Origin: Opitutaceae bacterium | GTDB taxonomy: Bacteria; Verrucomicrobiota; Verrucomicrobiia; Opitutales; Opitutaceae | Direction: 5' to 3' | Assembly: GCA_035545575.1 (NCBI GenBank) | Contig: DASZYB010000045.1 | Location: forward strand, 6,030-70,029 | DNA length: 64,000 nt | Shown here: positions 1 to 64,000 of the stretch, piece after piece | Layout: each line of letters starts with the position of its first letter | Numbering within the stretch: position 1 is the first letter of the stretch | Made by a program: the position numbers and the translations under genes | Notes under the pieces: model-generated | The model's input: only the letters and a program-made list of their open reading frames with translations | What the model was told of the DNA's origin: nothing | The model's database searches: none

Positions 1-313
1 CGTCGCGCACATGAAACTTCTCGCGAACCTCTTCACCGATTTGAAAGGCGTGCGCGAGGACGAGGACACGCTGCTCGACCGCACGATGATTCTCTACGGC
101 TCGAATCTCGGCGACGCCAACGCGCATGTCTGCACGAACATGCCGGTGATCTTCGCCGGCGGCGGCTTCCGCCACGGCCAGCACCTCGGCTTCGATCGCG
201 AAAACAATTACCCACTGCCGAATCTGTTCGTCTCGATGCTCCAGCGGATGGGGATCGAGCAGGATAAATTCGCGTCGTCGACCGGCACGATGCGCGGCTT
301 GGAAATGGCCTGA
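1..313 (+). CDS. DUF1552-family protein, C-terminal fragment (gene begins upstream of the window)
   Basis: The frame is open to the window edge. The C-terminal sequence [57 protein letters not shown] matches my recollection of the conserved DUF1552 C-terminus. Confidence 0.6.
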
Positions 314-325
314 CGCCTCCGCGCC

Positions 326-730
326 TTGCTTCCGATGAAACTCCGCGTGTTGACGCTCGTCGCGCTGTGGTCGTTAGCGTCGTCGACATTCGCCGCCGAA
401 ACGAAATCCGCTGAGCCCGCGCCCGCTCCCACACCGGCGCCCCTGACCGCCGAGCAGAAAGCCGCGCTCGAAATCGCGGACAACGTGATCGCGAAATTCG
501 CCGCGCTGCTCGCCAAGGACGACGACGCGCGGCATCGCGCGGCCACGCAGCTGCTGCTCGACGACTACAAAAAACGGCGCGACGCCCTCCACCAAGAATT
601 CGACCAGTCGCGTTACGACGAACTGCGCATCGATCTGAATCTCGAATACCAGCGGCTCGCCCGCTGGATGGCGCCACCGAACAATCCGCCGCCCGCGAAA
701 AATTCCGCAAACACGGCGCCGGCAAAGTAG
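326..730 (+). CDS. Hypothetical secreted protein (signal peptide, Ala/Pro-rich linker)
   Basis: 134-aa ORF with N-terminal MKLRVLTLVALWSLASSTFA signal-like segment. The composition is coding-like. No family recognised. Confidence 0.45.
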   Translation: MLPMKLRVLTLVALWSLASSTFAAETKSAEPAPAPTPAPLTAEQKAALEIADNVIAKFAALLAKDDDARHRAATQLLLDDYKKRRDALHQEFDQSRYDELRIDLNLEYQRLARWMAPPNNPPPAKNSANTAPAK

Positions 731-841
731 TCCGCCAGATTGGCGCTTGGAGCAATGCGGGCAACGCGCGCTGAAGCGCGCCTCAATTCTCCTAACTCGC
801 GCAACAAAAACGCCTCCCGAGCGGCCGGGAGGCGTTCAAAT

Positions 842-918
<77 letters not shown>

Positions 919-1132
919 ACAAAGGGAGGCGCAACGTCCTTACCGCCACGCGCGCTGTCAACGCCATTTTCGCTTTTCCGCACTTCACGCTTGCCAGTGC
1001 CGCCGGCGCGCGGTGTTTTGGCCGGCTCTGTCAGTTCGTCCGCGTTCGTTCTAACCAACTACAATCCTCAACATCCATCGATCGCAAGGCGGCCCATCGG
1101 CCGACCTGTGTGTCGTCAGATACATAGATCAC

Positions 1133-2032
1133 ATGTCCATCAGCATCACTCCGAAAGACCTGCTCGACGCAGGCGTGCACTTCGGCCACCAGACCAAGCG
1201 CTGGAATCCGCGCTCCAAGCCGTTCATCTTCGATCACCGGCAGGGCGTCACCATCATCGACCTCGGCAAGACGCACGAGGCGCTCACCAAGGCCTGCACC
1301 TTCCTCGAGGAAAGCGTCGCCAACGGCGGCAACGTCCTCTTCGTCGGCACCAAGCGCCAGGCCAAGGAAATCGTCCGTGAAGCGGCCTCCTCGGTCAACA
1401 TGCCCATGGTCGTCGACCGCTGGCTCGGCGGCACGCTGACGAATTACGAGACGGTCAAGAAATCCATCGCGAAGTTTAAGAAGTATCAGGCGATGGAGAC
1501 GAGCGGCGAGATGTCGAAGCTCCCGCGCAAGGAAGAGTCCGCCATCAAGCGCGAGATGACGCGCATGCAGAAAAATTTCAACGGCATCGCCGACATGGGC
1601 GGGCTGCCCTCCGCGATGTTCGTGGTCGATGTCAATCACCACAAGATCGCCGTCGCCGAAGCCGCGCGCGCAGGCATCCCGTGCGTCGGCATCGTCGATA
1701 CCAACTCGGATCCGACGACCGTCTCGCATCCGATTCCCGGCAACGACGACGCCGTGAAATCCATCCGCATCATCGTCGAGGCGGTCACCGCCGCGATCCA
1801 GAGCGGACTCGCCCAGCGCGATTCGCGTCGCGCGCAACGCGGCGCGGCCGATCTCAAGGCGACCCAGGCCGGCGTCGAGCAGACTCCCGCCGCGGCGGCG
1901 ACGGACGATGTCGATCTTTCCCGCGTCGAACTCCCGGCGGATGTCGCCGCCGTCGTCGAGGGCGACACCGAAGCAGTGGCGCCGAAGAAAAAAATCGTCC
2001 GCGCCAAGCGGCCGCCGGTGAAAGCCGAATAA
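1133..2032 (+). CDS. rpsB: 30S ribosomal protein S2
   Basis: N-terminus ITPKDLLDAGVHFGHQTKRWNPRSKPFIFDHRQGVTIIDL is the canonical S2 signature. It lies immediately upstream of tsf, the conserved rpsB-tsf pair. Confidence 0.97.
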   Translation: MSISITPKDLLDAGVHFGHQTKRWNPRSKPFIFDHRQGVTIIDLGKTHEALTKACTFLEESVANGGNVLFVGTKRQAKEIVREAASSVNMPMVVDRWLGGTLTNYETVKKSIAKFKKYQAMETSGEMSKLPRKEESAIKREMTRMQKNFNGIADMGGLPSAMFVVDVNHHKIAVAEAARAGIPCVGIVDTNSDPTTVSHPIPGNDDAVKSIRIIVEAVTAAIQSGLAQRDSRRAQRGAADLKATQAGVEQTPAAAATDDVDLSRVELPADVAAVVEGDTEAVAPKKKIVRAKRPPVKAE

Positions 2033-2044
2033 CGTTTTCGCTCC

Positions 2045-2644
2045 ATGAGCACCAACCCGACCATTTCCGCCCAGACGGTCGCCGAGCTTCGCGAGAAGAC
2101 CGGCGCCGGCCTGCTCGACTGCAAGAAGGCCCTCACCGAGGCCAACGGCAACATGGAGGAAGCGATCACGATCCTCCGCAAGAAAGGCGCCGCCTCCGCC
2201 GCGAAGAAGGCCGAGCGCGCCACGAAGGAAGGCCTCATCCACAGCTACATTCACGTCGGCGGCAAAGTCGGCGTGATGATCGAGGTGAATTGCGAGACCG
2301 ATTTCGTCGCGCGCAACGACGGCTTCAAGGCCTTCGTCAACGACCTCTGCCTCCAGATCGCCGCCGCGAGCCCGCTCTACGTCGGCCGCGACGAGGTGAC
2401 CGAGGCCGAGCTCGCCAAGGAGCGTGACATCGCCGCCGCGCAGGTTCAGGGCAAGCCGCCGGCCGCAGTGCAGAAGATCGTCGAGGGCAAGCTCGAGAAA
2501 TATTACTCGACCGTGTGTCTCCTCGATCAGCCGTTCGTGAAGCAGCCGGAAAAGACGGTGAAGGAAATGCTCACCGAGCAGATCGCGAAGATCGGCGAGA
2601 ACATCCAGGTCCGCCGCTTCATCCGCTACCAGCTCGGTTCCTGA
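2045..2644 (+). CDS. tsf: Translation elongation factor Ts (short form)
   Basis: ISAQTVAELREKTGAGLLDCKKALTEANGNMEEAITILRKKG is the UBA-like N-terminus of EF-Ts. VEVNCETDFVARND is the core motif. Confidence 0.95.
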   Translation: MSTNPTISAQTVAELREKTGAGLLDCKKALTEANGNMEEAITILRKKGAASAAKKAERATKEGLIHSYIHVGGKVGVMIEVNCETDFVARNDGFKAFVNDLCLQIAAASPLYVGRDEVTEAELAKERDIAAAQVQGKPPAAVQKIVEGKLEKYYSTVCLLDQPFVKQPEKTVKEMLTEQIAKIGENIQVRRFIRYQLGS

Positions 2645-2670
2645 ACCGATCAACCCGTTTGCCATTTCCG

Positions 2671-2702
2671 AGGCGCTCCCTTTCGCTGGAGCGCCTTTTT
2701 TA
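2671..2702 (+). terminator. Rho-independent terminator after tsf
   Basis: aggcgctcc (2671-2679) pairs with ggagcgcct (2688-2696) and is followed by a T-run (ttttttat). Confidence 0.7.
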
Positions 2703-2709
2703 TTTCCCG

Positions 2710-3123
2710 ATGAAAGTCACGCGCGGCCAGATTATCGCCCGAGGCCTGACCAATCGCTGCCCGAACTGCGGCAGCCGCACGCTGTTCAAGCCCGGCACGC
2801 TGTTTCAATTGAACAAAGCGTGCCCGGCCTGCGGGTTCAGGTTCGAGCGCGACAACGACGAAGGTTTTTTCCTCGGCTCGATGTCGCTCAATTACGGCGT
2901 GACGCTCGTGTGCTTCCTGCTCCCCGTGCTGCTGCTCTGGTATTACAAGGTCATCGGCGGCACGACGGCCGCGGTGCTCGCCGTCTTCGGCGCCTTCGGT
3001 TTTCCCGCGCTCTTCTACCGCTCGTCGCGGAGCTGGTGGCTGATGAATTACTATTTCTTCCTCCCGCACCATCTGCCGGCCAACGGCGGCAAAGGCCGCG
3101 GCGGCGAGGACGAAAACACCTGA
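2710..3123 (+). CDS. DUF983 domain-containing membrane protein
   Basis: ATG at 2710. MKVTRGQIIARGLTNRCPNCGSRTLFKPGTLFQLNKACPACGFRFERDNDEGFFLGSM is a zinc-ribbon (CxxC...CxxC), followed by two hydrophobic helices as in DUF983. Confidence 0.75.
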   Translation: MKVTRGQIIARGLTNRCPNCGSRTLFKPGTLFQLNKACPACGFRFERDNDEGFFLGSMSLNYGVTLVCFLLPVLLLWYYKVIGGTTAAVLAVFGAFGFPALFYRSSRSWWLMNYYFFLPHHLPANGGKGRGGEDENT

Positions 3124-3229
3124 GCGAGCGCCGCGGAAAGTCACCGCGCGCGCAAGCGATCGCGCGTGAAAATCGTCGCGCCAGCCCGAACGGCCTGTCG
3201 TTCGCGACGCGCAGCGCCTCCGCGGCATG

Positions 3230-4054
3230 TGCCGAAGTCCGGTTGCGATGCGATCCATGATCGTGTGCGTGTCTTGTTTCCGCTGTTTCGGCCACTTCAG
3301 CCAAATATCGACATCGACCGGCGTCGATTCCGTCAGGCCGGAAAGTTCCAAATCGTCCGCGACGTCCGCCATCTTCGGGCCAAGCCCTTCCAACAACGCC
3401 CTGATGCCGGCCCAGCTCTTGCCCGACGGTCGGAACAGCTTCATGGCGGAGCCCACGGGTCCGTCGGCCGTCTGCATTCCGAGTTCCGTTGAGAAGTGGA
3501 TGGATTTTGCCGTCCGAATCTTTGCTTCCTTGTCGGGCTTGATCCGATTAGATAACCGCACGGATTGCGGCTCAGAGAGCAGGTGCGTCGTTCTAAGAAA
3601 CCAATTCAGATGAGATTCCAGTTCGGCGCTACGCATCGCCGCGGAAGGTAAAATAACGACGTGATTCTTGTTCACCCCAAAAGTGCAGCATGTTCTCGAT
3701 GAGCTGTAGCTTCTGGCCTTTGTCGTTCTTCACCTCGACATCCTCGATATCGAGAGACGTTTTTCCCCAGTCAACTTGCGTCGCGGCGGCGGTCATTCCG
3801 GGTGTGAACGCGAGGACTTCGAAAAAGGTCATCCCGTATGACTGCGACCGATAATTTGTGACCATACACGAGCTGCTCTCCTCGTGTGTTATTTGGCGCC
3901 GTCCACCGAGCGCCGTCGTAGCGGTCCAAGCCGCGTTCAGTAACTCCTCGATCGTTTTTTCGGAGGGCTCGATCGCGTAAGTCGCTATTTTATAGAGAAG
4001 ATTTTTGCGCCGCGGGATCGTGTTTTCTTTCGCTGGGTCTTTTTTTCGGGACAT
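3230..4054 (-). pseudogene. Disrupted gene of unknown function (two overlapping reading frames; 3' end lost)
   Basis: Frame A (ATG 4054 to stop at 3626-3628) ends ...LIENMLHFWGEQESRRYFTFRGDA. Frame B restarts at GTG 3675 (NKNHVVILPSAAMRSAELESHLNWF...). Frame B stays protein-like to about 3230. It then runs without a stop as low-complexity Arg/Ala sequence antisense through the DUF983 gene to 2650. The region is visibly more A/T-rich than its flanks. Confidence 0.4.
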
Positions 4055-4390
4055 GAGTCTACTGCTCCTGCAGCGCCGTGGGAACCAGACACGGAGCCGA
4101 ATGGTTGCTGACAGAGGGGTAAACCCATTTCGCGACTCTGTAGATGGGTAAGCAAGACAGAACGAGAAATCCGTGCGCTTTTTGCGCACGTGGGCCTACT
4201 GCGAAAGACGACATTCGCTTCGCCGCCACCTTCGCACGCAGCCGCTACTCGCTCCCCCCTCGCGCTCACCGCGCTGACGCTGCGTGCCGTTCTCGGGACA
4301 GCCTGTGCGAGTGCGCTTACTTTTTCCGCCCCACGATTTGTTGCGAAGGCGATCGGTCGTCGTAAATACGGACTTGTCCGATTCAACAAA

Positions 4391-4741
4391 ATGAAACCCA
4401 TCAAAATCAAACTTCCGCCTTCCGGAAGCACTTACGTCAAATATAGCGACGGCCTCGTCCAATTCGCCGGCATGGCTCATCCCGATGGAACTCACACGTC
4501 GCGCGTAGTCGTCTCGAAGAGCGGCGGCGGTTCGCTCGGTCTGTCGAAAGATTTTCCCGAGGCGGAAAAAAAGCACCACTGGCTCAACGGCTTCGAGGTG
4601 AAGCCGGACGCTCAAAAAGAACACGAGACCGAAGCCGTCGTCGCAACACTGATCAGCGAAGGCATAGCGACAATCGTCCAGGGCGAAAGCGCCGCAGCCT
4701 TCAATCCAGGTAGTCGAAATGGAGAAGGTCGACGGCCTTGA
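4391..4741 (+). CDS. Hypothetical small protein
   Basis: ATG at 4391 (MKPIKIKLPPSGSTYVKYSDGLVQFAGMAHPDG...). The composition is coding-like and the opposite-strand ORF looks non-coding. Confidence 0.4.
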   Translation: MKPIKIKLPPSGSTYVKYSDGLVQFAGMAHPDGTHTSRVVVSKSGGGSLGLSKDFPEAEKKHHWLNGFEVKPDAQKEHETEAVVATLISEGIATIVQGESAAAFNPGSRNGEGRRP

Positions 4742-4799
4742 TCGACGTGTAATGCTGCGACTCAATGATCGTGTGCGCGCCCGGCGCTCGCGTTTAGCA

Positions 4800-5114
4800 A
4801 TGAAACGCGCGGCTACATACCTTGCATCGATTGTCGCAGCAGGGTTGGCAACATGGGCGACTCGGCAGCCCGATGTGGCGGAGATGGTGTGGATCGCGTT
4901 CGCGACTTCGATCGCGGGGAGCATTGCCGGGACTGGCGCAACGCTGATATTTTTCGAGTCGGCCAGCGTCGATGACGCCGCTTCTGATTTGCGCCGATTC
5001 GCGGAGGCCGCGAAGAGCGGTAAAATTGAGGCCGCGCGATTGCACGCTGCGGGCAGCGACGCTTCGACTGCCCCAAGGCCGTCGAAGCGGCGCGCATCGA
5101 CGGGCGGGGCATGA
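4800..5114 (+). CDS. Hypothetical membrane protein (two predicted TM helices)
   Basis: ATG at 4800 (MKRAATYLASIVAAGLATWATRQ...VWIAFATSIAGSIAGTGATLIFF). The start is uncertain because the ORF opens at 4719. Confidence 0.3.
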   Translation: MKRAATYLASIVAAGLATWATRQPDVAEMVWIAFATSIAGSIAGTGATLIFFESASVDDAASDLRRFAEAAKSGKIEAARLHAAGSDASTAPRPSKRRASTGGA

Positions 5115-5288
5115 CAAAAAGGTTTTCAAAGGTTTGACCTTTTGGCCCGGTGGCGCGGATTTCTTCTCAAACCTGCCCGGCGCGCGGATTTCTCCGCAAG
5201 TGCTTGGTTTTCGGGATCGTTCGGGCTGATTCGGCCTGATCGCGCTGATTTTCAAACCTCCTGTCCTCCTTCATCATGGCGACGATAC

Positions 5289-5313
5289 TGGCGGAGAGGG
5301 TGGGATTCGAACC
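5289..5313 (-). other. 3' fragment of a tRNA-Ser-like gene (T-loop to CCA only): probable att-site scar and island boundary
   Basis: The reverse complement reads GGTTCGAATCCCACCCTCTCCGCCA. That is a T-loop, the 3' half of the T-stem, a CTCTCCG acceptor strand and CCA. The sequence beyond 5313 cannot complete the T-stem (cctct where cccac is required). No D-arm or anticodon arm is present. Confidence 0.6.
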
Positions 5314-5479
5314 TCTTGGGAGCGACTTACCGAATTACCAGCAAAGCAAGGCTTTGATGTTATTGGTTAGTGGTTTAGAACTGCAAAAATATGCAGCCAT
5401 TTTCGTCTTTTTGAAAGCTAAAACATGATTTCTGCCAAATCTCTGGCAAAGATTTTGAGGGTGGGATCTCTGCCCACGC

Positions 5480-7468
5480 TCACTTTGGCTCAGTGTTGCT
5501 CTTCAGCAACCGCAGTGAGTTCGCCACGACGAGCAATGTCGCTCCGGTGTCGGCCATAATCGCGAGCCAAAGACTCGTATAGCCAACAAGCGCGAGTGCC
5601 AGAAACAGCGCTTTGAGTCCGAGCGCGAATCCGATGTTGAAGCGGATGATCGCCAGTGTGCGCCGTCCGAGTCGGATGGTTTCGGCAATCTTGCTCAGGT
5701 CGTCTTTCATCAAGGCGACATCGGAAGTCTCGATCGCCGCGTCGGTGCCGGCGGCACCCATGGCGATCCCGATGGTGGCCGTTGCCATCGCGGGCGCGTC
5801 GTTAATCCCATCGCCGACCATCCCGACAACGTCGAATTTTCCACGCAGCGACTTCACCGCCGCCACCTTGTCTTCCGGCAGCAAATCGCCCCGTGCTTCG
5901 TCGATCCCAACCTGCTGAGCGATGAAAGACGCGGCACGCTGGTTATCGCCGCTCAGCATCACGACTTTTTCGATTCCCGAATTGTGCAGCGCACTCACGG
6001 CGTCGCGGGCGTTAGTCCGAATCGTATCGCCGACCGCGATGATCCCGAGCACCTCGCCCTTGCATTCATCGTGCGGACGATGCCCGACTACGACAACCGA
6101 CTGACCTTGGCCTTCGATTTCGGCGAGTCGCCGCTCGATGGCATCGGAACACACGCCCAATTCGTGAGTGAACCGATGATTACCCACAAAGAACGGGTGA
6201 CCATCGATGATTCCCTGGGCACCACGGCCGCTGTGATTTTGGTAGTCTTGGGCACGCTCAAACTGAATCCCACGTTCCTTGGCATATTGAACGACCGCTG
6301 CCGCCAAAGGATGCGACGAATGCACATCAACCGCCGCAGCCATACGCACGATCTCGTCTTCTGAATGGCCGGACAGCGGCTGGACTCGTTGCACGGAAGG
6401 CCGACCCTCGGTTATGGTCCCCGTCTTGTCGACGGCGAGAGCGCGTAGCCGAGCAATCGCTTCAAGGTGTGCGCCACCCTTTACCAGCACCCCGCGCCGG
6501 GCCAGGGCCGTTAGCCCGGCTACGATGCTGACCGGCGTTGAGATTACCAACGCACAGGGACAAGCAATAATGAGCAGTACGCACGCGCGGTAGAGCCATG
6601 TGCTCCAGTCGCCGTGAAAGAGCAGCGGCGGACCGAGGAAGATCAGGAACGCAATCAGCGTGACCGCTGGTGTGTAGTATCGGGCAAAAACGTCGACGAA
6701 ACGCTGGCTGGGCGCTTTCTGCTCCTGCGCTTCCTGGACGAGACGGATAATTCGGGCAAGCGTCGTATCTCCGGCCAGCTTCGTGACTTTGATTTCAAGT
6801 GCCCCGCTGCCGTTTACTGAGCCGGCGAACACCCCGTCGCCGGGTTTCTTTTCGACCGGAAGCGATTCGCCGGTGATCGGGGCTTGATTGACGGCTGAAT
6901 TGCCTGAACTCACTTCGCCATCGAGCGGAATATTCATCCCGGATTTCACCGCGACGGTATCGCCCACCTTCACTTCTTCGACCGGGACTTCGACGAATTG
7001 TCCGTCGCGTTTTAACAGGGCGGTCTTCGGAGCAATTTCGAGCAACGCTTCGATGGCTCGTTGGGCGCGACGATCCGCCCAGCCTTCCAGCCACTCGGCG
7101 ACACCGAAAAGGAACACGACCGTACCGGCTTCCGACCATTGTCCCACCACGGACGCACCGATGGCCGCAATGACGACGAGCAGATTGATGTCGGGGCGGA
7201 ACCGCCGCACTGCGCCCCAAGCGCTCGGCAGTAAGAACCACCCGCCGGCGATCATGGCCGCAACGGAGACCCACCGGACCGCCTCCTCGAAGTGGGTCCA
7301 ATGCAATCCTAACGCGACGCCAACGAGCATGCCGGAGACTACGAGGCTTATCGTGGTGGCGGGACCTTCCGAATGCTCGTGATCGTGCCCGTGTCCATGA
7401 TGGCCATGATCATGGCCGTGATCGTCGCTGTCCGGGCTGTCGTGATCGTGATCGTCGTGAGCGTGCAT
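5480..7468 (-). CDS. Heavy-metal translocating P1B-type ATPase (Zn/Cd/Co-type) with His-rich N-terminus
   Basis: N-terminus MHAHDDHDHDSPDSDDHGHDHGHHGHGHDHEH. Also present: TM6 motif [13 protein letters not shown], phosphorylation site AVDKTGTITEG and hinge [11 protein letters not shown]. Confidence 0.95.
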   Translation of the reverse strand: MHAHDDHDHDSPDSDDHGHDHGHHGHGHDHEHSEGPATTISLVVSGMLVGVALGLHWTHFEEAVRWVSVAAMIAGGWFLLPSAWGAVRRFRPDINLLVVIAAIGASVVGQWSEAGTVVFLFGVAEWLEGWADRRAQRAIEALLEIAPKTALLKRDGQFVEVPVEEVKVGDTVAVKSGMNIPLDGEVSSGNSAVNQAPITGESLPVEKKPGDGVFAGSVNGSGALEIKVTKLAGDTTLARIIRLVQEAQEQKAPSQRFVDVFARYYTPAVTLIAFLIFLGPPLLFHGDWSTWLYRACVLLIIACPCALVISTPVSIVAGLTALARRGVLVKGGAHLEAIARLRALAVDKTGTITEGRPSVQRVQPLSGHSEDEIVRMAAAVDVHSSHPLAAAVVQYAKERGIQFERAQDYQNHSGRGAQGIIDGHPFFVGNHRFTHELGVCSDAIERRLAEIEGQGQSVVVVGHRPHDECKGEVLGIIAVGDTIRTNARDAVSALHNSGIEKVVMLSGDNQRAASFIAQQVGIDEARGDLLPEDKVAAVKSLRGKFDVVGMVGDGINDAPAMATATIGIAMGAAGTDAAIETSDVALMKDDLSKIAETIRLGRRTLAIIRFNIGFALGLKALFLALALVGYTSLWLAIMADTGATLLVVANSLRLLKSNTEPK

Positions 7469-7502
7469 GACAGTGCGTGAACAATGCGAAATGGGCGCCG
7501 GG

Positions 7503-7781
7503 CTATTTGAGATACGTTCGAATCACATCGACCAGTTCATCGGCAGCCTGTGCTTGTTTGGATGACGGTTTGCCGTCTTGGCTGAGCACGTGAAACCGCA
7601 CATGGGTTTCGAGCACCTTAGACATGAGCGAATTGATTGCACCCCGCGTCGCGGCGAGGGTCATCAGAACGCTCGAACAATCCTGCTCCTCGACGAGCGC
7701 CTGCTCCACAGCGTTAACTTGCCCGCGGATGCGACGAATACGCTGCAGGAGTTTCTCTTTGTCGTGAACGGTATGGACCAT
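7503..7781 (-). CDS. Metal-sensing transcriptional repressor, CsoR/RcnR/FrmR family (DUF156)
   Basis: 92 aa. KEKLLQRIRRIRGQVNAVEQALVEEQDCSSVLMTLAATRGAINSLMSKVLETHVRFHV matches the family helix-bundle pattern, including the conserved Cys and His. It sits directly upstream of the ATPase. Confidence 0.85.
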   Translation of the reverse strand: MVHTVHDKEKLLQRIRRIRGQVNAVEQALVEEQDCSSVLMTLAATRGAINSLMSKVLETHVRFHVLSQDGKPSSKQAQAADELVDVIRTYLK

Positions 7782-7793
7782 GGCGCCGATACC

Positions 7794-7810
7794 ATACCCC
7801 CCTAGGGTAT
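7794..7810. promoter_or_regulatory. CsoR/RcnR-type operator candidate (ATACCC-CCCTA-GGGTAT)
   Basis: Inverted repeat ataccc / gggtat around a C-tract, 13 nt upstream of the repressor start codon. This layout is typical of C/G-tract operators of this family. Confidence 0.55.
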
Positions 7811-7880
7811 GTGGTCAAGTTGTGAACTCGACCTGCAAAATCGGCTGCAGTGCATTGCGATGCCGAATTTGAGAACGGGG

Positions 7881-8282
7881 TCATTTCGGGTGATGAGCCG
7901 CCTCGTGAGCCGTGATCTTGATTTGGACGGTGCCGGCGGGGAGCGTACCGACGTGGAGTCGGTACTTGCCCATGTCTGGGCCGACTCGGGATCGCACCGA
8001 CAGGAAAGTGATCCTGATCATTTCACTTCGCAGTGTCCGTTCGCCTGCATCCCGAAACTCCACGTCGAGATGGGTTGGCCGCGGTATTTCCAATCCGGCC
8101 GTGCGGTACCCTATACCCCGGAAGTCGAGATGCCCGTCCCACATATCGAAGCGCGGTTCGTAGAGGCGAACCGACGGAGATGACGTAACGTGAAAGCCTA
8201 TGGTCGCGGTTTCACGTGGAACCGGTGCGAACGAGCAGCCGGCGAAGCCAAGCGCCGCCAGCACAATCAAGATTCGGATCAC
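7881..8282 (-). CDS. Hypothetical lipoprotein, translationally coupled to czcA
   Basis: The GTG start overlaps the czcA stop (GTGA). MIRILIVLAALGFAGCSF is a lipobox. The C-terminus is HEAAHHPK. Confidence 0.55.
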   Translation of the reverse strand: MIRILIVLAALGFAGCSFAPVPRETATIGFHVTSSPSVRLYEPRFDMWDGHLDFRGIGYRTAGLEIPRPTHLDVEFRDAGERTLRSEMIRITFLSVRSRVGPDMGKYRLHVGTLPAGTVQIKITAHEAAHHPK

Positions 8283-11200
8283 GAGATTTCCTTGGTCGAA
8301 GGTGGCTCCGGCAGGGGTGACTCTTCTACCGGGCGCTCATCACGTTCAAAGACTCGGTAGAGCGTCGGCAGGATAAACAGCGTCAGGACCGTGGAAGTGA
8401 TGAGCCCTCCGATGACAACTGCCGCGAGCGGCTTTTGGATTTCGCTGCCGGGACCCGTCGCAAACAGCATCGGAATCAGGCCGAGCGCCGCAACGCTGGC
8501 GGTAATGAGCACGGGACGAAGGCGAAGCACCGCGCCCTCGATCACCGCCGTACCTACCTTCATGCCCCCTCGGCGAAGCTCGTTAAAGTAGCTGACCATC
8601 ACGACGCCGTTCAGCACGGCCACGCCGAAAAGCGCGATGAACCCTACGCTGGCGCTGACGCTAAGATTGAAATCTCCTAGTATGAGCGCCGCGATGCCGC
8701 CGATCAGCGCAAATGGGATATTCAGGATGATCAGCGTCGCCTGCTTCACGGAATTGAAGGAGGTGAAGAGGAGCAGAAAGATCGCGATGACCGTAATCGG
8801 CACGACCACCGCGAACCGTTTCATCGCACGCTGCTGGTTCTCAAACTGACCGCCCCAGGTGATATAGTACCCGGCCGGCAGTTTGACGGCGCGATCGATA
8901 GTTTGCTGCGCTTCAGCGACGAAGCCGCCGAGGTCGCGATCGCTCACATTGCACTCCACCACAATCCGGCGCTGGCCCATTTCCCGGCTAATTTGCGCCG
9001 GGCCTTCGGTGACCGACACCTTTGCCAACTGTCCGAGAGGCAGTAGCGCGCCGCTCGGCGCCGGCACGAGGATTTCGCGGATCGGCTCGACGTCGTTGCG
9101 CGCACGCTCGGGGAAACGCACCGCGAGCCCAAATACCTTCAGCCCTTCGTAGACTTTGCTGGCCTCCTTCCCGCCGATCGCCGTTTCAATGATTGATTCA
9201 ATATCCGCGACGTTGATGCCGTAGCGCGCGATTTTGTCCCGGTCGATTTCGATTTGGAGATACGCGAGCCCGGTCACCTTCTCCACATTGATATCGGTCG
9301 CGCCGGGAACTTTGGCCAGCACCCGGGCGACCGCGTCTGCCTTCGCTTTCAGCACGTCGAGGTCTTCACCGAAGATCTTGATGCCCACGGCTGATTTCAC
9401 CCCGCTCACCAGTTCGTCGACGCGTAAGGCGATGGGCTGCGAAAAACTCGATGCGACGCCCGGCAATTCTGCGAGCGCTGCACGCATTTTCTCCACAAGT
9501 TCATCTTTCGATTTCGTTGTGGTCCATTCTTCGCGTGGCTTCAGAGTCGCGATGACATCGCTCACCTCGATGCCCATCGGGTCCGAAGCGATATCCGCGC
9601 GGCCCGTTTTCGAGATCACATCGATCACCTCGGGAAAGCGTTTGAGAATCTTTTCCGCCTCCGTTTGCAGCGCGATCGTTTGGGGCAGGGAAATGCTCGG
9701 AATCCGGAACGTCTGGACGCCAACCGAGCCCTCATCGAGCGTCGGCAGAAACTCCGTGCCGATGCGCGGCACGAGGGCGGCGGCGCCGCCCAGTGCACCG
9801 ACTGCGATCAGGATAACGAGCCACGGGCGCGCGACGCAGGGCGTCAGCACGTCGCGATACAGTTTTTTGATTCCTCGGATATGGAAGGGTTCGCGCACCT
9901 CCGCTTCCTGTTTGAGGAAGAACGTGCACAACGTCGGCACGAGGGTGAGCGAAAGAATGAGTGAGCCGAGAAGCGCGAACGAAATGGTGAACGCGAGCGG
10001 CGAGAACATCTTGCCCTCGAATCCTTCGAGCGTGAACAGAGGTAGGAACACGATGATGATGATCGCGATTCCGAAGACGATTGGCCGACCGACTTCCTTT
10101 GCGGCGTAGAGGACTGTCTCGACTTTTCCCGCATGGACATGCCCCAACCGGTCGGGTGGCTCCGTGAGATGCCGGTGCACGTTTTCCACCATAACCACGG
10201 CACCGTCGACCATCATGCCGATGCCGATGGCGAGTCCGCCAAGCGACATCAGGTTCGCGCTCAGCCCCTGCCATTTCATCATGATGAACGCGAAGAGCGC
10301 CGCGAGCGGAAGGACGAGCGTGACGATGATTGCGCTACGAATGTCCGCGAGCAGGATGATCAACACGGCGAAAACGAAGATCGCGCCGAGCTGCAAAGCC
10401 TCGGTCACGGTGTGAATCGCCTTCGTAACCAGATCGGTGCGGTCGTAGAATGGCCGCAGCTCGACGCCTTTCGGCAATGCTTTCTGAATCGCTGGCAGCG
10501 TCGCCTTGACCGCGTTCACGACCTCCCGACCACTCGCGCCTTTCAGCATGAGCACGATACCCGCGACTCCTTCGCCTTCACCATTGGCAGAAAACGCTCC
10601 CTGGCGCAGCTCGGCGCCAATCTTCACTTCCGCCAAATCGCGGATGTAGATTGGGGTGTGCTCCTGCACGGCGACGATGATGTTGCCGATATCATGCACG
10701 CCCTTCACCTGCCCGAGCCCGCGAACGATGTACTGCTCGGATTTGTGCTCGATGAAGTTGCCGCTGGCATTGCCATTGTTCTTCTCCAGGGCTTCGAACA
10801 CCTGATTAAGTGAGATGCCAAACGACACGAGCCGGTCGGGGTTCACGATCACTTGGTATTGCTTCACCAGCCCACCGAATGAATTCACGTCGGTGACGCC
10901 GGGTACCGTTCGCAGAATCGGACGGACGATGTAGTCCTGGACGGTGCGTAGATCCGTTATGTCGTACTTACCGTCCGTGCTGACGAGCCGGTACTGGAAA
11001 ATTTCCCCGAGGCCGGTGCTGATCGGTCCGAGTTGCACCTCCACGCCGCCCGGCAGCGTCGAGCGCACGCTCTGCAATCGTTCGCTGACCAGCTGGCGGG
11101 CGAAGTAGTCGTCCACGCCATCCTCGAAGACGACCGTCACGAGGCTCAGTCCGATTTTCGAGACCGAGCGCACTTCCGTGAGCCGCGGTAACCCCGCGAG

Positions 11201-11416
11201 TCCCCATTCCAGGGGCCGCGTGACGAGTCTTTCCATCTCGGGCGGCGACATCCCGCCGGCCGACGCCAGCACTTGCACTTGTACGTTCGTTACGTCCGGG
11301 AACGCGTCGATCGGTATGTGCTTCAGCGCAAGGACGCCGAAGCCGGTCAAGACGAGCGTCGCCAGGATCACCAGCAATCGCTGTCGAACGGCGAAGTTCA
11401 GGATTCCGTTGATCAT
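8279..11416 (-). CDS. czcA: CzcA/CusA-family heavy-metal efflux RND transporter
   Basis: 1045 aa with 12-TM RND architecture. N-terminus MINGILNFAVRQRLLVILATLVLTGFGVLALKHIPIDAFPDVTNVQVQV is typical of the HME-RND family. Confidence 0.95.
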   Translation of the reverse strand: MINGILNFAVRQRLLVILATLVLTGFGVLALKHIPIDAFPDVTNVQVQVLASAGGMSPPEMERLVTRPLEWGLAGLPRLTEVRSVSKIGLSLVTVVFEDGVDDYFARQLVSERLQSVRSTLPGGVEVQLGPISTGLGEIFQYRLVSTDGKYDITDLRTVQDYIVRPILRTVPGVTDVNSFGGLVKQYQVIVNPDRLVSFGISLNQVFEALEKNNGNASGNFIEHKSEQYIVRGLGQVKGVHDIGNIIVAVQEHTPIYIRDLAEVKIGAELRQGAFSANGEGEGVAGIVLMLKGASGREVVNAVKATLPAIQKALPKGVELRPFYDRTDLVTKAIHTVTEALQLGAIFVFAVLIILLADIRSAIIVTLVLPLAALFAFIMMKWQGLSANLMSLGGLAIGIGMMVDGAVVMVENVHRHLTEPPDRLGHVHAGKVETVLYAAKEVGRPIVFGIAIIIIVFLPLFTLEGFEGKMFSPLAFTISFALLGSLILSLTLVPTLCTFFLKQEAEVREPFHIRGIKKLYRDVLTPCVARPWLVILIAVGALGGAAALVPRIGTEFLPTLDEGSVGVQTFRIPSISLPQTIALQTEAEKILKRFPEVIDVISKTGRADIASDPMGIEVSDVIATLKPREEWTTTKSKDELVEKMRAALAELPGVASSFSQPIALRVDELVSGVKSAVGIKIFGEDLDVLKAKADAVARVLAKVPGATDINVEKVTGLAYLQIEIDRDKIARYGINVADIESIIETAIGGKEASKVYEGLKVFGLAVRFPERARNDVEPIREILVPAPSGALLPLGQLAKVSVTEGPAQISREMGQRRIVVECNVSDRDLGGFVAEAQQTIDRAVKLPAGYYITWGGQFENQQRAMKRFAVVVPITVIAIFLLLFTSFNSVKQATLIILNIPFALIGGIAALILGDFNLSVSASVGFIALFGVAVLNGVVMVSYFNELRRGGMKVGTAVIEGAVLRLRPVLITASVAALGLIPMLFATGPGSEIQKPLAAVVIGGLITSTVLTLFILPTLYRVFERDERPVEESPLPEPPSTKEIS

Positions 11417-11418
11417 GA

Positions 11419-12360
11419 TCAGCCTTCCTCCCCGAGTTCGCCTTTCAGTAGCTCCGATTTCAGGATGAAGCTGCCTTCGGTTACGACGCGCTCGCCGGGC
11501 TTGATTCCTTCCAGCACCTGCACCCGGCCATGCTCCTCCTGGCCGACCTTGATTACTCGCTTCTCAAACTTCGTTTCGCTCAAAGCGACGAACACGATTC
11601 GCTCGTCCTCCATCTCCTGGAGCGCTGCGTCGGAAATGACGAGCACGTCCCGCAGCGCGGTGGTGGCAATCTCGACGTCCACGAACATTCCCGGCTTTAG
11701 GCGCCCCTCCGGATTTGCGACCGCAATGCGGGCTTCGAGGGTGCGCGATGCCGTCTCAACGCGATTCCCTAGAAGCACGATCTTCCCGCGAAACTCTTCT
11801 CCGGGATACGCGAGCGTTGTGAAACCGGCCTCTTGCCCGACGTGAACCGCGCCAATGTCGCGTTCCTTGATTTCAGCGAGCACCCAAAGGTCCGATGGGT
11901 CACTGATCACGTAAACCTCGGTGTCTTTGTTGATCAGCTCGCCCGCCGTGCTCTTGCGTTCGGTGACAACGCCGTCGATGGGCGCCTTCAGTTCGAGCGG
12001 CTTGCCGAGAAGTTCGGGCGTTTGGACGAGTCCGAGCACTTGGCCGGCCTTCACGTGCGCGTTCAAATCTACGTTCAGCTGGATCAGTCGGCCCTCAAGC
12101 GTACTGGTGACCTTGGCAGTCTTGTTGAGATTTTCGCTCACGCGACCGACCGCCTTGAGTGTCACCTCAAGACTGCCCGGATGAACGGCCTCCGTTTTGA
12201 TCGTGACGTGCTTCAGGTTCTCCGGCGTCAACGTGACAATATTCTCTTCGCGCTTTGTCGTGGGCGCCGGTTCGGGTCTGGCTTCAGCAGATTTTTTTTC
12301 GCCGCACCCCGTAAAACCGACGGCGGCGAGGAGGACGATGGGGAGGTATCGTGAATTCAT
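11419..12360 (-). CDS. czcB: Efflux RND periplasmic adaptor subunit (CzcB-like), lipoprotein
   Basis: Lipobox LLAAVGFTGCG. HlyD/MFP-type barrel-sandwich sequence (VKAGQVLGLVQTPEL...). The gene sits between the OMF and RND genes. Confidence 0.9.
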   Translation of the reverse strand: MNSRYLPIVLLAAVGFTGCGEKKSAEARPEPAPTTKREENIVTLTPENLKHVTIKTEAVHPGSLEVTLKAVGRVSENLNKTAKVTSTLEGRLIQLNVDLNAHVKAGQVLGLVQTPELLGKPLELKAPIDGVVTERKSTAGELINKDTEVYVISDPSDLWVLAEIKERDIGAVHVGQEAGFTTLAYPGEEFRGKIVLLGNRVETASRTLEARIAVANPEGRLKPGMFVDVEIATTALRDVLVISDAALQEMEDERIVFVALSETKFEKRVIKVGQEEHGRVQVLEGIKPGERVVTEGSFILKSELLKGELGEEG

Positions 12361-12366
12361 GAAAGG

Positions 12367-13644
12367 TTATAGTTGGGAGGGTTTCGTTTCCAGTGGTACG
12401 CCGACCGCTGATTCCAGAGCGGCTCGATTGCTCGCGACGGTGGCAATTGCCTGGTAGTAGTCGGCCAGGGTGTCGAAGTACGTGCGCTTTGCGTCGAGGT
12501 AGATGAGCAGCGACGTGGCGTTACGCGCGTAGCTCTGCTCCGCTTCCTGCACGACCGTCTTCAGTCGATCCAGGTAGGCCGGCGAATACACCGCGAGCTG
12601 CTGACGCGCGACGTCGAGCTGGCTTGCCGCTTTGGTGACGGCGCCGACAATTTCCCGGCGCAGGCGCTCACGCTCTGCCTGGGCTTTGCGCTCTTCGGCC
12701 GTCGCCGACATGACTTCCCCGCGGCCGTAGTTCTTGCTCGGAAGAGGAACGCTGGCGCTGAGTCCCAGAATTTGCTCCGACCGGCTGAGTTCGAGCGAGG
12801 GCCCTACCGTCCAATCCGGCTTTCGGGCTAGGCGCGCTTTGCGGACGTTCAGCCCGGCGATTTCCGCCTGAAGCTCCTGGGCCTTGAGACTCGGGTTGTC
12901 CGTTATGGCGAGCGCCACCAGATCGGGCACAGGCCGATTGCCATCGGTCTCGGCAAGGTTGCCCGCAACCTCGACCGGCGCAGACGGCTCACGTCCGAGA
13001 AGGGCGTTAAGTTCGATCTTTCCGGCGGCAATGTTACCTTCGGCGCCGAGCAGCAGCTTTCGCGCATTGATCACGTCACCCTGGCTCTTCACCGCTTCGA
13101 AGTCTGAGGCGTAGCCGCTTTCTACGCGCTTGGCCGCAGCCTGCTGGAAGGTTTCGGCCGACGCCAGCTGCTGACGTCGCACTTCGATGACACTTTGCGC
13201 GGCGAGCAGTTCATAAAACGCCTTCCGCACGGCGGCAGCGACTTGGAATCGCAACCCGTCGCTTGCCAAGCGGCGCAATGCGACGTTTCGCTCGACGATG
13301 GAAACCAGCAGCTCCCGTTTTCCGGGGAACACGATGGTGTGACTCCATTCGACTGAGCCAATAAGCTCATGCTGCGCTCCTTCGGTTTCGCGCAAACGAC
13401 GAACCCCGGGAGAGAACGTAAGCTCGGATGGTGGCCGACTTTGGGCCGAGACGACTTCGCCTTGCGCGGATTCGATCTCTGCCGCGGTCACTTTTAGCGC
13501 CGGGCTTTGAGACAGAGCTTCGGCGATCGCAGACTCCACCGTCAACGGCGGCGAAGCTCCGGAAGATTCTGCGCGCACCGACGCGGCGGTCGCGGCGGTG
13601 AAGACACAAGCAACGAGGAGGATTTGAAAATTGGAAATAGGCAT
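12367..13644 (-). CDS. czcC: TolC-family outer-membrane efflux protein (CzcC-like)
   Basis: 425 aa with a signal peptide and duplicated OEP repeats (LTVESAIAEALSQSPALK...; NPSLKAQELQAEIAGLNVRKA...). Confidence 0.9.
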   Translation of the reverse strand: MPISNFQILLVACVFTAATAASVRAESSGASPPLTVESAIAEALSQSPALKVTAAEIESAQGEVVSAQSRPPSELTFSPGVRRLRETEGAQHELIGSVEWSHTIVFPGKRELLVSIVERNVALRRLASDGLRFQVAAAVRKAFYELLAAQSVIEVRRQQLASAETFQQAAAKRVESGYASDFEAVKSQGDVINARKLLLGAEGNIAAGKIELNALLGREPSAPVEVAGNLAETDGNRPVPDLVALAITDNPSLKAQELQAEIAGLNVRKARLARKPDWTVGPSLELSRSEQILGLSASVPLPSKNYGRGEVMSATAEERKAQAERERLRREIVGAVTKAASQLDVARQQLAVYSPAYLDRLKTVVQEAEQSYARNATSLLIYLDAKRTYFDTLADYYQAIATVASNRAALESAVGVPLETKPSQL

Positions 13645-13763
13645 GACGACACGAAGAAATAGGGAGGTGGGAATCTGGGCACAGCATGGCCCAATGCTGT
13701 CGCGGCGCCCGCAGGCGCCCGGCGAGAAGCACGAAAAAGCCCGTCAGTCCGCGCAGGGACTAA

Positions 13764-14150
13764 TCAGGCAAGAAGCAAGGTTGGTGCGCGTGAAGGCGGA
13801 GCAGCGCGTCGGACGAAATGCCAGATTGGCACCCAATCCTTTGGCTGATCCAACGGCGCGCTCCCAAGGTCAGACGACGGTTCCGGCTGCGGTACAGCGA
13901 GAGCCAGACACGCGAGACAGAGACAATCGTGCAGCACCGGGGGAGCCACTTGTACGGCTACCGAGGCAGCCCGGTAGTGCGCCGATTCGAGCGAAGCACA
14001 GCCGTCCTGGGCACACGCTTGGCCGGCAGTGCCGTCGTCATCGTGGCAGATTTTCGCGATTACACCCGCTGCCTCCAGCGCACAATGTTCCGTCGCTGGC
14101 AGCCAGAGTGCCAACAGGAGCAGGGCTGTAATGCGCTTCAGTAACCGCAC
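13764..14150 (-). CDS. Small secreted Cys/His-rich protein upstream of czcCBA
   Basis: Signal peptide MRLLKRITALLLLALWLPATEHC. Seven further Cys and several His residues follow, including one CxC pair (HDCLCLACL). The gene is co-oriented with czcC. Confidence 0.45.
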   Translation of the reverse strand: MRLLKRITALLLLALWLPATEHCALEAAGVIAKICHDDDGTAGQACAQDGCASLESAHYRAASVAVQVAPPVLHDCLCLACLALAVPQPEPSSDLGSAPLDQPKDWVPIWHFVRRAAPPSRAPTLLLA

Positions 14151-14529
14151 AAGGCGTCAACAGTCGTGTGTTCGCATTTCAGGTCAAGCCAAGGCCAACT
14201 TCACCTCTCGTCGGCTGCCCCGTTGGGTTGCTCTGAATTCCGTAACCACTGTTCCTTCCATGCGAAAGCCGTGCCGCGAGACTAAGCAGATTCCAGAATG
14301 GGGCCCACGAACTCGCCCCTAAAATCTCGGTTTCGGCTTTAATCCAAAGGAGCCGCCCCGATCCTCGCCTCAGCAGCGGCGATGCCTGCCGTGCCAATTC
14401 GTCGGCGCGGCGGGCGATCCGGAACTGCAGCGCTTCCCAGACGCTCGGCGCTTCAGCGGGTAAAGCCTCGGAGGCAGGCAACTGACGCGAAGTGGCGTCT
14501 TCGAAGACGTTTGCATTTTCGGCCATGGG

Positions 14530-15192
14530 TCACCTCCAAAGCGCACCGAGGACATGGGCGCCCCCGACCGCCAACAATGCGAAGTACGCGACGGTGATCA
14601 GAAACATCACTGATCCGCCGACAAAGAACAGGCCATCGCGCTCCACTGAGCCTGCTGATAACAAGAGCACTGCGAGGGCCGGCAGCGTATTCGTGAACGG
14701 TACCGGAATCGGCAGCAACAGCAGTAGGCCCGAGGTCGCGATTAGTCCGCCCGCGATTCGTCGGTAAAGTGCCTGCTCGTGTAGAAAATCAAGTCTCGGA
14801 CGCGCGAGCACTTCCAACCACTTCACGACAAAACGCGCTGCCGTAAGCGCGCGGCCAATGAACCGAGGAGGAAGCTCACGTTTCAGCAGTCGATCCGGGA
14901 GCCAGGGATGTCGGCCCAGCGCTAATCGGGATCCGATCATGAGAACGACCAACCCAAACGGCGTGGACAGTCCCGGAAGCGGTATCGGTGTGATGAAGGG
15001 CAGCGCAATCAGCACCAGCAACAATCCGAAGCCGCGACCCTGCGTTGCAGCGAGAATGGTACCAAGCGAGGCCGGCTTGTCGGCCAAAGCGGTTGCGAGT
15101 TCACGCAGTTCGTCGGAGAAGCGGCGCCGTACGGGAGTCGCCACCGCACGCCCCACCGTCGATGGAGCAATCGGACTCGGACTAAGCGTCAC
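14530..15192 (-). CDS. ExoD-family exopolysaccharide synthesis membrane protein
   Basis: LGTILAATQGRGFGLLLVLIALPFITPIPLPGLSTPFGLVVLMIGSRLALGRHPWLPDRLLKRELP matches the ExoD family core. Confidence 0.75.
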   Translation of the reverse strand: MTLSPSPIAPSTVGRAVATPVRRRFSDELRELATALADKPASLGTILAATQGRGFGLLLVLIALPFITPIPLPGLSTPFGLVVLMIGSRLALGRHPWLPDRLLKRELPPRFIGRALTAARFVVKWLEVLARPRLDFLHEQALYRRIAGGLIATSGLLLLLPIPVPFTNTLPALAVLLLSAGSVERDGLFFVGGSVMFLITVAYFALLAVGGAHVLGALWR

Positions 15193-15515
15193 AGGGAAGG
15201 CGCGGTACCTGATTGTTGGCGCCGCAGTGAACGTAGGGCCGAACGAAGCAATGATCCCTCAGAGGCGACGATCGTTTTTAGTTCGTTCGCATCCAGCCAC
15301 ACGCCGCGGCAGCTTGGGCAGACGTCGATTTCAACCTCGCCTCGGGACTGTGTGGCCAATGTTTGGCCGCATTTCGGACAATGCATCCAATGCAATTCCT
15401 TCAAATGGCGCCGTTCGGCTTCCGCCGTGGCCTGCTGTTCGGCCTCGAGTCTCTCTAGGCGGCGACGCATTTCAATTTCCCAGATATGTTGGTCTTCTGC
15501 GGAGGATGGTTTCAT
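15189..15515 (-). CDS. Zn-ribbon (TFIIB-type, COG3809-like) protein
   Basis: MHCPKCGQTLATQSRGEVEIDVCPSCRGVWLDANELKTIV has the CxxC...CxxC pattern with the GVWLD motif. There is a 4-nt overlap with the exoD-like gene. Confidence 0.7.
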   Translation of the reverse strand: MKPSSAEDQHIWEIEMRRRLERLEAEQQATAEAERRHLKELHWMHCPKCGQTLATQSRGEVEIDVCPSCRGVWLDANELKTIVASEGSLLRSALRSLRRQQSGTAPSL

Positions 15516-15525
15516 GAGAGATAGA

Positions 15526-15963
15526 TTAGTGGCCCGAAAGGGATGGCATCGCCGCTGGGGCGATCAGATCTCGAAATTCTCGTCCAGGAGGGCGATCATT
15601 GCGCCGGTTGACCCGCTGCTTTGTCCGCTCACGCAACATGCGGTCGAGTTTCGCGATCAGCTGATCAAGGCTGCTCGACAGCGTTGAAGATTCGGCACGT
15701 GCCACTAAATCGGTTCCGCTGATCTCGACCCGACCCGAAGCACTCGCCGGATTGGAGCAGTGCCGCGCGCGTTCTCGCTCAAAGTCGACCCGGATGCGAA
15801 TTATCCGACGGTGGTGCCGCAGAAGCTTGGTCACTTTGGCAACTGCCGCGGTGTAGAGTGTCGGCTGGATTTCAACGCCGATGCCTTGAATGAGAATGTG
15901 CGAGGACGCGTCTGGGCAGCTTCGCGCCGCTCGATTTTGGGATAGAGTTGGACCTTTCGCCAT
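15526..15963 (-). CDS. Ribosome hibernation factor HPF/RaiA-family protein (start uncertain)
   Basis: ILIQGIGVEIQPTLYTAAVAKVTKLLRHHRRIIRIRVDFERE...VEISGTDLVARAESSTLSSSLDQLIAKLDRMLRERTKQ follows the HPF beta-alpha-beta-beta-beta-alpha pattern. Confidence 0.6.
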   Translation of the reverse strand: MAKGPTLSQNRAARSCPDASSHILIQGIGVEIQPTLYTAAVAKVTKLLRHHRRIIRIRVDFERERARHCSNPASASGRVEISGTDLVARAESSTLSSSLDQLIAKLDRMLRERTKQRVNRRNDRPPGREFRDLIAPAAMPSLSGH

Positions 15964-16202
15964 ACCCGTAGGACGTGGCGTAAGTGCCGGTGTTCAGTGG
16001 AAACCAGTACGTGCATTGGAATAGCTGAAGTGACACAGCTCTGGTAAAGTCGCCGATCCTGACTCCGACGATTACGGTCGGCTCGCAGTGGAGATGGTCG
16101 CCGATGTGAGTTGTCGATTCTCTAGGCCAACTTCACCATTTCTCGCGCGCCACGCTGAGAAACCTCCAGCGCGGCCCATTTAGGCGCACTGATAGTTGCC
16201 GA

Positions 16203-17150
16203 TTGCGACGGCATTCCAATAGGCACGGATTGCGCCTAGTCGGCGCCAATCGCCAAAATGCAAATTCCGTGAACGCTGCCGCAACCGCCGTGAGAACCAC
16301 CGTGATTAGCATGGTGACGAATGGTTCGCTCGCGGCGGTGAAGATCGGTGCGGGCGTAATTGGTCATTCGTACGCCCTGATCGCCGACGGTATCGAGTCT
16401 CTGAACGATCTGTTCTCGTCCGGGGTCGTATTGATTGCCCTACGCGTTTCCGCAAAGCCACCGGATGCTGATCATCCCTATGGTCACGGGAAGGCGGAAC
16501 AACTTGGCGCGCTCTTTTCCGCAATTTCACTCCTCGCCGCCGGCGGGACAATTGCAGTCCAGAGCTTCCAGAATCTGTTCCATCGCCATACTTCGCCGGC
16601 TTGGTTCACCCTGCCGGTGCTGGTGGTCGTGATCGTGACGAAGGAGTTGCTCTCCCGATATGCGCTGCAGAAAAGCGATGAGACCACCAGTGCTGCACTC
16701 AAGGGAGATGCCTGGCACCATCGCTCGGACGCGATCACGTCGGCAGCGGCCTTCGTCGGCATCACTATCGCACTGATAGGTGGCCCGGGCTTCGAAAAGG
16801 CGGACGATGTTGCAGCGCTCCTCGGCTGCATTGTCATTGGTTATAACGGCGTGAAGCTTCTGAACAACGCCCTGTACGAGAACATGGAAGGTGCGCCCGC
16901 GCCTGAACTGATCGAGGCCGTCCGCACGGTGGCGCGAGGTGTTCGCGGCGTGCGCGAAATTGAGAAAGTTCGGATGAAAAAGAGCGGCCTCGGGTACCAC
17001 ATGGACATCCACGTGCAGGTTGACGGGACGATCAGCGTGGAAGCCGGTCACGCGATCGGCCACGAGGTTCAAGCAGCGTTGCTCCAGTCCAACCTCCGGG
17101 TACTGGACGTGGTAGTGCATGTTGAACCGGTCCGTGCCAGATCGTCGTAG
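16203..17150 (+). CDS. Cation diffusion facilitator (CDF) family transporter
   Basis: LAAVKIGAGVIGHSYALIADGIESLNDLFSS (TM2 metal site), WHHRSDAITS (TM5 site) and a C-terminal cytoplasmic domain are present. TTG start at 16203. Confidence 0.9.
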   Translation: MRRHSNRHGLRLVGANRQNANSVNAAATAVRTTVISMVTNGSLAAVKIGAGVIGHSYALIADGIESLNDLFSSGVVLIALRVSAKPPDADHPYGHGKAEQLGALFSAISLLAAGGTIAVQSFQNLFHRHTSPAWFTLPVLVVVIVTKELLSRYALQKSDETTSAALKGDAWHHRSDAITSAAAFVGITIALIGGPGFEKADDVAALLGCIVIGYNGVKLLNNALYENMEGAPAPELIEAVRTVARGVRGVREIEKVRMKKSGLGYHMDIHVQVDGTISVEAGHAIGHEVQAALLQSNLRVLDVVVHVEPVRARSS

Positions 17151-17155
17151 TTTGA

Positions 17156-17184
17156 GCGGCGCACGCGAGTAACGCGTGCGCCGC
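17156..17184. terminator. 12-bp GC-rich hairpin between convergent genes (possible bidirectional terminator)
   Basis: gcggcgcacgcg (17156-17167), loop agtaa, cgcgtgcgccgc (17173-17184). There is no clear U-tract on either strand. Confidence 0.4.
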
Positions 17185-17189
17185 CACCG

Positions 17190-17393
17190 TCATCGCCTGG
17201 CTCGTTCGATCAAGGCTCCTACAAACCAGCCGATCAGTCCGCCCGAGAATGCCGGCAAGAGGTACTTGCCAAGGAACACTCCGACGACGAGGCCGAGGAT
17301 GGCGCCGGCGATCATGCACCAGGCCGCCAAAGCGCCAGACTCATGCGGGCGGGATTCTTTCGTTTCTACTTTTTCGTTCTGAACAGAAGACAT
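17190..17393 (-). CDS. Small membrane protein (Gly-zipper type, two TM helices)
   Basis: GALAAWCMIAGAILGLVVGVFLGKYLLPAFSGGLIGWFVGALIERARR. Confidence 0.4.
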   Translation of the reverse strand: MSSVQNEKVETKESRPHESGALAAWCMIAGAILGLVVGVFLGKYLLPAFSGGLIGWFVGALIERARR

Positions 17394-17554
17394 GGAATTG
17401 AATTGTGCTGGTTGAATTCAATCGGCGGCGGCGGTGCGCCGGCTTCGCCGAATATGGTTTGCGCCGCATCCTGCCGACATCGGCAATGCGCGCTGCGGCT
17501 ACTTGCTTGCCGGTCTCGTCGCAGCTTCGTGCGATCCGGGCCGGTCACTTTCTT

Positions 17555-17995
17555 CTAGATCCGAAGTTCGATGATGCCAACCAGAGCGGTGCCAGCGGGT
17601 CGATGTTCCGCGACCTTAACCGTCGTTGAGACAGGTTGCCCGAACGGGACGGCACGCAAGGTCGCGTTGTCGGCCGTGGAGAAGCGAGCATCCACGCTGC
17701 GCCACGCGCGAAATACAACGGGCGATTTGGCGACAAACGTGTGCGCGGCGACAAAGTGGGTCGTCTGATCAATCGCAGAAATCGAAGCATCGCCTCTGGA
17801 ATGCAGGACCGTACCCAGGTCCAGTACCGGCACCGTGGCGCTACCGCCCAGGAATACGAGAGCCGTGAGCCAGGCAAGAAAGCGATGGAATGGAAATAGT
17901 CGCGCCGACACCGATGGTATTCTCGCTGCGTGTCCAACCACTGTCAACGCGACCAGTCGCCGCGCTCGTGGGAGACGCCCGGCCGGATTTGCCAC
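17555..17995 (-). CDS. Hypothetical secreted protein
   Basis: Internal signal-like segment FLAWLTALVFLGGSA followed by a beta-rich sequence. The start is uncertain and no family was recognised. Confidence 0.3.
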   Translation of the reverse strand: MANPAGRLPRARRLVALTVVGHAARIPSVSARLFPFHRFLAWLTALVFLGGSATVPVLDLGTVLHSRGDASISAIDQTTHFVAAHTFVAKSPVVFRAWRSVDARFSTADNATLRAVPFGQPVSTTVKVAEHRPAGTALVGIIELRI

Positions 17996-18291
17996 GGATT
18001 TGTCCCGATTTGCCCGTGAGTCACTGACGTGTCGACCTAATGCAGGCGGCGCCTGCGGCGCGCATCGCCACTACCGGGGCAACTGCGCGCAAGCGTGGGG
18101 CCGGGTCCCACCCTTCCGCGGTTATTGAATGTGGGATCGGTTTCCGCCCTTTCCGCATCTGCCGCCGACTTTTCGGTAGCGGTTGGACGGGCTTCGATCC
18201 CATCCCGTGCGGAGATGGTTCGAGACTCTGGGCCTTCATCTGAGCGGCATCCAAGCCTTGACCGACAGCGAGTGAACTCAAGAACCCTCGT

Positions 18292-19881
18292 ATGCACCGC
18301 GAGACTTTCGGCGGCGTTCACATCTTCCGTTCGCACCCGCAAACGGTGCGTTTCTTTCGGAACGCCGCACGCACGCATCTTCTCAGCAAGTTCCACGTCG
18401 GCGACTATCCTGATTCGGATTTCGCAAATCGGATCCTGCAACACCAGTTCGAGTTCTTTTCCAAGAGTCTGACGGCTTTGGTGCCGAAGCTGGTGACCCG
18501 CGACGCGCTGGAATTCGTCCTATTTCAATACGACCAAGCCGGGAAAATTCTTCACGCGAAAGGGATCAAAAATCCTGCCGAAGTGGAGCGATGGCTCGGC
18601 ATTGAAGGCAACTTTCGCCGCGCCCTCAAATACCTTGCCGAGATGATTTGCCTGCTGGGCGAATCTGGGGAGCCGAAGGTAACCCGCGATGAATCGTTCG
18701 CCGCAATGGATGCGGGAATCTTGTGCGCGGAGGCAGTGGTTGAACTGGCTGAACTTAGTCATCGTGTGCACGGTGTTTTTGCGGGACACGCATCGGCGCG
18801 AGTGTTTCCCGCCGGCGAGCCGGTTGACTTTGAAGTGCGGATCGGTGGGCCCTTCGAAGGCTACGATCAAACGATGTTCACGCGGATCAAACGCGACAGG
18901 GAAAACCGCCACCGTTTTATTGTGGGGCACCAGTTCGATCTCGATACGGAGCAACACCGGCAGGTTCTAAACCCTACGTTCGAAGCGTGCTTCGGGTGGC
19001 CCTATGACCGCTTCCTGGACGTGCTTGGCAAGACGATCAGGGGCGCCCAGCCCGCGCCCAACGCGTTTCCGACGCTGTTCATTCACCGAGGCAAACTGGT
19101 TCAGACATTTGTGGACCAAGGCGCGCCTAAGGAAGGCATCGAACGAATCATCTCGGGTTTCACGCTTTCCCCGCAGCGCATGCGGCAGGAGAAACGCGTC
19201 GTATGGAATCCGAAGCAGGAACACCGTGCCTACCGCCGCGGATTCTTCGAGTTCCCGCACGAAACGGGACCACACCTGGCGTTTTCCCGGACCATGGCGC
19301 AGGAAAGCTTCATCCATCTGGTGAACACCATTTGCTACAAGAAGCTTCCGGAGGAGTGGCGCCACCCGACTTTGAACCAAGCGCAGGAATCGCTGTCGTC
19401 GCGAGCGTCGGTGTGGTTCGAGGAAACGGTCGCTCGCAACATGAGTGCACTCGGATTTCAGGGTGCTCGCGCAAAGGAACGGATCGGGACGGACACCCGA
19501 TCAGTGAAGATACCGTCCGATGTCGGAGAGATCGATTATCTCGGATTTCATCCGAAGGAACGATTGCTGGTTATCGCCGAAGCCAAAATGTCGAACGTCG
19601 GGCTCGAAGGAAAACTTTGGCGAGACGACTTGGAGGACTTTGTCCGCCGTCGTAACTCCTACGCGGAGAAATTCCGCAGAAAAATTGCGTGGGTGTCCGC
19701 CTGCCGCAGTGAAATCGGCATCGCTCTTACGGGGGCCAAAGTCGAACGGTTCGCCGCCGTCATGGTGACGCTCTACCCGTGCATTGCTCGAATGTTCATC
19801 ACGGATTTCCCCTGCGTTTCGATCGCCGAGCTCATGCTCGACTATCGCGCCAAAGGCGAATGGCCATATCAGCCCGCTTGA
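18292..19881 (+). CDS. Uncharacterised 529-aa protein with C-terminal PD-(D/E)xK nuclease-like motif
   Basis: PSDVGEIDYLGFHPKERLLVIAEAKMSN (about nt 19527-19590) fits the D...(D/E)xK restriction-endonuclease-fold pattern. The N-terminal ~400 aa were not recognised. Confidence 0.6.
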   Translation: MHRETFGGVHIFRSHPQTVRFFRNAARTHLLSKFHVGDYPDSDFANRILQHQFEFFSKSLTALVPKLVTRDALEFVLFQYDQAGKILHAKGIKNPAEVERWLGIEGNFRRALKYLAEMICLLGESGEPKVTRDESFAAMDAGILCAEAVVELAELSHRVHGVFAGHASARVFPAGEPVDFEVRIGGPFEGYDQTMFTRIKRDRENRHRFIVGHQFDLDTEQHRQVLNPTFEACFGWPYDRFLDVLGKTIRGAQPAPNAFPTLFIHRGKLVQTFVDQGAPKEGIERIISGFTLSPQRMRQEKRVVWNPKQEHRAYRRGFFEFPHETGPHLAFSRTMAQESFIHLVNTICYKKLPEEWRHPTLNQAQESLSSRASVWFEETVARNMSALGFQGARAKERIGTDTRSVKIPSDVGEIDYLGFHPKERLLVIAEAKMSNVGLEGKLWRDDLEDFVRRRNSYAEKFRRKIAWVSACRSEIGIALTGAKVERFAAVMVTLYPCIARMFITDFPCVSIAELMLDYRAKGEWPYQPA

Positions 19882-19902
19882 GCGTCACGCTGATCGGCGC
19901 CA

Positions 19903-20760
19903 TCACCGCAACCGTGAACACCATGAGCACACCGTTGCTGGGCTTTCATACTCCATCCCGTGCTGCAGCGGATCAGAAATCACCGCTGGATGGGTATGCC
20001 CCAGAATACACGTTGGCGGCAGCGGCCGGCTCACGCTGAAGCCCCATTCATCGGCGCCTTGCTCCTCTTCGGGAATCCGACTGCACCGCTTAAAATGCAG
20101 GGTGGTTAGCGTGTACACCAACGGATCCCGAAAATCATCGTCGATCATCCGCAAAGGCACCGCACATTCGAAAATGGTCGGAATGCCGCGGCGGCGCTGC
20201 CGGACCTGGGATTCGTGAAAGCGAGCCTCGTCGTTGTGCCAGAGGCAATTCATGGCTTCGGGCCCGTAAACAAGATAGTGCCCTGCGAATTCCGTCAGGA
20301 CGTCGCGACTTGCTTCGAGAAAGATTTTGCCCTCACGGAGATCGAGGTCGGCCTCCCTTGCGGCAGTAGCGATATCGGGCCGAGGAATCGTCCCTTCGAA
20401 CAAGGCGAACGCTTCCTCTTCCAGCCACTTTCGGTCCAAAGGTTTCAAACCCTCCTGCAGGTAGCTGTCCAGCGACGTCGGCTTACAGGCGTGAAAACCG
20501 CGAAGAGAGTCGAACACCCGCTCGTAACCGGCGCGGAGTTCCGGCAACAGCATCTGCACTGGCGCGCATTTTTCCTCCGCCAGCGCTTCATCCAGATAGC
20601 GAACTGTGTCGTCATACATCTCCTTCGCGGGGACATCGAGGAGCCGGCGCCGGACCTTAGCGGGCACAACGTCGCTGATAACGCGCGCGACCGGTATTTC
20701 CCATGTGGGAGGGTTCCAAAGATCGATCATCCGACTCGGACCGGTTTTCTTGGCGGACAT
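19903..20760 (-). CDS. Hypothetical protein (285 aa), second gene of a two-gene cassette
   Basis: Clean coding-like composition. It lies 30 nt downstream of the 128-aa gene on the same strand. No family recognised. Confidence 0.55.
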   Translation of the reverse strand: MSAKKTGPSRMIDLWNPPTWEIPVARVISDVVPAKVRRRLLDVPAKEMYDDTVRYLDEALAEEKCAPVQMLLPELRAGYERVFDSLRGFHACKPTSLDSYLQEGLKPLDRKWLEEEAFALFEGTIPRPDIATAAREADLDLREGKIFLEASRDVLTEFAGHYLVYGPEAMNCLWHNDEARFHESQVRQRRRGIPTIFECAVPLRMIDDDFRDPLVYTLTTLHFKRCSRIPEEEQGADEWGFSVSRPLPPTCILGHTHPAVISDPLQHGMEYESPATVCSWCSRLR

Positions 20761-20790
20761 GCTTTTATTAGCGTGCGGGTCGAGCCATGG

Positions 20791-21177
20791 TTACGGCTCG
20801 CGCTCCCGACCTTGTAACGAACAAAGATGCGCCTGAATAACCGGCAGCATCTCGTCGACCATTTCAGGTTTGGTCGCAGCGTAGCCTGGCTCCCAAAAAT
20901 GCCATAGCATCGCGTGCTTTCGGTCGCGCGTGACACGCCGACGGAATCGAAGAAAGATTTTGCCGCCGGTTTTTCTCGCCGGGATCGTCGTGGTTTCGTG
21001 TTGGACCACAAAAAATTCGTCGTAGTCGACCACATCCAACTTGGACTCGGACTCTTTGCTCTCGACAATCCCCACCCCTGCAACTTCGGGATACGTTCGC
21101 CAAGCGAGATCTCCCAATGCATCGACCAGGTGTGCCAGCTCGCGCCTTTTGCTGGTCTGCTCGGGCGTGGATTTCAT
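20791..21177 (-). CDS. Hypothetical protein (128 aa), first gene of a two-gene cassette
   Basis: Coding-like composition. It is divergent from the helicase operon across a 222-nt intergenic region. Confidence 0.5.
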   Translation of the reverse strand: MKSTPEQTSKRRELAHLVDALGDLAWRTYPEVAGVGIVESKESESKLDVVDYDEFFVVQHETTTIPARKTGGKIFLRFRRRVTRDRKHAMLWHFWEPGYAATKPEMVDEMLPVIQAHLCSLQGREREP

Positions 21178-21399
21178 ATAGGTTCGGTGGGGCTATCGAA
21201 CTATAGGTGCCGCGACACATCGCGAGACCGAATCTTTCGTGCATCTGTGGCAACGGTGAGGTCCCAGTTTCACAGAGGTGCAGCACAGGGGCTCGAAGGG
21301 AAGCGCAAGGCCACAACAGGTCTTGCGCCGTTTCGAACCCGGAGCATGAATCGAGTCAGCCAGATCGCGGTTACCGACTGGCTCGTCCAGTGAGCAACC

Positions 21400-24300
21400 A
21401 TGTCCGAGAGCGGCCAGAAAAATGGAAACGGCAAGCCCACCACGAAGCCGAGCACCGTCGTGGGGGAGTTGACGCACGCCAAGCAGGTCGAGTTGCCCGC
21501 GGTAACGATCAGCCGCAGCAGCAAACATTTCGAACTGCGCTGTGATCGCAGTCCAGCCGTCCTCGCTCCATGCACGACGACGGTGCTTCGCACTTTCGCG
21601 AAGAAGCCTGTTACAGTTCAGGTCGACACGGGCGCACATGGGCTGTTCACACTGACGCGGAAGACCGCCGCTGACTTGTTCGCGCAAGCCAACGGCGCGT
21701 TGCAGGTCGCAGGTTTCGAACTAATCGGAGAAACGCTGCGACCCCGCGGAAAATTCGCATGGCTCCAGCACGAACTCCTTTCCGCTCATGCGCCCGAGAG
21801 GCTACCGGAGGAGATCGCGAAGTCATGGATTGGTGGGGTGAGCCTCGCCCCGGAGCGCACCGGTACTGACGGTCGGAAGATCGGTCTGCGCGGTCCACAG
21901 ATCGGAGCACTGCACGCCCTGGCGGCCCATTGGACTCTGGGCGAAAGGACGGCTTTGGTCGTAATGCCCACTGGCACCGGCAAGACCGAGGTAATGCTTG
22001 CGCACACGGTGATGACGGTGCCGCGGCGCCTACTGGTGCTGGTCCCGACCGATCCTTTGCGCGAACAGACATTCGATAAATTCGTGGGACTCGGAATTCT
22101 GCATCAGCACGGGATCGTCCACACCTCCGTGCAGAAACCCGTCGTGGGGATCATGCGCCGTGCGCCGCAGACAGAGGCGGACCTCGCGTTCGTGCCACAG
22201 TGCAACGTGGTCGTTTCGACCGTCGCTATGCTTGAGCATGTCCCCAGCGCCGTGCTCAAGAAGTTCACGGATCAATTCGACGCGGTATATTTCGACGAGG
22301 CGCACCACCTGCGCGCGCGCTCGTGGGAACGCGTCTTTGGCGTCCTCGATCAGCAGCGGGTGGTCGCCTTCACCGCCACTCCCTACCGAGAGGATGGCCT
22401 GCGCATTCCGCTGCGTATCGTCTACAATTATCCGCTGCGGCTAGCGCAGCAAAAAGGATATTTTCGGAAGATCGATTTCATTGAAGTGAACGAAATCGAT
22501 CCCCGGGAAGCGGACGAGCAGATCGCGGAAAAAGCCGTCGGGAGGCTGAAGGAAGACGAGGCGAAGGGATCGCGGCACCTGATTCTCGCTCGCGCGGGGG
22601 ACCGGGCGCGAGCGAAGCTGCTTTTCGATTCGATCTATCACCCTCGCTACGGGGAGTTGAAGCCGGTTCTGATCTATTCGGGCATCGCCGGGAAAAATGA
22701 CATCCTGAAGCGGATTCGGCGCGGTGAACATCGAATCGTTGTCTGCGTGGACATGTTTGGCGAAGGCTTCGATCTCCCGGCGCTGAAGATTGCGGCGATG
22801 CACGACATCCACCGTAGTCTCGCGATCACGCTGCAGTTCACCGGGCGCTTTACCCGCGATGCGCAGGGCGTCGGCGATGCGACCCTTATCGCGAACGTGG
22901 CCGAACCGAAGGTGTCCGACGCGATCGAGGAACTCTACGCGGAGGACCCCGATTGGAACGCGATCATCCCCAAGCTAAGCGCCCGCGCGATTCAATCGCA
23001 GCTTAACTTTGCCCAGTTCCTCGATCGCGTGCCGCAAGGCTACGGCGAAGAGCAAAGTCTTTTCGACCTGAACATCATCCGACCGAAGACCAGCACGGTC
23101 ATCTACTCCTGTCCCGACTTTCAGTGGAAGAATTTCCGAAAGGGCCTGCGCGGCGGTGATGTGAAGGTGCATCGCTGGTGGCCCAGCACCGACAAGGACA
23201 TGCTCGTATTCGTCACGCACACGCGTCTTCGCATCGACTGGGCCTTAATCAAGGAGACGACGGACGAAGTCTGGGATGTGTTCGTCCTTGCCTATGACCG
23301 TCCGCGAAAGCTGCTCTACATCCATAGCTCGCACAAAGGCTCGCTGCATTCTGACTTGGCGACCGCGGTGGGCGGCGACAGCGCGCGGATTATCGACGGC
23401 GACCGCGTGTTCAAGGCGATGCACGGCATCGGTCGGCTGATCCTCTACAGCGCAGGACTCTACGGCCGCGGGCGGATGCGCTTCCGCATGTTGACGGGTT
23501 TAGACATCGCCGAGGCGATTGGGCCGGCGGCCCAAGCGGGCTCGACACGTGCGAACCTTTTCGGGGCGGGCTATGCCAACGGCAAGCGCGTGACGATTGG
23601 GGCGTCCGCCAAGGGCCGGCTTTGGTCGATGTCCTCTAGCCCAATTCCCGACTGGTTCGAATGGTGCCAGGAGGTCGCGACCAAGATTCTCGATCCGAAT
23701 GTGCGGGCCGACGCGATTCTCCAACACACCCTCGTCGCCACCGCGTTGACCGCGCTACCCGCCAACGAGGTGTTCACGCTTTTGCTCCCCGACGACTGGC
23801 TGGATGCGAACGCGTCCCTGGGAAAACTATCGTTGGCCGGCAAGAGCTACGATCTCTCTTCGTGTGGCGTCACCTCCGTCACTCGCACGTCCGATGGCAA
23901 AATCGAATTCGAAATGGATGTGTCCGGAGAGCACACCCTCAGCTTTCAGATGCGGTGGGGGCCCGATGAAGCGCAGTTCGGCGTGCTGCAAGTCAAAGGT
24001 CCGGATGCCACACTGCGGGTTGACAATGCGATCCAGGATCTCACCGGGTTCTTCCGCGAGAACCCGCCAGTGCTCCTCTTGGTGGACGGATCCGAAGTGC
24101 GTGGGGGACGGCACCTCAAGCCGTCGGACGCACATCCCTATACTTACGACGTCGCCACCATCATTGCGGCCGATTGGACCAACGTCCCGATCCAGGAGGA
24201 ATCGAAATGGAAGCATGGCGTGATGCGTGCCGCCTCAATTCAGGGAAAAGTCATCGACGACTGTGTGGCGCAAAAGAATCTGATCGTCTTTGACGATGAT

Positions 24301-24735
24301 GACGCCGGCGAAACCGCCGACGTGGTCGAGATCGTCGAAGACGGCCAGACCGTGACGTTCCGCTTCTATCACTGCAAGTATTCCGGCGGTGCGACTCCAG
24401 GCGAGCGCGTGAAGGACCTGTATGAAGTTTGCGGGCAAGTGGTCCGCAGCTCGCGTTTGGTGCACAATGCGGAAGCTCTGCTCCGTCAACTGGAGCGGCG
24501 GGAGAAACACAATCTCGGAGGCCGTCTCACGCGTTTTGAAAAAGGCGACCGCAAAACACTTGTCTCCCTCAGGCGCCGAATCCGCAAAATGAGAACTCGG
24601 TTCGAATTCTTTGTCGTGCAGCCCGGACTATCGAAGGCCGCGCTGCAACCCGATCTGGCATCCGTTCTCGGCGCCGCCGACGCCTACCTACGTGATACAA
24701 CTGGTTCCCCACTGCGGATCATTGCGAGCAAGTGA
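21400..24735 (+). CDS. SF2 (DEAH, ResIII-like) helicase, 1111 aa, with a long C-terminal extension ending in a nuclease-like motif
   Basis: Walker A VVMPTGTGKTEV (nt 21964-21987), DEAH box YFDEAHHL (22294-22305), motif III AFTATP, motif V CVDMFGEGFDLP and motif VI LQFTGRFTR. The C-terminus has IVFDDDDAGETADVVEIVEDGQTVTFRFYHCKYSGG (about 24280-24390). Confidence 0.85.
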   Translation: MSESGQKNGNGKPTTKPSTVVGELTHAKQVELPAVTISRSSKHFELRCDRSPAVLAPCTTTVLRTFAKKPVTVQVDTGAHGLFTLTRKTAADLFAQANGALQVAGFELIGETLRPRGKFAWLQHELLSAHAPERLPEEIAKSWIGGVSLAPERTGTDGRKIGLRGPQIGALHALAAHWTLGERTALVVMPTGTGKTEVMLAHTVMTVPRRLLVLVPTDPLREQTFDKFVGLGILHQHGIVHTSVQKPVVGIMRRAPQTEADLAFVPQCNVVVSTVAMLEHVPSAVLKKFTDQFDAVYFDEAHHLRARSWERVFGVLDQQRVVAFTATPYREDGLRIPLRIVYNYPLRLAQQKGYFRKIDFIEVNEIDPREADEQIAEKAVGRLKEDEAKGSRHLILARAGDRARAKLLFDSIYHPRYGELKPVLIYSGIAGKNDILKRIRRGEHRIVVCVDMFGEGFDLPALKIAAMHDIHRSLAITLQFTGRFTRDAQGVGDATLIANVAEPKVSDAIEELYAEDPDWNAIIPKLSARAIQSQLNFAQFLDRVPQGYGEEQSLFDLNIIRPKTSTVIYSCPDFQWKNFRKGLRGGDVKVHRWWPSTDKDMLVFVTHTRLRIDWALIKETTDEVWDVFVLAYDRPRKLLYIHSSHKGSLHSDLATAVGGDSARIIDGDRVFKAMHGIGRLILYSAGLYGRGRMRFRMLTGLDIAEAIGPAAQAGSTRANLFGAGYANGKRVTIGASAKGRLWSMSSSPIPDWFEWCQEVATKILDPNVRADAILQHTLVATALTALPANEVFTLLLPDDWLDANASLGKLSLAGKSYDLSSCGVTSVTRTSDGKIEFEMDVSGEHTLSFQMRWGPDEAQFGVLQVKGPDATLRVDNAIQDLTGFFRENPPVLLLVDGSEVRGGRHLKPSDAHPYTYDVATIIAADWTNVPIQEESKWKHGVMRAASIQGKVIDDCVAQKNLIVFDDDDAGETADVVEIVEDGQTVTFRFYHCKYSGGATPGERVKDLYEVCGQVVRSSRLVHNAEALLRQLERREKHNLGGRLTRFEKGDRKTLVSLRRRIRKMRTRFEFFVVQPGLSKAALQPDLASVLGAADAYLRDTTGSPLRIIASK

Positions 24736-24759
24736 TCGGAATCGCCGCCAGCTCGCTCC

Positions 24760-26298
24760 ATGGCCACAGTCTTCAACCCGGACACGCTCTACGCGTTCTA
24801 CAAGAAGGCGCGCAATCTTCTCCGGAAGTTCGAACCAGGCTCGGTAACTGGGCACATCCTAAACGCTCTGCATAAGGCCCACACTGGGGGCGTTGAGGTT
24901 CTTCGTCACTACCAGCCCTGGAACCTTCTCCTCGCTTTAAAGTGGGCGATACAGGAAGCCGATGCCACTGCACATCGTCGGCCAGCCGCGACCCTCAATG
25001 ACGTCCATCGCGTGCTCAATATCATTCATGACATGGAGGCACACGTGCGAATGCCTTCGGAATTCGAGCACGTCACGCTGTTCATGCGGCACATGGCGTT
25101 CCAGCAATTCTGGCTCCATCCGCCCGATGGCTCTGCGCTTGTTCGTCAGGAAATTCTTTTCGGCGAACTGCCGACGGGGCACGCATTCCAAAGGGAGTTT
25201 TTTGAGCTGGCTGGATTTACTGTCGCCGACAGCACCGAACTTTCCTTCGCTCTCCTCGTGGCCTTTCTCTCGGGCTCGGATCCGCGAGTCATCAATCGGG
25301 CCGATTTCGCTAACATCGAACCGAGATTATCAGTCGGCGCCCTCGACCGTTTTCTCCGCCATCTATCACGCACTCCAACCCAGCTGCGAACGTGGCTCAA
25401 TGAGCCACCGATCCGCCAAGTTTCCGTTTCGGACCAGTTCATCTTGCCGAGCCCATTCTTGCGCGCGCCCTTGCTGAACGCCGAGGGGCGGTTCTTTGTC
25501 TATCATCCGCCGCTCCTTTTCCGGGCCCTCGAGGAACTGGCGTATCGAACATTACGATCAAAGGACCCGGAATGGTTTGCCCAGAGGTTCGGTCCCATTT
25601 TTGAGCAACACGTCGCGCGGTGCCTCGCCGATGCCCGAATCACAGCGGTGCCGGAAGAGAAATCGAAAACGAGCCTAGCGGGGAGCGGCAAGTGCGTCGA
25701 CTTCCTGATCGTGGAAAACGACTGCAACGTTCTGATCGATGCCAAGGGTGTGGAGATGTCCACGGTTGGTCGCGTCTCCCACGAGGCCGAAATTGTGTAT
25801 CGTGCCGTGAAGGATTCCGCCATGAAGGCCATCGTGCAGGGGATGGATACCGTGCGGCGCATGAGGCAGACGCCGTCGGAGCGAATTCCGTTCGGCACTC
25901 ATGAGAACTACTTGCTCGTCGTAACTTTCGAGCCACTGCACCTCGGACCCAGCAACGAGCTAGGTGCTCTCTTTGGGTCGCAATTGACGCGGCGGCTTCA
26001 TCGAGACTTTGGCGAACCACTGCCGTTCTCGCTAGAAAATGTCTTCTTCTGCAGCATTGGCGAGCTTGAGCGACTGCTCGCTCGGATTCGGGCGGGTAGC
26101 ACGACGCTGCTCGCGGCGCTGCGATTCGCCAAACAGTCGGATTCCGATCGCACGACCCGGAAATTCGACTTCGGCCAGCACGTGCAGGAGCTCGGTCCTC
26201 CCGCTGATCGGCTGCCGTTCTTGGAAGATGCGCTCGGCCGATTGTGCGAGCGTTGCATACAACGCCTCCCGCCTGAGCTGAGGCGCGCCGTCAAATAG
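24760..26298 (+). CDS. Uncharacterised 512-aa protein with PD-(D/E)xK nuclease-like motif
   Basis: GKCVDFLIVENDCNVLIDAKGVEMS (about 25690-25755). It lies 24 nt downstream of the helicase gene. Confidence 0.65.
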   Translation: MATVFNPDTLYAFYKKARNLLRKFEPGSVTGHILNALHKAHTGGVEVLRHYQPWNLLLALKWAIQEADATAHRRPAATLNDVHRVLNIIHDMEAHVRMPSEFEHVTLFMRHMAFQQFWLHPPDGSALVRQEILFGELPTGHAFQREFFELAGFTVADSTELSFALLVAFLSGSDPRVINRADFANIEPRLSVGALDRFLRHLSRTPTQLRTWLNEPPIRQVSVSDQFILPSPFLRAPLLNAEGRFFVYHPPLLFRALEELAYRTLRSKDPEWFAQRFGPIFEQHVARCLADARITAVPEEKSKTSLAGSGKCVDFLIVENDCNVLIDAKGVEMSTVGRVSHEAEIVYRAVKDSAMKAIVQGMDTVRRMRQTPSERIPFGTHENYLLVVTFEPLHLGPSNELGALFGSQLTRRLHRDFGEPLPFSLENVFFCSIGELERLLARIRAGSTTLLAALRFAKQSDSDRTTRKFDFGQHVQELGPPADRLPFLEDALGRLCERCIQRLPPELRRAVK

Positions 26299-26315
26299 GC
26301 TTTGGCACCCAACCT

Positions 26316-27548
26316 ATGATAAATCCCGAGAACCCCGAGGAGTTGGAGCAGTTCGAAGGAATGGACGACGAGGCACGCGCCACCTTTGTCGTTCGCTTGC
26401 AGGATCAGTTCACCGTTTCTGTCGCACTCCGGCTTTATGCCGAAGGGCAAGCCCATGAAGCCGCTGGATTAGTCGCCGCGCCGGGCCTGCCACAAGCCGG
26501 CGATGGTTGTCGCGTCGACTTGACGCAGTGTGCACTGGCCGACTGGCGGTTCCTCGGCGAGGTGGCCGGGCGAGGCTATCTGGATGAAATGGTGGGAGGA
26601 CTAAGGATGCTGCGCTCGGGCAGTCCGCCACGCGATTCCCTGGTGGAGCTTTGCCGAAACGGATTCTTATTGCGGCAGGGAAAATTGAGGTGGGTTTACC
26701 GGCATGATCCCACTCGCAACGTGAATATCGTGTATGCCGTGTGTCGGCGGACCCACAATCCGCTAAAAAAGATATGGCGCTACTTCAGCCAGAAAAAGGC
26801 GGTCGATCTCATCGAGCGAGGGCAGATCTACCTGAGCAGGCTCGATACCTTGGCCGAGCGCGACGGCGGCGACCGCTACGAAGGCACGCCAACCATTCCT
26901 GGGGTCGCCGGATTCACCGCCGCTCTTATCGCCAGCCTTGGCCTGGCACATCCTGATTTTCTCCAACGCTATGACCATTGCCGCCGCGCAACCTTCGTTT
27001 GTTGCTGGCACAAGGCCGAGCATGAGGCGCTGCCAATGTGGCTCGGCTATTGCCGCGAAGCGCCGACTGAAGTCTCACCGCCGGTTCCAGGAGGTTTTGC
27101 GCTCCAGACGACCGAGCGTCGGCTTCAACACCAGTTCGTAAAATTTCATGATGAGCCTAGAATTCAGGGCCAACAGTTCTTTCTCCGCGACATAGATTAC
27201 GTCGACCACCGAACTCATGAGCCGCCTGCGCGCTTCGGTGAGGAAGTGTTTCTCAAAGCAAACTGGTTCCGCGACGAGAGGGAGCTTCGTCTCGGCATCC
27301 AGCGTCTCGATTGCGCATGCGCAGGCTCAGTGGTGCAGATCGAGGAAAAGCTCACGGCTTTGCCGCGATTTGTGCGATTGTCGGTCGACCTCAATGCGAT
27401 CACCGAAACAATCGTTCTCAATCCCGGCACCTCCGCCGCGAATCGAGCAGCAATCACAGGCCTGGTCACGGAGCTCTATCCTGAGCTAGCGCGGCGGATC
27501 AGAACCTCCGCATTGGAAGTGCCTCCCGTTGCCGCAACATTGAGTTAG
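26316..27548 (+). CDS. Uncharacterised 410-aa protein, possibly DUF2971-like
   Basis: RYFSQKKAVDLIERGQIYLSRLDTLAERDGGDRYEG resembles the N-terminal DUF2971 pattern (..l.lsr...f.D..EG). It lies 17 nt downstream of the previous gene. Confidence 0.55.
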   Translation: MINPENPEELEQFEGMDDEARATFVVRLQDQFTVSVALRLYAEGQAHEAAGLVAAPGLPQAGDGCRVDLTQCALADWRFLGEVAGRGYLDEMVGGLRMLRSGSPPRDSLVELCRNGFLLRQGKLRWVYRHDPTRNVNIVYAVCRRTHNPLKKIWRYFSQKKAVDLIERGQIYLSRLDTLAERDGGDRYEGTPTIPGVAGFTAALIASLGLAHPDFLQRYDHCRRATFVCCWHKAEHEALPMWLGYCREAPTEVSPPVPGGFALQTTERRLQHQFVKFHDEPRIQGQQFFLRDIDYVDHRTHEPPARFGEEVFLKANWFRDERELRLGIQRLDCACAGSVVQIEEKLTALPRFVRLSVDLNAITETIVLNPGTSAANRAAITGLVTELYPELARRIRTSALEVPPVAATLS

Positions 27549-27569
27549 CCGTTGGGCCCACGCACCGCC

Positions 27570-28781
27570 TCAGGTAGAAGCCGGTGCCGCACTTGAAAAG
27601 TGACGCGCGATTACCCGAAGGCGCCGCAGCAGGTCGTCGTAGGTCATGATGTCGACGACGTGTCGGTATTTCCGACGGATCACTTCGAAGTCCGCTTTTT
27701 GGTCGGCCGTGAGCGCTTCATCTCGGCCCAAGATGATCAGGCCGGAAGGATTCACGATCTTGATGGTGAGCCCGGCAGGCAACTTATCACCGTAGCGCTC
27801 ATTCAGCTTTTTCTCTCCTTCGACGCCCCACCGGTTAAGGTGGTAGAGATATTTTTCAAGCTGCATGACGGTTCCGTTTAGTTCGCGCATCGGCACATGA
27901 TTATCCCGATACCGCGTGCTGGTCACAACACACTCGGCGAAGGGCTTCTTGATCTCGGCGGCATCGACGTAACCGGACGCATCTACAAGTAGAAAATCGA
28001 TTTCGCGATTCTTGCCTGCAAGGCTGTCGCGGACCGGCGCTCCGGTGAAGGCCGCGACATATTTGGGATAGAGCAACTGAATGACCTGCAGAATCTCCGC
28101 CTGCCACTGTGCCTCCGAGTAGGTTTCCGCGCGTTTGAGCATCGCCTCGAGCTTTGCGACCAGTTCAGAGAATTTGTCGGTCTCGTAGGGCGCGAAGGTC
28201 TGCGCTGGCTGCGATCCCTTGGCCGAGCGCTTCCGATTTCGAAATTTCGTATACTCGGCCTCAAAGTCACGATCGAGAGGAACGTAGCTGCGGATCATGC
28301 TGCTGACCCTTGCGCGAGCATACTTTTTCAACTCTGTGGTCGTCGGGAACTGTCGCAGGAGATCCTCAAAAACCTTTTTGGGCAAAGCATCCGGGTGATC
28401 ACCGCCAATGTAGAAGCTACTAAAACCATGTTTCTGGAAGCCCCGAAAAATGGGGATGTTGGTTTCAGCGACGAACGTGGTGCGTTTGAATTCCAGCGAC
28501 TCATGCAAGAAGAGGTCGTAATCGACGTCCAACACGCGCCGATCCATCCGGTAGTAGCCGCCCTCTACTTTTTCCCCGACGACGAACTGATACATCGCAT
28601 CCATGGGGCCTTCCGTGTTCGGGGCTTCGCGCAGATAGATTTCCTTTCGCACGAAAAACGTCCGACTGGAGAGTGCAACCGGCTCACCCGATTCAATTGG
28701 TTCGAGCAGCCAGTCCGGTTCGGCATTCTCTGGGTGATAGCGAAGAATAAGCGCCTTATCTTGGGGGTCGAAGTCGATCAT
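27570..28781 (-). CDS. sduA: Shedu-like defence protein (SduA, DUF4263 nuclease domain)
   Basis: NREIDFLLVDASGYVDAAEIKKPF...MQLEKYLYHL...LIILGRDEALTADQKADFEVIRRKYRHVVDIMTYDDLLRRL matches the DUF4263 C-terminal pattern: the D..E.K core, then viiGr, then a trailing TYDdLl. Confidence 0.7.
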   Translation of the reverse strand: MIDFDPQDKALILRYHPENAEPDWLLEPIESGEPVALSSRTFFVRKEIYLREAPNTEGPMDAMYQFVVGEKVEGGYYRMDRRVLDVDYDLFLHESLEFKRTTFVAETNIPIFRGFQKHGFSSFYIGGDHPDALPKKVFEDLLRQFPTTTELKKYARARVSSMIRSYVPLDRDFEAEYTKFRNRKRSAKGSQPAQTFAPYETDKFSELVAKLEAMLKRAETYSEAQWQAEILQVIQLLYPKYVAAFTGAPVRDSLAGKNREIDFLLVDASGYVDAAEIKKPFAECVVTSTRYRDNHVPMRELNGTVMQLEKYLYHLNRWGVEGEKKLNERYGDKLPAGLTIKIVNPSGLIILGRDEALTADQKADFEVIRRKYRHVVDIMTYDDLLRRLRVIARHFSSAAPAST

Positions 28782-29077
28782 GAGCTACGTGACCGCGAGT
28801 TTTGCACGGCCATCGTGCGACGTCGAGGAACACTGGCTTTCCGTATAAGAACCTTGGTATTCCCTACCGCAGCCTTTCGGACAAATTCGCCGTTGCGCTG
28901 TTGCGTCTCCGCGCCTCGCCAAACTTTGTGGCGGGTGCAAGCGTTCGAACGTTCCGTTGTGGAAGCCGGCTCAAACTTCCTCCGACGAGGACGCGACTTC
29001 CCCTTTCGGGCAAAGCAGAGTCGTGCGGAGGCCCGAGCGGCGGGCGCCGAAGCGCCCGCCGCTGAGGAACTGCCCTG

Positions 29078-29452
29078 CTACGGTCGAATACCGTTTCCGT
29101 TGCGGCGCACGGTTTGGTTCATCGCTTCCGTTTTGGCGGCGTTGATGAATGCGCGTTCACGGTTTTGCGGCGGCACGTTCTTGATGCGCGCTTCGATCCG
29201 CTCCTTGACGTCGGGGTGCTCCTCGACCCAGGCGCGAATCTCCGCGTTGCGTCCGTTGGTGTATTCGTTCCGTTGCATCTTCCCGAGCATCAGCTTTCGG
29301 ATCAGCTCTTCTTTCGAGAGCTTCTCGTAATACTCGCGAAGGTCCGGATTCTCCCCGATGAACCGATCCAGCTTGGCATCGATTTCCGGGTTCCTCCGAA
29401 GCGTGGCTTCCTGCGCCTTTTTTTCGGCGACTGCTTGTTTCAGTGACGGCAT
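29078..29452 (-). CDS. Hypothetical protein (124 aa), distal gene of the T4SS operon
   Basis: Charged helical sequence, co-oriented with the trb genes. Confidence 0.45.
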   Translation of the reverse strand: MPSLKQAVAEKKAQEATLRRNPEIDAKLDRFIGENPDLREYYEKLSKEELIRKLMLGKMQRNEYTNGRNAEIRAWVEEHPDVKERIEARIKNVPPQNRERAFINAAKTEAMNQTVRRNGNGIRP

Positions 29453-29539
29453 GCTGCCTCCATTTTTCCCCAGCCATTGTCTGCGAGGCGGCTGGTCGCC
29501 AGTGGCATTTGACCTCGTTCGGACGAGTGGCGTCCAAAG

Positions 29540-29842
29540 TTAAGCGTCGTCTCCATCCGACTCATCGGCGCGATCGAAGGCGAAGACACTGTCGTTGACC
29601 TGCAGTACGGCGGATTCGAACTCCTTCCGAACGACGGCCGCCGTCGCGCATGCCAGCCAAAGGCGCACCAACACCGCCACGCCCGGTGCCGAGCCATACG
29701 CCTCGGCCAACTGCTTATCGGCACGTTCGAACGCCGCGAGCAGCCGCGGCGGCAACACCATCTCCAGCCCACCGGGTTCCGCCTCCGCGGCGGTTTGTTC
29801 AGTTACGGTGCTCACTTTTATCCTCGGTTGCGGCGAGTGCAC
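29540..29842 (-). CDS. Hypothetical small acidic protein (start uncertain)
   Basis: ORF co-oriented with the trb genes. Alternative starts are at 29812 (GTG) or 29761 (ATG). Confidence 0.35.
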   Translation of the reverse strand: MHSPQPRIKVSTVTEQTAAEAEPGGLEMVLPPRLLAAFERADKQLAEAYGSAPGVAVLVRLWLACATAAVVRKEFESAVLQVNDSVFAFDRADESDGDDA

Positions 29843-30344
29843 CGTGCTGGCGCATGTCCGCCATTTCCTTGTTCAGCCGGGCCAATTCCTTCGAGAGCGA
29901 CTCGTTCTGCTCAATCAGAGAGGCCATGAGCTGGTTCTGTTCAGCCATCTTCTGTTCGAGTTCGGCTGGCAGCGGGTTTGGCTGCTTGGCGGCGTCAGCA
30001 ACTGCGAGCGCCGGTCCCAACGGTACCACGGTGGGAGCGTTCGGATTGAGATTCCACGTACCCGCGCTCTCCCGCCGGTACACAACATGCCCCTCATGCA
30101 TCACGTTTGGATCGTTCGGGTCTACGTACCGGTTGATGGGGTACGCCTTCAGCCCGTCGCTGTACCGCACGTTTTCGGAGTTCTTCTGATCCATCTGCGT
30201 ACCAGCGATGGGCGCTGGTGCAGTGGCAGGAGCCGATTTCACGATCGCGTCCGAGGTCGGTTTTGCGTCAGCCGTTTTCTCCGTCGTCGCGCACCCGCCA
30301 CATGCGAGGGCGACAACGCCAATGAGCCATGTGCTATTTTTCAT
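29799..30344 (-). CDS. T4SS-associated lipoprotein with C-terminal coiled coil
   Basis: ATG at 30344. MKNSTWLIGVVALACGGCAT is a lipobox. The gene overlaps the end of trbI by 11 nt. Confidence 0.55.
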   Translation of the reverse strand: MKNSTWLIGVVALACGGCATTEKTADAKPTSDAIVKSAPATAPAPIAGTQMDQKNSENVRYSDGLKAYPINRYVDPNDPNVMHEGHVVYRRESAGTWNLNPNAPTVVPLGPALAVADAAKQPNPLPAELEQKMAEQNQLMASLIEQNESLSKELARLNKEMADMRQHGALAATEDKSEHRN

Positions 30345-31380
30345 TCTGACTCCTCCAAACTTGCTCGTTCTTAGTGTTTCCACGGCTGCCGTTCGCCTGG
30401 TCGATCGTCTCCGTGACGTAGAGGTAGAATTGATGTCCAGCCGGGACCCGGACGTAGAAGCCGTCGCGGGCAATGGCTTCCTGGATCTGATGCGCGTACG
30501 CGTTTAGCACGTCCGCAGTTCCCTGAAGCGCAGCGTTGCGGCCGGAGATTTTCGGCACCTGTACGACATCGCCAAACGCAGTCCCGGTGTTCTGGAGTTG
30601 TTGGAGTCCGCTCGCGACGCCGGCCAGGAACGTTGATGCGAACATTTTCACCTCCTGGTAGTCGTCGGACTTGATCAAATCGCCAATCAGGCCGGCCGAG
30701 CCATCTCGGAGGCCGAATTCGCCGGTCGTATCGTCCTTCTCCCGATCCAGCGCGATGCCGTTGAGCACGAGCTCGGTCCCATTCAGGGGCGAACTGTCGC
30801 GCCACACTACGACCCACTTGCCCGAGGCTGCGATCCGCTCCCGGGAACGATCGAGTGACGCGCGGCCATGCACCTCCGCGCCAGCGGGAATGATCAGTTC
30901 GCCGTTGTGCCAGACATCCTCGGTCACCAACCCGATCACCGGGGTGTCGAGTTTGGAAGACTCGAGCGTCATCACGGTTTCGCAAGGGATGAGCCGTCCG
31001 TACGGCGCATACGTCTTCGATAGCTGTGGCGCCGGGTCGGCGGCGCCGGACACAAGACTGATCGGGAGCGCGCGCGGTTTGGGCGGAGGCTGACGTCGGA
31101 AGAAGCCGCGATCGGTCGGAGCATCGTCCTCGCGCGGCGTTGGCTTTTCGTCTCGCCCGTTCTTGACCAGCATGGCGGGCACAAACGGTAGGCTTGGGCG
31201 CGTCATCATTTCTACCGAAGCGCTGGCCGGCACCGTATCGACTTTCGTCATCTGTGCCGCATGCGCGCGCTCGCGCGCATTGCTGCGGAGCATCGTCACA
31301 CCGCCGAAGAGGACGAAGGCGGCAAACACCACGATGTTGCCCGTTGGCGACCGGAGAAATGGCAGAATGCGGAAGTTCAT
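30334..31380 (-). CDS. trbI: Conjugal transfer protein TrbI/VirB10 family
   Basis: N-terminal TM helix, then a Pro-rich linker. The C-terminal barrel reads TPVIGLVTEDVWHNGELIIPAGAEVHGRASLDRSRERIAASGKWVVVWRD...GSAGLIGDLI. Confidence 0.8.
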   Translation of the reverse strand: MNFRILPFLRSPTGNIVVFAAFVLFGGVTMLRSNARERAHAAQMTKVDTVPASASVEMMTRPSLPFVPAMLVKNGRDEKPTPREDDAPTDRGFFRRQPPPKPRALPISLVSGAADPAPQLSKTYAPYGRLIPCETVMTLESSKLDTPVIGLVTEDVWHNGELIIPAGAEVHGRASLDRSRERIAASGKWVVVWRDSSPLNGTELVLNGIALDREKDDTTGEFGLRDGSAGLIGDLIKSDDYQEVKMFASTFLAGVASGLQQLQNTGTAFGDVVQVPKISGRNAALQGTADVLNAYAHQIQEAIARDGFYVRVPAGHQFYLYVTETIDQANGSRGNTKNEQVWRSQNEK

Positions 31381-32249
31381 TGCGGAATCACCAGCTTCGC
31401 GTCGCGCTCCACCCGCGGCACAATAACGCTGAACGAGTTCTTCACACTGATGTTGGCCCGACCACCGCGTGGCGTCCCCGTGATTGCGAAGTATGCTGCC
31501 GTTATCGCTTTTGGTGGCACGATTCCGGATGCGTCCACAATGGAGGCGTAGTACACGTCCTCCCCTACGCGGACCGCCAACCGTTGCGGCTGATACACGA
31601 CCTCCTTGTCGCCGGTGCTCACGAGGCGCAGCCGGAAGACCAGCGTGTCTTCAGGGTCGAACCGAAACACCTCGTCCACGATCACTCGGAAATCACGATA
31701 GTAGCTGACGGTGCCAGGCGTGACGTGATCGATCTGCTGGACGGCCTCGGGATACTGCTTCTGCAGGAGATCGAAGCTCTTGGCTCGATCCAATAGGCCA
31801 ATCAACACTTCAGGTGTGACCCTCCGCTGGAAACTCGCGCTGCGGCCGGTGATTTCATCTTCGTAGAATGTCACCGAGCCGTACGGCTGGTCCGAAGCGG
31901 TGAAGCGAATCACGTAGGTCTTGTTCTTCCAGACCACGTTCACGCCCGCATGCGCATTTGGTTCCAGCGCGCGCACGCTGAAGAAATAGCGGCCCGGAGT
32001 GTACGCCAGGAGGACTGGCGCCGGCGTGTCAGGACTCGCCGACACGTTTGCGCCTTCCAGGCCCATGATCGCGGACGGAAACATCAACGTCGTCGGCACA
32101 TCCCGGCTGATCGGCACCTCGTACACTGTACGCTCATCCAGCGGGAATTGCTTGATAACCTGCGTGTCCAGCGGATGAACGTCCGCACGGACGCAAAGCG
32201 CGAACGCGAGCAGTCCCACGCTCAATGAATGGTGTAATCGTAGGTCCAT
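31377..32249 (-). CDS. trbG: Conjugal transfer protein TrbG/VirB9-like
   Basis: ATG at 32249 with signal peptide MDLRLHHSLSVGLLAFALCVRA. It is beta-rich and sits between the VirB8-like and VirB10-like genes. The longer N-terminal ORF extension is Arg-rich junk. Confidence 0.65.
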   Translation of the reverse strand: MDLRLHHSLSVGLLAFALCVRADVHPLDTQVIKQFPLDERTVYEVPISRDVPTTLMFPSAIMGLEGANVSASPDTPAPVLLAYTPGRYFFSVRALEPNAHAGVNVVWKNKTYVIRFTASDQPYGSVTFYEDEITGRSASFQRRVTPEVLIGLLDRAKSFDLLQKQYPEAVQQIDHVTPGTVSYYRDFRVIVDEVFRFDPEDTLVFRLRLVSTGDKEVVYQPQRLAVRVGEDVYYASIVDASGIVPPKAITAAYFAITGTPRGGRANISVKNSFSVIVPRVERDAKLVIPQ

Positions 32250-32914
32250 ACCGCGAGGGGGTATCGCTTGTTCGCCAGCATGTTTGGATTCCGAGCGAAC
32301 GTGAGGTTCAGTGTGAATTTCGGCGCTTCGGTGAACACCTGGTTCTCGAACACGCCCGTCCGGACGAGTTGCCCTTCCACTTTCACGAGCACGCGATCTT
32401 CCCGTGTGCGGAGCACATCCATTTTGAATACCTCCGGCTTCTGATGGATGTTCTTCAGCTCGAACTCGCTCTTCGTCACGTCGCGGTCGTGCTGCGCCTT
32501 CTGGTACGCGTCGGTGAGAAACAGCTTCTGCAGCACGTCTGGATAATCGAAGCCCTGCGGGTTCCGTTGAAAGAGCGCGAGCGTAGCCCACAGCGTCATC
32601 GCCTCGTGCAGTTCCTTTGCCTGCTCAAACCCGAGTACCGGTGAGATCGAGAAGGTCCCGGCGCCGTCGAGCACAACAACGCGTTCGCGTGAATTCGCCG
32701 CCTTGATGATGAAATACGGCTCCACGATGGAGAGCGCGACGGCGGCGCAAGCGATGAGACACCACGCACGGGCGGCGAATGCGTGGTCAGCAAACAACTT
32801 CGCCGGAGAGAATATCCGCACTTTGGCTGTCGGCGTAGGCCGGTTCCCGTTGCTGACTCTTGTCTGGCGCAAAGCCTCCGGCCTTTCGCCGAGTTCGGCG
32901 ACTGATGAAACCAT
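32222..32914 (-). CDS. trbF: Conjugal transfer protein TrbF/VirB8-like
   Basis: A single N-terminal TM helix (AWCLIACAAVALSIV) is followed by an NTF2-like domain. The position fits the Trb gene order. Confidence 0.65.
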   Translation of the reverse strand: MVSSVAELGERPEALRQTRVSNGNRPTPTAKVRIFSPAKLFADHAFAARAWCLIACAAVALSIVEPYFIIKAANSRERVVVLDGAGTFSISPVLGFEQAKELHEAMTLWATLALFQRNPQGFDYPDVLQKLFLTDAYQKAQHDRDVTKSEFELKNIHQKPEVFKMDVLRTREDRVLVKVEGQLVRTGVFENQVFTEAPKFTLNLTFARNPNMLANKRYPLAVWTYDYTIH

Positions 32915-32927
32915 CGTTAATCCTCCC

Positions 32928-33872
32928 TTAGATACCTGGACGTGCTTCGATTCCTAGTGGCGGTGGGGGCGGACGTGGCGGCGCAACCGACGCGCTCGCC
33001 TGTGGAGCGAGCGCCGTCCCGCCGCGTGGGAACACGCGATCACCGACGCCGTAGATCATGCTGGCACCGCTACGCACCCAATGGGCGACGTTAGCAGAGG
33101 CGCCGCTGAACGCGTGCCCCTGCGCAAAAAGCATCTGCATCACGACTGGCGTCGCGAGCATCCCCACCAAAATCATAACTGTGGCGAGAATGCCGCCGAT
33201 GAAAGACAGCAGCGGAGAATACATGGCGTCTCCGATCGTCGCCGGCGTGGGCCCAACCGCGTTTCGAAAATCCGTCCACACTGCGAGAGCCACCATGTTC
33301 GTCAGAGCGAACCCGACGGGCCACGCCAGTATGGCTAGAATCTGTTGGAAGAAACGTACCGTAATGCCGCCAAGGCCGGGAACCATCACACAGGCCAACA
33401 TGAACGGGGTGATGAGGTACAACAGCCACCGGAGTACGTACTGCAGAATATGCATCGGCACCGTGATGAGGGTACCGATGTAGATGAACACGTTCGCGAG
33501 CGCCCGGGACACAGCCTGGTAGATCGATTCATTCAGGTGGCGCCAGGACCAGCCGGTGCCTTGGGGGTTGTCCGTCGTAGATTCACGAATGGCCTGCGAT
33601 GCCGACGCAGGATTTTCCGTGTAGCCCGGGTCGACGAACTCAGAGATGTTCAGGAACACCTTCTCAACACGTGGAAACCACACGTTCTGGTAAGCGATCG
33701 CTGCGACGACGATCAGCGCCTTCACCAATACACCGAAAAGCTGAGATCCCTGCACTTGCCCCCGGGCCGCGTACGCGACGAGTCCCGCGACCATTATGGC
33801 AAATACGATGAAGCGAAATGCCGTAACGAGGGTCAGGATGTTGTTCTCGAGTGTTGGAAGGTAGATTTCCAT
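32928..33872 (-). CDS. trbL: Conjugal transfer protein TrbL/VirB6-like
   Basis: Polytopic membrane protein (about 6 TM) with a Pro-rich C-terminus (APPRPPPPPLGIE). Confidence 0.7.
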   Translation of the reverse strand: MEIYLPTLENNILTLVTAFRFIVFAIMVAGLVAYAARGQVQGSQLFGVLVKALIVVAAIAYQNVWFPRVEKVFLNISEFVDPGYTENPASASQAIRESTTDNPQGTGWSWRHLNESIYQAVSRALANVFIYIGTLITVPMHILQYVLRWLLYLITPFMLACVMVPGLGGITVRFFQQILAILAWPVGFALTNMVALAVWTDFRNAVGPTPATIGDAMYSPLLSFIGGILATVMILVGMLATPVVMQMLFAQGHAFSGASANVAHWVRSGASMIYGVGDRVFPRGGTALAPQASASVAPPRPPPPPLGIEARPGI

Positions 33873-33875
33873 GCG

Positions 33876-34148
33876 CTATGATTTCGGCACCGTCGGTGGC
33901 GTTTCGGTTTTCTTCTGGTCCGGCAAATTGAGGTCCAGCGACTGAGGCTTTCGTCCGATCTTCTTTTCGATATCTGAAACCGCCTTTTCAGCGGCTTGAT
34001 TCTCCCGCACCGCTTGTCTCTCCAATTCGATACGTTGCCGTTCTCGTTCCTTTGCCTGTTTGTCCGCCTGTGATTCACCGCAACCAGTGACGAGGGTTAC
34101 GATCGCGAGAGCCATTGAGATCGACGTGAGCTTAATCAGTGGGTGCAT
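33876..34148 (-). CDS. Small lipoprotein at the TrbK (entry-exclusion) position
   Basis: ISMALAIVTLVTGCG is a lipobox. The gene lies between trbJ and trbL, as trbK does in P-type systems. Confidence 0.5.
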   Translation of the reverse strand: MHPLIKLTSISMALAIVTLVTGCGESQADKQAKERERQRIELERQAVRENQAAEKAVSDIEKKIGRKPQSLDLNLPDQKKTETPPTVPKS

Positions 34149-34926
34149 GGGTTTGCCGCACTTTCAGCGTCTTCATGTACGCCGAGATGCGCTGATTAGC
34201 TAAGTAGTCATTCCGTGCTTCTAGTTCCGCCTCAGCGCGTTGTTCCTCTTCCGAACGGCTGTCATTCGCTATTTTCTGGAGCATTACACCATCGACCTCG
34301 CGCCGCCGGGCTGCCTCAACATGGCCGAGCTGGCCATTCAACGCATTCAGTTTGGCCGACAGCTTTCTCACCTCGGCATCAGTATCGGCCGCTTTCAGGT
34401 CTTCGAGGGTGGCGGCAATCTCTCCCTGCAACACCTGCTCCCGTTGAGCAGTTTCCTGCGTGACCTGGTCGGTTAGATCCTGCTTGGCGTCGAGGACGGC
34501 GTACCGGCGGTAGATCATCGGATCGCGCGTCATTTCATTGCCGGCCAGATCGACGCTGCCGATTGCGCCGAACGTGCCGCTGGCCGTTCGCTTCAGGGAA
34601 TACAGGCTGTCGACTGTGCCGACGATTGCGCGCTGAGCGCGGCCAAATTCGCGAACAAGATCAGGCCCACCGAGTCCTTCCAAAACCAGATTCGTACCTG
34701 CCGTCTTCGGATCGCCGGCCCAACGTCGCATGTCCGATGCGATGTTGATCTGCTGATGCAGAGCCTCGATCTGCTGCTGCAGGTGATTGATGCTATCGAC
34801 CCACTTCGCGAGGTTCTCCGCCTGGATGATCCGGTTGTTGGCGATACTCGCCGCGTCTGTGACCGGGATTTGAGCCCGTGCGACAGCCGCAAAGGCCAGA
34901 GCCATGATCAAGGTAATATGTTTCAT
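34132..34926 (-). CDS. trbJ: Conjugal transfer protein TrbJ/VirB5-like
   Basis: A signal peptide is followed by QIPVTDAASIANNRIIQAENLAKWVDSINHLQQQIEALHQQI, the typical TrbJ N-terminus. Confidence 0.75.
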   Translation of the reverse strand: MKHITLIMALAFAAVARAQIPVTDAASIANNRIIQAENLAKWVDSINHLQQQIEALHQQINIASDMRRWAGDPKTAGTNLVLEGLGGPDLVREFGRAQRAIVGTVDSLYSLKRTASGTFGAIGSVDLAGNEMTRDPMIYRRYAVLDAKQDLTDQVTQETAQREQVLQGEIAATLEDLKAADTDAEVRKLSAKLNALNGQLGHVEAARRREVDGVMLQKIANDSRSEEEQRAEAELEARNDYLANQRISAYMKTLKVRQTHAPTD

Positions 34927-35348
34927 GGCCCGACAGGCACAAACGCGACTGACTCTTTCCGGATTACGCCGTCCTGGGTCGTCTCCGGTATGACGACCGG
35001 CATCATAGTCGGACGCGCCTCGGTCTTCGCGGCCCGCTGCTGTTCCTGAATGATCCAGTATTGCTGTTTCACGGCTTGGTTCATCGCGCGGTCATAGCCG
35101 CGCTTCTCCGCGTCGTTTTCGGCATGCTGCACCCCGCGTTCGGCGACTTTTGTCGCCAGGTATCCGACGGCGGCACCCGCAGCCGCTCCGCCGATCTTGT
35201 GATCCGAAACCTCGTAGCCGATCACACCACCGGTGCCGGTGCCCGCGATCTCCGCCACCCCTCGACCCATTCCGGAGCAGCCGGCACAAAGTAGCACCGT
35301 CACTCCGGCCATGACTGGCATCACGTAATTAAACTGCGGCCTTTTCAT
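34923..35348 (-). CDS. Glycine-zipper lipoprotein
   Basis: ATG at 35348. MKRPQFNYVMPVMAGVTVLLCAGCSG is a lipobox. GTGTGGVIGY...GGAAAGAAVGY are Gly-zipper segments. Confidence 0.5.
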   Translation of the reverse strand: MKRPQFNYVMPVMAGVTVLLCAGCSGMGRGVAEIAGTGTGGVIGYEVSDHKIGGAAAGAAVGYLATKVAERGVQHAENDAEKRGYDRAMNQAVKQQYWIIQEQQRAAKTEARPTMMPVVIPETTQDGVIRKESVAFVPVGP

Positions 35349-37950
35349 GAACTTCCTCCTTTTTCGACTGAACGTTGCGCACCGTGCCGCACAACGGCGG
35401 ATCGATGACCGGCGAGTAGAAGCAGAGACTGGAGAACTTCTTTCCATCCGGTTGTTGCTCCGGCATGGGGTAATTCTGGATCGCGGCGCCGACCGACTCT
35501 GGTAGTCCGATATCCGCCGCGATGGCGTCGACATCGGTTCGATCGAACTGCCGCATCAGGAAGAACTGCTTCGAGTTCCCGATCACCGCCGGACGAATCC
35601 GCGTATCCTTGAATTTGCTGTACTGCTGCACGATTGACGCCGTCCAGCAGTTGAACTTCCGGAGCTGCGCGTACGACTCAGCGACGATCTTTTCACCCCC
35701 CGGAACGTCCAGAAACCGCGCGAGTTCCTCGTAGAGGATGCGTTTCCACCGCGGCCGCGGGAGCGAGATGATGTGCTGACGCGTGAACCCAGCGATCAGC
35801 AGCCCCGCCGCCGTCTTCAGATCATTTGCCTGCTCGGGGATGTACCCGAGTTCGAAGTGAGCGATCTGGCCGGTCAGCGAAATGTTCGTCCGCCCATCAA
35901 AGAGCTGACCGTATTGCCCATGCGCCGTCCATGCCGACAACAGCGTCGCGAGATGATCCACTTCGTCCTTTCGGTGCTCTTCGAAACGCGCGAACTGCAT
36001 CAATTCGACCAGGCTGGTGTGAACCGGGTAATCCTCCGACGCATATTCCGCGTGCGCCGTCTGCATGACCATCCGCTCCGTTTGCGGGTTTTTCAGAAAT
36101 GCGGTGATCTGTTCCTCGCTAACCGCGGCGCAGAATTCCAGTACTTCCGCGTCTTCTGCCGCCATCCGGTCGCGCAGTTCCGCGTACGCTTCGACTTCGG
36201 TCGTGCCGGCCGGCATGTGATGCTGCTTCCAGCGATGGGCCGCACAGGCTAGCCGCTGAATGCGGGGTAGCTTGTCCCGATTACGCTTCGACCATTCCTC
36301 AAACGTGTCCTCGTAAAGCTGGTGAATGTACCGGCCGAGAATTGCCTGCCGCACCTGCTGCGTCTCCGCTTCCGGCGCCTCGCCGATCATCCGCGACAAA
36401 AGCGCGATCGCTGTCGCCACCTGCAATTGGGCGAGCGGCATGCCTCCCGTATCGAAGTAGTTGATCGTCAGATCGCCGTCGGGATGCAGGATGATCGGCC
36501 GTTCGCCCATCGCGCGGGTGTAGCTTTCATACGAAAGTCCTTCTTCGATGATGACGGTGTAAGCGAAATTCGGCGCGGTCTGCTCCAGGAAGTCCCGCAT
36601 CTGCATGGACTTTCCCGCACCGGTTGCGCCCAACAGCACCGCATGCTGCGGCGATGGCGGGTTGCCGAGGAACGTCCGGAGCCCGACCAGATTGTTCTGC
36701 GCCCCGTCGTAGATTGCCTCCGCGTCTGCGAGGTGGCCCGTGAATGTTGCCGAGAACGGCAGCATATCGGCGAGAAACGCATCCTCCGCGTACAGGCTGC
36801 GGTGGTAATAGCCACTGTGCGTCCAGCCTGGCCAAGAGGAGAAAAACAGCTTCTTCGCGGTCGAGGGGAGCGCGCACTCGTAGTACTGGGCACCACCAAG
36901 GTTGTTGATCGCGTTCTTGATCGCCGCGCACTTGGCCGAAAGCGCCACTTCGTTTTCGTCCCATACCCGGATCATGAAGGTCGTGTTGAACGGCCGGATG
37001 AATCCGGTCGAAAGCGACTCGATCTTCCGCTCCTTCTTCCCCACCGCGACGAGGAGCGAATGGCGTCCGTTGCCTTGGTACTCGTTTCGCAGTCGCTCGA
37101 CCGCCTTTTCCTCGCGATCGACTTCACGCTTCGGCGGGAGCGGCTCGACGTTACACGTGATCTGATAGTCGAGGAAGGGAAGCCCGGTGAGGCGGTGGAC
37201 GATGCCAGGATAGGTTCGGCTCGGCCAGCGTTTGAGCGTGAAGATCGTGTGGTACCGTCCGTCGAGATAGAACCCGACGTTTTGAACGCCGACACCATCG
37301 GAATTCCAGCAGTTCTCCTGAATCGTCAGCTCCGGATTGAATTGCGCGCTGAAGTCGTGATCGAAGCGTTCCGCGAGTGATGGGTTGAGGAATTTCGAGT
37401 AATAGGTGAAGTGATCGAGGTCGTCCATTGGCGTGACCGTCGTGTCCGGGCCGAAGATCGTCCGCAGCGTCAGGCCGAGCTCATCGAACTGAGACTTGAG
37501 CTGCCCAATCACCCGTTCGTAGAACGCGGCGATGGCGCCCGTCGAGCCAAGCGGAACGCCGGCCGTGGTGACCTCAGTCGAGAGAAACAGGACAAGCTGT
37601 TCGCGCCGCAGCTCGCGTCGTTGCATCATGCACCAGTACCGCTCGAATCGCTCCATGCGGACGCGCTTGATGTGCGGATGCGCGACCATTTCGGTTTCGC
37701 GAAAGTAACGCGTGAGTTCCTGCCGGTAATCCGAGCTGCAGGTCCACTGAAACTGTGCCCAGGTGCGCTCGCCAAGATTCGCGAGCAAGCTCCGGATCTT
37801 GTCCTGGTAGCCATTCAGCGTTGCGATGCTGGCGCCGCGCAGGTCCGGCGGCTGAAGGATGAATCCTTTCGCCGCGGTGCCACCCGTGTGAAGGGGCCCA
37901 AACAGAATCAGCCCCTCGGCGAAGAAACCATTAGGTGGACGCGTGCTCAT
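35329..37950 (-). CDS. trbE: Conjugal transfer ATPase TrbE/VirB4
   Basis: Walker A LLGATGAGKSM. The size (873 aa from ATG 37950) and position after the VirB3-like gene fit VirB4. Confidence 0.9.
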   Translation of the reverse strand: MSTRPPNGFFAEGLILFGPLHTGGTAAKGFILQPPDLRGASIATLNGYQDKIRSLLANLGERTWAQFQWTCSSDYRQELTRYFRETEMVAHPHIKRVRMERFERYWCMMQRRELRREQLVLFLSTEVTTAGVPLGSTGAIAAFYERVIGQLKSQFDELGLTLRTIFGPDTTVTPMDDLDHFTYYSKFLNPSLAERFDHDFSAQFNPELTIQENCWNSDGVGVQNVGFYLDGRYHTIFTLKRWPSRTYPGIVHRLTGLPFLDYQITCNVEPLPPKREVDREEKAVERLRNEYQGNGRHSLLVAVGKKERKIESLSTGFIRPFNTTFMIRVWDENEVALSAKCAAIKNAINNLGGAQYYECALPSTAKKLFFSSWPGWTHSGYYHRSLYAEDAFLADMLPFSATFTGHLADAEAIYDGAQNNLVGLRTFLGNPPSPQHAVLLGATGAGKSMQMRDFLEQTAPNFAYTVIIEEGLSYESYTRAMGERPIILHPDGDLTINYFDTGGMPLAQLQVATAIALLSRMIGEAPEAETQQVRQAILGRYIHQLYEDTFEEWSKRNRDKLPRIQRLACAAHRWKQHHMPAGTTEVEAYAELRDRMAAEDAEVLEFCAAVSEEQITAFLKNPQTERMVMQTAHAEYASEDYPVHTSLVELMQFARFEEHRKDEVDHLATLLSAWTAHGQYGQLFDGRTNISLTGQIAHFELGYIPEQANDLKTAAGLLIAGFTRQHIISLPRPRWKRILYEELARFLDVPGGEKIVAESYAQLRKFNCWTASIVQQYSKFKDTRIRPAVIGNSKQFFLMRQFDRTDVDAIAADIGLPESVGAAIQNYPMPEQQPDGKKFSSLCFYSPVIDPPLCGTVRNVQSKKEEVHEKAAV

Positions 37951-38281
37951 CGCGGTTGCTCCCGAACGCGTGCGGTTGGCTGCCGTGGGCAAGCGACCAG
38001 CCTTCGCGGTTCACGCGTTGCTCGAACCAATCGGCGGCGTAGCCCGCCGGTTTGTTATGGCGAAGAAACACGACCCACGCGGCCGGAACGCCAAACACCG
38101 GCGTGGCGAAAACCAACGCGGCCAAAATGCCGAAGTGAAAAACCGCCGTGCAGACCACGTACAGGCCCATGGCAGCGACCAAAGCAACGAGGACGTAAAC
38201 GAAGTCGTTGCCCTCGAGTCCGAACGCGCGCCCACGGCTGTCATTGACGCTGTTCGTGTCGGTGATCCGAAGCTCGCTCAT
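37931..38281 (-). CDS. trbD: Conjugal transfer protein TrbD/VirB3-like
   Basis: ATG at 38281. Two TM helices (FVYVLVALVAAMGLYVVCTAVF, ILAALVFATPVFGVPAAWVVF). The gene overlaps the trbE start. Confidence 0.65.
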   Translation of the reverse strand: MSELRITDTNSVNDSRGRAFGLEGNDFVYVLVALVAAMGLYVVCTAVFHFGILAALVFATPVFGVPAAWVVFLRHNKPAGYAADWFEQRVNREGWSLAHGSQPHAFGSNRDEHAST

Positions 38282-38283
38282 GA

Positions 38284-38616
38284 TCAGAACTGCGGTGTCA
38301 AAGCACCAGCTTGCATGCCGAAGATCGCAAAGAGCGCGGCCATGATGGACGCCGCACCGGCGATGATGATCCCGGAGACGATGCCCATTTTCCCATCCAC
38401 GTCGCCTTTCGACATCATGTGGGCGCCGCCCCAAATCTTGAGCACGCCCCAGAGAAAGCCGGCGAGAAACAAGACACCCAGCCCGGCTTCGAACGCGTTG
38501 TGGAGGTTGCCCGCCACTTGGGCCAAAAGCGGCGGAGGCAACGTGCCGGCGTTGGCTCCCCGCGTACCGATCAGCATCAGGGCGATGCTCGACCAACCGA
38601 ATCGTGTCATCTTCAT
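38284..38616 (-). CDS. trbC: TrbC/VirB2-like pilin
   Basis: ATG at 38616. A signal-like leader is followed by two hydrophobic helices (GLGVLFLAGFLWGVLKIW, GIVSGIIIAGAASIMAALFAIF). Confidence 0.65.
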   Translation of the reverse strand: MKMTRFGWSSIALMLIGTRGANAGTLPPPLLAQVAGNLHNAFEAGLGVLFLAGFLWGVLKIWGGAHMMSKGDVDGKMGIVSGIIIAGAASIMAALFAIFGMQAGALTPQF

Positions 38617-38705
38617 TTCCGCGAGCGCTTCACAGCCACATGAGCCGTGTTGCACCACACAGACCGCGCGCAAGGCAAAGAAGCAAAGCGAACGCCGCGC
38701 CGTCT

Positions 38706-39644
38706 CTATGATATCTTGGGACGATTCGCGGATTCGACGCGGGCCTGCTGGAGAACCGCGCGCGGCGCATAGCCAAAATGCGTCCGAAACAGGCCGGTGA
38801 AGTGACCTTGATCGAGATATCCAACCAGGCGCGCGACCTCGCCAATAAGGTAATTGCCCGTGCGCAGGAGTTCCTCCGCGCGGACCATCCGCCGGCTGAA
38901 AATATACTCTGACGGCGTGATCCCCATCGCGGCTTTGAACAGCGTGCTGAAGTGCGGCACGGAATAGCCCGCGACGCGGGCAAGATCGTCCACGTGTATA
39001 TCGTACGCCAATTGCGTCCGGACGAACTCCTCCACCTGCTTGATCAAGGCAGCGGTCAACGAGCGTTCGGGCATGGTCACCTCCCGACCGATGATCGCGG
39101 CGATCCGCATGGCCACGCTTTCAGCAACAAGCGCGAGCAGTGGAATTTCATTGGGCTCCGGCGCCAGACAAAGCTGCCGCAGCACATTCGCGAATTGCCA
39201 CACGATCAAATCCTGCGCCGCGCTCGGCGTGGCCACGACCACCGAAGTGCATCGAACCGGTAGTAGCCGGCGGTGCAATCGTTGGTCCACCTGCATCACA
39301 ATCGCGTCGCCTTCACGCCCCCATTCCCACGAATGCAACTGCCCGGGGCCGACCATCACGAGTGCCGGACCAAGCAAGGAGTGTTCGGCGATCGCTCCTC
39401 GTTTCGACCGATACCGCAACAAGCAACTGGCCGGTTCGAACAGGAGCGTCATTTGGAGCGTTTCGTGGGCGTGCTCCGCCACCGCACCGACCGCCGCGCG
39501 ACCGCACGTGACGGACATGTTGCGCCCGCGGATCGGACTTAAATGAACTCCAGGAATTTCCGACGACGGCTCACCCGGTGATCGTCTCAACTCCGATTCT
39601 GTCGTGCTCCCCATAGCCCCTCCCGAAACGGTCCGAACCGACAT
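38706..39644 (-). CDS. AraC-family transcriptional regulator
   Basis: C-terminal double HTH: DDLARVAGYSVPHFSTLFKAAMGITPSEYIFSRRMVRAEELLRTGNYLIGEVARLVGYLDQGHFTGLFRTHFGYAPRAV. Confidence 0.85.
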   Translation of the reverse strand: MSVRTVSGGAMGSTTESELRRSPGEPSSEIPGVHLSPIRGRNMSVTCGRAAVGAVAEHAHETLQMTLLFEPASCLLRYRSKRGAIAEHSLLGPALVMVGPGQLHSWEWGREGDAIVMQVDQRLHRRLLPVRCTSVVVATPSAAQDLIVWQFANVLRQLCLAPEPNEIPLLALVAESVAMRIAAIIGREVTMPERSLTAALIKQVEEFVRTQLAYDIHVDDLARVAGYSVPHFSTLFKAAMGITPSEYIFSRRMVRAEELLRTGNYLIGEVARLVGYLDQGHFTGLFRTHFGYAPRAVLQQARVESANRPKIS

Positions 39645-39722
39645 GTCCGGTTCGCTTGTTGTTCGTCAGGTTAATTGCCATTTCCGCATCAGAAATCCTG
39701 CGCCGGTCGCATTCCGGTGACT

Positions 39723-40109
39723 TTATGACTCCCGGTTGAAGGCTTGGACAATGGCCAACAATCGCGCGGCATCTGGAGATTTTACCACGATGGCGTCGAC
39801 GCCCAGTTCGCGATAACGCTCCGTGTCGGCCCCGCTCAGGGCCGCACTGTACACAATGACACGACCGGCAAAACCCACCTCTCGGAGCCGGGTGACGAGG
39901 CCGACGCCATCGAGGCGCGGCATTTCGTGGTCGGTGACGAGAACGTCGAAGTGCCCCGGAGCCTGGGTCAGCTTGGTCCAGGCGCTTTCGCCGTCCTCGG
40001 CGCGTTCCACCACGTAGCCGGCGGTCCGAAAGACCTTGGCCAAGGCGTCGCCCACCAGCGTGTGGTTATCCACGCACAGGATCGAGAGCGGTTGGTTTTT
40101 CGACGACAC
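39723..40109 (-). CDS. Stand-alone response regulator receiver domain protein
   Basis: GTG at 40109. SILCVDNHTLVGDALAKVFRTAGYVVERAEDGESAWTKL...FDVLVTDHEMPRLDGVGLVTRLRE...VIVYSA fits a CheY-like fold, with the phosphoacceptor Asp in LVTDHEMP. Confidence 0.75.
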   Translation of the reverse strand: MSSKNQPLSILCVDNHTLVGDALAKVFRTAGYVVERAEDGESAWTKLTQAPGHFDVLVTDHEMPRLDGVGLVTRLREVGFAGRVIVYSAALSGADTERYRELGVDAIVVKSPDAARLLAIVQAFNRES

Positions 40110-40127
40110 GATGAGCAGCGTTCGATT

Positions 40128-40149
40128 ATTCTGATACAGAATAATTCTG
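40128..40149. promoter_or_regulatory. Operator-like triple half-site (attctg-ata-cagaat-a-attctg) in a divergent promoter region
   Basis: Two overlapping inverted repeats lie between the response-regulator start (40109) and the XRE gene start (40191), in a locally A/T-rich stretch. Confidence 0.45.
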
Positions 40150-40190
40150 GCCGGGAATAAAAGTAGGATGGGCGCGCCTTCAAGCGCCCC

Positions 40191-40427
40191 TTGAATTCTC
40201 GACGCAAACGACGCAACGTCACCGGCAAAAACATCCACCGCCTGCGAATCGCGGCCAGTCCGAAGATTACGCAGGAAGACATGGTGGGCCGTTTGGCGCG
40301 TCTCGGCGTCGAAATGAATCAGTCGCAGATTGCGAAGATCGAGAGCGGCGATCGGATGATCGCCGACTATGAGCTGATCGCCATCGCGCGGGCCTTGCGG
40401 GTGAAGGTGCAAGATTTGGTCGATTAG
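40191..40427 (+). CDS. XRE-family helix-turn-helix transcriptional regulator
   Basis: GKNIHRLRIAASPKITQEDMVGRLARLGVEMNQSQIAKIESGDRMIADYELIAIARAL is the HTH_3 pattern. TTG start. Confidence 0.75.
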   Translation: MNSRRKRRNVTGKNIHRLRIAASPKITQEDMVGRLARLGVEMNQSQIAKIESGDRMIADYELIAIARALRVKVQDLVD

Positions 40428-41341
40428 GCAGCGGGATTGAGCGCCAGACGGTCACGGGCGGCGGTGATGGTCGCGAGGCCGCGGGCCGGGCCGCCGGAGA
40501 GAAGGGCCGAAGCAATCGCTTCCTGCAGGTGACGCTCGATTGCGCCACGCATCGGGCGCGCGCCAAGGGTCTTGTGGTATCCCTCGCGCACAAGAAATTC
40601 CAGAGCTTCGGGCGCGACGCGGATCGCGTGACCGAGTTCACTCAAGCGAGCGCACTCGGCGGCGACCATCTGCTCGCAGACGGCGCGCTGCGTCAGGTAG
40701 TCCAGCCGCGCGAAAACCACCTTTTCGGTGATGCGCCCGTACAGCTCTGGTCGCAGTTGCTGACTCGCACGCATCAGGACGGTGCGTTTGACTGACGAGA
40801 ACGGCGGCGAAGCCATGCCCATCACTTCGCGCGACCCGATATTACTCGTGAAAACGACGTAGAAGGGGCGGACGTCGACGCTCTCGCCGGTGGCGAGCGT
40901 GATGCGACCGTCCTCCAAAATCTGGAGAAACAGATCGAGCACCAGCGGGTGCGCTTTTTCTAGTTCGTCGAAGAGCAGGATACCCCGCTGGGCCGCGAGT
41001 ACGGCGCAGCCCAGCAGCCCCCGGTCATCGCGGCTCCCTCCGATGAGTTTGTCGACTGAGTGCTGAAGCTGGTACTCCGACATGTCGAAGCGGATCGGCA
41101 GTGCACCGAAGAGATAGTCGGTGAAGACGTTCACGGTTTCCGTTTTTCCGACGCCTGTCGGACCAATGAACAGAAACGAGCCTTTCGGTCGGCGGGGACT
41201 GGTTAAACCCAGCTCACCACGCGTGAGCACCGACGCGACGATTTCGAGCGCCTCGGGCTGCCCGCGAATATGGGCGGCCAGGTGAGCAGGCAGCCTGCGC
41301 AGCCGGGCGGCGGAAGCCGAGTCAGTCAACTCGCATACCAT
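40424..41341 (-). CDS. Stand-alone AAA+ ATPase of the ClpA/ClpB D2 type
   Basis: RRPKGSFLFIGPTGVGKTETVNVFTDYLFG...RFDMSEYQLQHSVDKLIG...GILLFDELEKAHP...GARPMRGAIERHLQ contains Walker A, Walker B, sensor-2 and D2-small motifs. The gene overlaps the T4CP gene by 16 nt. Confidence 0.8.
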   Translation of the reverse strand: MVCELTDSASAARLRRLPAHLAAHIRGQPEALEIVASVLTRGELGLTSPRRPKGSFLFIGPTGVGKTETVNVFTDYLFGALPIRFDMSEYQLQHSVDKLIGGSRDDRGLLGCAVLAAQRGILLFDELEKAHPLVLDLFLQILEDGRITLATGESVDVRPFYVVFTSNIGSREVMGMASPPFSSVKRTVLMRASQQLRPELYGRITEKVVFARLDYLTQRAVCEQMVAAECARLSELGHAIRVAPEALEFLVREGYHKTLGARPMRGAIERHLQEAIASALLSGGPARGLATITAARDRLALNPAA

Positions 41342-42801
41342 GACGGAATCCTCCCATTCGGTTCACGGGGCGGCAGCGTCACCCGCCGGAAGCCTTTCTC
41401 GCAGTGCTGCACGACGGCCTGGAATTTGCGCAGCCGCCGAAATTCATGCGGCTCGATGAAGTATTTCTCGTCGGCGGTCCAGGAACTGGACCGGTGTCCG
41501 CCGGAGTGTCCGTAAGTTCGCTTGCGAATCGTCTTCTTGCCGATGGTGTCGGCGGCGATACGGGCACTGTCCTCGTCGGCCGCCTTGAACGTGATCCGAT
41601 TCGCCATGTTCGCGATGAAAACCTTGGCCTTCTTCTCGTCGCCCATGGGCGGGATGAGCGAGGTGTACGCCTGGGTGTCGCCGATGAACGTCGCCCGTGC
41701 TTCACGAATCACGTCGACCACGTTGTAGTCGCTGAGCCCGTCCTCACTGGCCGTCACCACCTTCTGCGCCTCCCCCGCCCAGAAGATTACGAGGTTGTCC
41801 TTTTCACGCTGGAGAGCCGCCCGATCGAATCGCCGCAACGCATGCGTGTAGAACGCCAGCTTGAGGAGTGTATGAATGTACCGGCGCTCGACGGGGAACC
41901 GCTGCGGCACGGAGACGCAGATGATCTTGCCGCGATCGATGTCCGAGAGCGAAACGGTGGAGGGCTTCTTGGGACAGAAGACGGCGGCGATATCGGGGTG
42001 CGTGAAATACTTCAGGTAATTCGCGACCGTCGTCTTCACGCCACCGAGCTGCTCGGCGGGTTGAGCCAGCAGGTTCGTTTGGTAGTGCGTTGTCAGTTCG
42101 TCGATGTCGGGCGATTCCGATTTTCCGACCATCTCCATCACCTCTTTGAGCAGAGGCTCGGAGGTGAGCAGGTCGTACGTCATCTCCAGTGTGACGGGCA
42201 GACCGACCGTCGCTAGCACGCGTAAGGCGAACTCAATCTGCACCTGCGCCTGCGTTTTGAAGAAGGATTGCTCGGCGCGCTGGCCTTGCGCGGACGCAAC
42301 ATCGCAGATGATCTTCGCCTTCCCGGAATACGGCAGGTACGGGTCTTCGAGAAAGTTGAGCGTGTGGGGCGGTTCCCAGTCGGCGCCTGTGCCATCCGGC
42401 CGCACTTCGAGGACGATCAGATCGTCGGCGCGTCCGACGCGATCGAGCATCGTTGCGAGCGTATGGGCGTAGAGGCCTTTGTCGTCCACACAGACGCCGC
42501 CCCAGTTCGGGCAATTCCGACAGACCTGCCAAAGCATGGTGTTGACGCCCCCGAGCGTTTTGCCGCTCCCGGTTTCGCCGGTGATCAGCCAGCCACGACA
42601 GAAATCCTCGATCGTCCAGCTAAAGCCGGCCAGGCGCAGGATCACCGGCGAGCGTCGGCGCCGAACCGCCATCGCGGAGTAGAGTTGCCAGACCGACAGC
42701 AGCCCACACGCGATGGCGAACGTCCGCGTCGGGGTGCGGGACATCCAGAGGCCGAGCGCGCCGCATGCGCTGGCGATCGCGAGGAACAGGTTCGTCCACA
42801 T
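41326..42801 (-). CDS. Type IV coupling protein (TraD/VirD4/TraG family)
   Basis: Two N-terminal TM helices and Walker A ITGETGSGKTLGG. The C-terminal TraM-recognition-like region includes FWAGEAQK. Confidence 0.8.
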   Translation of the reverse strand: MWTNLFLAIASACGALGLWMSRTPTRTFAIACGLLSVWQLYSAMAVRRRRSPVILRLAGFSWTIEDFCRGWLITGETGSGKTLGGVNTMLWQVCRNCPNWGGVCVDDKGLYAHTLATMLDRVGRADDLIVLEVRPDGTGADWEPPHTLNFLEDPYLPYSGKAKIICDVASAQGQRAEQSFFKTQAQVQIEFALRVLATVGLPVTLEMTYDLLTSEPLLKEVMEMVGKSESPDIDELTTHYQTNLLAQPAEQLGGVKTTVANYLKYFTHPDIAAVFCPKKPSTVSLSDIDRGKIICVSVPQRFPVERRYIHTLLKLAFYTHALRRFDRAALQREKDNLVIFWAGEAQKVVTASEDGLSDYNVVDVIREARATFIGDTQAYTSLIPPMGDEKKAKVFIANMANRITFKAADEDSARIAADTIGKKTIRKRTYGHSGGHRSSSWTADEKYFIEPHEFRRLRKFQAVVQHCEKGFRRVTLPPREPNGRIPSWYAS

Positions 42802-42916
42802 ACCCGAGGCTCACCGTAAGCCCGAAACCACGCCTGCGCCTCGGGCGGTTTGGGACAATGCGCGGATTCTTCGCGACAATTGCTGGATTTCAGCGACGGA
42901 GCGGGGTTAGCGGGAC

Positions 42917-43354
42917 GTGTGCATATGTACACTTGACCTGCCGAGCCGGAGGCGTTCGATGCGATGGATGCCTTGGTTTCGGTTCCTCGATGATGCGCGC
43001 GTGACACTGCCGTTTCGGAACGGCAAGTGCGCACTCAATTTCGCCAACCTTGGCGGCGACGAAGGCTGGGGCTGGGTCGCCTATCGCGAGGGCGAGTACA
43101 ATGCCCGGATCGTGCTCGTCCGGGCCGGCAACGTGGCGGGACTGAATGACGCCTTGCGTATCCACGGCTTCGAAGTGCCGGCAGGCGGTCCGGCGGAGAA
43201 AATCATGCGCGCGGCGGTGAAATGTGGGCACGCGGAGGAGTTGCCGGAGGAGAAACGCTGGCGCGAAGAATTGCTGCGCGCGCGGGCGTTGGCCACACGT
43301 CGTCAAAGCGCGAGTGTCGACGACGTACGGTTCGGAAAACGACAGCGACACTGA
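42917..43354 (+). CDS. Hypothetical protein (start uncertain; alternative ATG at 42959)
   Basis: The plus-strand frame (FANLGGDEGWGWVAYREGEYNARIVLVRAGNVAGLNDALRIHGFEVP) looks more protein-like than the overlapping minus-strand ORF. Confidence 0.35.
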   Translation: MCICTLDLPSRRRSMRWMPWFRFLDDARVTLPFRNGKCALNFANLGGDEGWGWVAYREGEYNARIVLVRAGNVAGLNDALRIHGFEVPAGGPAEKIMRAAVKCGHAEELPEEKRWREELLRARALATRRQSASVDDVRFGKRQRH

Positions 43355-43403
43355 CGCGGGATGCTGCCGCCTGCCCGGCCGCCGAGGATGGTGGCTCGCC
43401 CGT

Positions 43404-43435
43404 CAAGGTCGTGCTCCTGCGTCGCCTCCACCTTG
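43404..43435 (+). repeat. Copy A of a conserved ~31-nt motif (caaggtNgtgctcctgcgtcgcctccacctt)
   Basis: It differs from copy B (53326-53357) at 1 of 31 positions. The ends caaggt/accttg can pair. Confidence 0.7.
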
Positions 43436-43486
43436 ACTGGCGGATCGGAGGGCGGCTGTTCCGGGCAGGTGGGGGTTTGACCGGCG

Positions 43487-43873
43487 TTAAGGAGAACCCG
43501 CGCCGCCGGGTTCGGCGTGGGCGGCCACCGAGATCGCATCGAGAAACGGCTCCGGGTCGGTGCTCTTGGCGTATTTTGTCGGCGCGGGCCGCACCGAGGC
43601 GAGCCGGAGCGTGGCCACGAGATCGGCGAGCGGGCCAAGGCAGCGACCGCGCAACGTGACCACGTGCGAACTGAAGGTCAGCGCCAGCTGCTCGCGGTCG
43701 CCGACCCGCGACAGGTGTCCATTCGCGAGCTGGTGCCAGGGAAAGATCCAGCGCTCATCGTTGGAGGCGATGACGACCAGTGCTGTCGCCTGCGGCTCGA
43801 TTTGGTGGCACAGGTGGCTTTCGCCGTCCGCTTCGCTTCGCCGCCGATCGACGAGTTGTTGGAGCGAACTCAT
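43487..43873 (-). CDS. Hypothetical protein translationally coupled to the relaxase gene
   Basis: The ATG overlaps the relaxase stop (4-nt overlap). 128 aa, no family recognised. Confidence 0.45.
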   Translation of the reverse strand: MSSLQQLVDRRRSEADGESHLCHQIEPQATALVVIASNDERWIFPWHQLANGHLSRVGDREQLALTFSSHVVTLRGRCLGPLADLVATLRLASVRPAPTKYAKSTDPEPFLDAISVAAHAEPGGAGSP

Positions 43874-46617
43874 AGGCGTCGACGTTGCGCGTGCGCGCCG
43901 GCACGTTGACGTGCAAGGAAGCTAACGCGGTGGGTGGCGTCGATCGCCGCTCGGACGCGGCGGAGCCACGCCGGACGGGGAGCTTGCGGAATGGTCGATG
44001 CATCGAATTCGAGCGCCAGCGGGCGCGCGCCGGACCGCGCAATGTCGGCTTGGAGTGCTGCCTTGTCGGCGGTGAACACGAGCGCCCGCTTGCGACCGCG
44101 TGAGATGGAGACGTACCATTGGTTGCGGTTCGTGGCCGCGGACTGGCCAGCGTCCGAGAGCAAAACGGTATCCACGGTCTTGCCCTGGGAGCCATACGAC
44201 GTGATCGCGTAGCCCAAGTTGAAAACGCGCTGCTGCGGCGAAAGGGTCTTTTCGGCGAAGGTATCGGTCCGGACGAGCAGCCGACCATCAGCGTGAACGC
44301 CGCGAACCGTCACGAGTTCGCCGTTGGCGCACCAGGCGCCTTCCGCCGTCCGCCCGTTGAACTTCAACTGGAGTCGGTCGCCGGACGCGATGGCCAGATC
44401 GACCGGACGCACGACCGCGATCCGATCCGCATACCGCAAACTCATCGTGGAACGGCGGCCATTCTTCAGGAGCACGAGACCCTTCTCGCCCGCCGCGACG
44501 ACCGCGCGGACCTCTCCGCGGGAGTACCGGCCATAGCGGCGCACAAAATGTACGGCGAAATCGCCACGGTAGAACGCCGGATCACGGCGCTGCGCTGCCG
44601 TGCTATCGACCGCTTGGTACGTCGTGAGCGTCATGTCGGGACCGAGCTGACCGGCTTTGGCCAGTTCGCGGCGGACCGCCGCGTTCAACGCGTGAACCTC
44701 CGTCCAAGTTGGCGCGACCGCCAGGACCGACTCGCCCTTGCACTGCGCCGCCACGAATTCGCGGGCGACGCGGCGGTGACGGTCGGTGTCGCCGGCCTCG
44801 TGCACCCAGCCGAGCCGGTCCAGCGCGGCGAAGGAAGCTGCGGCATCCCCGGCCGCGACCGATTTGACCGCGGCGCGATAGCGTTCGATCTGCACCCGCT
44901 CTGCCGCCGAGGCGGCGCGCTTCGGGTCCTGTCGGCGGATGGTGGTGATTTCGGCGGGCACAAGCTGGCCGTAGGCTTCGATCGCGCGCAGCGCGTCCGA
45001 AGCCGCGACCCCGCCATGCTGCCGCGTGTCGCCGGACAGAATCAGTCGCGCGCCGGCCTGGCGCGCGAGGTGCACGAGCGAACGTAGGTCGCGGCCCCCA
45101 ATCTGGCCGGCTTCATCGACGATGACCGCAGCTCGTTTCGGCAGTCCGCCGCGCGCGAGGACGGCGGCGAGCGTTTCGGCGGTCAAGCCGTCGCGCGTGA
45201 GGTCGAGCGCCTGTTGACGTTGCGGCGCGAGCACCAGCACGGGATGGGCCGCGGCGATGAGACCCCGATGGACTTCGCGCAGGGCAAAGCTCTTGCCAGT
45301 ACCCGCGCCGCCGCGAAACAGTGTGATGAAGTCGCGGCTCGTCAGCAGGTGCCGAATCGCTCGCTCCTGCTCGTCGGATACCGTTGTGGTCGGTTTGAAA
45401 CCCGGCGCGAAAGGGGCGTGAACTCCGCGACCATCGCGTGCGGCGAGCACCACCTCGAGTTCGCAGCGCAGCGCTGCGCGCGATGCCAATTTCGGCGACT
45501 CTGTCTCCCGCAGGTAATCGCGCGTGCGGAGGGCGTCGCGCAGCGCGCGAGGATCGAAGTCCAACCCTCGGCCACGGGCGAGCGCTGCGGCCAGAATTTC
45601 GTGTTCCGTTGCGACCGCCTTGCGCTCAAAGACGTGCTCGTCGGCCCATGTGAGCAGGGCAGCCACATCGGCGGGCGCGGGTTTGGACTGACGCGGCAGC
45701 GCTTCCAGGGCCGTCTTCTCCGGCTTCGTCAGTTGATCGAGCCAATACCCTCGCAAGCGTTCGGCAGTCGCATCCGCCACCTTGCGAGGCCGGCTCTCGC
45801 GCGCGACGCGCGCCCGCACCGCCGGCAGAGGTTCGCCCTTGGTTTGCCGGGCGAGCTGTCGTTTCGCCTCGGCATCGATTTGGGCCCGACGCTTGGAGAA
45901 CCGCGCGAGCACCGACTCCGGAACTCCTTTGATCTCGAAATTGCGCGCGGTCGGTTCGATCACGTACCCCAATTTCCGGAGACCCCGGCAGAGTTCGTGA
46001 AAGTAACACTGCTCCGCCATTTTTTGGGCGCGGAAGAGTTCGGCGGCTTCCAACGCCTTCCACTGGTGTTCCACCGGATTAAAAGTGGCATTCAGGAGTA
46101 CGCAATGGGTGTGCAGGTGCGGATCGAGTTCACGGCTTGTATCATGCCGGAACGCGGCGCCGACCACGTTACCCGTGGTCCGCGAAGCGAAGGCACCCCC
46201 CTTACGCACGCGGGCCAAAGCCAACGGCTCCAGTTCTGCCATGGCGGTCCGGACCGCCTCATCGTGTAGGCGCACGATCCGCCCATCACCCATTAAGGCG
46301 ACCACCGACACACTCTTCGGCGGGCTGATCGTGAAATCGTAGAAGACGCGGCGGTTCGCGACGGACGCGCCATTTTGACGCCGATCGGTGTTCAGCCGCT
46401 GGGTCAGCCGTCGCCCGGTCCTGGGATGCCGGCCCTCACACAAGCGCAGGAATTCGGCCTCCGTGACCATGCCTCGCAAACCGAGCTTCTCGGCACCAAG
46501 TCCGAACCACTCACCGCTCACCGTGTGGCCCTGCGCGTAGTAGTCGCCCACGCACAGGTGTTCGCGGAAGTATGCCTTGGCATTGCGTAAGTTCAGTTGG
46601 GTTTTGGGACTCAGCAT
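43870..46617 (-). CDS. MobF-family conjugative relaxase/helicase (TrwC/TraI-like)
   Basis: N-terminal TrwC relaxase domain: AKAYFREHLCVGDYYAQGHTVSGEWFG...AFRHDTSRELDPHLHTHCVLLNATF, with the 3-His motif. The C-terminal helicase carries Walker A LFRGGAGTGKSF. Confidence 0.92.
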   Translation of the reverse strand: MLSPKTQLNLRNAKAYFREHLCVGDYYAQGHTVSGEWFGLGAEKLGLRGMVTEAEFLRLCEGRHPRTGRRLTQRLNTDRRQNGASVANRRVFYDFTISPPKSVSVVALMGDGRIVRLHDEAVRTAMAELEPLALARVRKGGAFASRTTGNVVGAAFRHDTSRELDPHLHTHCVLLNATFNPVEHQWKALEAAELFRAQKMAEQCYFHELCRGLRKLGYVIEPTARNFEIKGVPESVLARFSKRRAQIDAEAKRQLARQTKGEPLPAVRARVARESRPRKVADATAERLRGYWLDQLTKPEKTALEALPRQSKPAPADVAALLTWADEHVFERKAVATEHEILAAALARGRGLDFDPRALRDALRTRDYLRETESPKLASRAALRCELEVVLAARDGRGVHAPFAPGFKPTTTVSDEQERAIRHLLTSRDFITLFRGGAGTGKSFALREVHRGLIAAAHPVLVLAPQRQQALDLTRDGLTAETLAAVLARGGLPKRAAVIVDEAGQIGGRDLRSLVHLARQAGARLILSGDTRQHGGVAASDALRAIEAYGQLVPAEITTIRRQDPKRAASAAERVQIERYRAAVKSVAAGDAAASFAALDRLGWVHEAGDTDRHRRVAREFVAAQCKGESVLAVAPTWTEVHALNAAVRRELAKAGQLGPDMTLTTYQAVDSTAAQRRDPAFYRGDFAVHFVRRYGRYSRGEVRAVVAAGEKGLVLLKNGRRSTMSLRYADRIAVVRPVDLAIASGDRLQLKFNGRTAEGAWCANGELVTVRGVHADGRLLVRTDTFAEKTLSPQQRVFNLGYAITSYGSQGKTVDTVLLSDAGQSAATNRNQWYVSISRGRKRALVFTADKAALQADIARSGARPLALEFDASTIPQAPRPAWLRRVRAAIDATHRVSFLARQRAGAHAQRRRL

Positions 46618-46689
46618 CGATTCAAGCCGACTCGGCGGCTTTCACTTATGAAAACGCACCGGCGTTTCTGAGGTGTAGGACACTCTTCT

Positions 46690-46742
46690 CCTTACGCTCA
46701 GCGTAAGGTTTCAAAATCACGTAAGTGGACACACGTGTGTCC
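46690..46742. promoter_or_regulatory. Candidate oriT/operator region: two palindromes upstream of the relaxase gene
   Basis: ccttacgc-tca-gcgtaagg (46690-46708) and a perfect 16-bp palindrome ggacacacgtgtgtcc (46727-46742) lie 73-125 nt upstream of the relaxase start. Confidence 0.4.
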
Positions 46743-46879
46743 GAGTTCGGCGCAGCGACCGGGCGCACCCCGTGCGCACTTGCGCGGTGACGAAGCACCG
46801 CGCGTCCCTTGCGACCGCCGGTTGGGAGGCCGCGGTCGCGCCGGTGACCGCCCCGCGGTCGGATCGTTCTGCTGCGCCC

Positions 46880-47719
46880 CTAGGCGGCTTGCCGCTGCAG
46901 CAGCGTCGCCAGTTGGCGAAGCTGGTTCGCGCCGAGTTCGCGCAGCGAAACCAGTGCTCGCCGGAGTCGCAGGTGCTCCGTGGCGAATTGGCACAACCGA
47001 TCACGATCCCAGCCCAACTCGCGGGCACGCGCCGAAACCGCTCGGAACAGGTCCTGATCGTAGGCCGCCGGATCGCGCCGGCGGAGCGAGCGGCGGTGCA
47101 AGGCCCGTTGCCGCTTGAGAAAATCGACGGCTTCCAGGAACCGGGCCCGGGGTATCAAGAGGTACGAGGAAACACCAAACCGCCGCTGCAATTGCCGATG
47201 GACGGCGGCGAAGTTAGGAGTGCCAGCGCCGTCTGCCATCCGGTCCGCGACGTCCGCGATCAGGGCGCGAATCTGTCCCACCTGTTCGGCATCCAGGTGC
47301 GATTCGTCTGGGCGCACGACATTGCGGACGACGTGCCGTGGGGTGGAAATGAAGTCTCCGGCCACCACTTGGACATTTTCCGCGTCACCACCAATCGTGA
47401 CGCTCTGGAGCGGCTGGGCGTTGAGGCCTCCCAGCATCGAAAGCATGGTTTCGGCCAGCCGCTTCACATCGGCGTCTTGATCGAGCGCCGAGGACTTGGC
47501 GACCTCCAACAGCATCGCGCGACTGAGCGGCAACGACGGCTCGGCGGTCGCGAGTTCGAGGAGATGTGCGTTCCGCGACTCCGGGCCGAACTTGCGTTTC
47601 AGATAAAACTTGGCGGCGTCGAATACGTCGCGGAGCGATTGCGACGCAACCGCCCGGATTGGCTCCTTCAGAAAGGTGGCGGCGGAGAGCAGCGCCGTCA
47701 CGATGGTGTTCGTGTCCAT
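46880..47719 (-). CDS. Hypothetical protein (279 aa)
   Basis: The minus frame is protein-like (MDTNTIVTALLSAATFLKEPIRAVASQSLRDVFDAAKFYLKRKFG...). The overlapping plus ORF 46772..47854 is low-complexity. Confidence 0.5.
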   Translation of the reverse strand: MDTNTIVTALLSAATFLKEPIRAVASQSLRDVFDAAKFYLKRKFGPESRNAHLLELATAEPSLPLSRAMLLEVAKSSALDQDADVKRLAETMLSMLGGLNAQPLQSVTIGGDAENVQVVAGDFISTPRHVVRNVVRPDESHLDAEQVGQIRALIADVADRMADGAGTPNFAAVHRQLQRRFGVSSYLLIPRARFLEAVDFLKRQRALHRRSLRRRDPAAYDQDLFRAVSARARELGWDRDRLCQFATEHLRLRRALVSLRELGANQLRQLATLLQRQAA

Positions 47720-47857
47720 GACACCCGAGCCGCGGATTCAACCGGAATCTGCGGCAGCGAGTGCAACGAAGTGCGAGCAGTCACATGCCGCGACGGAGGC
47801 AGGAACGGTCTACTTCCGCGCGTTTTCCCATCGTTTATGGGATGCTTCACATAAACC

Positions 47858-47959
47858 ATGGTATGACGCGCGGAGAGTAATGTTTAGTGGTTCACACGCG
47901 CGGGGTCGCGCACGAGTAGCCGCCGGCATTTCACCGTCGCGGCAGCTTCACATAATCGC
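47858..47959 (+). repeat. RIT left inverted repeat (32-nt perfect core plus subterminal ttcacataatcgc)
   Basis: atggtatgacgcgcggagagtaatgtttagtg at 47858-47889 and ttcacataatcgc at 47947-47959. Confidence 0.8.
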
Positions 47960-47962
47960 CGT

Positions 47963-48460
47963 CTAGGCGACGACCGTCGAAGACGCCTTCGCTGCCTTCA
48001 CGGCCGCTTTCACATTGCCGAGGCAGCACGAACCCTGCGGATTGCGAATCTCGCACGAACAGAAATCCGATTTCATTTCCGCGGCGATGCGCTCGACCAC
48101 GGTGGATTTGCCTGTGGCGGCCAACTCGTCGCGAATCATAGCTGGCGTGAAACCGAAACAATAACACACGTGTGCGTGTTCCGAATCCTTTTGCGTCACG
48201 GGGCGCCGAACGTCGCTCGTAGTCAGGACCGGGCCGTCGGCGGCAAAATAAACCACCGGACAATCAGGCGTGGCGCAGAAATGAAAGCCACCACCGTTCA
48301 CCTCCGTCAGGAACTGCGGCTTGACCTGATGTTTGAGCGTCAGGGTCGAAACAGGCCGGCCGGCGCGTCCGCATTGAGGGCAAGGTGGCTTCGCCACTGC
48401 TTTTGCGGCGGACGACGCCGCGTTGTTTTCAGATGAGCAGCAGTCAGACATCGCAGTCAA
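47963..48460 (-). CDS. Cys-rich putative metal/Fe-S-binding protein (Zn-ribbon plus BFD-like CxC motif)
   Basis: CPQCG..., HFCATPDCPVVYF, VCYCFGFTPAMIRDEL and CSCEIRNPQGSCCLGNV. There is a 4-nt overlap with the merT-HMA gene. Confidence 0.6.
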   Translation of the reverse strand: MTAMSDCCSSENNAASSAAKAVAKPPCPQCGRAGRPVSTLTLKHQVKPQFLTEVNGGGFHFCATPDCPVVYFAADGPVLTTSDVRRPVTQKDSEHAHVCYCFGFTPAMIRDELAATGKSTVVERIAAEMKSDFCSCEIRNPQGSCCLGNVKAAVKAAKASSTVVA

Positions 48461-49047
48461 TTGATCGGCTCGGCTTTGAATCCGGTCGCGTCGATCTTTG
48501 CAATCAGGGCGCTGGCAGAAATCGTCGCAGGGTCGAAGACGACCTCCGCTTCCTTTTCTTCATAGCGCACGACCGCGGAACGAACTCCCGGAACTCGTTT
48601 GAGCGTTCCCTCAATGCCGTGCGCGCAGGCAACGCAATCCATGCTGGGGATGCGGACGCGAAGGACGCTGCCTTGCGCGGTCGCTCCCGTCGCGGCCAAC
48701 GGTTGGCGTGCGGTGATTTGGGTGATCTGCGGAAACATCGCAACCGCGCCAACGAGGACCGTGCTGAAAATCAAGGCGCCCAGCGCCCAACGTCCGCCTT
48801 GTGAGGCTGCGCAGGTTGAGTCCTGGCTCGCGATGCGACGAGCGCGCAGCGTGAGCACCCAGGCAACGGCGAGCAGCACGGCGGTGGCCGCCAAAAATGC
48901 CGGCCGCCAGCGCTCGAACCAGCCGGCGGCAGCAAAGCTGCCGGCACCCGCAGCGAGCGCGAGCAGTGGTCCGATGCAGCAAAGTGACGCCGCGAGGGCG
49001 GACAAGAATCCGCCCGCCAGAATCCACGATTGCTTCACCGGTTGCAT
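48457..49047 (-). CDS. merT: MerT-like mercuric transporter fused to a C-terminal HMA (MerP-like) domain
   Basis: The first TM helix LSALAASLCCIGPLLAL carries the MerT CC pair. The C-terminal HMA fold reads LRVRIPSMDCVACAHGIEGTLKRVPGVRSAVVRYEEKEAEVVFD. Confidence 0.75.
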   Translation of the reverse strand: MQPVKQSWILAGGFLSALAASLCCIGPLLALAAGAGSFAAAGWFERWRPAFLAATAVLLAVAWVLTLRARRIASQDSTCAASQGGRWALGALIFSTVLVGAVAMFPQITQITARQPLAATGATAQGSVLRVRIPSMDCVACAHGIEGTLKRVPGVRSAVVRYEEKEAEVVFDPATISASALIAKIDATGFKAEPIN

Positions 49048-49056
49048 GGCGACAGG

Positions 49057-49079
49057 TTACACCCTATACCATAGTGTAA
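49057..49079. promoter_or_regulatory. MerR-type operator candidate (ttacac-N11-gtgtaa) in the divergent merT/merR promoter
   Basis: The inverted repeat is centred in the 50-nt gap between the merT-like start (49047) and the merR start (49098). Confidence 0.55.
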
Positions 49080-49097
49080 GGTCAAGACCGCCATCTG

Positions 49098-49514
49098 ATG
49101 ACAATCGGGGAACTCGCCAAACGCGCCGGAGTGAACGTCCAGACGATCCGCTATTATGAGCGGGTGAAACTCTTCGCCGCGACACACCGATGGCCGGGCT
49201 CCGGCTACCGCGACTTCGACGAGGACGCGCTGCTCCGGCTGCGGTTCATCCGTTCGGCAAAGGAACTCGGCTTCACCCTCCAGGAAATTAGAGAGTTGAT
49301 TGATCTCAGGATTTTGCCGGGCGAGTCCTGCGGGGAAGTGAAGCACCTCCTCAAGGCGAAGCGGCAGGAAATCGGCGAACGCATGACGGAGATGAGACGA
49401 CTGCAAAAAGCGTTGGACAAGTTGATCGGTGCGTGCAGCCACCGTCGCAACAAATCCACCTGCCCAGCTCTTTGGGCGATCATGGAACGCGCCGAGCTCG
49501 TCGTGAAAACATGA
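49098..49514 (+). CDS. merR: MerR-family metal-responsive transcriptional regulator
   Basis: MTIGELAKRAGVNVQTIRYYERVKLF is the HTH. Three Cys residues are spaced as in Hg-sensing MerR (CGEVKHL; CSHRRNKSTC). Confidence 0.85.
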   Translation: MTIGELAKRAGVNVQTIRYYERVKLFAATHRWPGSGYRDFDEDALLRLRFIRSAKELGFTLQEIRELIDLRILPGESCGEVKHLLKAKRQEIGERMTEMRRLQKALDKLIGACSHRRNKSTCPALWAIMERAELVVKT

Positions 49515-49960
49515 GCCCGGTGCCCGACCCCGAGTTGAAGGTAGAAGTGATCTGCGAACATCTGCCCGCACACTGCGGGGCGGAGCCGATCCTCCTTGGC
49601 ATCCAACGCGGGCGCGAGGTGATCGATATTGTTCCCGCCGTCGCCGGGCGAGCTGTGTTCCACGCCGCGTTCAAGGTGGTGGATGCGGACGGCCATCTGA
49701 AGCTACTCGGCCCATTTGCCCAAGGAACGCCGGCCGAAAGGTTCTTTTACCTCTCGTGGGGCACCAAGGGAAGCGGCGGCCGGTTCGAAATGTTCCGGCG
49801 GTTGAAAGTGCATTTGCGACATCTCTCCTGGCGGAAGATAAAACCAGCCATCGTTCAACAACGACCGGTGCGCGTCACGCTGGACATGACGGACGAAAAA
49901 GGCGGAGCGCGTTGCGGCTCGGCCCACGACGGGACAGTCGCATGGCAGTATCCGCCGTGA
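49511..49960 (+). CDS. DUF5990-like protein
   Basis: The ATG overlaps the merR stop (ATGA). GPFAQGTPAERFFYLSWGTKGSGGRFEMFRRLKVHL matches my recollection of the DUF5990 core. Confidence 0.5.
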   Translation: MSPVPDPELKVEVICEHLPAHCGAEPILLGIQRGREVIDIVPAVAGRAVFHAAFKVVDADGHLKLLGPFAQGTPAERFFYLSWGTKGSGGRFEMFRRLKVHLRHLSWRKIKPAIVQQRPVRVTLDMTDEKGGARCGSAHDGTVAWQYPP

Positions 49961-49971
49961 AGCGAATCGAT

Positions 49972-50973
49972 CTACAGCGCTTCAAGAAAAGCCAGCAAAC
50001 GCGACGACGGATCGCGCCTCGGGCGGTGCGCCGGTGGTAGTTCTTCCAGACGACGCAGTGATTCCTCCTTCATCTTTAAGTCGGCTTCAACGTAGCCATG
50101 TGTGGTGACTGGATGCTCATGTCCCAGCCAGAGCGCGATGACCTCAAGCGCCACGCCGGATTGCAACAAGTGCATCGCACAACTGTGCCGGAACGAGTGC
50201 AGTCCAATCTTGCGGCCAGCGAGCGTAGGACATTGAGGCGTCGCACGCCGAATTGCCTGCTTCAACCGTAGTCGTGCCGCATGCCGCGTAATACACTCTT
50301 TCTCGGCGTTCACAAAAATGTGCCGGCCGGGTTGAAGCTGGTTCTCGCGACACCAGCGTTGAATCTCCGCAGCGGTGCGCGACCAAATCGGCACAACTCG
50401 TTCCTTGCGACCCTTGCCATGCAGTCGGACAACACGGTTCTGAACATCTTCCGGCTTCACGCCCAGCGCCTCTGAAATCCGCGCACCGGTGTTATAGAGC
50501 AGCACGAACAGGAGATGGTCGCGACGACCAATCCACATCGCGGTTTCAGTTGCGTTGAGAATGGCCTCGACTTCACCGCGGGTCAGATAGGCCAGAACTG
50601 GCCGCGTCGATCGTTTGATTGGAATGGCCAGCAGTCGCGACCCTTGGACGAACACGCCCGGCTCCGCCAAGCTGATCACGAAGCGGGTGAAGGCACGAAT
50701 CGCGGCCAAGCGATGGTTACGAGTCCGAGGGCTGTTGGTTCTGGCGCGTTCAAGGTGATCCAGAAATGCCAGCACCGTGTCGGGCGTGAGGGAGTCGAGT
50801 GACAGTCGATCGATGGTGACCCGCAGATGCACCGACAGGAACCGGAGCAGGAGTCGGAACGTGTCCCGATACGCCGCGATCGTGTGCTGGCTCAGATTAC
50901 GTTGCGCGGTCAGATACTCGGTAAAAAACCGCTGCAACAATACCGGGAAAGTGAGCCGAACTTGGTTTAGCAT
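49972..50973 (-). CDS. Tyrosine recombinase, third gene of the trio (RitC position)
   Basis: N-terminal SAM-like core-binding domain. The catalytic tail reads HSFRHSCAMHLLQSG...LGHEHPVTTHGYV. Confidence 0.9.
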   Translation of the reverse strand: MLNQVRLTFPVLLQRFFTEYLTAQRNLSQHTIAAYRDTFRLLLRFLSVHLRVTIDRLSLDSLTPDTVLAFLDHLERARTNSPRTRNHRLAAIRAFTRFVISLAEPGVFVQGSRLLAIPIKRSTRPVLAYLTRGEVEAILNATETAMWIGRRDHLLFVLLYNTGARISEALGVKPEDVQNRVVRLHGKGRKERVVPIWSRTAAEIQRWCRENQLQPGRHIFVNAEKECITRHAARLRLKQAIRRATPQCPTLAGRKIGLHSFRHSCAMHLLQSGVALEVIALWLGHEHPVTTHGYVEADLKMKEESLRRLEELPPAHRPRRDPSSRLLAFLEAL

Positions 50974-51893
50974 GCGGCGTGAAAGTTTTCAAAACGTGCG
51001 CCCGCACGGCGGAGCATCTTTTCGTCGGCCGAGACATACCACCACGTGTCCCCGAAATCCCGATGGCCGAGATACCGCGAGAGGAGGAACAGCCGGTGGG
51101 TCACTGGCGCGCGGTCGCGACTCCAGCGCGCAATATGTCGCGTGGCAAAAGTATGCCGCAGGTCATGGATGCGAGCCGCGGGTCGCTCGCCGTTAGGGGC
51201 GATGCCGACGCGGATGGCGCGGAAAGTGTGCTGCACGCTTGTGCGGCGCAACGGACGTCCCGCGCGGCCCACGAAGAACATCTCGCCGAATGGGTGCCTG
51301 CGCCACCGGAGATCCCGGTAACGGCGAAGCGCGGCAATCGTCGTCGCATGAAGAGGCAGCACGCGTTCCGGGCTGAACTTGCAGCGTCGGAGCCGGATCA
51401 TCCCGCCATCGAAGTCGACGTCGGCGAGTCGCAACTCCATCGCTTCCCGCAGCCGCATTCCGGTGCATGCAATTAGGCCGATAAATGTCTCATAGGTCTG
51501 CGGTCGTAGCGGGGAGCGAAACGTGGGTAGTGCGCGCGCACGAAGCATCAACGACCGAATCTCGTCATCGGAGTAAATGTGCGGAGTCGCGCGCCGATAC
51601 CATGGGCCGATCAACCTGTAGTCAGGGACTTGAACTCGCGGATCGATTGCCGCGCAGTATTTGGCAAGTCCCCGGGCCGACATCAGACGTTTGGCATAGT
51701 AGGTCGACGAGCCAGTGCCTGGCTGCACTGCCCATTTTAGAATCACGCTCGTTTGCAGCGGCTTTCCCGGTGCGATGCGCTGATGGAACCGCGCCAGTTT
51801 CGGGAGTGAGCGATGCTCGGCCTCGAGGACAAAGCCCAGTCTGCGCCGATGGGCGAGATATTGCCGGACGAGGACGGTGAGCGGCGATATCAT
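50967..51893 (-). CDS. Tyrosine recombinase, second gene of the trio (RitB position)
   Basis: The ATG at 51893 overlaps the stop of the upstream gene. Catalytic motifs: TGMRLREAMEL...HDLRHTFATRHI...LGHRDFGDTWWYV. Confidence 0.88.
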   Translation of the reverse strand: MISPLTVLVRQYLAHRRRLGFVLEAEHRSLPKLARFHQRIAPGKPLQTSVILKWAVQPGTGSSTYYAKRLMSARGLAKYCAAIDPRVQVPDYRLIGPWYRRATPHIYSDDEIRSLMLRARALPTFRSPLRPQTYETFIGLIACTGMRLREAMELRLADVDFDGGMIRLRRCKFSPERVLPLHATTIAALRRYRDLRWRRHPFGEMFFVGRAGRPLRRTSVQHTFRAIRVGIAPNGERPAARIHDLRHTFATRHIARWSRDRAPVTHRLFLLSRYLGHRDFGDTWWYVSADEKMLRRAGARFENFHAAC

Positions 51894-53110
51894 CGTAGCG
51901 GCCACGGCACGGTGAGCGCGCGAAGGCCTACCGGATCGACCTTCGCGTAGATCGTTGTGGTTTGCAGATGCCGGTGCCCGAGGAGATCGGCGATATGCTT
52001 CAGATCGGCACCGCGTGCATGCAGTCGCGTAGCAAAGGTGTGACGCAGTCGATAGCAGCCAATCCACTCATGGGGAAACTTGCAGCGCCGGTATGCCGCC
52101 TTGATGGCATAACCCACCGCTCGTGAATCCAGCGAATTGCCAAGCGGGTCGGGTGCGTGACGAACAAAGAGTCGGTCGGAATCACAGGACGGTCGATGGT
52201 CGTCAACGTAGCTACGCAGGGCGGTCAAAACGCGACCGACAAGCGGCAGTTCGCGCTCATGCTTGGATTTGATCGCGGGAACCAGAAGCGTCTTTCGATT
52301 CCAGTCGACGCTCGTGAGCATGAGGTGAGCGACCTCTCCTGGCCGCAGGCCAAGATCAACCATGCACAGCGCGAGACAGTAGTCGCGAGCGCCGATGGCC
52401 GTCCGTTGGTCGAATGACGCCAGCAGCGCACGCCGTTGTTCGTCGGTGAGGATGGCTGGTCCTCTCGTCCGGCCGAAGTTGGAAAAACGGGGCACCGCTG
52501 AAACAAGATGCCCGGTGGGCTGACCGCGCATGTGCAGAAATCGAAAGAATCGTCTCAGGCGAACCAGATCGTGATTGAGAGTGCTGGTCTTGCGGCCGCG
52601 ACCAAATGAATGCGCATAGCCCCAGATGTCCTTCGGCTTAACACGTCGCCAGTCAGCCTGACGTTTGCCGAACTGGCGCATGAGGTAACGAGTGAGGATA
52701 TCGCGGTATCCTCGGCGCGTGGGCGGCGCCAAACCTTCATGGCGATCGAGGAACCCGATGAAGTCGTCTACCAGTGGCCGCCAAGGGTAGTCCGGCTCGG
52801 CGCGGGTTGGCGCGGGCTCGCGAAATCGAAACCAGCTAGCGAGACCCGACCTGTAATCCTTGCGGGAATACCACCCCCAATAGTCCGCTGCCGACGCCGC
52901 GAGCAAGGCGGGCGCGTGCCGGCGGCGCAGGCGAATGAGAGTCCGTCGCCGCTGCGCCAACCATCGGGCAGCGTGACTGACTGCCCATCGAATCCGCCCG
53001 ATCGACTTTGCTGCGAGACCACGGTCACGCAAAAACTCCAAGAATGGACCGTCGAATAGCGCGCGGTCCGCGCGAGACATGCCAGTCGTGGAGCGAGATT
53101 TTTGCATCAT
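51890..53110 (-). CDS. Tyrosine recombinase, first gene of the trio (RitA position)
   Basis: Catalytic motifs: GLRPGEVAHL...YRLRHTFATRLHARG...LGHRHLQTTTIYA. Confidence 0.9.
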   Translation of the reverse strand: MMQKSRSTTGMSRADRALFDGPFLEFLRDRGLAAKSIGRIRWAVSHAARWLAQRRRTLIRLRRRHAPALLAASAADYWGWYSRKDYRSGLASWFRFREPAPTRAEPDYPWRPLVDDFIGFLDRHEGLAPPTRRGYRDILTRYLMRQFGKRQADWRRVKPKDIWGYAHSFGRGRKTSTLNHDLVRLRRFFRFLHMRGQPTGHLVSAVPRFSNFGRTRGPAILTDEQRRALLASFDQRTAIGARDYCLALCMVDLGLRPGEVAHLMLTSVDWNRKTLLVPAIKSKHERELPLVGRVLTALRSYVDDHRPSCDSDRLFVRHAPDPLGNSLDSRAVGYAIKAAYRRCKFPHEWIGCYRLRHTFATRLHARGADLKHIADLLGHRHLQTTTIYAKVDPVGLRALTVPWPLR

Positions 53111-53209
53111 CGTTCAACGGGCAGAAAGCCGGTTGAACATCTCGCCACACTTCCAGCGTGTTATCTTGTCAGTGAAGGCGCAAGCGCGCCGCTGCCCGCC
53201 TTCCCCAGC

Positions 53210-53311
53210 GCGATTATGTGAACTGAGGCTACATCCACGCGATGCTTCGTCGGTCGTAAATGCCCAGCGCGGGCTGACTCACTAAACATTACTCTCCGCG
53301 CGTCATACCAT
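53210..53311 (-). repeat. RIT right inverted repeat
   Basis: cactaaacattactctccgcgcgtcataccat at 53280-53311 is the exact reverse complement of 47858-47889. gcgattatgtgaa at 53210-53222 is the reverse complement of 47947-47959. Confidence 0.8.
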
Positions 53312-53325
53312 CGTAGCACGCCCGC

Positions 53326-53357
53326 CAAGGTAGTGCTCCTGCGTCGCCTCCACCTTT
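53326..53357 (+). repeat. Copy B of the conserved ~31-nt motif, 15 nt outside the RIT right end
   Basis: caaggtagtgctcctgcgtcgcctccacctt. Upstream context cacgcccgccaagg is shared with copy C (cacgcccggcaagg). Confidence 0.7.
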
Positions 53358-53507
53358 CCGCCGTCAGCTCACCTGTCGCGCGCGCATGAAGGCGCGCGCT
53401 CCGCCGCCGCGGCGTGGCTGGGCGTGCCCGCATGGGCCAACGCGCGGGCGGAGCCCGGCAACCGGACACGGTGTCCGGTCCGGAGATGAAGCTCGTGCGT
53501 CGGCACA

Positions 53508-54242
53508 ATGAATCAGATCTCATTCGAATTGGGCGACGCGGCCAAGGTGGAGTTTGCGATGGCGGTGAGCGAGCGACCGCAGAACCGGCTGGAAAACTTC
53601 GGACCCGCGGCCTTGAGCGATACTGAACTTCTGGCGATGACGCTTCAGGGGAATGGCATCTGCCCCGAGCTGGCATTGCAGCTCGCATCACGGCTGATCG
53701 TTGCCGCAGGTTCGGTGGCAGGCCTGCTTTCTTGGACACCCGACGATTACCGCCGGATGAAAGGCATCGGCCAGCTCAAGGGATCGCAGCTCGCGGCGAC
53801 AGCCGAACTCGCGCGGAGGATGATGCTTCGTTCGCAACCCGTGGCACCACTCCTGAATCGAGCGGACCTGGTCGCGGCGCATCTTGCTCCCACGGCAGCG
53901 GGCCTCGAAGTCGAAAAGTTTTGGGTCCTGTGTTTGAACAGGAAGAACCGGTTGGTGAAGCAGGTCGAAATCACGACCGGGACGGCGACGGCGGCGCTAG
54001 CGCATCCGCGCGAGGTCTACCGCGCCGCGATCCGTAATTCCGCCGCAGCAATCATCTGCGCCCACAATCATCCGAGCGGTGATCCGTCACCGAGCGCGCC
54101 GGACGTGCAGGTCACGCGCCAGCTCCGTGAAGCGGCGAAGACCATCGACATCGAACTCCTCGATCACGTGATCGTCGGCCGCAGCGATGCCGATCCGCAG
54201 GGCCTGGGCTACTTCAGCTTCCGCGAGGCGGGGATGCTGTGA
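53508..54242 (+). CDS. radC: RadC-family JAB/MPN domain protein
   Basis: The N-terminal HhH region is LSDTELLAMTLQGNG...MKGIGQLKGSQLAATAELARR. The JAMM motif CAHNHPSGDPSPSAPDVQVT is intact. Confidence 0.9.
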   Translation: MNQISFELGDAAKVEFAMAVSERPQNRLENFGPAALSDTELLAMTLQGNGICPELALQLASRLIVAAGSVAGLLSWTPDDYRRMKGIGQLKGSQLAATAELARRMMLRSQPVAPLLNRADLVAAHLAPTAAGLEVEKFWVLCLNRKNRLVKQVEITTGTATAALAHPREVYRAAIRNSAAAIICAHNHPSGDPSPSAPDVQVTRQLREAAKTIDIELLDHVIVGRSDADPQGLGYFSFREAGML

Positions 54243-54261
54243 TCTTACCGCACCAGCTCCG

Positions 54262-55266
54262 CTAAAGGTAAACTGCCCTAAGCCACGCCTTGCCGAGAAT
54301 ATCCAAAGGGCGACCAGTGCTGACCATTTCCCGCAGCTGTTTACCAGTGACAGGCACGATTAAGGCATCCTCCCGAGAACCTCGCAGCATTTCTTTTCTG
54401 ATCGTATCGGTAAACCCGTTCCACGACACCAAAAAGCCGAGTGAGCAACGGCCTTTGCGGTTCAAGATTTTCTCTCGAAATGTGACGAAATCGTCTTTTC
54501 CGCATTTGCCTGTCCAGTTCTTACATTCGACGAGAAACAGCACCGACTCGCGCTTGAACCGTACATCGTCGCAATCATTCAGGACTGTGAGATCAATTTC
54601 TTCGGTTTCCGTTCTCACTCGATCCGTTACGGTCAAACCGCGAATCGATCCGAACAGTCTCGCGACCAATTCCTCTAGCGAGCGCCCTTTTTCATCTGTC
54701 GTTTTCGCATTTTGGACAGCTCTAGAAAGCTTGTTGAGGGAGATTGTCCCCAATCCCGAAATGCGTTGCCCGATTTCCGTGGCCAGCGCGCCGGCCTTTA
54801 ATGACGCCTCTTCAGCTGGCTCTTCAAGCTCTGCGATTCGCGACTTCACGATCTCGAATGCTTCACCAAGATTCCGAGGCAATTCATGAAGTTCGAAAAT
54901 GAGATTGATGACGCTCGAATCTTCCTCGTCCCAATCCAAAAGCTCCACGTCTCGATGCGATCGCTGGCGCGTTTCAATACTTCGTCGAACCAGGTCCAAG
55001 TAGTGGGTCATCCCAAGCGGCTTCTCCCAATATTTGCGAAACGAGCTATAGTCGCAGTGCGCTGCAAGGTCTTTTCCCAGCCTGAAGAAGTGACCGTCCC
55101 ACACGACCCTCGCCACGTTCCCGATCGTTTCACCTACTCCGATGAGTGCCCCTTTAGGAATATCATCGCAGTTTAGGTGGCGTAACGCCTCCTCCGGCAC
55201 ATGAGTGGGCTCTTCGAACTCATCTTCACCTGAGGGCAACAACTTCAAGGCTTCAGCTCTCGTCAT
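54262..55266 (-). CDS. Restriction-endonuclease-fold (Mrr_cat-like) protein with an unrecognised N-terminal domain
   Basis: GRSLEELVARLFGSIRGLTVTDRVRTETEEIDLTVLND...SVLFLVECKNWTGKCGKDDFVTF is the Mrr_cat D...ExK pattern. The region is visibly A/T-richer than its neighbours. Confidence 0.7.
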   Translation of the reverse strand: MTRAEALKLLPSGEDEFEEPTHVPEEALRHLNCDDIPKGALIGVGETIGNVARVVWDGHFFRLGKDLAAHCDYSSFRKYWEKPLGMTHYLDLVRRSIETRQRSHRDVELLDWDEEDSSVINLIFELHELPRNLGEAFEIVKSRIAELEEPAEEASLKAGALATEIGQRISGLGTISLNKLSRAVQNAKTTDEKGRSLEELVARLFGSIRGLTVTDRVRTETEEIDLTVLNDCDDVRFKRESVLFLVECKNWTGKCGKDDFVTFREKILNRKGRCSLGFLVSWNGFTDTIRKEMLRGSREDALIVPVTGKQLREMVSTGRPLDILGKAWLRAVYL

Positions 55267-55363
55267 AGCGTGTCGGCAGCAATCATAAGCTGCGGCAAAA
55301 TCTGATGTCGAGGGACTGATTAAGAACGCCTGCCCGCTGGTTCTCCCAGCCTACCACGCCCGG

Positions 55364-55390
55364 CAAGGTAGTGCGCTGCGCGCCTCCACC
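55364..55390 (+). repeat. Copy C (diverged) of the conserved motif, upstream of the second RadC-like gene
   Basis: caaggtagtgcgctgcgcgcctccacc shares both flanks of the motif, with a middle that is 2 nt shorter. Confidence 0.5.
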
Positions 55391-55503
55391 GCGGCCGGCA
55401 AGCCGGCCTTTGCCTGGGCGTGCTGACGGACTGGGAGAGCGGGCTGTCGACGACATCCCGGCACGACGCCGGAGCGGAGATGCCGCCCGCGACCTCGCCC
55501 GTT

Positions 55504-55944
55504 ATGCAAATCAACGAAGCGCGTTTGAACTTCCAACTCGTCCACTTCGACGCCGACGAACGGCTCGTCAACACGCAGCAATTGCTCCGCTACCTCACCG
55601 CCGGCCTGCCCGAAGAAATGCCGGAAAGTTTCTGGATCGTGGCGATGAATCCAAATCGCCGGCCGATTTGCCGGATGCAAATCAAGACCGGAGTGCTGGT
55701 GGCCTGCCAATGCCTCGTGCCGGACGTGTTCCTCGCATTGCTGCTAGCCGAAGCGAAATCATTCGCCTGCCTGCGGACGCAGATCGACGGGCCCGTACGG
55801 CCAAGTCTGGCCGATGGACGCCTCCTCTGGAGCCTCAAGGAAACCGCCAGACTGATGAACATCGAATTCGTGGATTACTTCATCGCCCGCTTGGGCGGTG
55901 CGGGTCACTATTCGTGGCGCGAAACTGATCGGCACGCGGCATAG
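55504..55944 (+). CDS. RadC-like JAB-fold paralogue with a degenerate active site (start uncertain; ORF opens at 55420)
   Basis: FWIVAMNPNRRPICRMQIKTG...ACLRTQIDGPVRPSLADGRLLWSLKETARLMNIEFVDYFI aligns by eye to the RadC core. The HNHPSG...PS..D motif is replaced by RTQIDG...PSLAD. Confidence 0.55.
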   Translation: MQINEARLNFQLVHFDADERLVNTQQLLRYLTAGLPEEMPESFWIVAMNPNRRPICRMQIKTGVLVACQCLVPDVFLALLLAEAKSFACLRTQIDGPVRPSLADGRLLWSLKETARLMNIEFVDYFIARLGGAGHYSWRETDRHAA

Positions 55945-56047
55945 CTGTCCGCTGTCCCATGCCAGCTTCAACTTTGTGCGAGCACAACTGGCCACGCCCC
56001 TCGCCGCTGAGTTTGCGTAAGCTTGCGAACCAGCTAAACAGTCCGGG

Positions 56048-56716
56048 CTATGGCAGCAAGGCGACCATTTTCGGACCGAGCCGGTGAGCTTGCCCGAGAA
56101 CAAGGTCGTGGACCGGCACAGTGACTTCCGTTCCCCCGACATTGATGAAGCCGAAAATATCCTGTTTGCCGCCGAGAACGAGCACCGCCTTTCCGCCCGT
56201 CATCGTCTTTACTCGACCGATCCGATCCCCACACGCGTTTATCACGACCGCGCCTTCGTATTGCTGTCGTGTATATTGGTCGGGCTTTACGGTCAATTCA
56301 CCTCGACCGGTCGGTGATTCCGCAGCGATGGCACCAAGTGCCTCCTGGACGGCTTTGACCGCTACGGTGTGCTGGTGATTTTGAATCGCATTCCGAGCGC
56401 TTTCGATTGCGCCAAGCGGTGTCGCGAACAGCGGATCGGCGGCAAAGTTGCCGACGCGGGCAACGCGACGGGCTCCGTCCAGGGCGCGGGCCAAGTCGGT
56501 TTGGTTTCCATTCTGCAGCGCCGATTTTGCGAGCTGGAGATCCTGCTGTACGCCCTGCTGCAGTGCGCGAACGGTGTCAGTCGCGGCTAATCCACTCTGG
56601 CCGCGCTCGATCGGCTGAGCCGTCCGGTAACTCCAAAGGGCCGCCATGCCCCAGAAGGCCAGAACACCCATCACCAGCATTCCGATGAGCGCAGTGATCA
56701 GTTTTGTCGGGTTCAT
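56048..56716 (-). CDS. Membrane-anchored protein with C-terminal PRC-barrel-like domain
   Basis: N-terminal TM helix LITALIGMLVMGVLAFWGMAAL and a helical middle. The C-terminus is YEGAVVINACGDRIGRVKTMTGGKAVLVLGG...VTVPVHDLV. Confidence 0.5.
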   Translation of the reverse strand: MNPTKLITALIGMLVMGVLAFWGMAALWSYRTAQPIERGQSGLAATDTVRALQQGVQQDLQLAKSALQNGNQTDLARALDGARRVARVGNFAADPLFATPLGAIESARNAIQNHQHTVAVKAVQEALGAIAAESPTGRGELTVKPDQYTRQQYEGAVVINACGDRIGRVKTMTGGKAVLVLGGKQDIFGFINVGGTEVTVPVHDLVLGQAHRLGPKMVALLP

Positions 56717-56722
56717 GCGCGT

Positions 56723-57421
56723 TCAGGACATGCCGTGTTTCCAGCCGATCTTCACCAGTATCCAATTCATTGGGTAAGTTACGACAAACCCGACGAGCAG
56801 ACCGAGCGAACCGAATCCCCAAAATGCAAACGTCATTGGATTGGGTTGTTCGCCGACGACGAGCGGTGTCACAAACGCCATCACCGCGCCCATGCCGGCC
56901 ATGACAGTCATCATGGAGAAGAACTCCGCGCGGCCCCCCATCCAGAGCGCTTTGGGGACGCTGTCGGTCATTGATGACATGGCCTTATACTGAAAGATGA
57001 ACCAACCAAACGCGAAACCCACTGCGTACTCGAACCAGAACTCCTGCCAGAAACTGAGGCCGATCAAGCGGGAGATCACCATTGCGGTCATAATCCCGAG
57101 TCCGTCGCCACCAACGCAGTGAATAACAGAGCCGGTCACCTTCTTGAACATGCTATCCACGTACCGGTGATGCAGCTGCTTTTGCTCTTCTCCCGCCTTT
57201 TCTCCCACGTGAGGCGGCCGGCACGTCCACAGGTACAGCCCGATACCGATGATCGAGAAGAATAGGATGATGATGGGCCAGGCCCACTTCAGAGCGGGAT
57301 TGACATTCACGTTAACGCGATACGCATCGAGCGCCACCCATACGGCTCCGCCCAGCCCGATTACGTACCACGAGATCACGAACCAAGGTTGAGCGAGAAT
57401 GCTAACGAATGATAGGTTCAT
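56723..57421 (-). CDS. DUF4396 domain-containing membrane protein
   Basis: ATG at 57421. IILFFSIIGIGLYLWTCRPP...VIHCVGGDGLGIMTAMVISRLIG...FGWFIFQY matches my recollection of DUF4396. Confidence 0.6.
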   Translation of the reverse strand: MNLSFVSILAQPWFVISWYVIGLGGAVWVALDAYRVNVNVNPALKWAWPIIILFFSIIGIGLYLWTCRPPHVGEKAGEEQKQLHHRYVDSMFKKVTGSVIHCVGGDGLGIMTAMVISRLIGLSFWQEFWFEYAVGFAFGWFIFQYKAMSSMTDSVPKALWMGGRAEFFSMMTVMAGMGAVMAFVTPLVVGEQPNPMTFAFWGFGSLGLLVGFVVTYPMNWILVKIGWKHGMS

Positions 57422-57662
57422 GACGTGGCGGCCTCTTGGCAGTCTGTACCGATAGCAGAGCCAACCGACCAAACTCGATCACGTGAGTTCGCGCGAAACG
57501 GCGTGTCGAAAGAATCCTGACCAAAATGTCAGAGACGCCCGGTTTGCATCGGTGGCTCATCCGCTCCCCGGTCGCTAATTTCGAAAACCACCGAGGAACA
57601 AAACCGGAACTTTTGTCATTCCGCGCGTTTGATGCGGTGACGAATGGCACCCCGCCGACGAA

Positions 57663-58068
57663 TCACGATGGAGGGATTAAATTGTGGCATGCCTCCTCCA
57701 TGATCGCGATTAGCTCCGTACGGACTTCTGCCGCGATCTGTTCGGCGCCTTTTTGGGCCGGCGCAAAGAGGGCCAGCAGCGCGCTTGGATCGATCGTGGT
57801 TAGCACCGTTTCGTCGCCCTCGGAATACGCGCTGATCCGGCACGGCAATGCGGCGGAGACGCCGATGTCAGCGCTGAGAATGCGTTGCGCCTGCTGAGGA
57901 TTGCAGACCTCGAACACCGAGCATGCCCGATCGAAGGGGACCCCCTTGCTGTTCATCTTTTCTTTCAAATCATGCACGCCGAGGACACCGAACTTGTGCT
58001 GGGCGGCGATGGTCGGCAGTCGCGCACAAACGTCCTGAAATGCCGCTTTGAAGTCCGAGTGATGGTAG
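57663..58068 (-). pseudogene. DUF302 domain protein, apparently frameshifted in a poly-A run right after the ATG
   Basis: The DUF302-like frame (..KLYHHSDFKAAFQDVCARLPTIAAQHKFGVLGVHDLKEKMNSKGVPFDRACSVFEVCNP...) is open from a stop near 58100. It has no ATG/GTG/TTG before the GTG at 57977. An ATG at 58068 (atgaaaaactc) is out of frame by one base. One extra A would give MKKLYHH.... Confidence 0.55.
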
Positions 58069-58190
58069 AGTTTTTCATCGCTTAATTGGGTTGATTGTCA
58101 CGTGGGCGAACGTGAGCTATGTCGAGATGCCTCCGAAAGAGAGGCCTGCCACCCTGATTGCCCGGGTGCCACACCGTTGTGAACCGTCGG

Positions 58191-60572
<2,382 letters not shown>

Positions 60573-60601
60573 ACCCGGCTGACGGAGCTAGGCCGAAACT
60601 C

Positions 60602-61219
60602 TTACACTTTTTCTTTGCGTACCGGTCGCTTCGTTTGGTCGCAAGCGCAAGCGAGGCAATGTTCTTTGCTGCAAGCGCCACAAAAGACTTCGAGCCGGCG
60701 GCGCAAGGCCGCTCGGGCTCGGTGCAACGTCACATTCAACGTCGCCGCCGACATTTTCAGGTCACGGGCGACCATGACTTTCAATTCACCATTGAGGTCA
60801 ATCCGCCTCAGAATTTCGGCATATCGCGGCTTGATCGAAGGCAACAAGCCTTCGAAGCACGAGCAGACGGCCCGCTCCCAATCGCGCGGTGCGTGGTCTC
60901 CCGCGGAATCTAGTTCAGGCGAAAGACGGTCTACCTTCCGGGCGTCCGCGGCTTGATGGCGAAAATGGTCCGCGATGGCATGCCGCAAAATGCGGTAGAA
61001 CCACGGCACGACCCGCTCGCCACGCCGCAGGCTTTCTCCGCGTTGCAGGGCGCGCAGCAGGCTTTCCTGGAGGAGATCATCCGCGGTCGATTCACTCCCC
61101 ACTCGGCGCGACAGAAAGCGGTGGAACGCGGCGCGCTCCGCGACGAGTGCGTGAATCGCCGCGTCTGAAAGAGCCGCTGCCTGTCGTTGGACCGAAATCT
61201 TCAAGTCACATGGACGCAA
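60602..61219 (-). CDS. ECF sigma factor with a C-terminal Cys-rich extension (CorE-like)
   Basis: Region 2 is DDLLQESLLRALQRGE...VVPWFYRILRHAIADHFR. Region 4 is YAEILRRIDLNGELKVMVARDLKMSAATLNVTLHRARAALRRRL. The tail is VFCGACSKEHCLACACD. Confidence 0.8.
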   Translation of the reverse strand: MRPCDLKISVQRQAAALSDAAIHALVAERAAFHRFLSRRVGSESTADDLLQESLLRALQRGESLRRGERVVPWFYRILRHAIADHFRHQAADARKVDRLSPELDSAGDHAPRDWERAVCSCFEGLLPSIKPRYAEILRRIDLNGELKVMVARDLKMSAATLNVTLHRARAALRRRLEVFCGACSKEHCLACACDQTKRPVRKEKV

Positions 61220-62654
61220 CCCTCACGCGTGCGTTGACCGCGCCGGGGGTGACGGACGTTGCTGATCCGTTTCCACACAGCTCGATCTTTTGGCCGCGCG
61301 CCTCCAGTTGCGCGGTCTTGGCCGCGAGCGCGATCCCATCGCGCGTCAACTCGTCGTCGCTCGCGGGAAGGGCCAGCGTCCCGGGCGGCGATTTGAACCA
61401 GCCCGGATCGGAGCCGTCAGCCGGAAGCTCTTCTCGCACCTTCACGATCGTGAACATTCCACCCATCGTGACATAGTCATACTGACCGTGTCCGCCCACC
61501 ATCGGCAGCGAGTTTGACGGCACGGGCATCCCCATGTCGCCCATATCGCCCATGCCGGTTTGCCCCATCGCCATATAGCCCGGGACGAGCTTGTGAATCT
61601 CCTGCTTCACTCCCTCCGTATCCATGCCGATCACGTTCCCGAAGGTGTGGCCCATCTGCGTCATGACGTGATGCAGCATGTGGCAGTGCATCACCCAGTC
61701 GCCTTCCGTGGCGATGAACTCGATCGTCCGTGTGCTGCCGGTGGGCATGATCACGGTTGTTTCCGGCCATTGCGCCGAAGCGGGGATTTCACCGCCGTCC
61801 GTTTCCACCACTTTGAAATTATGGCCGTGGAGGTGGATCGCATGGTGGCTCATCGAGCTTAGGTTGCCGAGGCGGATGCGAACCCGCTCACCTGCCTTCG
61901 CGAGCAGCGGCTGCGTGCCGGGAAACGACCTCGCATTCATCGTGAAGACGTTGAAATCGGTCATCTCGTTCGGATCGGGACGCCGGGCGCCGACCTCGAT
62001 TTTCCATTCGCTCAGCATAATCGCGTAGTCGCGATCAGGCGGCGGCCGGTCCGACTGTCGCGGATGAATGATGAAAAGCCCAATCATGCCCAACTGCATC
62101 TGCGTCATTTCGTCGTGATGCGAATGATACATGAACGTGCCGTGCTGCTTGAGCGTGAATTCGTACTTGTAGGTGTCCCCCGGTTGGATCGCCTTCTGCG
62201 AAACACCGCCGACGCCGTCCATACCACTCGGCACCAGCACCCCGTGCCAGTGCACCGTGGTCGGGGCCTCCAGACGATTGGTCACATAGATGCGCACGTG
62301 ATCGCCTTCCACCGCCTCGATCGTCGGGCCGTGCACGCGCCCATTGTAGCCCCAGCAATTGGCCACGAGCGCCGAGTGGCCCTCCAGCGCCGGGATGAAT
62401 TCATGCGTCACCGGTTCGGCAATCAGGTGAAACACCTTCACCCCATCGACGAGTTTCCACGGCAGCGAAATGTTGTTCGGCGTGATGACGGGTTTGTATC
62501 CCAACGGCCCTGCCGGGACGAATGGCCGGGTTGAGCCATCGCTGGTCGGACTCCCGGCCATTTCGCCAGCGCTGACGAGCTTGGCGACCGGAAGCGACAC
62601 GGCGGCGGTGCCGAAGAGAGCAAGAAAGTGGCGGCGGTTAACGGCAGTGGGCAT
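61206..62654 (-). CDS. Multicopper oxidase (CopA/PcoA/CueO-like) with Tat signal and Met-rich insert
   Basis: ATG at 62654. MPTAVNRRHFLALFGTAAVSL is a twin-arginine-type signal. Copper ligand motifs are HWHGVLVP, HSHHDEMTQ, HLHGHNF and HCHMLHHVMTQMG. The Met-rich insert is GYMAMGQTGMGDMGDMGMP. Confidence 0.9.
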   Translation of the reverse strand: MPTAVNRRHFLALFGTAAVSLPVAKLVSAGEMAGSPTSDGSTRPFVPAGPLGYKPVITPNNISLPWKLVDGVKVFHLIAEPVTHEFIPALEGHSALVANCWGYNGRVHGPTIEAVEGDHVRIYVTNRLEAPTTVHWHGVLVPSGMDGVGGVSQKAIQPGDTYKYEFTLKQHGTFMYHSHHDEMTQMQLGMIGLFIIHPRQSDRPPPDRDYAIMLSEWKIEVGARRPDPNEMTDFNVFTMNARSFPGTQPLLAKAGERVRIRLGNLSSMSHHAIHLHGHNFKVVETDGGEIPASAQWPETTVIMPTGSTRTIEFIATEGDWVMHCHMLHHVMTQMGHTFGNVIGMDTEGVKQEIHKLVPGYMAMGQTGMGDMGDMGMPVPSNSLPMVGGHGQYDYVTMGGMFTIVKVREELPADGSDPGWFKSPPGTLALPASDDELTRDGIALAAKTAQLEARGQKIELCGNGSATSVTPGAVNARVRVASM

Positions 62655-62670
62655 GGATTGTTTCCTATGG

Positions 62671-64000
62671 CTAGGGGACAACGAGCTGCCCGCCGACGGC
62701 GCGTTCGAGTTCGACCCGGGCGAGCCAATAGTCGCGCCACGCTTCGATGCGGCCTCGCTCGGCTTCGAGCTCCTGCTGTTTCGCGAAGAGCAGCTCATAG
62801 TTGCTCCGCTGCATCGCGTTGTACTGCAGGAGCGTTTCCTTTGAAACCGCACGGCGCTGCGGCACGATGGTGGCGTCGTAATATTCGGCGGCGGTTCGTG
62901 CGGCGACGAGTGCCGCGCGGGCGGCGCGGACCTCGGATTGGACATCAACTGCGAGCGCCTCGTAGTTCGCTTCGGCTCGCCGGAGATCAGACGAAAGCCG
63001 CGCGATATCCGCCTGCCCCTGATTGAAGACGGGCAGAGCCAACTCGACGTTCGGACCGGTGACGTGGGTATGGCCGCCGGTTCCTCCCGGTTCCCGTTCG
63101 GTGTCGATACCCAGCGTGGCATCGATCGGCAAGAAGCGCGTCGTTTGTTTGAAAGCGAGGGCCGACCGAGCCGCGGCCACCTCTGACTCGGCCGCAGCCA
63201 GGTCCAGCCGCTGTGCGATGGCCGTTTGTTCAAGCGAGTCGGATTTCGTCTCCTGCTCCGGTGGCGTCGGCAATCCGGGTGTCATCTGCCAATTGATCTC
63301 GTCGCCCGAAAGCCCGAGAAGGCGGTTCAGTTTTTCCCGGTCGTCCTGCAAGGCCGCGTCCGTGCGGGCAAGTTCGAGCTGCGCCTCCTGCATGGCCGAT
63401 TGTTGGTTCAACAGGTCCAGTCGACTGATATTGCCGGCATCGAATTGCCGCTGCGCGAAATTCACGGCGGCCTGATTGACCGAGAGAATGGCGGCCATCC
63501 GGTTCCGAAATTCCTCGCGGGCTTGAATTGCATAAGCGGCCTTCTTGGCGTCGGCCATGAGAGCGAGCGCTTCGTGCGCGACCTGCTTCTGCGCGATGGC
63601 CAGGTGTTCGCCCGCGAGCTTTTTCCGCACGGGAATGAAGAGCGCATTCAACACCTCGAACGAGAGGTTGAATTCTACGTTCGGCGGGCGCGGTTGTTTA
63701 TCCGGCCATCGCACGCTGGCGGAAAATGACGGATTGGGCAGCCGCGTGGCCGCGAGGAAGTCTGCCTCCGAGATACCGATCGTTTCGAACGTGGCGCGAA
63801 GTCGCCGGTTGTTGAGCAGAGCGACCGCGGCCGCCGTGTCCGGCGTCAATTCACGTTTGAGCAGCGCATTGACCTTTTCGTCCGTCTGCTGCTTTTCCGC
63901 CACCGTATGAGGCCACGCGGTATCCAATCCGGATCGCGTGGAGACGTCTTTCTGTACGACGTTCGACGAAGCGGGGACGCCAGCGCAGCCGGCAAGAATG
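62671..64000 (-). CDS. TolC/NodT-family outer-membrane efflux lipoprotein (5' end beyond or at window edge)
   Basis: OEP repeats are present. The frame stays open upstream of the listed Met and reads ..ILAGCAGVPASS.. (lipobox) at the window edge. Confidence 0.8.
   Translation of the reverse strand, partial: ILAGCAGVPASSNVVQKDVSTRSGLDTAWPHTVAEKQQTDEKVNALLKRELTPDTAAAVALLNNRRLRATFETIGISEADFLAATRLPNPSFSASVRWPDKQPRPPNVEFNLSFEVLNALFIPVRKKLAGEHLAIAQKQVAHEALALMADAKKAAYAIQAREEFRNRMAAILSVNQAAVNFAQRQFDAGNISRLDLLNQQSAMQEAQLELARTDAALQDDREKLNRLLGLSGDEINWQMTPGLPTPPEQETKSDSLEQTAIAQRLDLAAAESEVAAARSALAFKQTTRFLPIDATLGIDTEREPGGTGGHTHVTGPNVELALPVFNQGQADIARLSSDLRRAEANYEALAVDVQSEVRAARAALVAARTAAEYYDATIVPQRRAVSKETLLQYNAMQRSNYELLFAKQQELEAERGRIEAWRDYWLARVELERAVGGQLVVP

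Follow-up and report, generated by a model that had tools for sequence, protein, structure and literature searches.

Three stacked genes on a conjugative element of an Opitutaceae genome: probable one-gene immunity modules rather than a new three-component system

Three adjacent genes at positions 21400–27548 of the window, i. e. the whole stretch of 64,000 nucleotides of Opitutaceae DNA analyzed here, are probably three independent one-gene immunity modules that lie stacked on a conjugative element, rather than parts of a new three-component system, a reading to which we assign a probability of roughly 70 %. The region is best explained as a defence island of stacked modules, carried by an integrative or conjugative element of the genome, with a Shedu gene converging on them as a fourth module. 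What novelty remains lies in the gene 1 family and in the architecture of gene 3, for neither of which PADLOC 2023, Pfam or NCBIfam 2026 provides a name.

Locus and Genomic Setting

All three genes are encoded head-to-tail on the plus strand. Gene 1 (21400–24735, 1111 aa) is separated by a 24-nt spacer (24736–24759) from gene 2 (24760–26298, 512 aa), which encodes a GapS1-family protein and is followed after another 17 nt (26299–26315) by gene 3 (26316–27548, 410 aa), whose product comprises two domains. These ORF coordinates agree with the co-directional layout proposed in an earlier inspection of the DNA alone (hereafter referred to as the sequence-only reading). The trio consists of real genes and not of chance ORFs, because homologues were found for each of them and pairwise dN/dS values range from 0.07 to 0.20. 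Between the genes, no terminator- or promoter-like signal rises above chance. Together with the short spacers and the shared strand, this fits a single transcript, and the genes are probably co-transcribed, which may provide for co-regulation or synergy.

Gene 3 converges with the Shedu gene (27570–28781, minus strand), the two stop codons being 21 nt apart. As suspected in the sequence-only reading, this neighbor is a Shedu gene: its product matches the PADLOC SduA model over the full length (4e-140) and carries the DUF4263/SduA_C nuclease domain by which Shedu is recognized (Pfam SduA_C, 4.8e-32). It is regarded here as context and as an independent module. The proposed defence-island setting on a conjugative element is likewise borne out, with metal-efflux cargo at 5480–17150, genes for TrbI, a TraG-like P-loop protein and a TrwC/MobF relaxase at 30334–46617, and Shedu directly adjoining. 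The other flanking genes, which had been labelled as orphan nuclease-fold genes, are without match in any library, which leaves that label unsupported.

Gene 2, a Member of the GAPS1 Family

Judged by its end-to-end match to the family model, gene 2 belongs to the published GAPS1 family. Its product reaches 361.8 bits (E 5.4e-108, profile positions 2–455 of 455) against the NCBIfam model NF047931 (GapS1), for which the curated cut-off is 320 bits. Such an assignment to a named system is one of the outcomes that the sequence-only reading had itself listed as refuting, and it speaks against a joint system of all three genes without known counterpart. GAPS1 (GMT-island anti-phage system 1) has been validated by experiment as an antiphage system made up of a single PD-(D/E)xK protein, whose function depends on D313 and K328 (Mahata et al., bioRxiv 10.1101/2023.03.28.534373). 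In gene 2, the PD-(D/E)xK signature that had already been spotted in the sequence lies at aa 313–330 (VDFLIVENDCNVLIDAKG) and comprises D314...D327-A-K329 (25699–25746). D314 and K329 are conserved in 55 of 55 homologues and D327 in 54 of 55, while the D-to-K spacing of 15 residues equals that between D313 and K328 of GAPS1.

Gene 2 also resembles GAPS1 in its length of ~500 aa, in the C-terminal location of this site and in having single-gene relatives: GapS1 relatives with 55–59 % identity stand alone in their genomic context, without a helicase or a gene 3-like neighbor. In contrast to GAPS1, it derives from Verrucomicrobia, shares ~21–23 % identity with the Klebsiella plasmid homologues and is embedded in a row of co-directional genes that belongs to a conjugative element and not to a GMT island. 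By homology, gene 2 would sense a phage structural protein and impose growth arrest via its PD-(D/E)xK site D314/D327/K329.

Gene 1, a Widespread Helicase with a Nuclease-Like Tail

Going by its motifs and family alignment, gene 1 is an unnamed, very widespread SF2 helicase with a nuclease-like tail. The members of its family are ~1,100-aa proteins that are colinear over their entire length. In the AF2 model of gene 1 (mean pLDDT 83.4), secondary structure and pLDDT delineate a confidently folded N-terminal all-beta domain (aa 28–124, 21481–21771), for which neither a Pfam match at E<=10 nor a recognizable relative was found. This domain is weakly conserved beyond close homologues, and most tblastn matches to gene 1 in other phyla begin at aa ~110–140. 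The SF2 helicase core follows at aa 160–500 (21877–22899), as defined by Pfam and motifs. In line with the sequence-only reading, helicase motifs could be located, namely the Walker A motif MPTGTGKT (aa 189–196 with K195, 21964–21987), DEAHH (aa 299–303, with DEAH at 22294–22305), FTATP (aa 324–328) and QFTGRFTR (aa 479–486). These motifs are invariant across 58 homologues, and Pfam assigns ResIII (2e-22), DEAD (2.2e-14) and Helicase_C (1.8e-6) to aa 161–486. Gene 1 combines Walker A, DEAH box, motif III, motif VI and two RecA-like lobes, the set that characterizes SF2.

Downstream of the core, the AF2 secondary structure reveals a beta-rich middle region (aa 545–939, 23032–24216), which is conserved family-wide in the alignment and has no PDB match at E<=10 and no Pfam match. 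The C-terminal nuclease-like domain (aa 940–1110, 24217–24732) is defined by the alignment invariants D966, D967, E971, D974, H991 and K993. The previously noted nuclease-like patch (aa 973–995, ADVVEIVEDGQTVTFRFYHCKYS) is indeed present with residues that are invariant in the family alignment, and the motif DDDDxGExAD...YHCK maps to 24292–24378. The predicted topology of the C-terminus fits PD-(D/E)xK, with the invariant D974...H991-C-K993 representing a non-canonical HxK version. The domain gave no match in a PDB profile search, and its comparison with the GapS1 nuclease domain by hhalign returned a probability of 0.1 %.

Gene 1 is probably a stand-alone SF2 translocase or helicase, fused to beta domains of a sensor-like kind and to a PD-(D/E)xK-like domain at its C-terminus. 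It would couple ATP-driven movement on DNA to the cleavage of foreign or aberrant DNA, a principle known from Hna, HmaA, SauUSI and the motor subunits of Type I and Type III restriction systems. Hna is an 845-aa single-protein helicase-nuclease abortive-infection system with an SF2 DinG/XPD-like helicase and a C-terminal PD-(D/E)xK nuclease (PMC13381803). Gene 1 shares with Hna the stand-alone occurrence, the broad distribution and a single polypeptide in which an SF2 motor at the N-terminus is joined to a PD-(D/E)xK-type domain, putative in gene 1, at the C-terminus. Unlike the DinG/XPD-like Hna, it is XPB/RadD/ResIII-like, ~270 aa longer and furnished with extra N-terminal and middle beta domains. 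An identity with Hna, for which similarity in sequence to the S. meliloti protein would be expected, was rejected, since no Hna chain occurs among the PDB sequence matches at E<=1e-3 or in the top 50 Foldseek matches. HmaA, a Snf2 helicase with a C-terminal NOV_C nuclease, is a single helicase-nuclease that suffices for defence (PMC11232893). Gene 1 does not correspond to HmaA either, as it lacks Snf2-rel_dom, NOV_C and DUF3883 in Pfam, a PADLOC HmaA match, as well as the HmaB and HmaC partners that usually accompany HmaA.

The best Foldseek matches of gene 1 are RadD, XPB, SauUSI and HsdR. Its core structurally resembles the type IV enzyme SauUSI (7clg), Type III Res (4zcf) and Type I HsdR (4beb), all of which follow translocase-plus-nuclease designs as read for gene 1. 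The gene 1 family differs from these restriction motors in lacking a PLD domain and an adjacent Mod or HsdM/S partner, and an SRA-like domain was not detected in it. A Type III Res was dismissed, given that no methyltransferase adjoins gene 1 in the window. PADLOC matches are confined to the helicase core, the best being mREase_IV with its helicase lobe only, which upholds the initial exclusion of Hachiman, DISARM, Druantia, Gabija, Zorya and Mokosh. For Hachiman, which pairs the DUF1837 nuclease HamA with the helicase HamB, neither a PADLOC match to HamA or HamB nor Pfam DUF1837 was found in the three proteins.

Relatives of gene 1 number at least 444 among GTDB species genomes from many phyla, and 68 plasmid records carry a family member, 39 of them conjugative or mobilizable; one homologue from a Klebsiella plasmid is WP_074091248.1. 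From 80 loci of the family, 147 neighbors were scanned. The defence genes next to the family include Azaca ZacA/B, DRT UG14/Drt2/UG5, pAgo, a CBASS cyclase, type II and III R-M and PDC-S02; in the case of MTase_III, each of three models is matched by one of the 147 neighbors, possibly by the same protein. The neighbors further comprise nine tyrosine integrases as well as four serine recombinases, and some annotated plasmids display IS5 elements near the homologue. Others carry, beside trb/traG genes, three adjacent genes annotated as dsDNA-nuclease-domain protein, hypothetical protein and ATP-binding protein, a set that we read as Lamassu-like by product names and order only. A pair of genes for ~1,000-aa and ~630-aa proteins recurs in four of the 80 loci and is possibly type I R-M. 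The family has no recurrent partner in these loci, the largest neighbor cluster being represented at 8 of 80, with scattered offsets and on both strands.

It seems rather unlikely that gene 1 has no immune function and instead acts as a RadD/XPB-like DNA-repair or replication helicase or in mobile-element maintenance, merely residing in variable regions. Such a role would agree with RadD and XPB as best structural matches, with the lack of any matching defence-system model beyond the helicase core and with a nuclease fold that finds no support in the PDB profile search or hhalign. Yet, the family is patchily distributed across phyla, occurs on plasmids, with IS elements and integrases at its sides, and has many known defence systems as neighbors, while the invariant acidic/lysine C-terminal motif and the extra sensor-like domains are both absent from RadD and XPB. 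A one-gene immunity module remains the preferred reading of gene 1.

Gene 3, a RelE-Fold/DUF2971 Fusion

Based on sequence profiles and structure prediction, gene 3 is a rare RelE-fold/DUF2971 fusion, and its full-length architecture is found in about 20 representative clusters. Foldseek and a PDB profile search delimit a RelE/ParE-fold domain at aa ~60–147 (26493–26756). In the PDB, Foldseek retrieves RelE2 (3g5o_B, E 2.7e-4, probability 1.0, TM-score on target 0.75) along with many RelE, YoeB and HigB chains, and matches in BFVD are again RelE-like proteins. The profile search aligns aa 72–147 with residues 6–81 of E. coli RelE (E 0.01). Within the signature LR..G..R.VYR, R120 and R125 are invariant and align to R56 and R61 of RelE, whose catalytic set consists of K52, K54, R61, R81 and Y87. 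The equivalents of K52, K54 and Y87 are unconserved in gene 3, and that of R81 is present only in close homologues, which renders an mRNA-cleaving activity doubtful. Unlike in RelE/ParE toxins, the domain is fused to another one, and gene 3 has neither an adjoining RelB- or ParD-type antitoxin gene nor a small antitoxin gene upstream.

The remainder of the protein is a divergent DUF2971-like domain (aa ~150–400, 26763–27515), as indicated by profile searches, Pfam matches of relatives and tblastn. The sequence-only reading had placed a DUF2971-like motif at the N-terminus; the relationship holds via the relatives of gene 3, but the position does not, because the motif WRYFSQ...GDRYEG is located at aa 154–190 and thus at the start of the C-terminal domain. 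Pfam DUF2971 (PF11185) is not matched directly by gene 3 or by aa 149–410 alone, even at relaxed thresholds. An exhaustive profile search returned 7177 representatives, mostly ~250-aa proteins that cover aa 150–400 with E down to 1e-33, and PF11185 is matched by 51 of 81 of these ~250-aa relatives (best 7.6e-8). In addition, tblastn finds plasmid genes annotated as "DUF2971 domain-containing protein" (1e-8). The AF2 model has pLDDT <50 over aa 181–337, and Foldseek with this low-confidence model gives only RelE-like matches. Across 81 sequences, Y295 and E323 never vary, while E321 and the stretch W154-R155-Y156 are nearly invariant; E321-x-E323 is encoded at 27276–27284.

DUF2971 is a predicted ADP-ribosyltransferase, the core of which contains a conserved Tyr (motif II) and ExE (motif III) (PMC12522546). 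A validated single-gene DUF2971 antiphage system is Aristaios from lactococcal plasmids, a 316-aa protein that works alone (PMC11381338). The region aa ~150–400 of gene 3 falls into the same sequence neighborhood and keeps the conserved Tyr and ExE. Unlike Aristaios and the ~250-aa DUF2971 proteins, gene 3 possesses the extra N-terminal RelE/ParE-fold domain and lies below Pfam detection. Gene 3 may be a self-contained abortive-infection-type toxin similar to Aristaios, with its C-terminal domain as a predicted DarT/AbiGi-like ADP-ribosyltransferase.

Co-occurrence and Variants of the Trio

The complete trio was found only in a small clade, in which natural variants lack one or two of the genes. 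Two loci (L001/L002) encode genes 2 and 3 behind a 92-codon gene 1 stub that by tblastn corresponds to aa 1020–1111 with 100 % identity, i. e. to the last 92 codons of gene 1 on the plus strand of the window (24457–24735, with the blastn breakpoint at 24457). In two further loci (L009/L105), gene 1, which is intact in L105, precedes a 20-nt gene 2 scar and gene 3; according to the alignments, the scar consists of the 24-nt spacer and the first ~20 nt of gene 2, with the homology of L105 extending to position 24779 of the window. The scar and the stub show that the order of genes 1, 2 and 3 is ancestral for this clade and not a one-off juxtaposition. Gene 1 is without genes 2 and 3 in L003 and P0337, and a different gene is located 18 nt downstream of it in L106. 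Depending on the locus, the slot directly 3' of gene 1 holds genes 2 and 3, gene 3 alone, another gene or nothing. This is reminiscent of the Hma locus, an insertion hotspot in which other defence genes are inserted beside or within the operon (PMC11232893).

Beyond this clade, conserved co-occurrence of the three families was not observed, which is a second outcome that the sequence-only reading had listed as refuting. Relatives of gene 2, gene 3 or sduA are encoded within 7 kb at none of the 80 reference loci of the gene 1 family. Among 11 metagenomic loci with gene 3 relatives, none contains gene 1 or gene 2. The same applies to the other places outside the close clade where gene 3 relatives occur, as judged by tblastn for L004 and L007/L008 and by called gene sizes for P0192; of these distant full-length relatives, those in L007/L008 adjoin a TPR protein, and the ones in L004 and P0192 stand alone, in L004 within a prophage-like region.

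A single cooperating system, in which the helicase-nuclease would be sensor or motor and the effector role would fall to the GapS1-like nuclease and the RelE/DUF2971 protein, would account for the ancestral order as well as for the tight spacing on a shared strand without internal terminator-like signals above chance. It is nevertheless very unlikely, since the families do not co-occur outside the clade, GAPS1 alone suffices, gene 1 homologues with 92–93 % identity lack genes 2 and 3, and in natural variants that have lost gene 1 or gene 2 the rest stays under purifying selection: all surviving genes in the deletion variants are intact, with dN/dS of 0.07–0.20.

Another possibility is that gene 3 serves as an accessory effector that needs the adjacent helicase or GapS1, forming two-gene units of genes 1 and 3 or genes 2 and 3. 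Every gene 3 allele of the close group (>=77 % identity; those of the window, L001/L002, L009 and L105) is indeed located downstream of gene 1 or its remnant, in each case directly behind gene 1 or gene 2, and gene 3 unites two folds of toxin type, while neither an antitoxin nor a regulator belonging to it is visible. However, the partner varies, being gene 2 behind a mere gene 1 stub in L001/L002 but gene 1, with gene 2 lost, in L009/L105, the distant full-length relatives of gene 3 have neither partner, and a DUF2971 protein such as Aristaios works alone, which makes such units distinctly unlikely. Independent modules that came to be stacked remain the favored reading also for gene 3. For the same locus pair, the window and L105, dS amounts to 0.50 for gene 1 and to 1.03 for gene 3, which indicates a mosaic history.

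The Locus and Its Surroundings

The sequence-only reading had proposed a novel three-gene defence operon at 21400-27548. We favour, with a probability of roughly 0.7, a different organization, in which independent immune modules of a single gene each are stacked: a helicase-nuclease-like protein (gene 1), a GAPS1 protein (gene 2), a RelE-fold/DUF2971 fusion (gene 3) and, opposite to these, Shedu. Gene 1 (21400-24735, + strand, 1111 aa), gene 2 (24760-26298, + strand, 512 aa) and gene 3 (26316-27548, + strand, 410 aa) are indeed co-directional, with spacers of 24 nt between genes 1 and 2 and 17 nt between genes 2 and 3, just as first described, and all motifs quoted at that stage were found in the sequence. 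The three genes are real, as homologues were found for each and pairwise dN/dS values lie at 0.07-0.20. They are probably co-transcribed; a promoter and terminator scan of the locus gave signals at chance level. The gene convergent on gene 3, initially called Shedu-like, matches PADLOC SduA (4e-140). Only 21 nt separate the stop codon of gene 3 from that of Shedu (27548-27570) and a terminator-like hairpin was not found between them, so that opposing transcripts would collide or overlap.

The modules are tightly packed within the cargo of a conjugative element, a setting borne out by a conjugation module at 30334-46617 that encodes TrbI, a TraG-like ATPase and a MobF/TrwC relaxase. Heavy-metal efflux and resistance cargo (5480-17150; P-type ATPase, CzcCBA-type RND pump and CDF transporter) directly adjoins the defence island. 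A megablast search of the region against plasmids returned no close relatives. Upstream of gene 1 lie three unannotated genes (18292-19881, + strand; 19903-20760, - strand; 20791-21177, - strand) with no match in Pfam, PADLOC or NCBIfam. They were rejected as partners of the helicase, since they co-occur with gene 1 only in L003, a locus with a close gene 1 homologue, where synteny is retained at 83-89% aa identity; the other gene 1 loci lack them. The 529-aa product among these genes ends in a D..ExK-like patch (GEIDYLGF...LLVIAEAKMS).

Natural Variants and History of the Trio

Several loci with close relatives of the trio act as a natural experiment on module independence. In L001 and L002, gene 1 is reduced to a stub of its last 92 codons (100% aa identity), followed by gene 2 (95%) and gene 3 (90%); this whole arrangement adjoins an Mrr-like gene plus a type I restriction-modification (R-M) system. 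L105 carries an intact gene 1 (93%) that is separated by 55 nt from gene 3 (78%); the same junction is seen in L009, where gene 1 is cut by the contig end. In L003, homology ends at the stop codon of gene 1 (92%), while another close gene 1 homologue, P0337, is solitary. Finally, gene 1 of L106 (79%) is followed after 18 nt by an unrelated gene (L106:5120-6118, at least 333 aa), i.e. different cargo in the same 3' slot; the variable neighbours, including this gene, had no NCBIfam match. The stretch directly behind gene 1 behaves as a variable cargo slot, which is reminiscent of the defence genes embedded in Hma loci (PMC11232893).

The junction in L009 and L105 retains the spacer between genes 1 and 2 as well as ~20 nt from the gene 2 start, joined to the start of gene 3. 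The retained segment includes the codons of 'FNP', an N-terminal feature that gene 2 shares with a few relatives. This junction is a deletion scar rather than an empty insertion site. Scar and stub show that the order gene 1-gene 2-gene 3 was ancestral for the small clade. The modules have been lost one at a time since, with the survivors remaining intact and, by their dN/dS of 0.07-0.20, constrained. Between the window and L105, synonymous divergence differs twofold (dS 0.50 for gene 1 and 1.03 for gene 3), which points to mosaic or recombinational exchange inside the cluster.

Close packing and the ancestral gene order would fit a true three-component system of genes 1-3. Such a system predicts that its components co-occur and are retained together, and these predictions fail: relatives of gene 2, gene 3 or sduA were found in 0 of 80 gene 1 reference loci (tblastn, within 7 kb), and distant relatives of gene 3 and GapS1 come without the partners. 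A conserved, co-occurring set of three families was hence not found; the three-gene system reading is not supported and we assign it a low probability. The locus rather illustrates that close gene packing can mimic an operon-encoded system, with independent immune genes packed on a conjugative element in this case. It is a useful source of candidates for the specialist rather than a surprise.

Gene 2, a GAPS1 Homologue

Gene 2 had no match in PADLOC 2023 or Pfam. It matches the NCBIfam (release 20) model NF047931 'antiphage_GapS1' end to end with 361.8 bits, above the curated cut-off of 320 bits, contrary to the earlier view that the trio fits no recognised system. GAPS1 is a single-protein PD-(D/E)xK antiphage system that responds to the T7 capsid protein and leads to dormancy; the exchanges D313A and K328A abolished defence (Mahata et al., bioRxiv 10.1101/2023.03.28.534373). 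The gene 2 residues D314, D327 and K329 are kept in 54-55 of 55 homologues, and the D-to-K spacing amounts to 15 residues in both gene 2 and GAPS1. Relatives of GapS1 at 55-59% identity are solitary, with neither an upstream helicase nor a downstream gene 3-like gene. By its sequence, gene 2 is a new member of the known GAPS1 family and extends GAPS1 to the Verrucomicrobia.

Gene 3, a RelE-Fold/DUF2971 Fusion

A word-indexed search with gene 3 gave only ten relatives. An exhaustive profile search provided ~20 full-length representative clusters as well as thousands of ~250-aa proteins that match aa ~150-400 only. Among 81 relatives of the latter type, 51 match Pfam DUF2971 (best E 7.6e-8), and the C-terminal domain also matches plasmid genes annotated as 'DUF2971 domain-containing protein'; with gene 3 as query, Pfam does not detect this domain. 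The lead to DUF2971 was right in substance, via the relatives, while the motif is located mid-protein instead of at the N-terminus and the RelE-like domain had been missed. This domain (aa ~60-147) has a RelE/ParE fold (Foldseek probability 1.0, TM-score up to 0.75; RelE2, RelE, YoeB, HigB), and the N-terminal part matches E. coli RelE with E 0.01 in a PDB profile search. Only two RelE residues, R56 and R61, have invariant equivalents, and gene 3 lacks an adjacent antitoxin gene. The RelE-fold module may possibly be ribosome-docking or autoinhibitory.

In the gene 3 alignment, Y295, K314, E323 and R325 are invariant, and W154-R155-Y156 as well as E321 are near-invariant. A survey of Legionella ADP-ribosyltransferases (ARTs) grouped DUF2971 with DarT/AbiGi-like enzymes by Tyr and ExE motifs (PMC12522546), and the conservation of Y295 and E321/E323 fits these motifs of the predicted DUF2971 ARTs. 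Foldseek searches against PDB and BFVD returned the RelE-like part only and no ART fold, because the C-terminal domain is poorly modelled. Aristaios, a DUF2971 protein of 316 aa, is a validated one-gene abortive-infection system (PMC11381338). Gene 3 would be a variant of such one-gene DUF2971 or toxin-type abortive infection, with a fusion architecture that we did not find described in the literature. As a candidate for defence discovery, this rare fusion might reveal what targets or controls DUF2971 ART-like toxins.

Alternatively, gene 3 might be the obligate partner of a neighbouring gene, as its position directly behind gene 2 could suggest. Its distant relatives occur beside a tetratricopeptide repeat (TPR) protein (L007/L008), solitary in a prophage-like region (L004), solitary (P0192) or in other architectures; none has gene 1 or gene 2 nearby (tblastn; for P0192 judged by called gene sizes). 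The expected co-occurrence thus fails and the probability of an obligate partnership is low. In L007 (1172-4091) and L008, the gene 3 relative (37% identity, stop at 2401) is followed without intergenic gap by the TPR-repeat protein (at least 563 aa, start at 2403), which may represent a separate two-gene arrangement of this toxin-like family. L095:3585-5747 encodes a 720-aa protein with a gene 3-like C-terminal half (gene 3 aa 32-405) and an extra N-terminal region of ~350 aa.

Gene 1, a Helicase with a Nuclease-Like Tail

The gene 1 family is conserved over its full length, including an invariant C-terminal block DDDDxGExAD(974)...YH(991)CK(993). In the confident AF2 model (pLDDT 83.4), D974 is located just before beta2 and H991-C-K993 at the end of beta3. 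Foldseek with full-length gene 1 retrieved helicase cores only (RadD, XPB, SauUSI, HsdR, EcoP15I Res). For the middle and C-terminal regions, profile searches with the family alignments gave no PDB match and Pfam no match at E<=10; an hhalign comparison of the C-terminal region with the GapS1 nuclease domain, run with controls, stayed at background level. Motif, topology and invariance render the putative nuclease assignment of the C-terminal region plausible.

The family has no name in PADLOC 2023, Pfam 2025 or NCBIfam 2026. The view that gene 1 falls outside Hachiman, DISARM, Druantia, Gabija, Zorya and Mokosh held, as PADLOC gave helicase-lobe matches only (E ~1e-8 or weaker) for these systems as well as DdmD. 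Hna was rejected because it belongs to another helicase clade, differs in size and shows no sequence match: it has 845 aa and is DinG-like (PMC13381803), whereas gene 1 comprises 1111 aa with RadD/XPB-type structural matches. HmaA is characterized by Snf2 and NOV_C domains (PMC11232893), and gene 1 lacks Snf2-rel, NOV_C and DUF3883 domains (PADLOC, Pfam). An orphan Type III Res was dismissed in view of the missing recurrent Mod neighbour.

Among the matches listed, more than 100 clusters of gene 1 homologues have ~1,090-1,110 aa, with 85-100% of the query aligned. When one genome was scanned for each GTDB species, at least 444 relatives were recovered from Proteobacteria, Bacteroidota, Firmicutes, Verrucomicrobia, Planctomycetes, Patescibacteria, Acidobacteria and others. 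By tblastn, the family is present on 68 plasmids (25 conjugative, 14 mobilizable), including ~246-kb IncFIB/IncHI1B plasmids of Klebsiella pneumoniae, and also on plasmids of the haloarchaeon Halorussus. With its stand-alone helicases and their conserved nuclease-like tail, this large and unnamed family is a candidate for defence discovery, and its presence on clinical Klebsiella plasmids makes it easy to test. A convenient experimental model would be WP_074091248.1 (35% identical; K. pneumoniae plasmid pKp_Goe_026-1, 116850-119840), which is encoded on a conjugative clinical plasmid with IS5 elements on both flanks.

Clustering of three genes per side at 80 loci revealed no recurrent partner of gene 1; the largest neighbour cluster covers 8 of 80 loci, in which it takes scattered positions on either strand. 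Among 147 immediate neighbours, a batch scan detected Azaca ZacA/ZacB, DRT UG14/2/UG5, pAgo, a CBASS cyclase, type II and III R-M and PDC-S02, along with nine tyrosine integrases (Pfam Phage_integrase) and four serine recombinases. A non-immune helicase, as the purely helicase-core structural matches might suggest, has a low probability, as what it predicts for co-occurrence fails in these surroundings. The defence and mobile genes around the family instead point, through guilt by association, to defence by a single gene, and gene 1 would be a variant of a known design, the single-protein helicase-nuclease defence. In a broader joint reading, which we put forward tentatively and consider rather doubtful, gene 1 would found a new and very widespread immune family of single-protein helicase-nucleases, the position 3' of it serving as swap slot for one-gene defences, and gene 3 would be a new self-contained RelE-fold/DarT-like ADP-ribosyltransferase toxin. 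The gene 1 family comprises hundreds to thousands of members from more than ten bacterial phyla as well as plasmids.

On the Methylocystis plasmid pMpar-1, a gene 1 relative between trb and traG adjoins genes annotated as dsDNA-nuclease-domain, hypothetical and ATP-binding proteins, a set that looks Lamassu-like from products and gene order. In the loci L079 and L084 (around 7000-16400, as in L086), the helicase immediately precedes three genes of the same direction; of these, two match PADLOC ZacA and ZacB (Azaca). Homologues of this trio are found downstream of the helicase in L086, in opposite orientation and reversed order, and a co-directional gene for ~1,140 aa precedes the helicase by 13-14 nt in L079 and L086. 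The helicase with Azaca-type neighbours is a recurrent local arrangement in Alphaproteobacteria.

What the first reader, a model, noticed from the sequence alone, without database searches (positions are those of the whole stretch)
47858..53311. Recombinase-in-trio (RIT) element with symmetric ~100-nt ends and a merA-less mercury-type cargo, nested in the ICE
Three tyrosine-recombinase genes overlap by 4 and 7 nt (51890-53110, 50967-51893, 49972-50973). This is the hallmark of RIT elements.

The ends are a perfect 32-nt inverted repeat (47858-47889 and 53280-53311). A second 13-nt inverted repeat (ttcacataatcgc) lies exactly 89 nt inside each terminus, so each end is about 102 nt with conserved outer and inner boxes. 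These are plausible binding sites for different recombinases of the trio. A further ttcacataa copy (47846-47854) lies 3 nt outside the left end.

The left IR is separated from the trio by about 2 kb of passenger genes: a Cys-rich protein, a MerT-HMA fusion, a divergent MerR with an operator, and a DUF5990-like gene. As far as I recall, most RIT elements carry only the three recombinases. A cargo-bearing copy would therefore be informative about how these poorly understood elements move genes.
Basis: partly seen in the sequence, partly recalled or inferred. Interest (0 to 1): 0.68.

Follow-up and report, generated by a model that had tools for sequence, protein, structure and literature searches.

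The report
Cargo-carrying three-recombinase (RIT) mobile element
This is a real "recombinase-in-trio" mobile element that, unlike the usual three-gene form, also carries a four-gene metal-handling module, and relatives and empty sites show where and how it integrates next to radC on conjugative elements.

Summary
In detail: a perfect 32-nt inverted repeat (IR), inner TTCACATAATCGC boxes 89 nt inside each end, three overlapping tyrosine-recombinase genes and four passenger genes.

The recombinases are one-to-one orthologues of RitA, RitB and RitC of a published RIT. The RitA model shows the family's double core-binding domain.

The whole seven-gene unit is the mobile unit. Elements with RitA 88%, 66% and 55% identical carry the same cargo inside the same two-box ends. 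The 66% element has at least four different flanks.

Syntenic conjugative elements with an empty site show that 5,480 bp were inserted at TTCCGCGCGTTTTCC-CATCGT-AGCACGCCCGCCAAGG, about 190 bp upstream of radC. CATCGT is present at both junctions.

An element-specific 20-nt palindrome plus a second 6-nt box sits between the target and one IR.

I infer a circular intermediate with an IR-palindrome-IR joint and two symmetric crossover sites. Insertion orientation differs between loci.

"Mercury-type" is not established: MerR and MerTP score below family cut-offs, and no MerA was found.

Verdict: a new cargo-bearing variant of a known but mechanistically unstudied element class, with attB, attP and overlap now predicted and testable.

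The parts
47815..47828 (+). Target half-site B (TCCGCGCGTTTTCC). It mimics the IR tip TCCGCGCGTCATAC and is not part of the element.
   Evidence: It is conserved in empty sites L039, L041-L044, L051, L054 and L055. It is 85% identical to 53295-53314 (D19).
47829..47834 (+). Left copy of the 6-nt CATCGT, the probable overlap or crossover region (O1).
   Evidence: The same hexamer lies at 53309-53314. Empty sites have a single copy between B and B'.
47835..47854 (+). Element-borne 20-nt palindrome TTATG-N10-CATAA. It is made of two inverted inner-box-like motifs and includes the third TTCACATAA.
   Evidence: It is absent from empty sites. Its N10 tracks the element lineage, not the target.
47855..47860 (+). 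Second 6-nt box (O2, ACCATG; reverse complement CATGGT) between the palindrome and the IR tip.
   Evidence: It varies between copies of one element: ACCATG versus ACCGCC in L025.
47858..47889 (+). The part constant across copies starts at 47861 (GTATGAC...).
47947..47959 (+). Cargo-side inner box TTCACATAATCGC.
   Evidence: It lies 3 nt beyond the stop codon of the last cargo gene.
47963..48451 (-). Cargo gene: Cys-rich CopZ-N-terminal-like putative Fe-S/Zn metallochaperone (162 aa).
   Evidence: PF18423, E 3e-21. NF047645, 142 bits, above the cut-off of 100.
48457..49047 (-). Cargo gene: MerT-HMA (MerTP-like) membrane metal transporter (196 aa).
   Evidence: PF02411 and PF00403. NF033556, 110 bits, below the cut-off of 180.
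49050..49087 (-). MerR-type promoter and operator for merTP: TTGACC, 20 nt with the dyad TTACAC/GTGTAA, then TAACCT.
   Evidence: Read directly. The standard sigma-70 scan with 16-18 nt spacing finds nothing, as expected for an over-long MerR-type spacer.
49098..49514 (+). Cargo gene: MerR-family metal-responsive regulator with Cys78 and a C-X8-C motif. Its metal is undetermined.
49511..49960 (+). Cargo gene: DUF5990 protein (149 aa). Its start overlaps the merR stop codon.
   Evidence: PF19452, E 1e-27. No NCBIfam match.
49972..50973 (-). ritC (333 aa).
   Evidence: 43% identical to EbN1 RitC, E 2e-82. Cross-matches to RitA and RitB are E 6e-12 or weaker.
50967..51893 (-). ritB (308 aa).
   Evidence: 35% identical to EbN1 RitB, E 4e-57.
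51890..53110 (-). ritA (406 aa), with two successive four-helix core-binding domains followed by the catalytic domain.
   Evidence: E 5e-40 to EbN1 RitA. AlphaFold model with pLDDT 89.
53210..53222 (-). ritA-side inner box.
53280..53311 (-). ritA-side outer IR box. The tip GTCATAC ends at 53308.
53309..53314 (+). Right copy of CATCGT (O3).
   Evidence: (D19, spacing 5480).
53315..53330 (+). Target half-site B' (AGCACGCCCGCCAAGG), 178 nt upstream of radC. It is not part of the element.
   Evidence: The same motif follows the IR tip at independent junctions in L018, L028, L029, L040 and L022, and it is present in the empty sites.

Best explanation
Window 47829/35-53308/14 (5,480 bp) is an intact RIT element that has acquired a four-gene, MerR-regulated metal-handling module in the slot between ritC and the ritC-side end.

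It is a site-specific integrative element, not a duplicating transposon. It sits in a conserved site of about 36 bp, B-O-B' (TTCCGCGCGTTTTCC-CATNNT-[A/G][G/T]CA[C/T]GCCCG[C/T]CAAGG), roughly 190 bp upstream of radC on conjugative elements. The left half of this site imitates the element's own IR tip.

Shown by comparison:
- The exact insertion, with one 6-nt O in empty sites and one at each junction of occupied sites.
- Conservation of the outer and inner boxes at both ends.
- Co-mobility of the cargo.
- A 20-nt palindrome plus second 6-nt box that travels with the element. It always lies on the B side, and it can be attached to either the ritA end or the cargo end.

Inferred:
- The element excises as a circle whose joint reads IR tip-O-palindrome-O-IR tip.
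- This joint offers two mirror-image core sites. Strand exchange in either 6-nt O with attB explains both insertion orientations. O sequences differ between junctions, so heterology seems to be tolerated.
- RitA, RitB and RitC divide the work between the IR tips, the TTCACATAA-type boxes (two inner boxes plus the two palindrome halves) and the target.

The cargo probably gives the host a regulated thiophilic-metal uptake and chaperone function. That function would complement the copper, zinc and cadmium efflux genes of the surrounding conjugative element.
For: RIT membership:
- One-to-one orthology with a published RIT.
- RitA double core-binding domain.
- Overlaps of 4 and 7 nt.

The unit includes the cargo:
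- The same seven genes lie inside the same ends in L017 (RitA 88%), L018-L027 (66%) and L034 (55%).
- No end boxes lie between ritC and the cargo.

Mobility:
- The 66% element is 99.96-100% identical in copies with at least 4 ritA-side flanks and 2 cargo-side flanks.

Empty sites:
- L055 and L042 keep the order coupling protein/relaxase/ORF6C-like gene/attB/radC without the element.
- L039, a 94-kb contig, aligns across the junction.
- The D19 repeat spacing of 5,480 fits the insertion size.

The palindrome belongs to the element:
- Three elements in targets with identical B and O have three different N10 sequences.
- One element in three different B contexts has a single N10.

Orientation:
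- radC is next to the ritA end in the window and next to the cargo end in L018.

Canonical cargo-less relatives use the same site:
- L028 sits upstream of radC, and L029 has copies inside and upstream of radC.
- This matches published rit insertions in radC (PMC2864759, PMC3414803).
Against: - No circle junction was observed in any contig, and no experiment exists for any RIT (PMC10214605, Table 1).
- The window's own copy is seen in only one context.
- Two short contigs do not fit a single simple insertion. L022 has the spacer-less junction type at both ends, and L124 has the palindrome at both ends. I explain them by recombination, or assembly chimerism, between two copies, but this is untested.
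- The L024 unitig stops 6 nt beyond both tips with no palindrome visible.
- The phylogeny cannot tell a single cargo gain from cargo transfer.
- The metal specificity is unknown.
Confidence: 0.7

Rival explanations
1. The mobile unit is only IR tip to IR tip. It moves like Tn916 or Tn554, with 6-nt coupling sequences and a spacer-less IR-IR circle. The 26-nt palindrome segment would then be a longer allele of the target, or a footprint of earlier visits, rather than part of the element.
For: A spacer-less joint would be a textbook core site: perfect inverted arms around 6 nt. The L024 unitig ends 6 nt beyond both tips, and L022 has no palindrome at either end. The nucleotides next to the tips vary between copies.
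Against: The N10 of the palindrome follows the element lineage in a two-way comparison. Identical B and O sequences go with three different N10 sequences, and three different B contexts go with one N10. None of eight empty sites contains a palindrome. L124 carries the same lineage-specific palindrome twice.
Confidence: 0.15
2. The trio is not self-mobile. The 5.5-kb block is an accessory segment of conjugative elements, exchanged between them by homologous recombination through the conserved radC-upstream sequences. The recombinases would serve the host element, for example in resolution or inversion.
For: Most contexts are radC-upstream regions of related conjugative elements, which share B and B'. 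No transposition of any RIT has been reproduced (PMC10214605).
Against: Shared flank identity is only about 15-30 nt, and beyond it the flanks are unrelated. Junctions precise to the nucleotide recur in elements whose recombinases are only 50-60% identical. Junctions also occur in unrelated coding sequence, next to glycosidase-like and BNR-like ORFs, at B'-like motifs. The end boxes co-evolve with the trio.
Confidence: 0.08
3. The left IR is a solo end of a second, decayed RIT, so the cargo only happens to lie between two elements. In that case the unit is not mobile.
For: RITs do pile up near radC: L029 has two copies.
Against: The cargo-side end is perfect over 32 nt and has its own inner box. 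The same arrangement is kept in four diverged elements and in several contexts. Empty sites bracket the whole 5,480 bp.
Confidence: 0.03

Closest known systems
Canonical RIT elements (Cupriavidus metallidurans CH34 ritA2B2C2 in radC of CMGI-2/Tn6054; Bordetella petrii GI3 rit; Aromatoleum aromaticum EbN1 copies)
   Same: ritA-ritB-ritC order with ATGA-type overlaps. Orthologous proteins. Terminal IRs of about 30 nt. A palindrome overlapping one end, as noted in PMC3414803. Association with radC on integrative conjugative elements (PMC2864759).
   Different: 5.48 kb and seven genes instead of about 3.5 kb and three genes. Four passenger genes lie between ritC and its end. It is inserted upstream of an intact radC rather than interrupting it. 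attB, the overlap and empty sites are defined here, whereas target specificity is listed as not tested in PMC10214605.
Tn916 / CTnDOT-type integrative elements
   Same: A tyrosine-recombinase element with inverted core sites at its ends. The 6-nt sequences next to the ends differ between junctions (CATCGT versus CATTCT in L018), as coupling sequences or heterologous overlaps do.
   Different: Three recombinases and no Xis-like gene. A strongly sequence-specific target. A palindromic spacer that gives two alternative crossover sites. No conjugation genes of its own.
Tn554, GInts and strand-biased circularizing elements (SEs)
   Same: Multi-recombinase, site-specific integrative elements that carry cargo downstream of the recombinase operon and carry over 6-bp flanks (PMC10214605, PMC5385486).
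   Different: Those elements lack long terminal IRs. They include a non-recombinase fourth protein (TnpC, Srap or GinD). Their recombinases belong to other subfamilies. Here all three proteins keep the catalytic R...HxxR...Y residues.
mer operons (Tn21/Tn501 merRTPA)
   Same: A divergent MerR-family regulator with an over-long-spacer dyad promoter, and MerT plus HMA (MerP-like) transport domains.
   Different: No MerA. MerR and MerTP score below the equivalog cut-offs, and ZntR scores almost as well as MerR. There are additional CopZ-N-terminal-like and DUF5990 genes.

Membership tests
RIT (recombinase in trio) elements | Three adjacent, co-directional tyrosine-recombinase genes with overlaps of 4-8 bp | tested here: met
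   51890-53110, 50967-51893 and 49972-50973 overlap by 4 and 7 nt. All three have PF00589.
RIT (recombinase in trio) elements | Fixed order RitA-RitB-RitC, each protein in its own subfamily | tested here: met
   Against the EbN1 RIT the matches are A-A E 5e-40, B-B E 4e-57 and C-C E 2e-82. All cross-pairs are E 7e-15 or weaker.
RIT (recombinase in trio) elements | RitA has two sequential core-binding domains (PMC8138268) | tested here: met
   AlphaFold model, pLDDT 89: four-helix bundles at residues 13-97 and 111-194 precede the catalytic domain.
RIT (recombinase in trio) elements | RitC has an extra conserved C-terminal helix (PMC8138268) | tested here: inconclusive
   The alignment with EbN1 RitC runs to the last residue. 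Both end in ...LLxFLxxL. No structure was modelled.
RIT (recombinase in trio) elements | Catalytic R...HxxR...Y present in all three proteins | tested here: met
   RitA invariant residues are R242, K281, R356, H379 and Y388. RitB (LRHTFATR...WWY) and RitC (FRHSCAM...HGY) were read from the translations.
RIT (recombinase in trio) elements | Terminal inverted repeats of about 30 bp (34 bp in PMC10214605) | tested here: met
   Perfect 32-nt IR. The outer box is conserved in 14 ends.
RIT (recombinase in trio) elements | About 3.5 kb, holding only the three recombinase genes | tested here: not met
   5,480 bp and seven genes. This is what makes it a variant. Relatives L028, L030, L120-L124 are canonical.
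RIT (recombinase in trio) elements | Evidence of mobility (identical copies in different places) | tested here: met
   Met for the sister element, which has at least 4 flanks, and by empty sites. The window's own copy is seen in one context only.
Mercury resistance (mer) operon | MerR equivalog | tested here: not met
   TIGR02051 scores 112.4 bits against a cut-off of 150.85. ZntR NF007069 scores 109.9.
Mercury resistance (mer) operon | MerT/MerP or MerTP transporter equivalog | tested here: not met
   NF033556 MerTP_fusion scores 110.2 bits against a cut-off of 180. The Pfam MerT and HMA domains are present.
Mercury resistance (mer) operon | Mercuric reductase MerA | tested here: not met
   There is none among the element's seven genes. 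No pyridine-nucleotide-disulfide oxidoreductase was found among the 20 large window ORFs scanned. Smaller ORFs were not all scanned.
Integrative conjugative element (context) | Relaxase, coupling protein, mating-pair formation genes, integrase and att boundaries | tested here: inconclusive
   TrwC relaxase, TraG-D_C coupling protein, TrbI and a TraG P-loop ATPase are present. A tRNA lies at 845-918. No integrase was identified and the ends were not mapped.
radC RNA motif (RF01754) as the target | Covariance-model score above the gathering threshold | tested here: not met
   The only hit is at the second radC-type site, 55319-55423: 14.2 bits against 40, E 9.9. There is no hit in 10 related loci.

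The most novel reading that the evidence does not exclude
RIT elements are site-specific hitch-hikers of conjugative elements. Their circular form carries a quasi-palindromic attachment region (IR tip-O-palindrome-O-IR tip) with two mirror-image crossover sites. They target a conserved 36-bp sequence in front of radC-type genes, and half of that sequence mimics the IR tip. The slot between ritC and its inner box is a recurrent cargo-capture site, holding a metal module in four lineages and a sigma-factor-like module in another. This makes RITs a cargo-moving platform with three recombinases specialised for three kinds of site.
Probability: 0.45. Interest if true: 0.75.

Novelty: new variant of a known kind. 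Interest (0 to 1): 0.62.

Why it matters
RITs are widespread, found in seven phyla by my recollection of Ricker 2013. Even so, a 2023 review table still lists their target specificity, empty site and mode of movement as "not tested" (PMC10214605).

This locus and its relatives supply concrete, testable sequences:
- a 36-bp attB;
- a 6-nt overlap;
- a predicted circle joint;
- three classes of putative binding sites.

They also show that RITs can move passenger genes between conjugative elements. A compact 5.5-kb element with defined ends and a selectable or reportable metal-responsive cargo would be a convenient model for working out why three tyrosine recombinases are needed.

Tried and rejected
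- **Plasmid megablast.** The whole element found nothing in PLSDB. tblastn of the DUF5990 protein also found nothing there.
- **5,450-bp Logan contigs.** L001 and L002 first looked like evidence for a repeat or a circle. I rejected this: they span exactly 47860-53309, which is what a k=31 de Bruijn graph yields at a perfect 32-nt IR.
- **Genome scan for the flank motif.** That scan was based on my then-mistaken idea that the palindrome might be target sequence.
- **Flanking-protein look-ups.** Look-ups of the window's flanking proteins returned only the same junctions.
- **radC RNA motif as target.** This is not supported.
- **L022 as an interrupted gene.** Its flanks encode unrelated protein types, so they do not form one interrupted gene. 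I treat the contig as a two-copy recombinant or chimera.
- **Circle junction.** None was found in any fetched locus.
- **Papers not held.** Ricker 2013 (Plasmid 70:226) and Mahbub 2023 (Environ Microbiol 25:3387) are not held. I could not check whether cargo inside RIT IRs was already described there.
- **Phylogeny.** A concatenated RitABC neighbour-joining tree could not resolve whether the cargo was gained once. Support is 4-18% outside the window/L017/L024 clade.

Full report
**1. Observation**

- The 32-nt inverted repeat (IR) at 47858-47889 and 53280-53311 is perfect and unique in the window. No match is expected by chance, and no further copies appear at up to 3 mismatches. With one mismatch it extends to 35-40 nt.
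- The inner box TTCACATAATCGC lies 89 nt inside each terminus.
- TTCACATAA occurs only three times in 64 kb against 0.12 expected. The third copy is at 47846-47854.
- The three minus-strand ORFs overlap by 4 and 7 nt and each carries a Phage_integrase domain.
- The passenger genes are a CopZ-N-terminal-like Cys-rich protein, a MerT-HMA fusion, a MerR-family regulator and a DUF5990 protein.
- In the 50-nt divergent gap I read a MerR-type promoter: TTGACC, a 20-nt spacer holding the dyad TTACAC...GTGTAA, then TAACCT.

**2. Source and a false lead**

The window is identical to GCA_964543085.1 contig CAZIWD010000017.1. Several Logan contigs of exactly 5,450 bp carry the element. They span 47860-53309, which is what a k=31 assembly graph produces at a 32-nt perfect IR. 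I do not count them as evidence of mobility. All contigs carrying the window's flanking genes show the same two junctions.

**3. Family membership**

A published RIT exemplar, from Aromatoleum aromaticum EbN1 plasmid 2 (PMC3414803), was fetched.
- The window's three proteins match its RitA, RitB and RitC one to one: E 5e-40, 4e-57 and 2e-82. Cross-matches are no better than 7e-15.
- An AlphaFold model of RitA, built on 49 homologues with pLDDT 89, shows two successive four-helix bundles before the catalytic domain. This is the RitA hallmark described in PMC8138268.
- RitC shares the C-terminal LLxFLxxL tail with EbN1 RitC.
- All three proteins keep the catalytic residues.

So this is a RIT. 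The one family feature it fails is "about 3.5 kb, three genes only".

**4. The cargo belongs to the mobile unit**

Homologues of RitA were traced to their contigs.
- RitA proteins 88% (L017), 66% (L018-L027) and 55% (L034) identical sit in the same seven-gene unit of about 5.45 kb.
- A 63% relative (L033) carries a different cargo in the same slot: a 260-aa protein and a 565-aa ECF-sigma-like protein.
- Relatives at 47-58% (L028, L029/L030, L120-L124) are ordinary three-gene RITs.

All share the same end design. An alignment of 14 ends conserves only the outer box and the inner box T[TG]C[AC]CATAATC, at fixed spacing. In the cargo carriers the ritC-side boxes lie beyond the cargo, 3 nt after the stop codon of the last cargo gene. 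Only 11 nt separate ritC from the cargo. In canonical elements the inner box abuts or overlaps the 3' end of ritC.

The 66% element occurs as 99.96-100% identical copies with at least four different ritA-side flanks and two cargo-side flanks. The whole unit therefore moves.

Cargo proteins are 74-96% identical between elements whose RitA proteins are 49-63% identical. A RitABC tree supports window+L017+L024 at 100%. It leaves L028 (no cargo), L033 (other cargo) and L034 (same cargo) unresolved. A single gain followed by loss cannot be told apart from cargo transfer.

**5. Target and true boundaries**

A scan for radC relatives returned 80 loci. Eight carry an unoccupied site. Two of these, L055 and L042, keep the window's gene order of coupling protein, relaxase, ORF6C-like gene, site, radC. 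L039 aligns across the junction.
- The empty site reads TTCCGCGCGTTTTCC-CATNGT-[A/G]CCACGCCCG[C/T]CAAGG.
- In the window the same flanks enclose 5,480 bp. The left junction reads TTCCGCGCGTTTTCC-CATCGT(47829-34)-TTATGGGATGCTTCACATAA-ACCATG-GTATGAC...
- The right junction reads ...GTCATAC-CATCGT(53309-14)-AGCACGCCCGCCAAGG. This matches the 5,480-nt repeat spacing seen.

The left target half (B) resembles the IR tip: TCCGCGCGT-TTTC-C against TCCGCGCGT-CATA-C.

Read outward from any IR tip, every junction in every locus is one of two kinds:
- tip-O6-B';
- tip-O6-TTATG-N10-CATAA-O6-B.

The palindrome belongs to the element. With identical B and O sequences, the window, the 66% element and L124 have three different N10 sequences. 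The 66% element keeps one N10 in three different B contexts. No empty site has a palindrome.

The palindrome always ends up on the B side. It is joined to the cargo end in the window and to the ritA end in L018, L028 and L124. Correspondingly, radC faces the ritA end in the window and the cargo end in L018.

The O sequences can differ between the two junctions of one copy (CATCGT and CATTCT in L018). O2 varies between copies (ACCATG and ACCGCC).

**6. Mechanism (inference)**

These facts fit conservative site-specific recombination between attB (B-O-B') and a circular form. The joint of that circle would read IR tip-O-palindrome-O-IR tip, giving two mirror-image core sites. Use of one or the other sets the orientation. 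Heterology in O appears to be tolerated, as in Tn916 or CTnDOT.

The palindrome halves resemble the inner box (YCMCATAA). The circle would therefore present four such boxes and two IR tips. That is a natural basis for dividing labour among three recombinases, but this step is pure inference.

No circle junction was found in the data held. No RIT has ever been moved experimentally (PMC10214605).

Two contigs do not fit one simple insertion. L022 has tip-O-B' at both ends, and L124 has the palindrome at both ends. Recombination, or assembly chimerism, between two copies in inversely oriented sites would give exactly these two reciprocal products.

**7. Cargo function**

The regulator scores highest against MerR but below the cut-off, and almost equally against ZntR. 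The transporter resembles MerTP but also scores below the cut-off. Only the CopZ-N-terminal-like protein passes its family threshold.

No MerA was found in the element or in the 20 large ORFs of the window that I scanned. Those ORFs instead include CzcCBA-type efflux, a CDF transporter, P-type ATPases and a multicopper oxidase (with gene calls).

A merR plus CopZ-N-like pair also exists on a Stenotrophomonas plasmid.

"Regulated thiophilic-metal uptake and chaperone module" is as far as the evidence goes.

**8. Comparison with the literature**

Already published:
- rit trios interrupting radC on CMGI-2/Tn6054 and in Bordetella petrii (PMC2864759, PMC3414803);
- an IR of about 28-34 bp with a palindrome overlapping one end (PMC3414803, PMC10214605);
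- 47-51-bp palindromic repeats at rit ends (PMC5737581).

Not found in the papers I could read:
- passenger genes inside the IRs;
- empty sites;
- a defined attB and overlap.

The second links RITs with metal-resistance regions, according to bioRxiv 2024.06.12.598671. Priority for "cargo-bearing RIT" therefore cannot be excluded.

**9. Verdict**

It is a new cargo-bearing variant of a known element class. Its value is that it turns the open question of how RITs move into a set of specific, testable sequences.

Noticed in passing
window 55334-55367 (also 43391-43434): A second, unoccupied attB-like site, GCTGGTTCTCC-CAGCCT-ACCACGCCCGGCAAGG, lies upstream of a second, shorter radC-like gene. The same O (CAGCCT) and B' are used by a RIT in L029. 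A third B'-like copy lies at 43391. The motif heads a GC-rich structured region upstream of radC-type genes (DNA fold z = -2.8 for 53300-53510).
   Followed up: partly
window 55319-55423: A weak, non-significant match to the radC RNA motif RF01754 (14.2 bits against a gathering score of 40, E 9.9) overlaps the second attB-like site. There is no hit at the occupied site or in 10 related loci.
   Followed up: yes
window 51890-53110 (L004 7864-9084): The gene calls held for the NCBI assembly GCA_964543085.1 omit the intact 406-aa ritA. They list only a 73-aa ORF on the other strand. This is an annotation gap that would hide the trio from gene-based RIT searches.
   Followed up: partly
L029 5760-13184: Two different RITs lie side by side. 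One splits a radC gene into 67-aa and 121-aa fragments. It has a 29-nt IR and a 32-nt palindrome next to its ritA end. The other lies upstream of that radC. A group II intron reverse transcriptase is next door.
   Followed up: partly
L033 3438-5991: A RIT (RitA 63% identical) carries a different cargo in the same slot after ritC: a 260-aa protein with no family match and a 565-aa protein with an N-terminal ECF sigma-70 region.
   Followed up: partly
L124 1177-2701 and 2929-6440: A canonical RIT lies next to Kiwa defence genes (KwaA/KwaB). It has the lineage-specific palindrome and a B-like half-site at both ends, which suggests a rearrangement between two copies.
   Followed up: partly
L017 (whole 5,450-bp contig): This contig's IR is perfect for only 30 nt, too short to break a k=31 graph. 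Yet the contig starts and stops exactly at ATG plus the IR tip on both sides. That is what several junction types in one sample would give, and it hints at multiple copies or orientations in ERR15232724.
   Followed up: no
window 21400-28781: Defence genes sit within the conjugative element: a ResIII/DEAD helicase (21400-24735) and a Shedu SduA_C protein (27570-28781). An Mrr-like nuclease (54262-55266) lies beside radC.
   Followed up: no
window 845-918: A tRNA gene on the minus strand (64 bits) may be the attachment site of the surrounding conjugative element. No integrase domain was found in the two large ORFs next to it (1031-2665 and 2650-3675).
   Followed up: partly
L125 (CP031730.1 301746-302687): On a Stenotrophomonas rhizophila plasmid, a merR gene is directly followed by a CopZ-N-like (2Fe-2S)-binding protein gene, next to Tn7-like tnsA. 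A MerR plus CopZ-N-like pair therefore exists independently of RITs.
   Followed up: no
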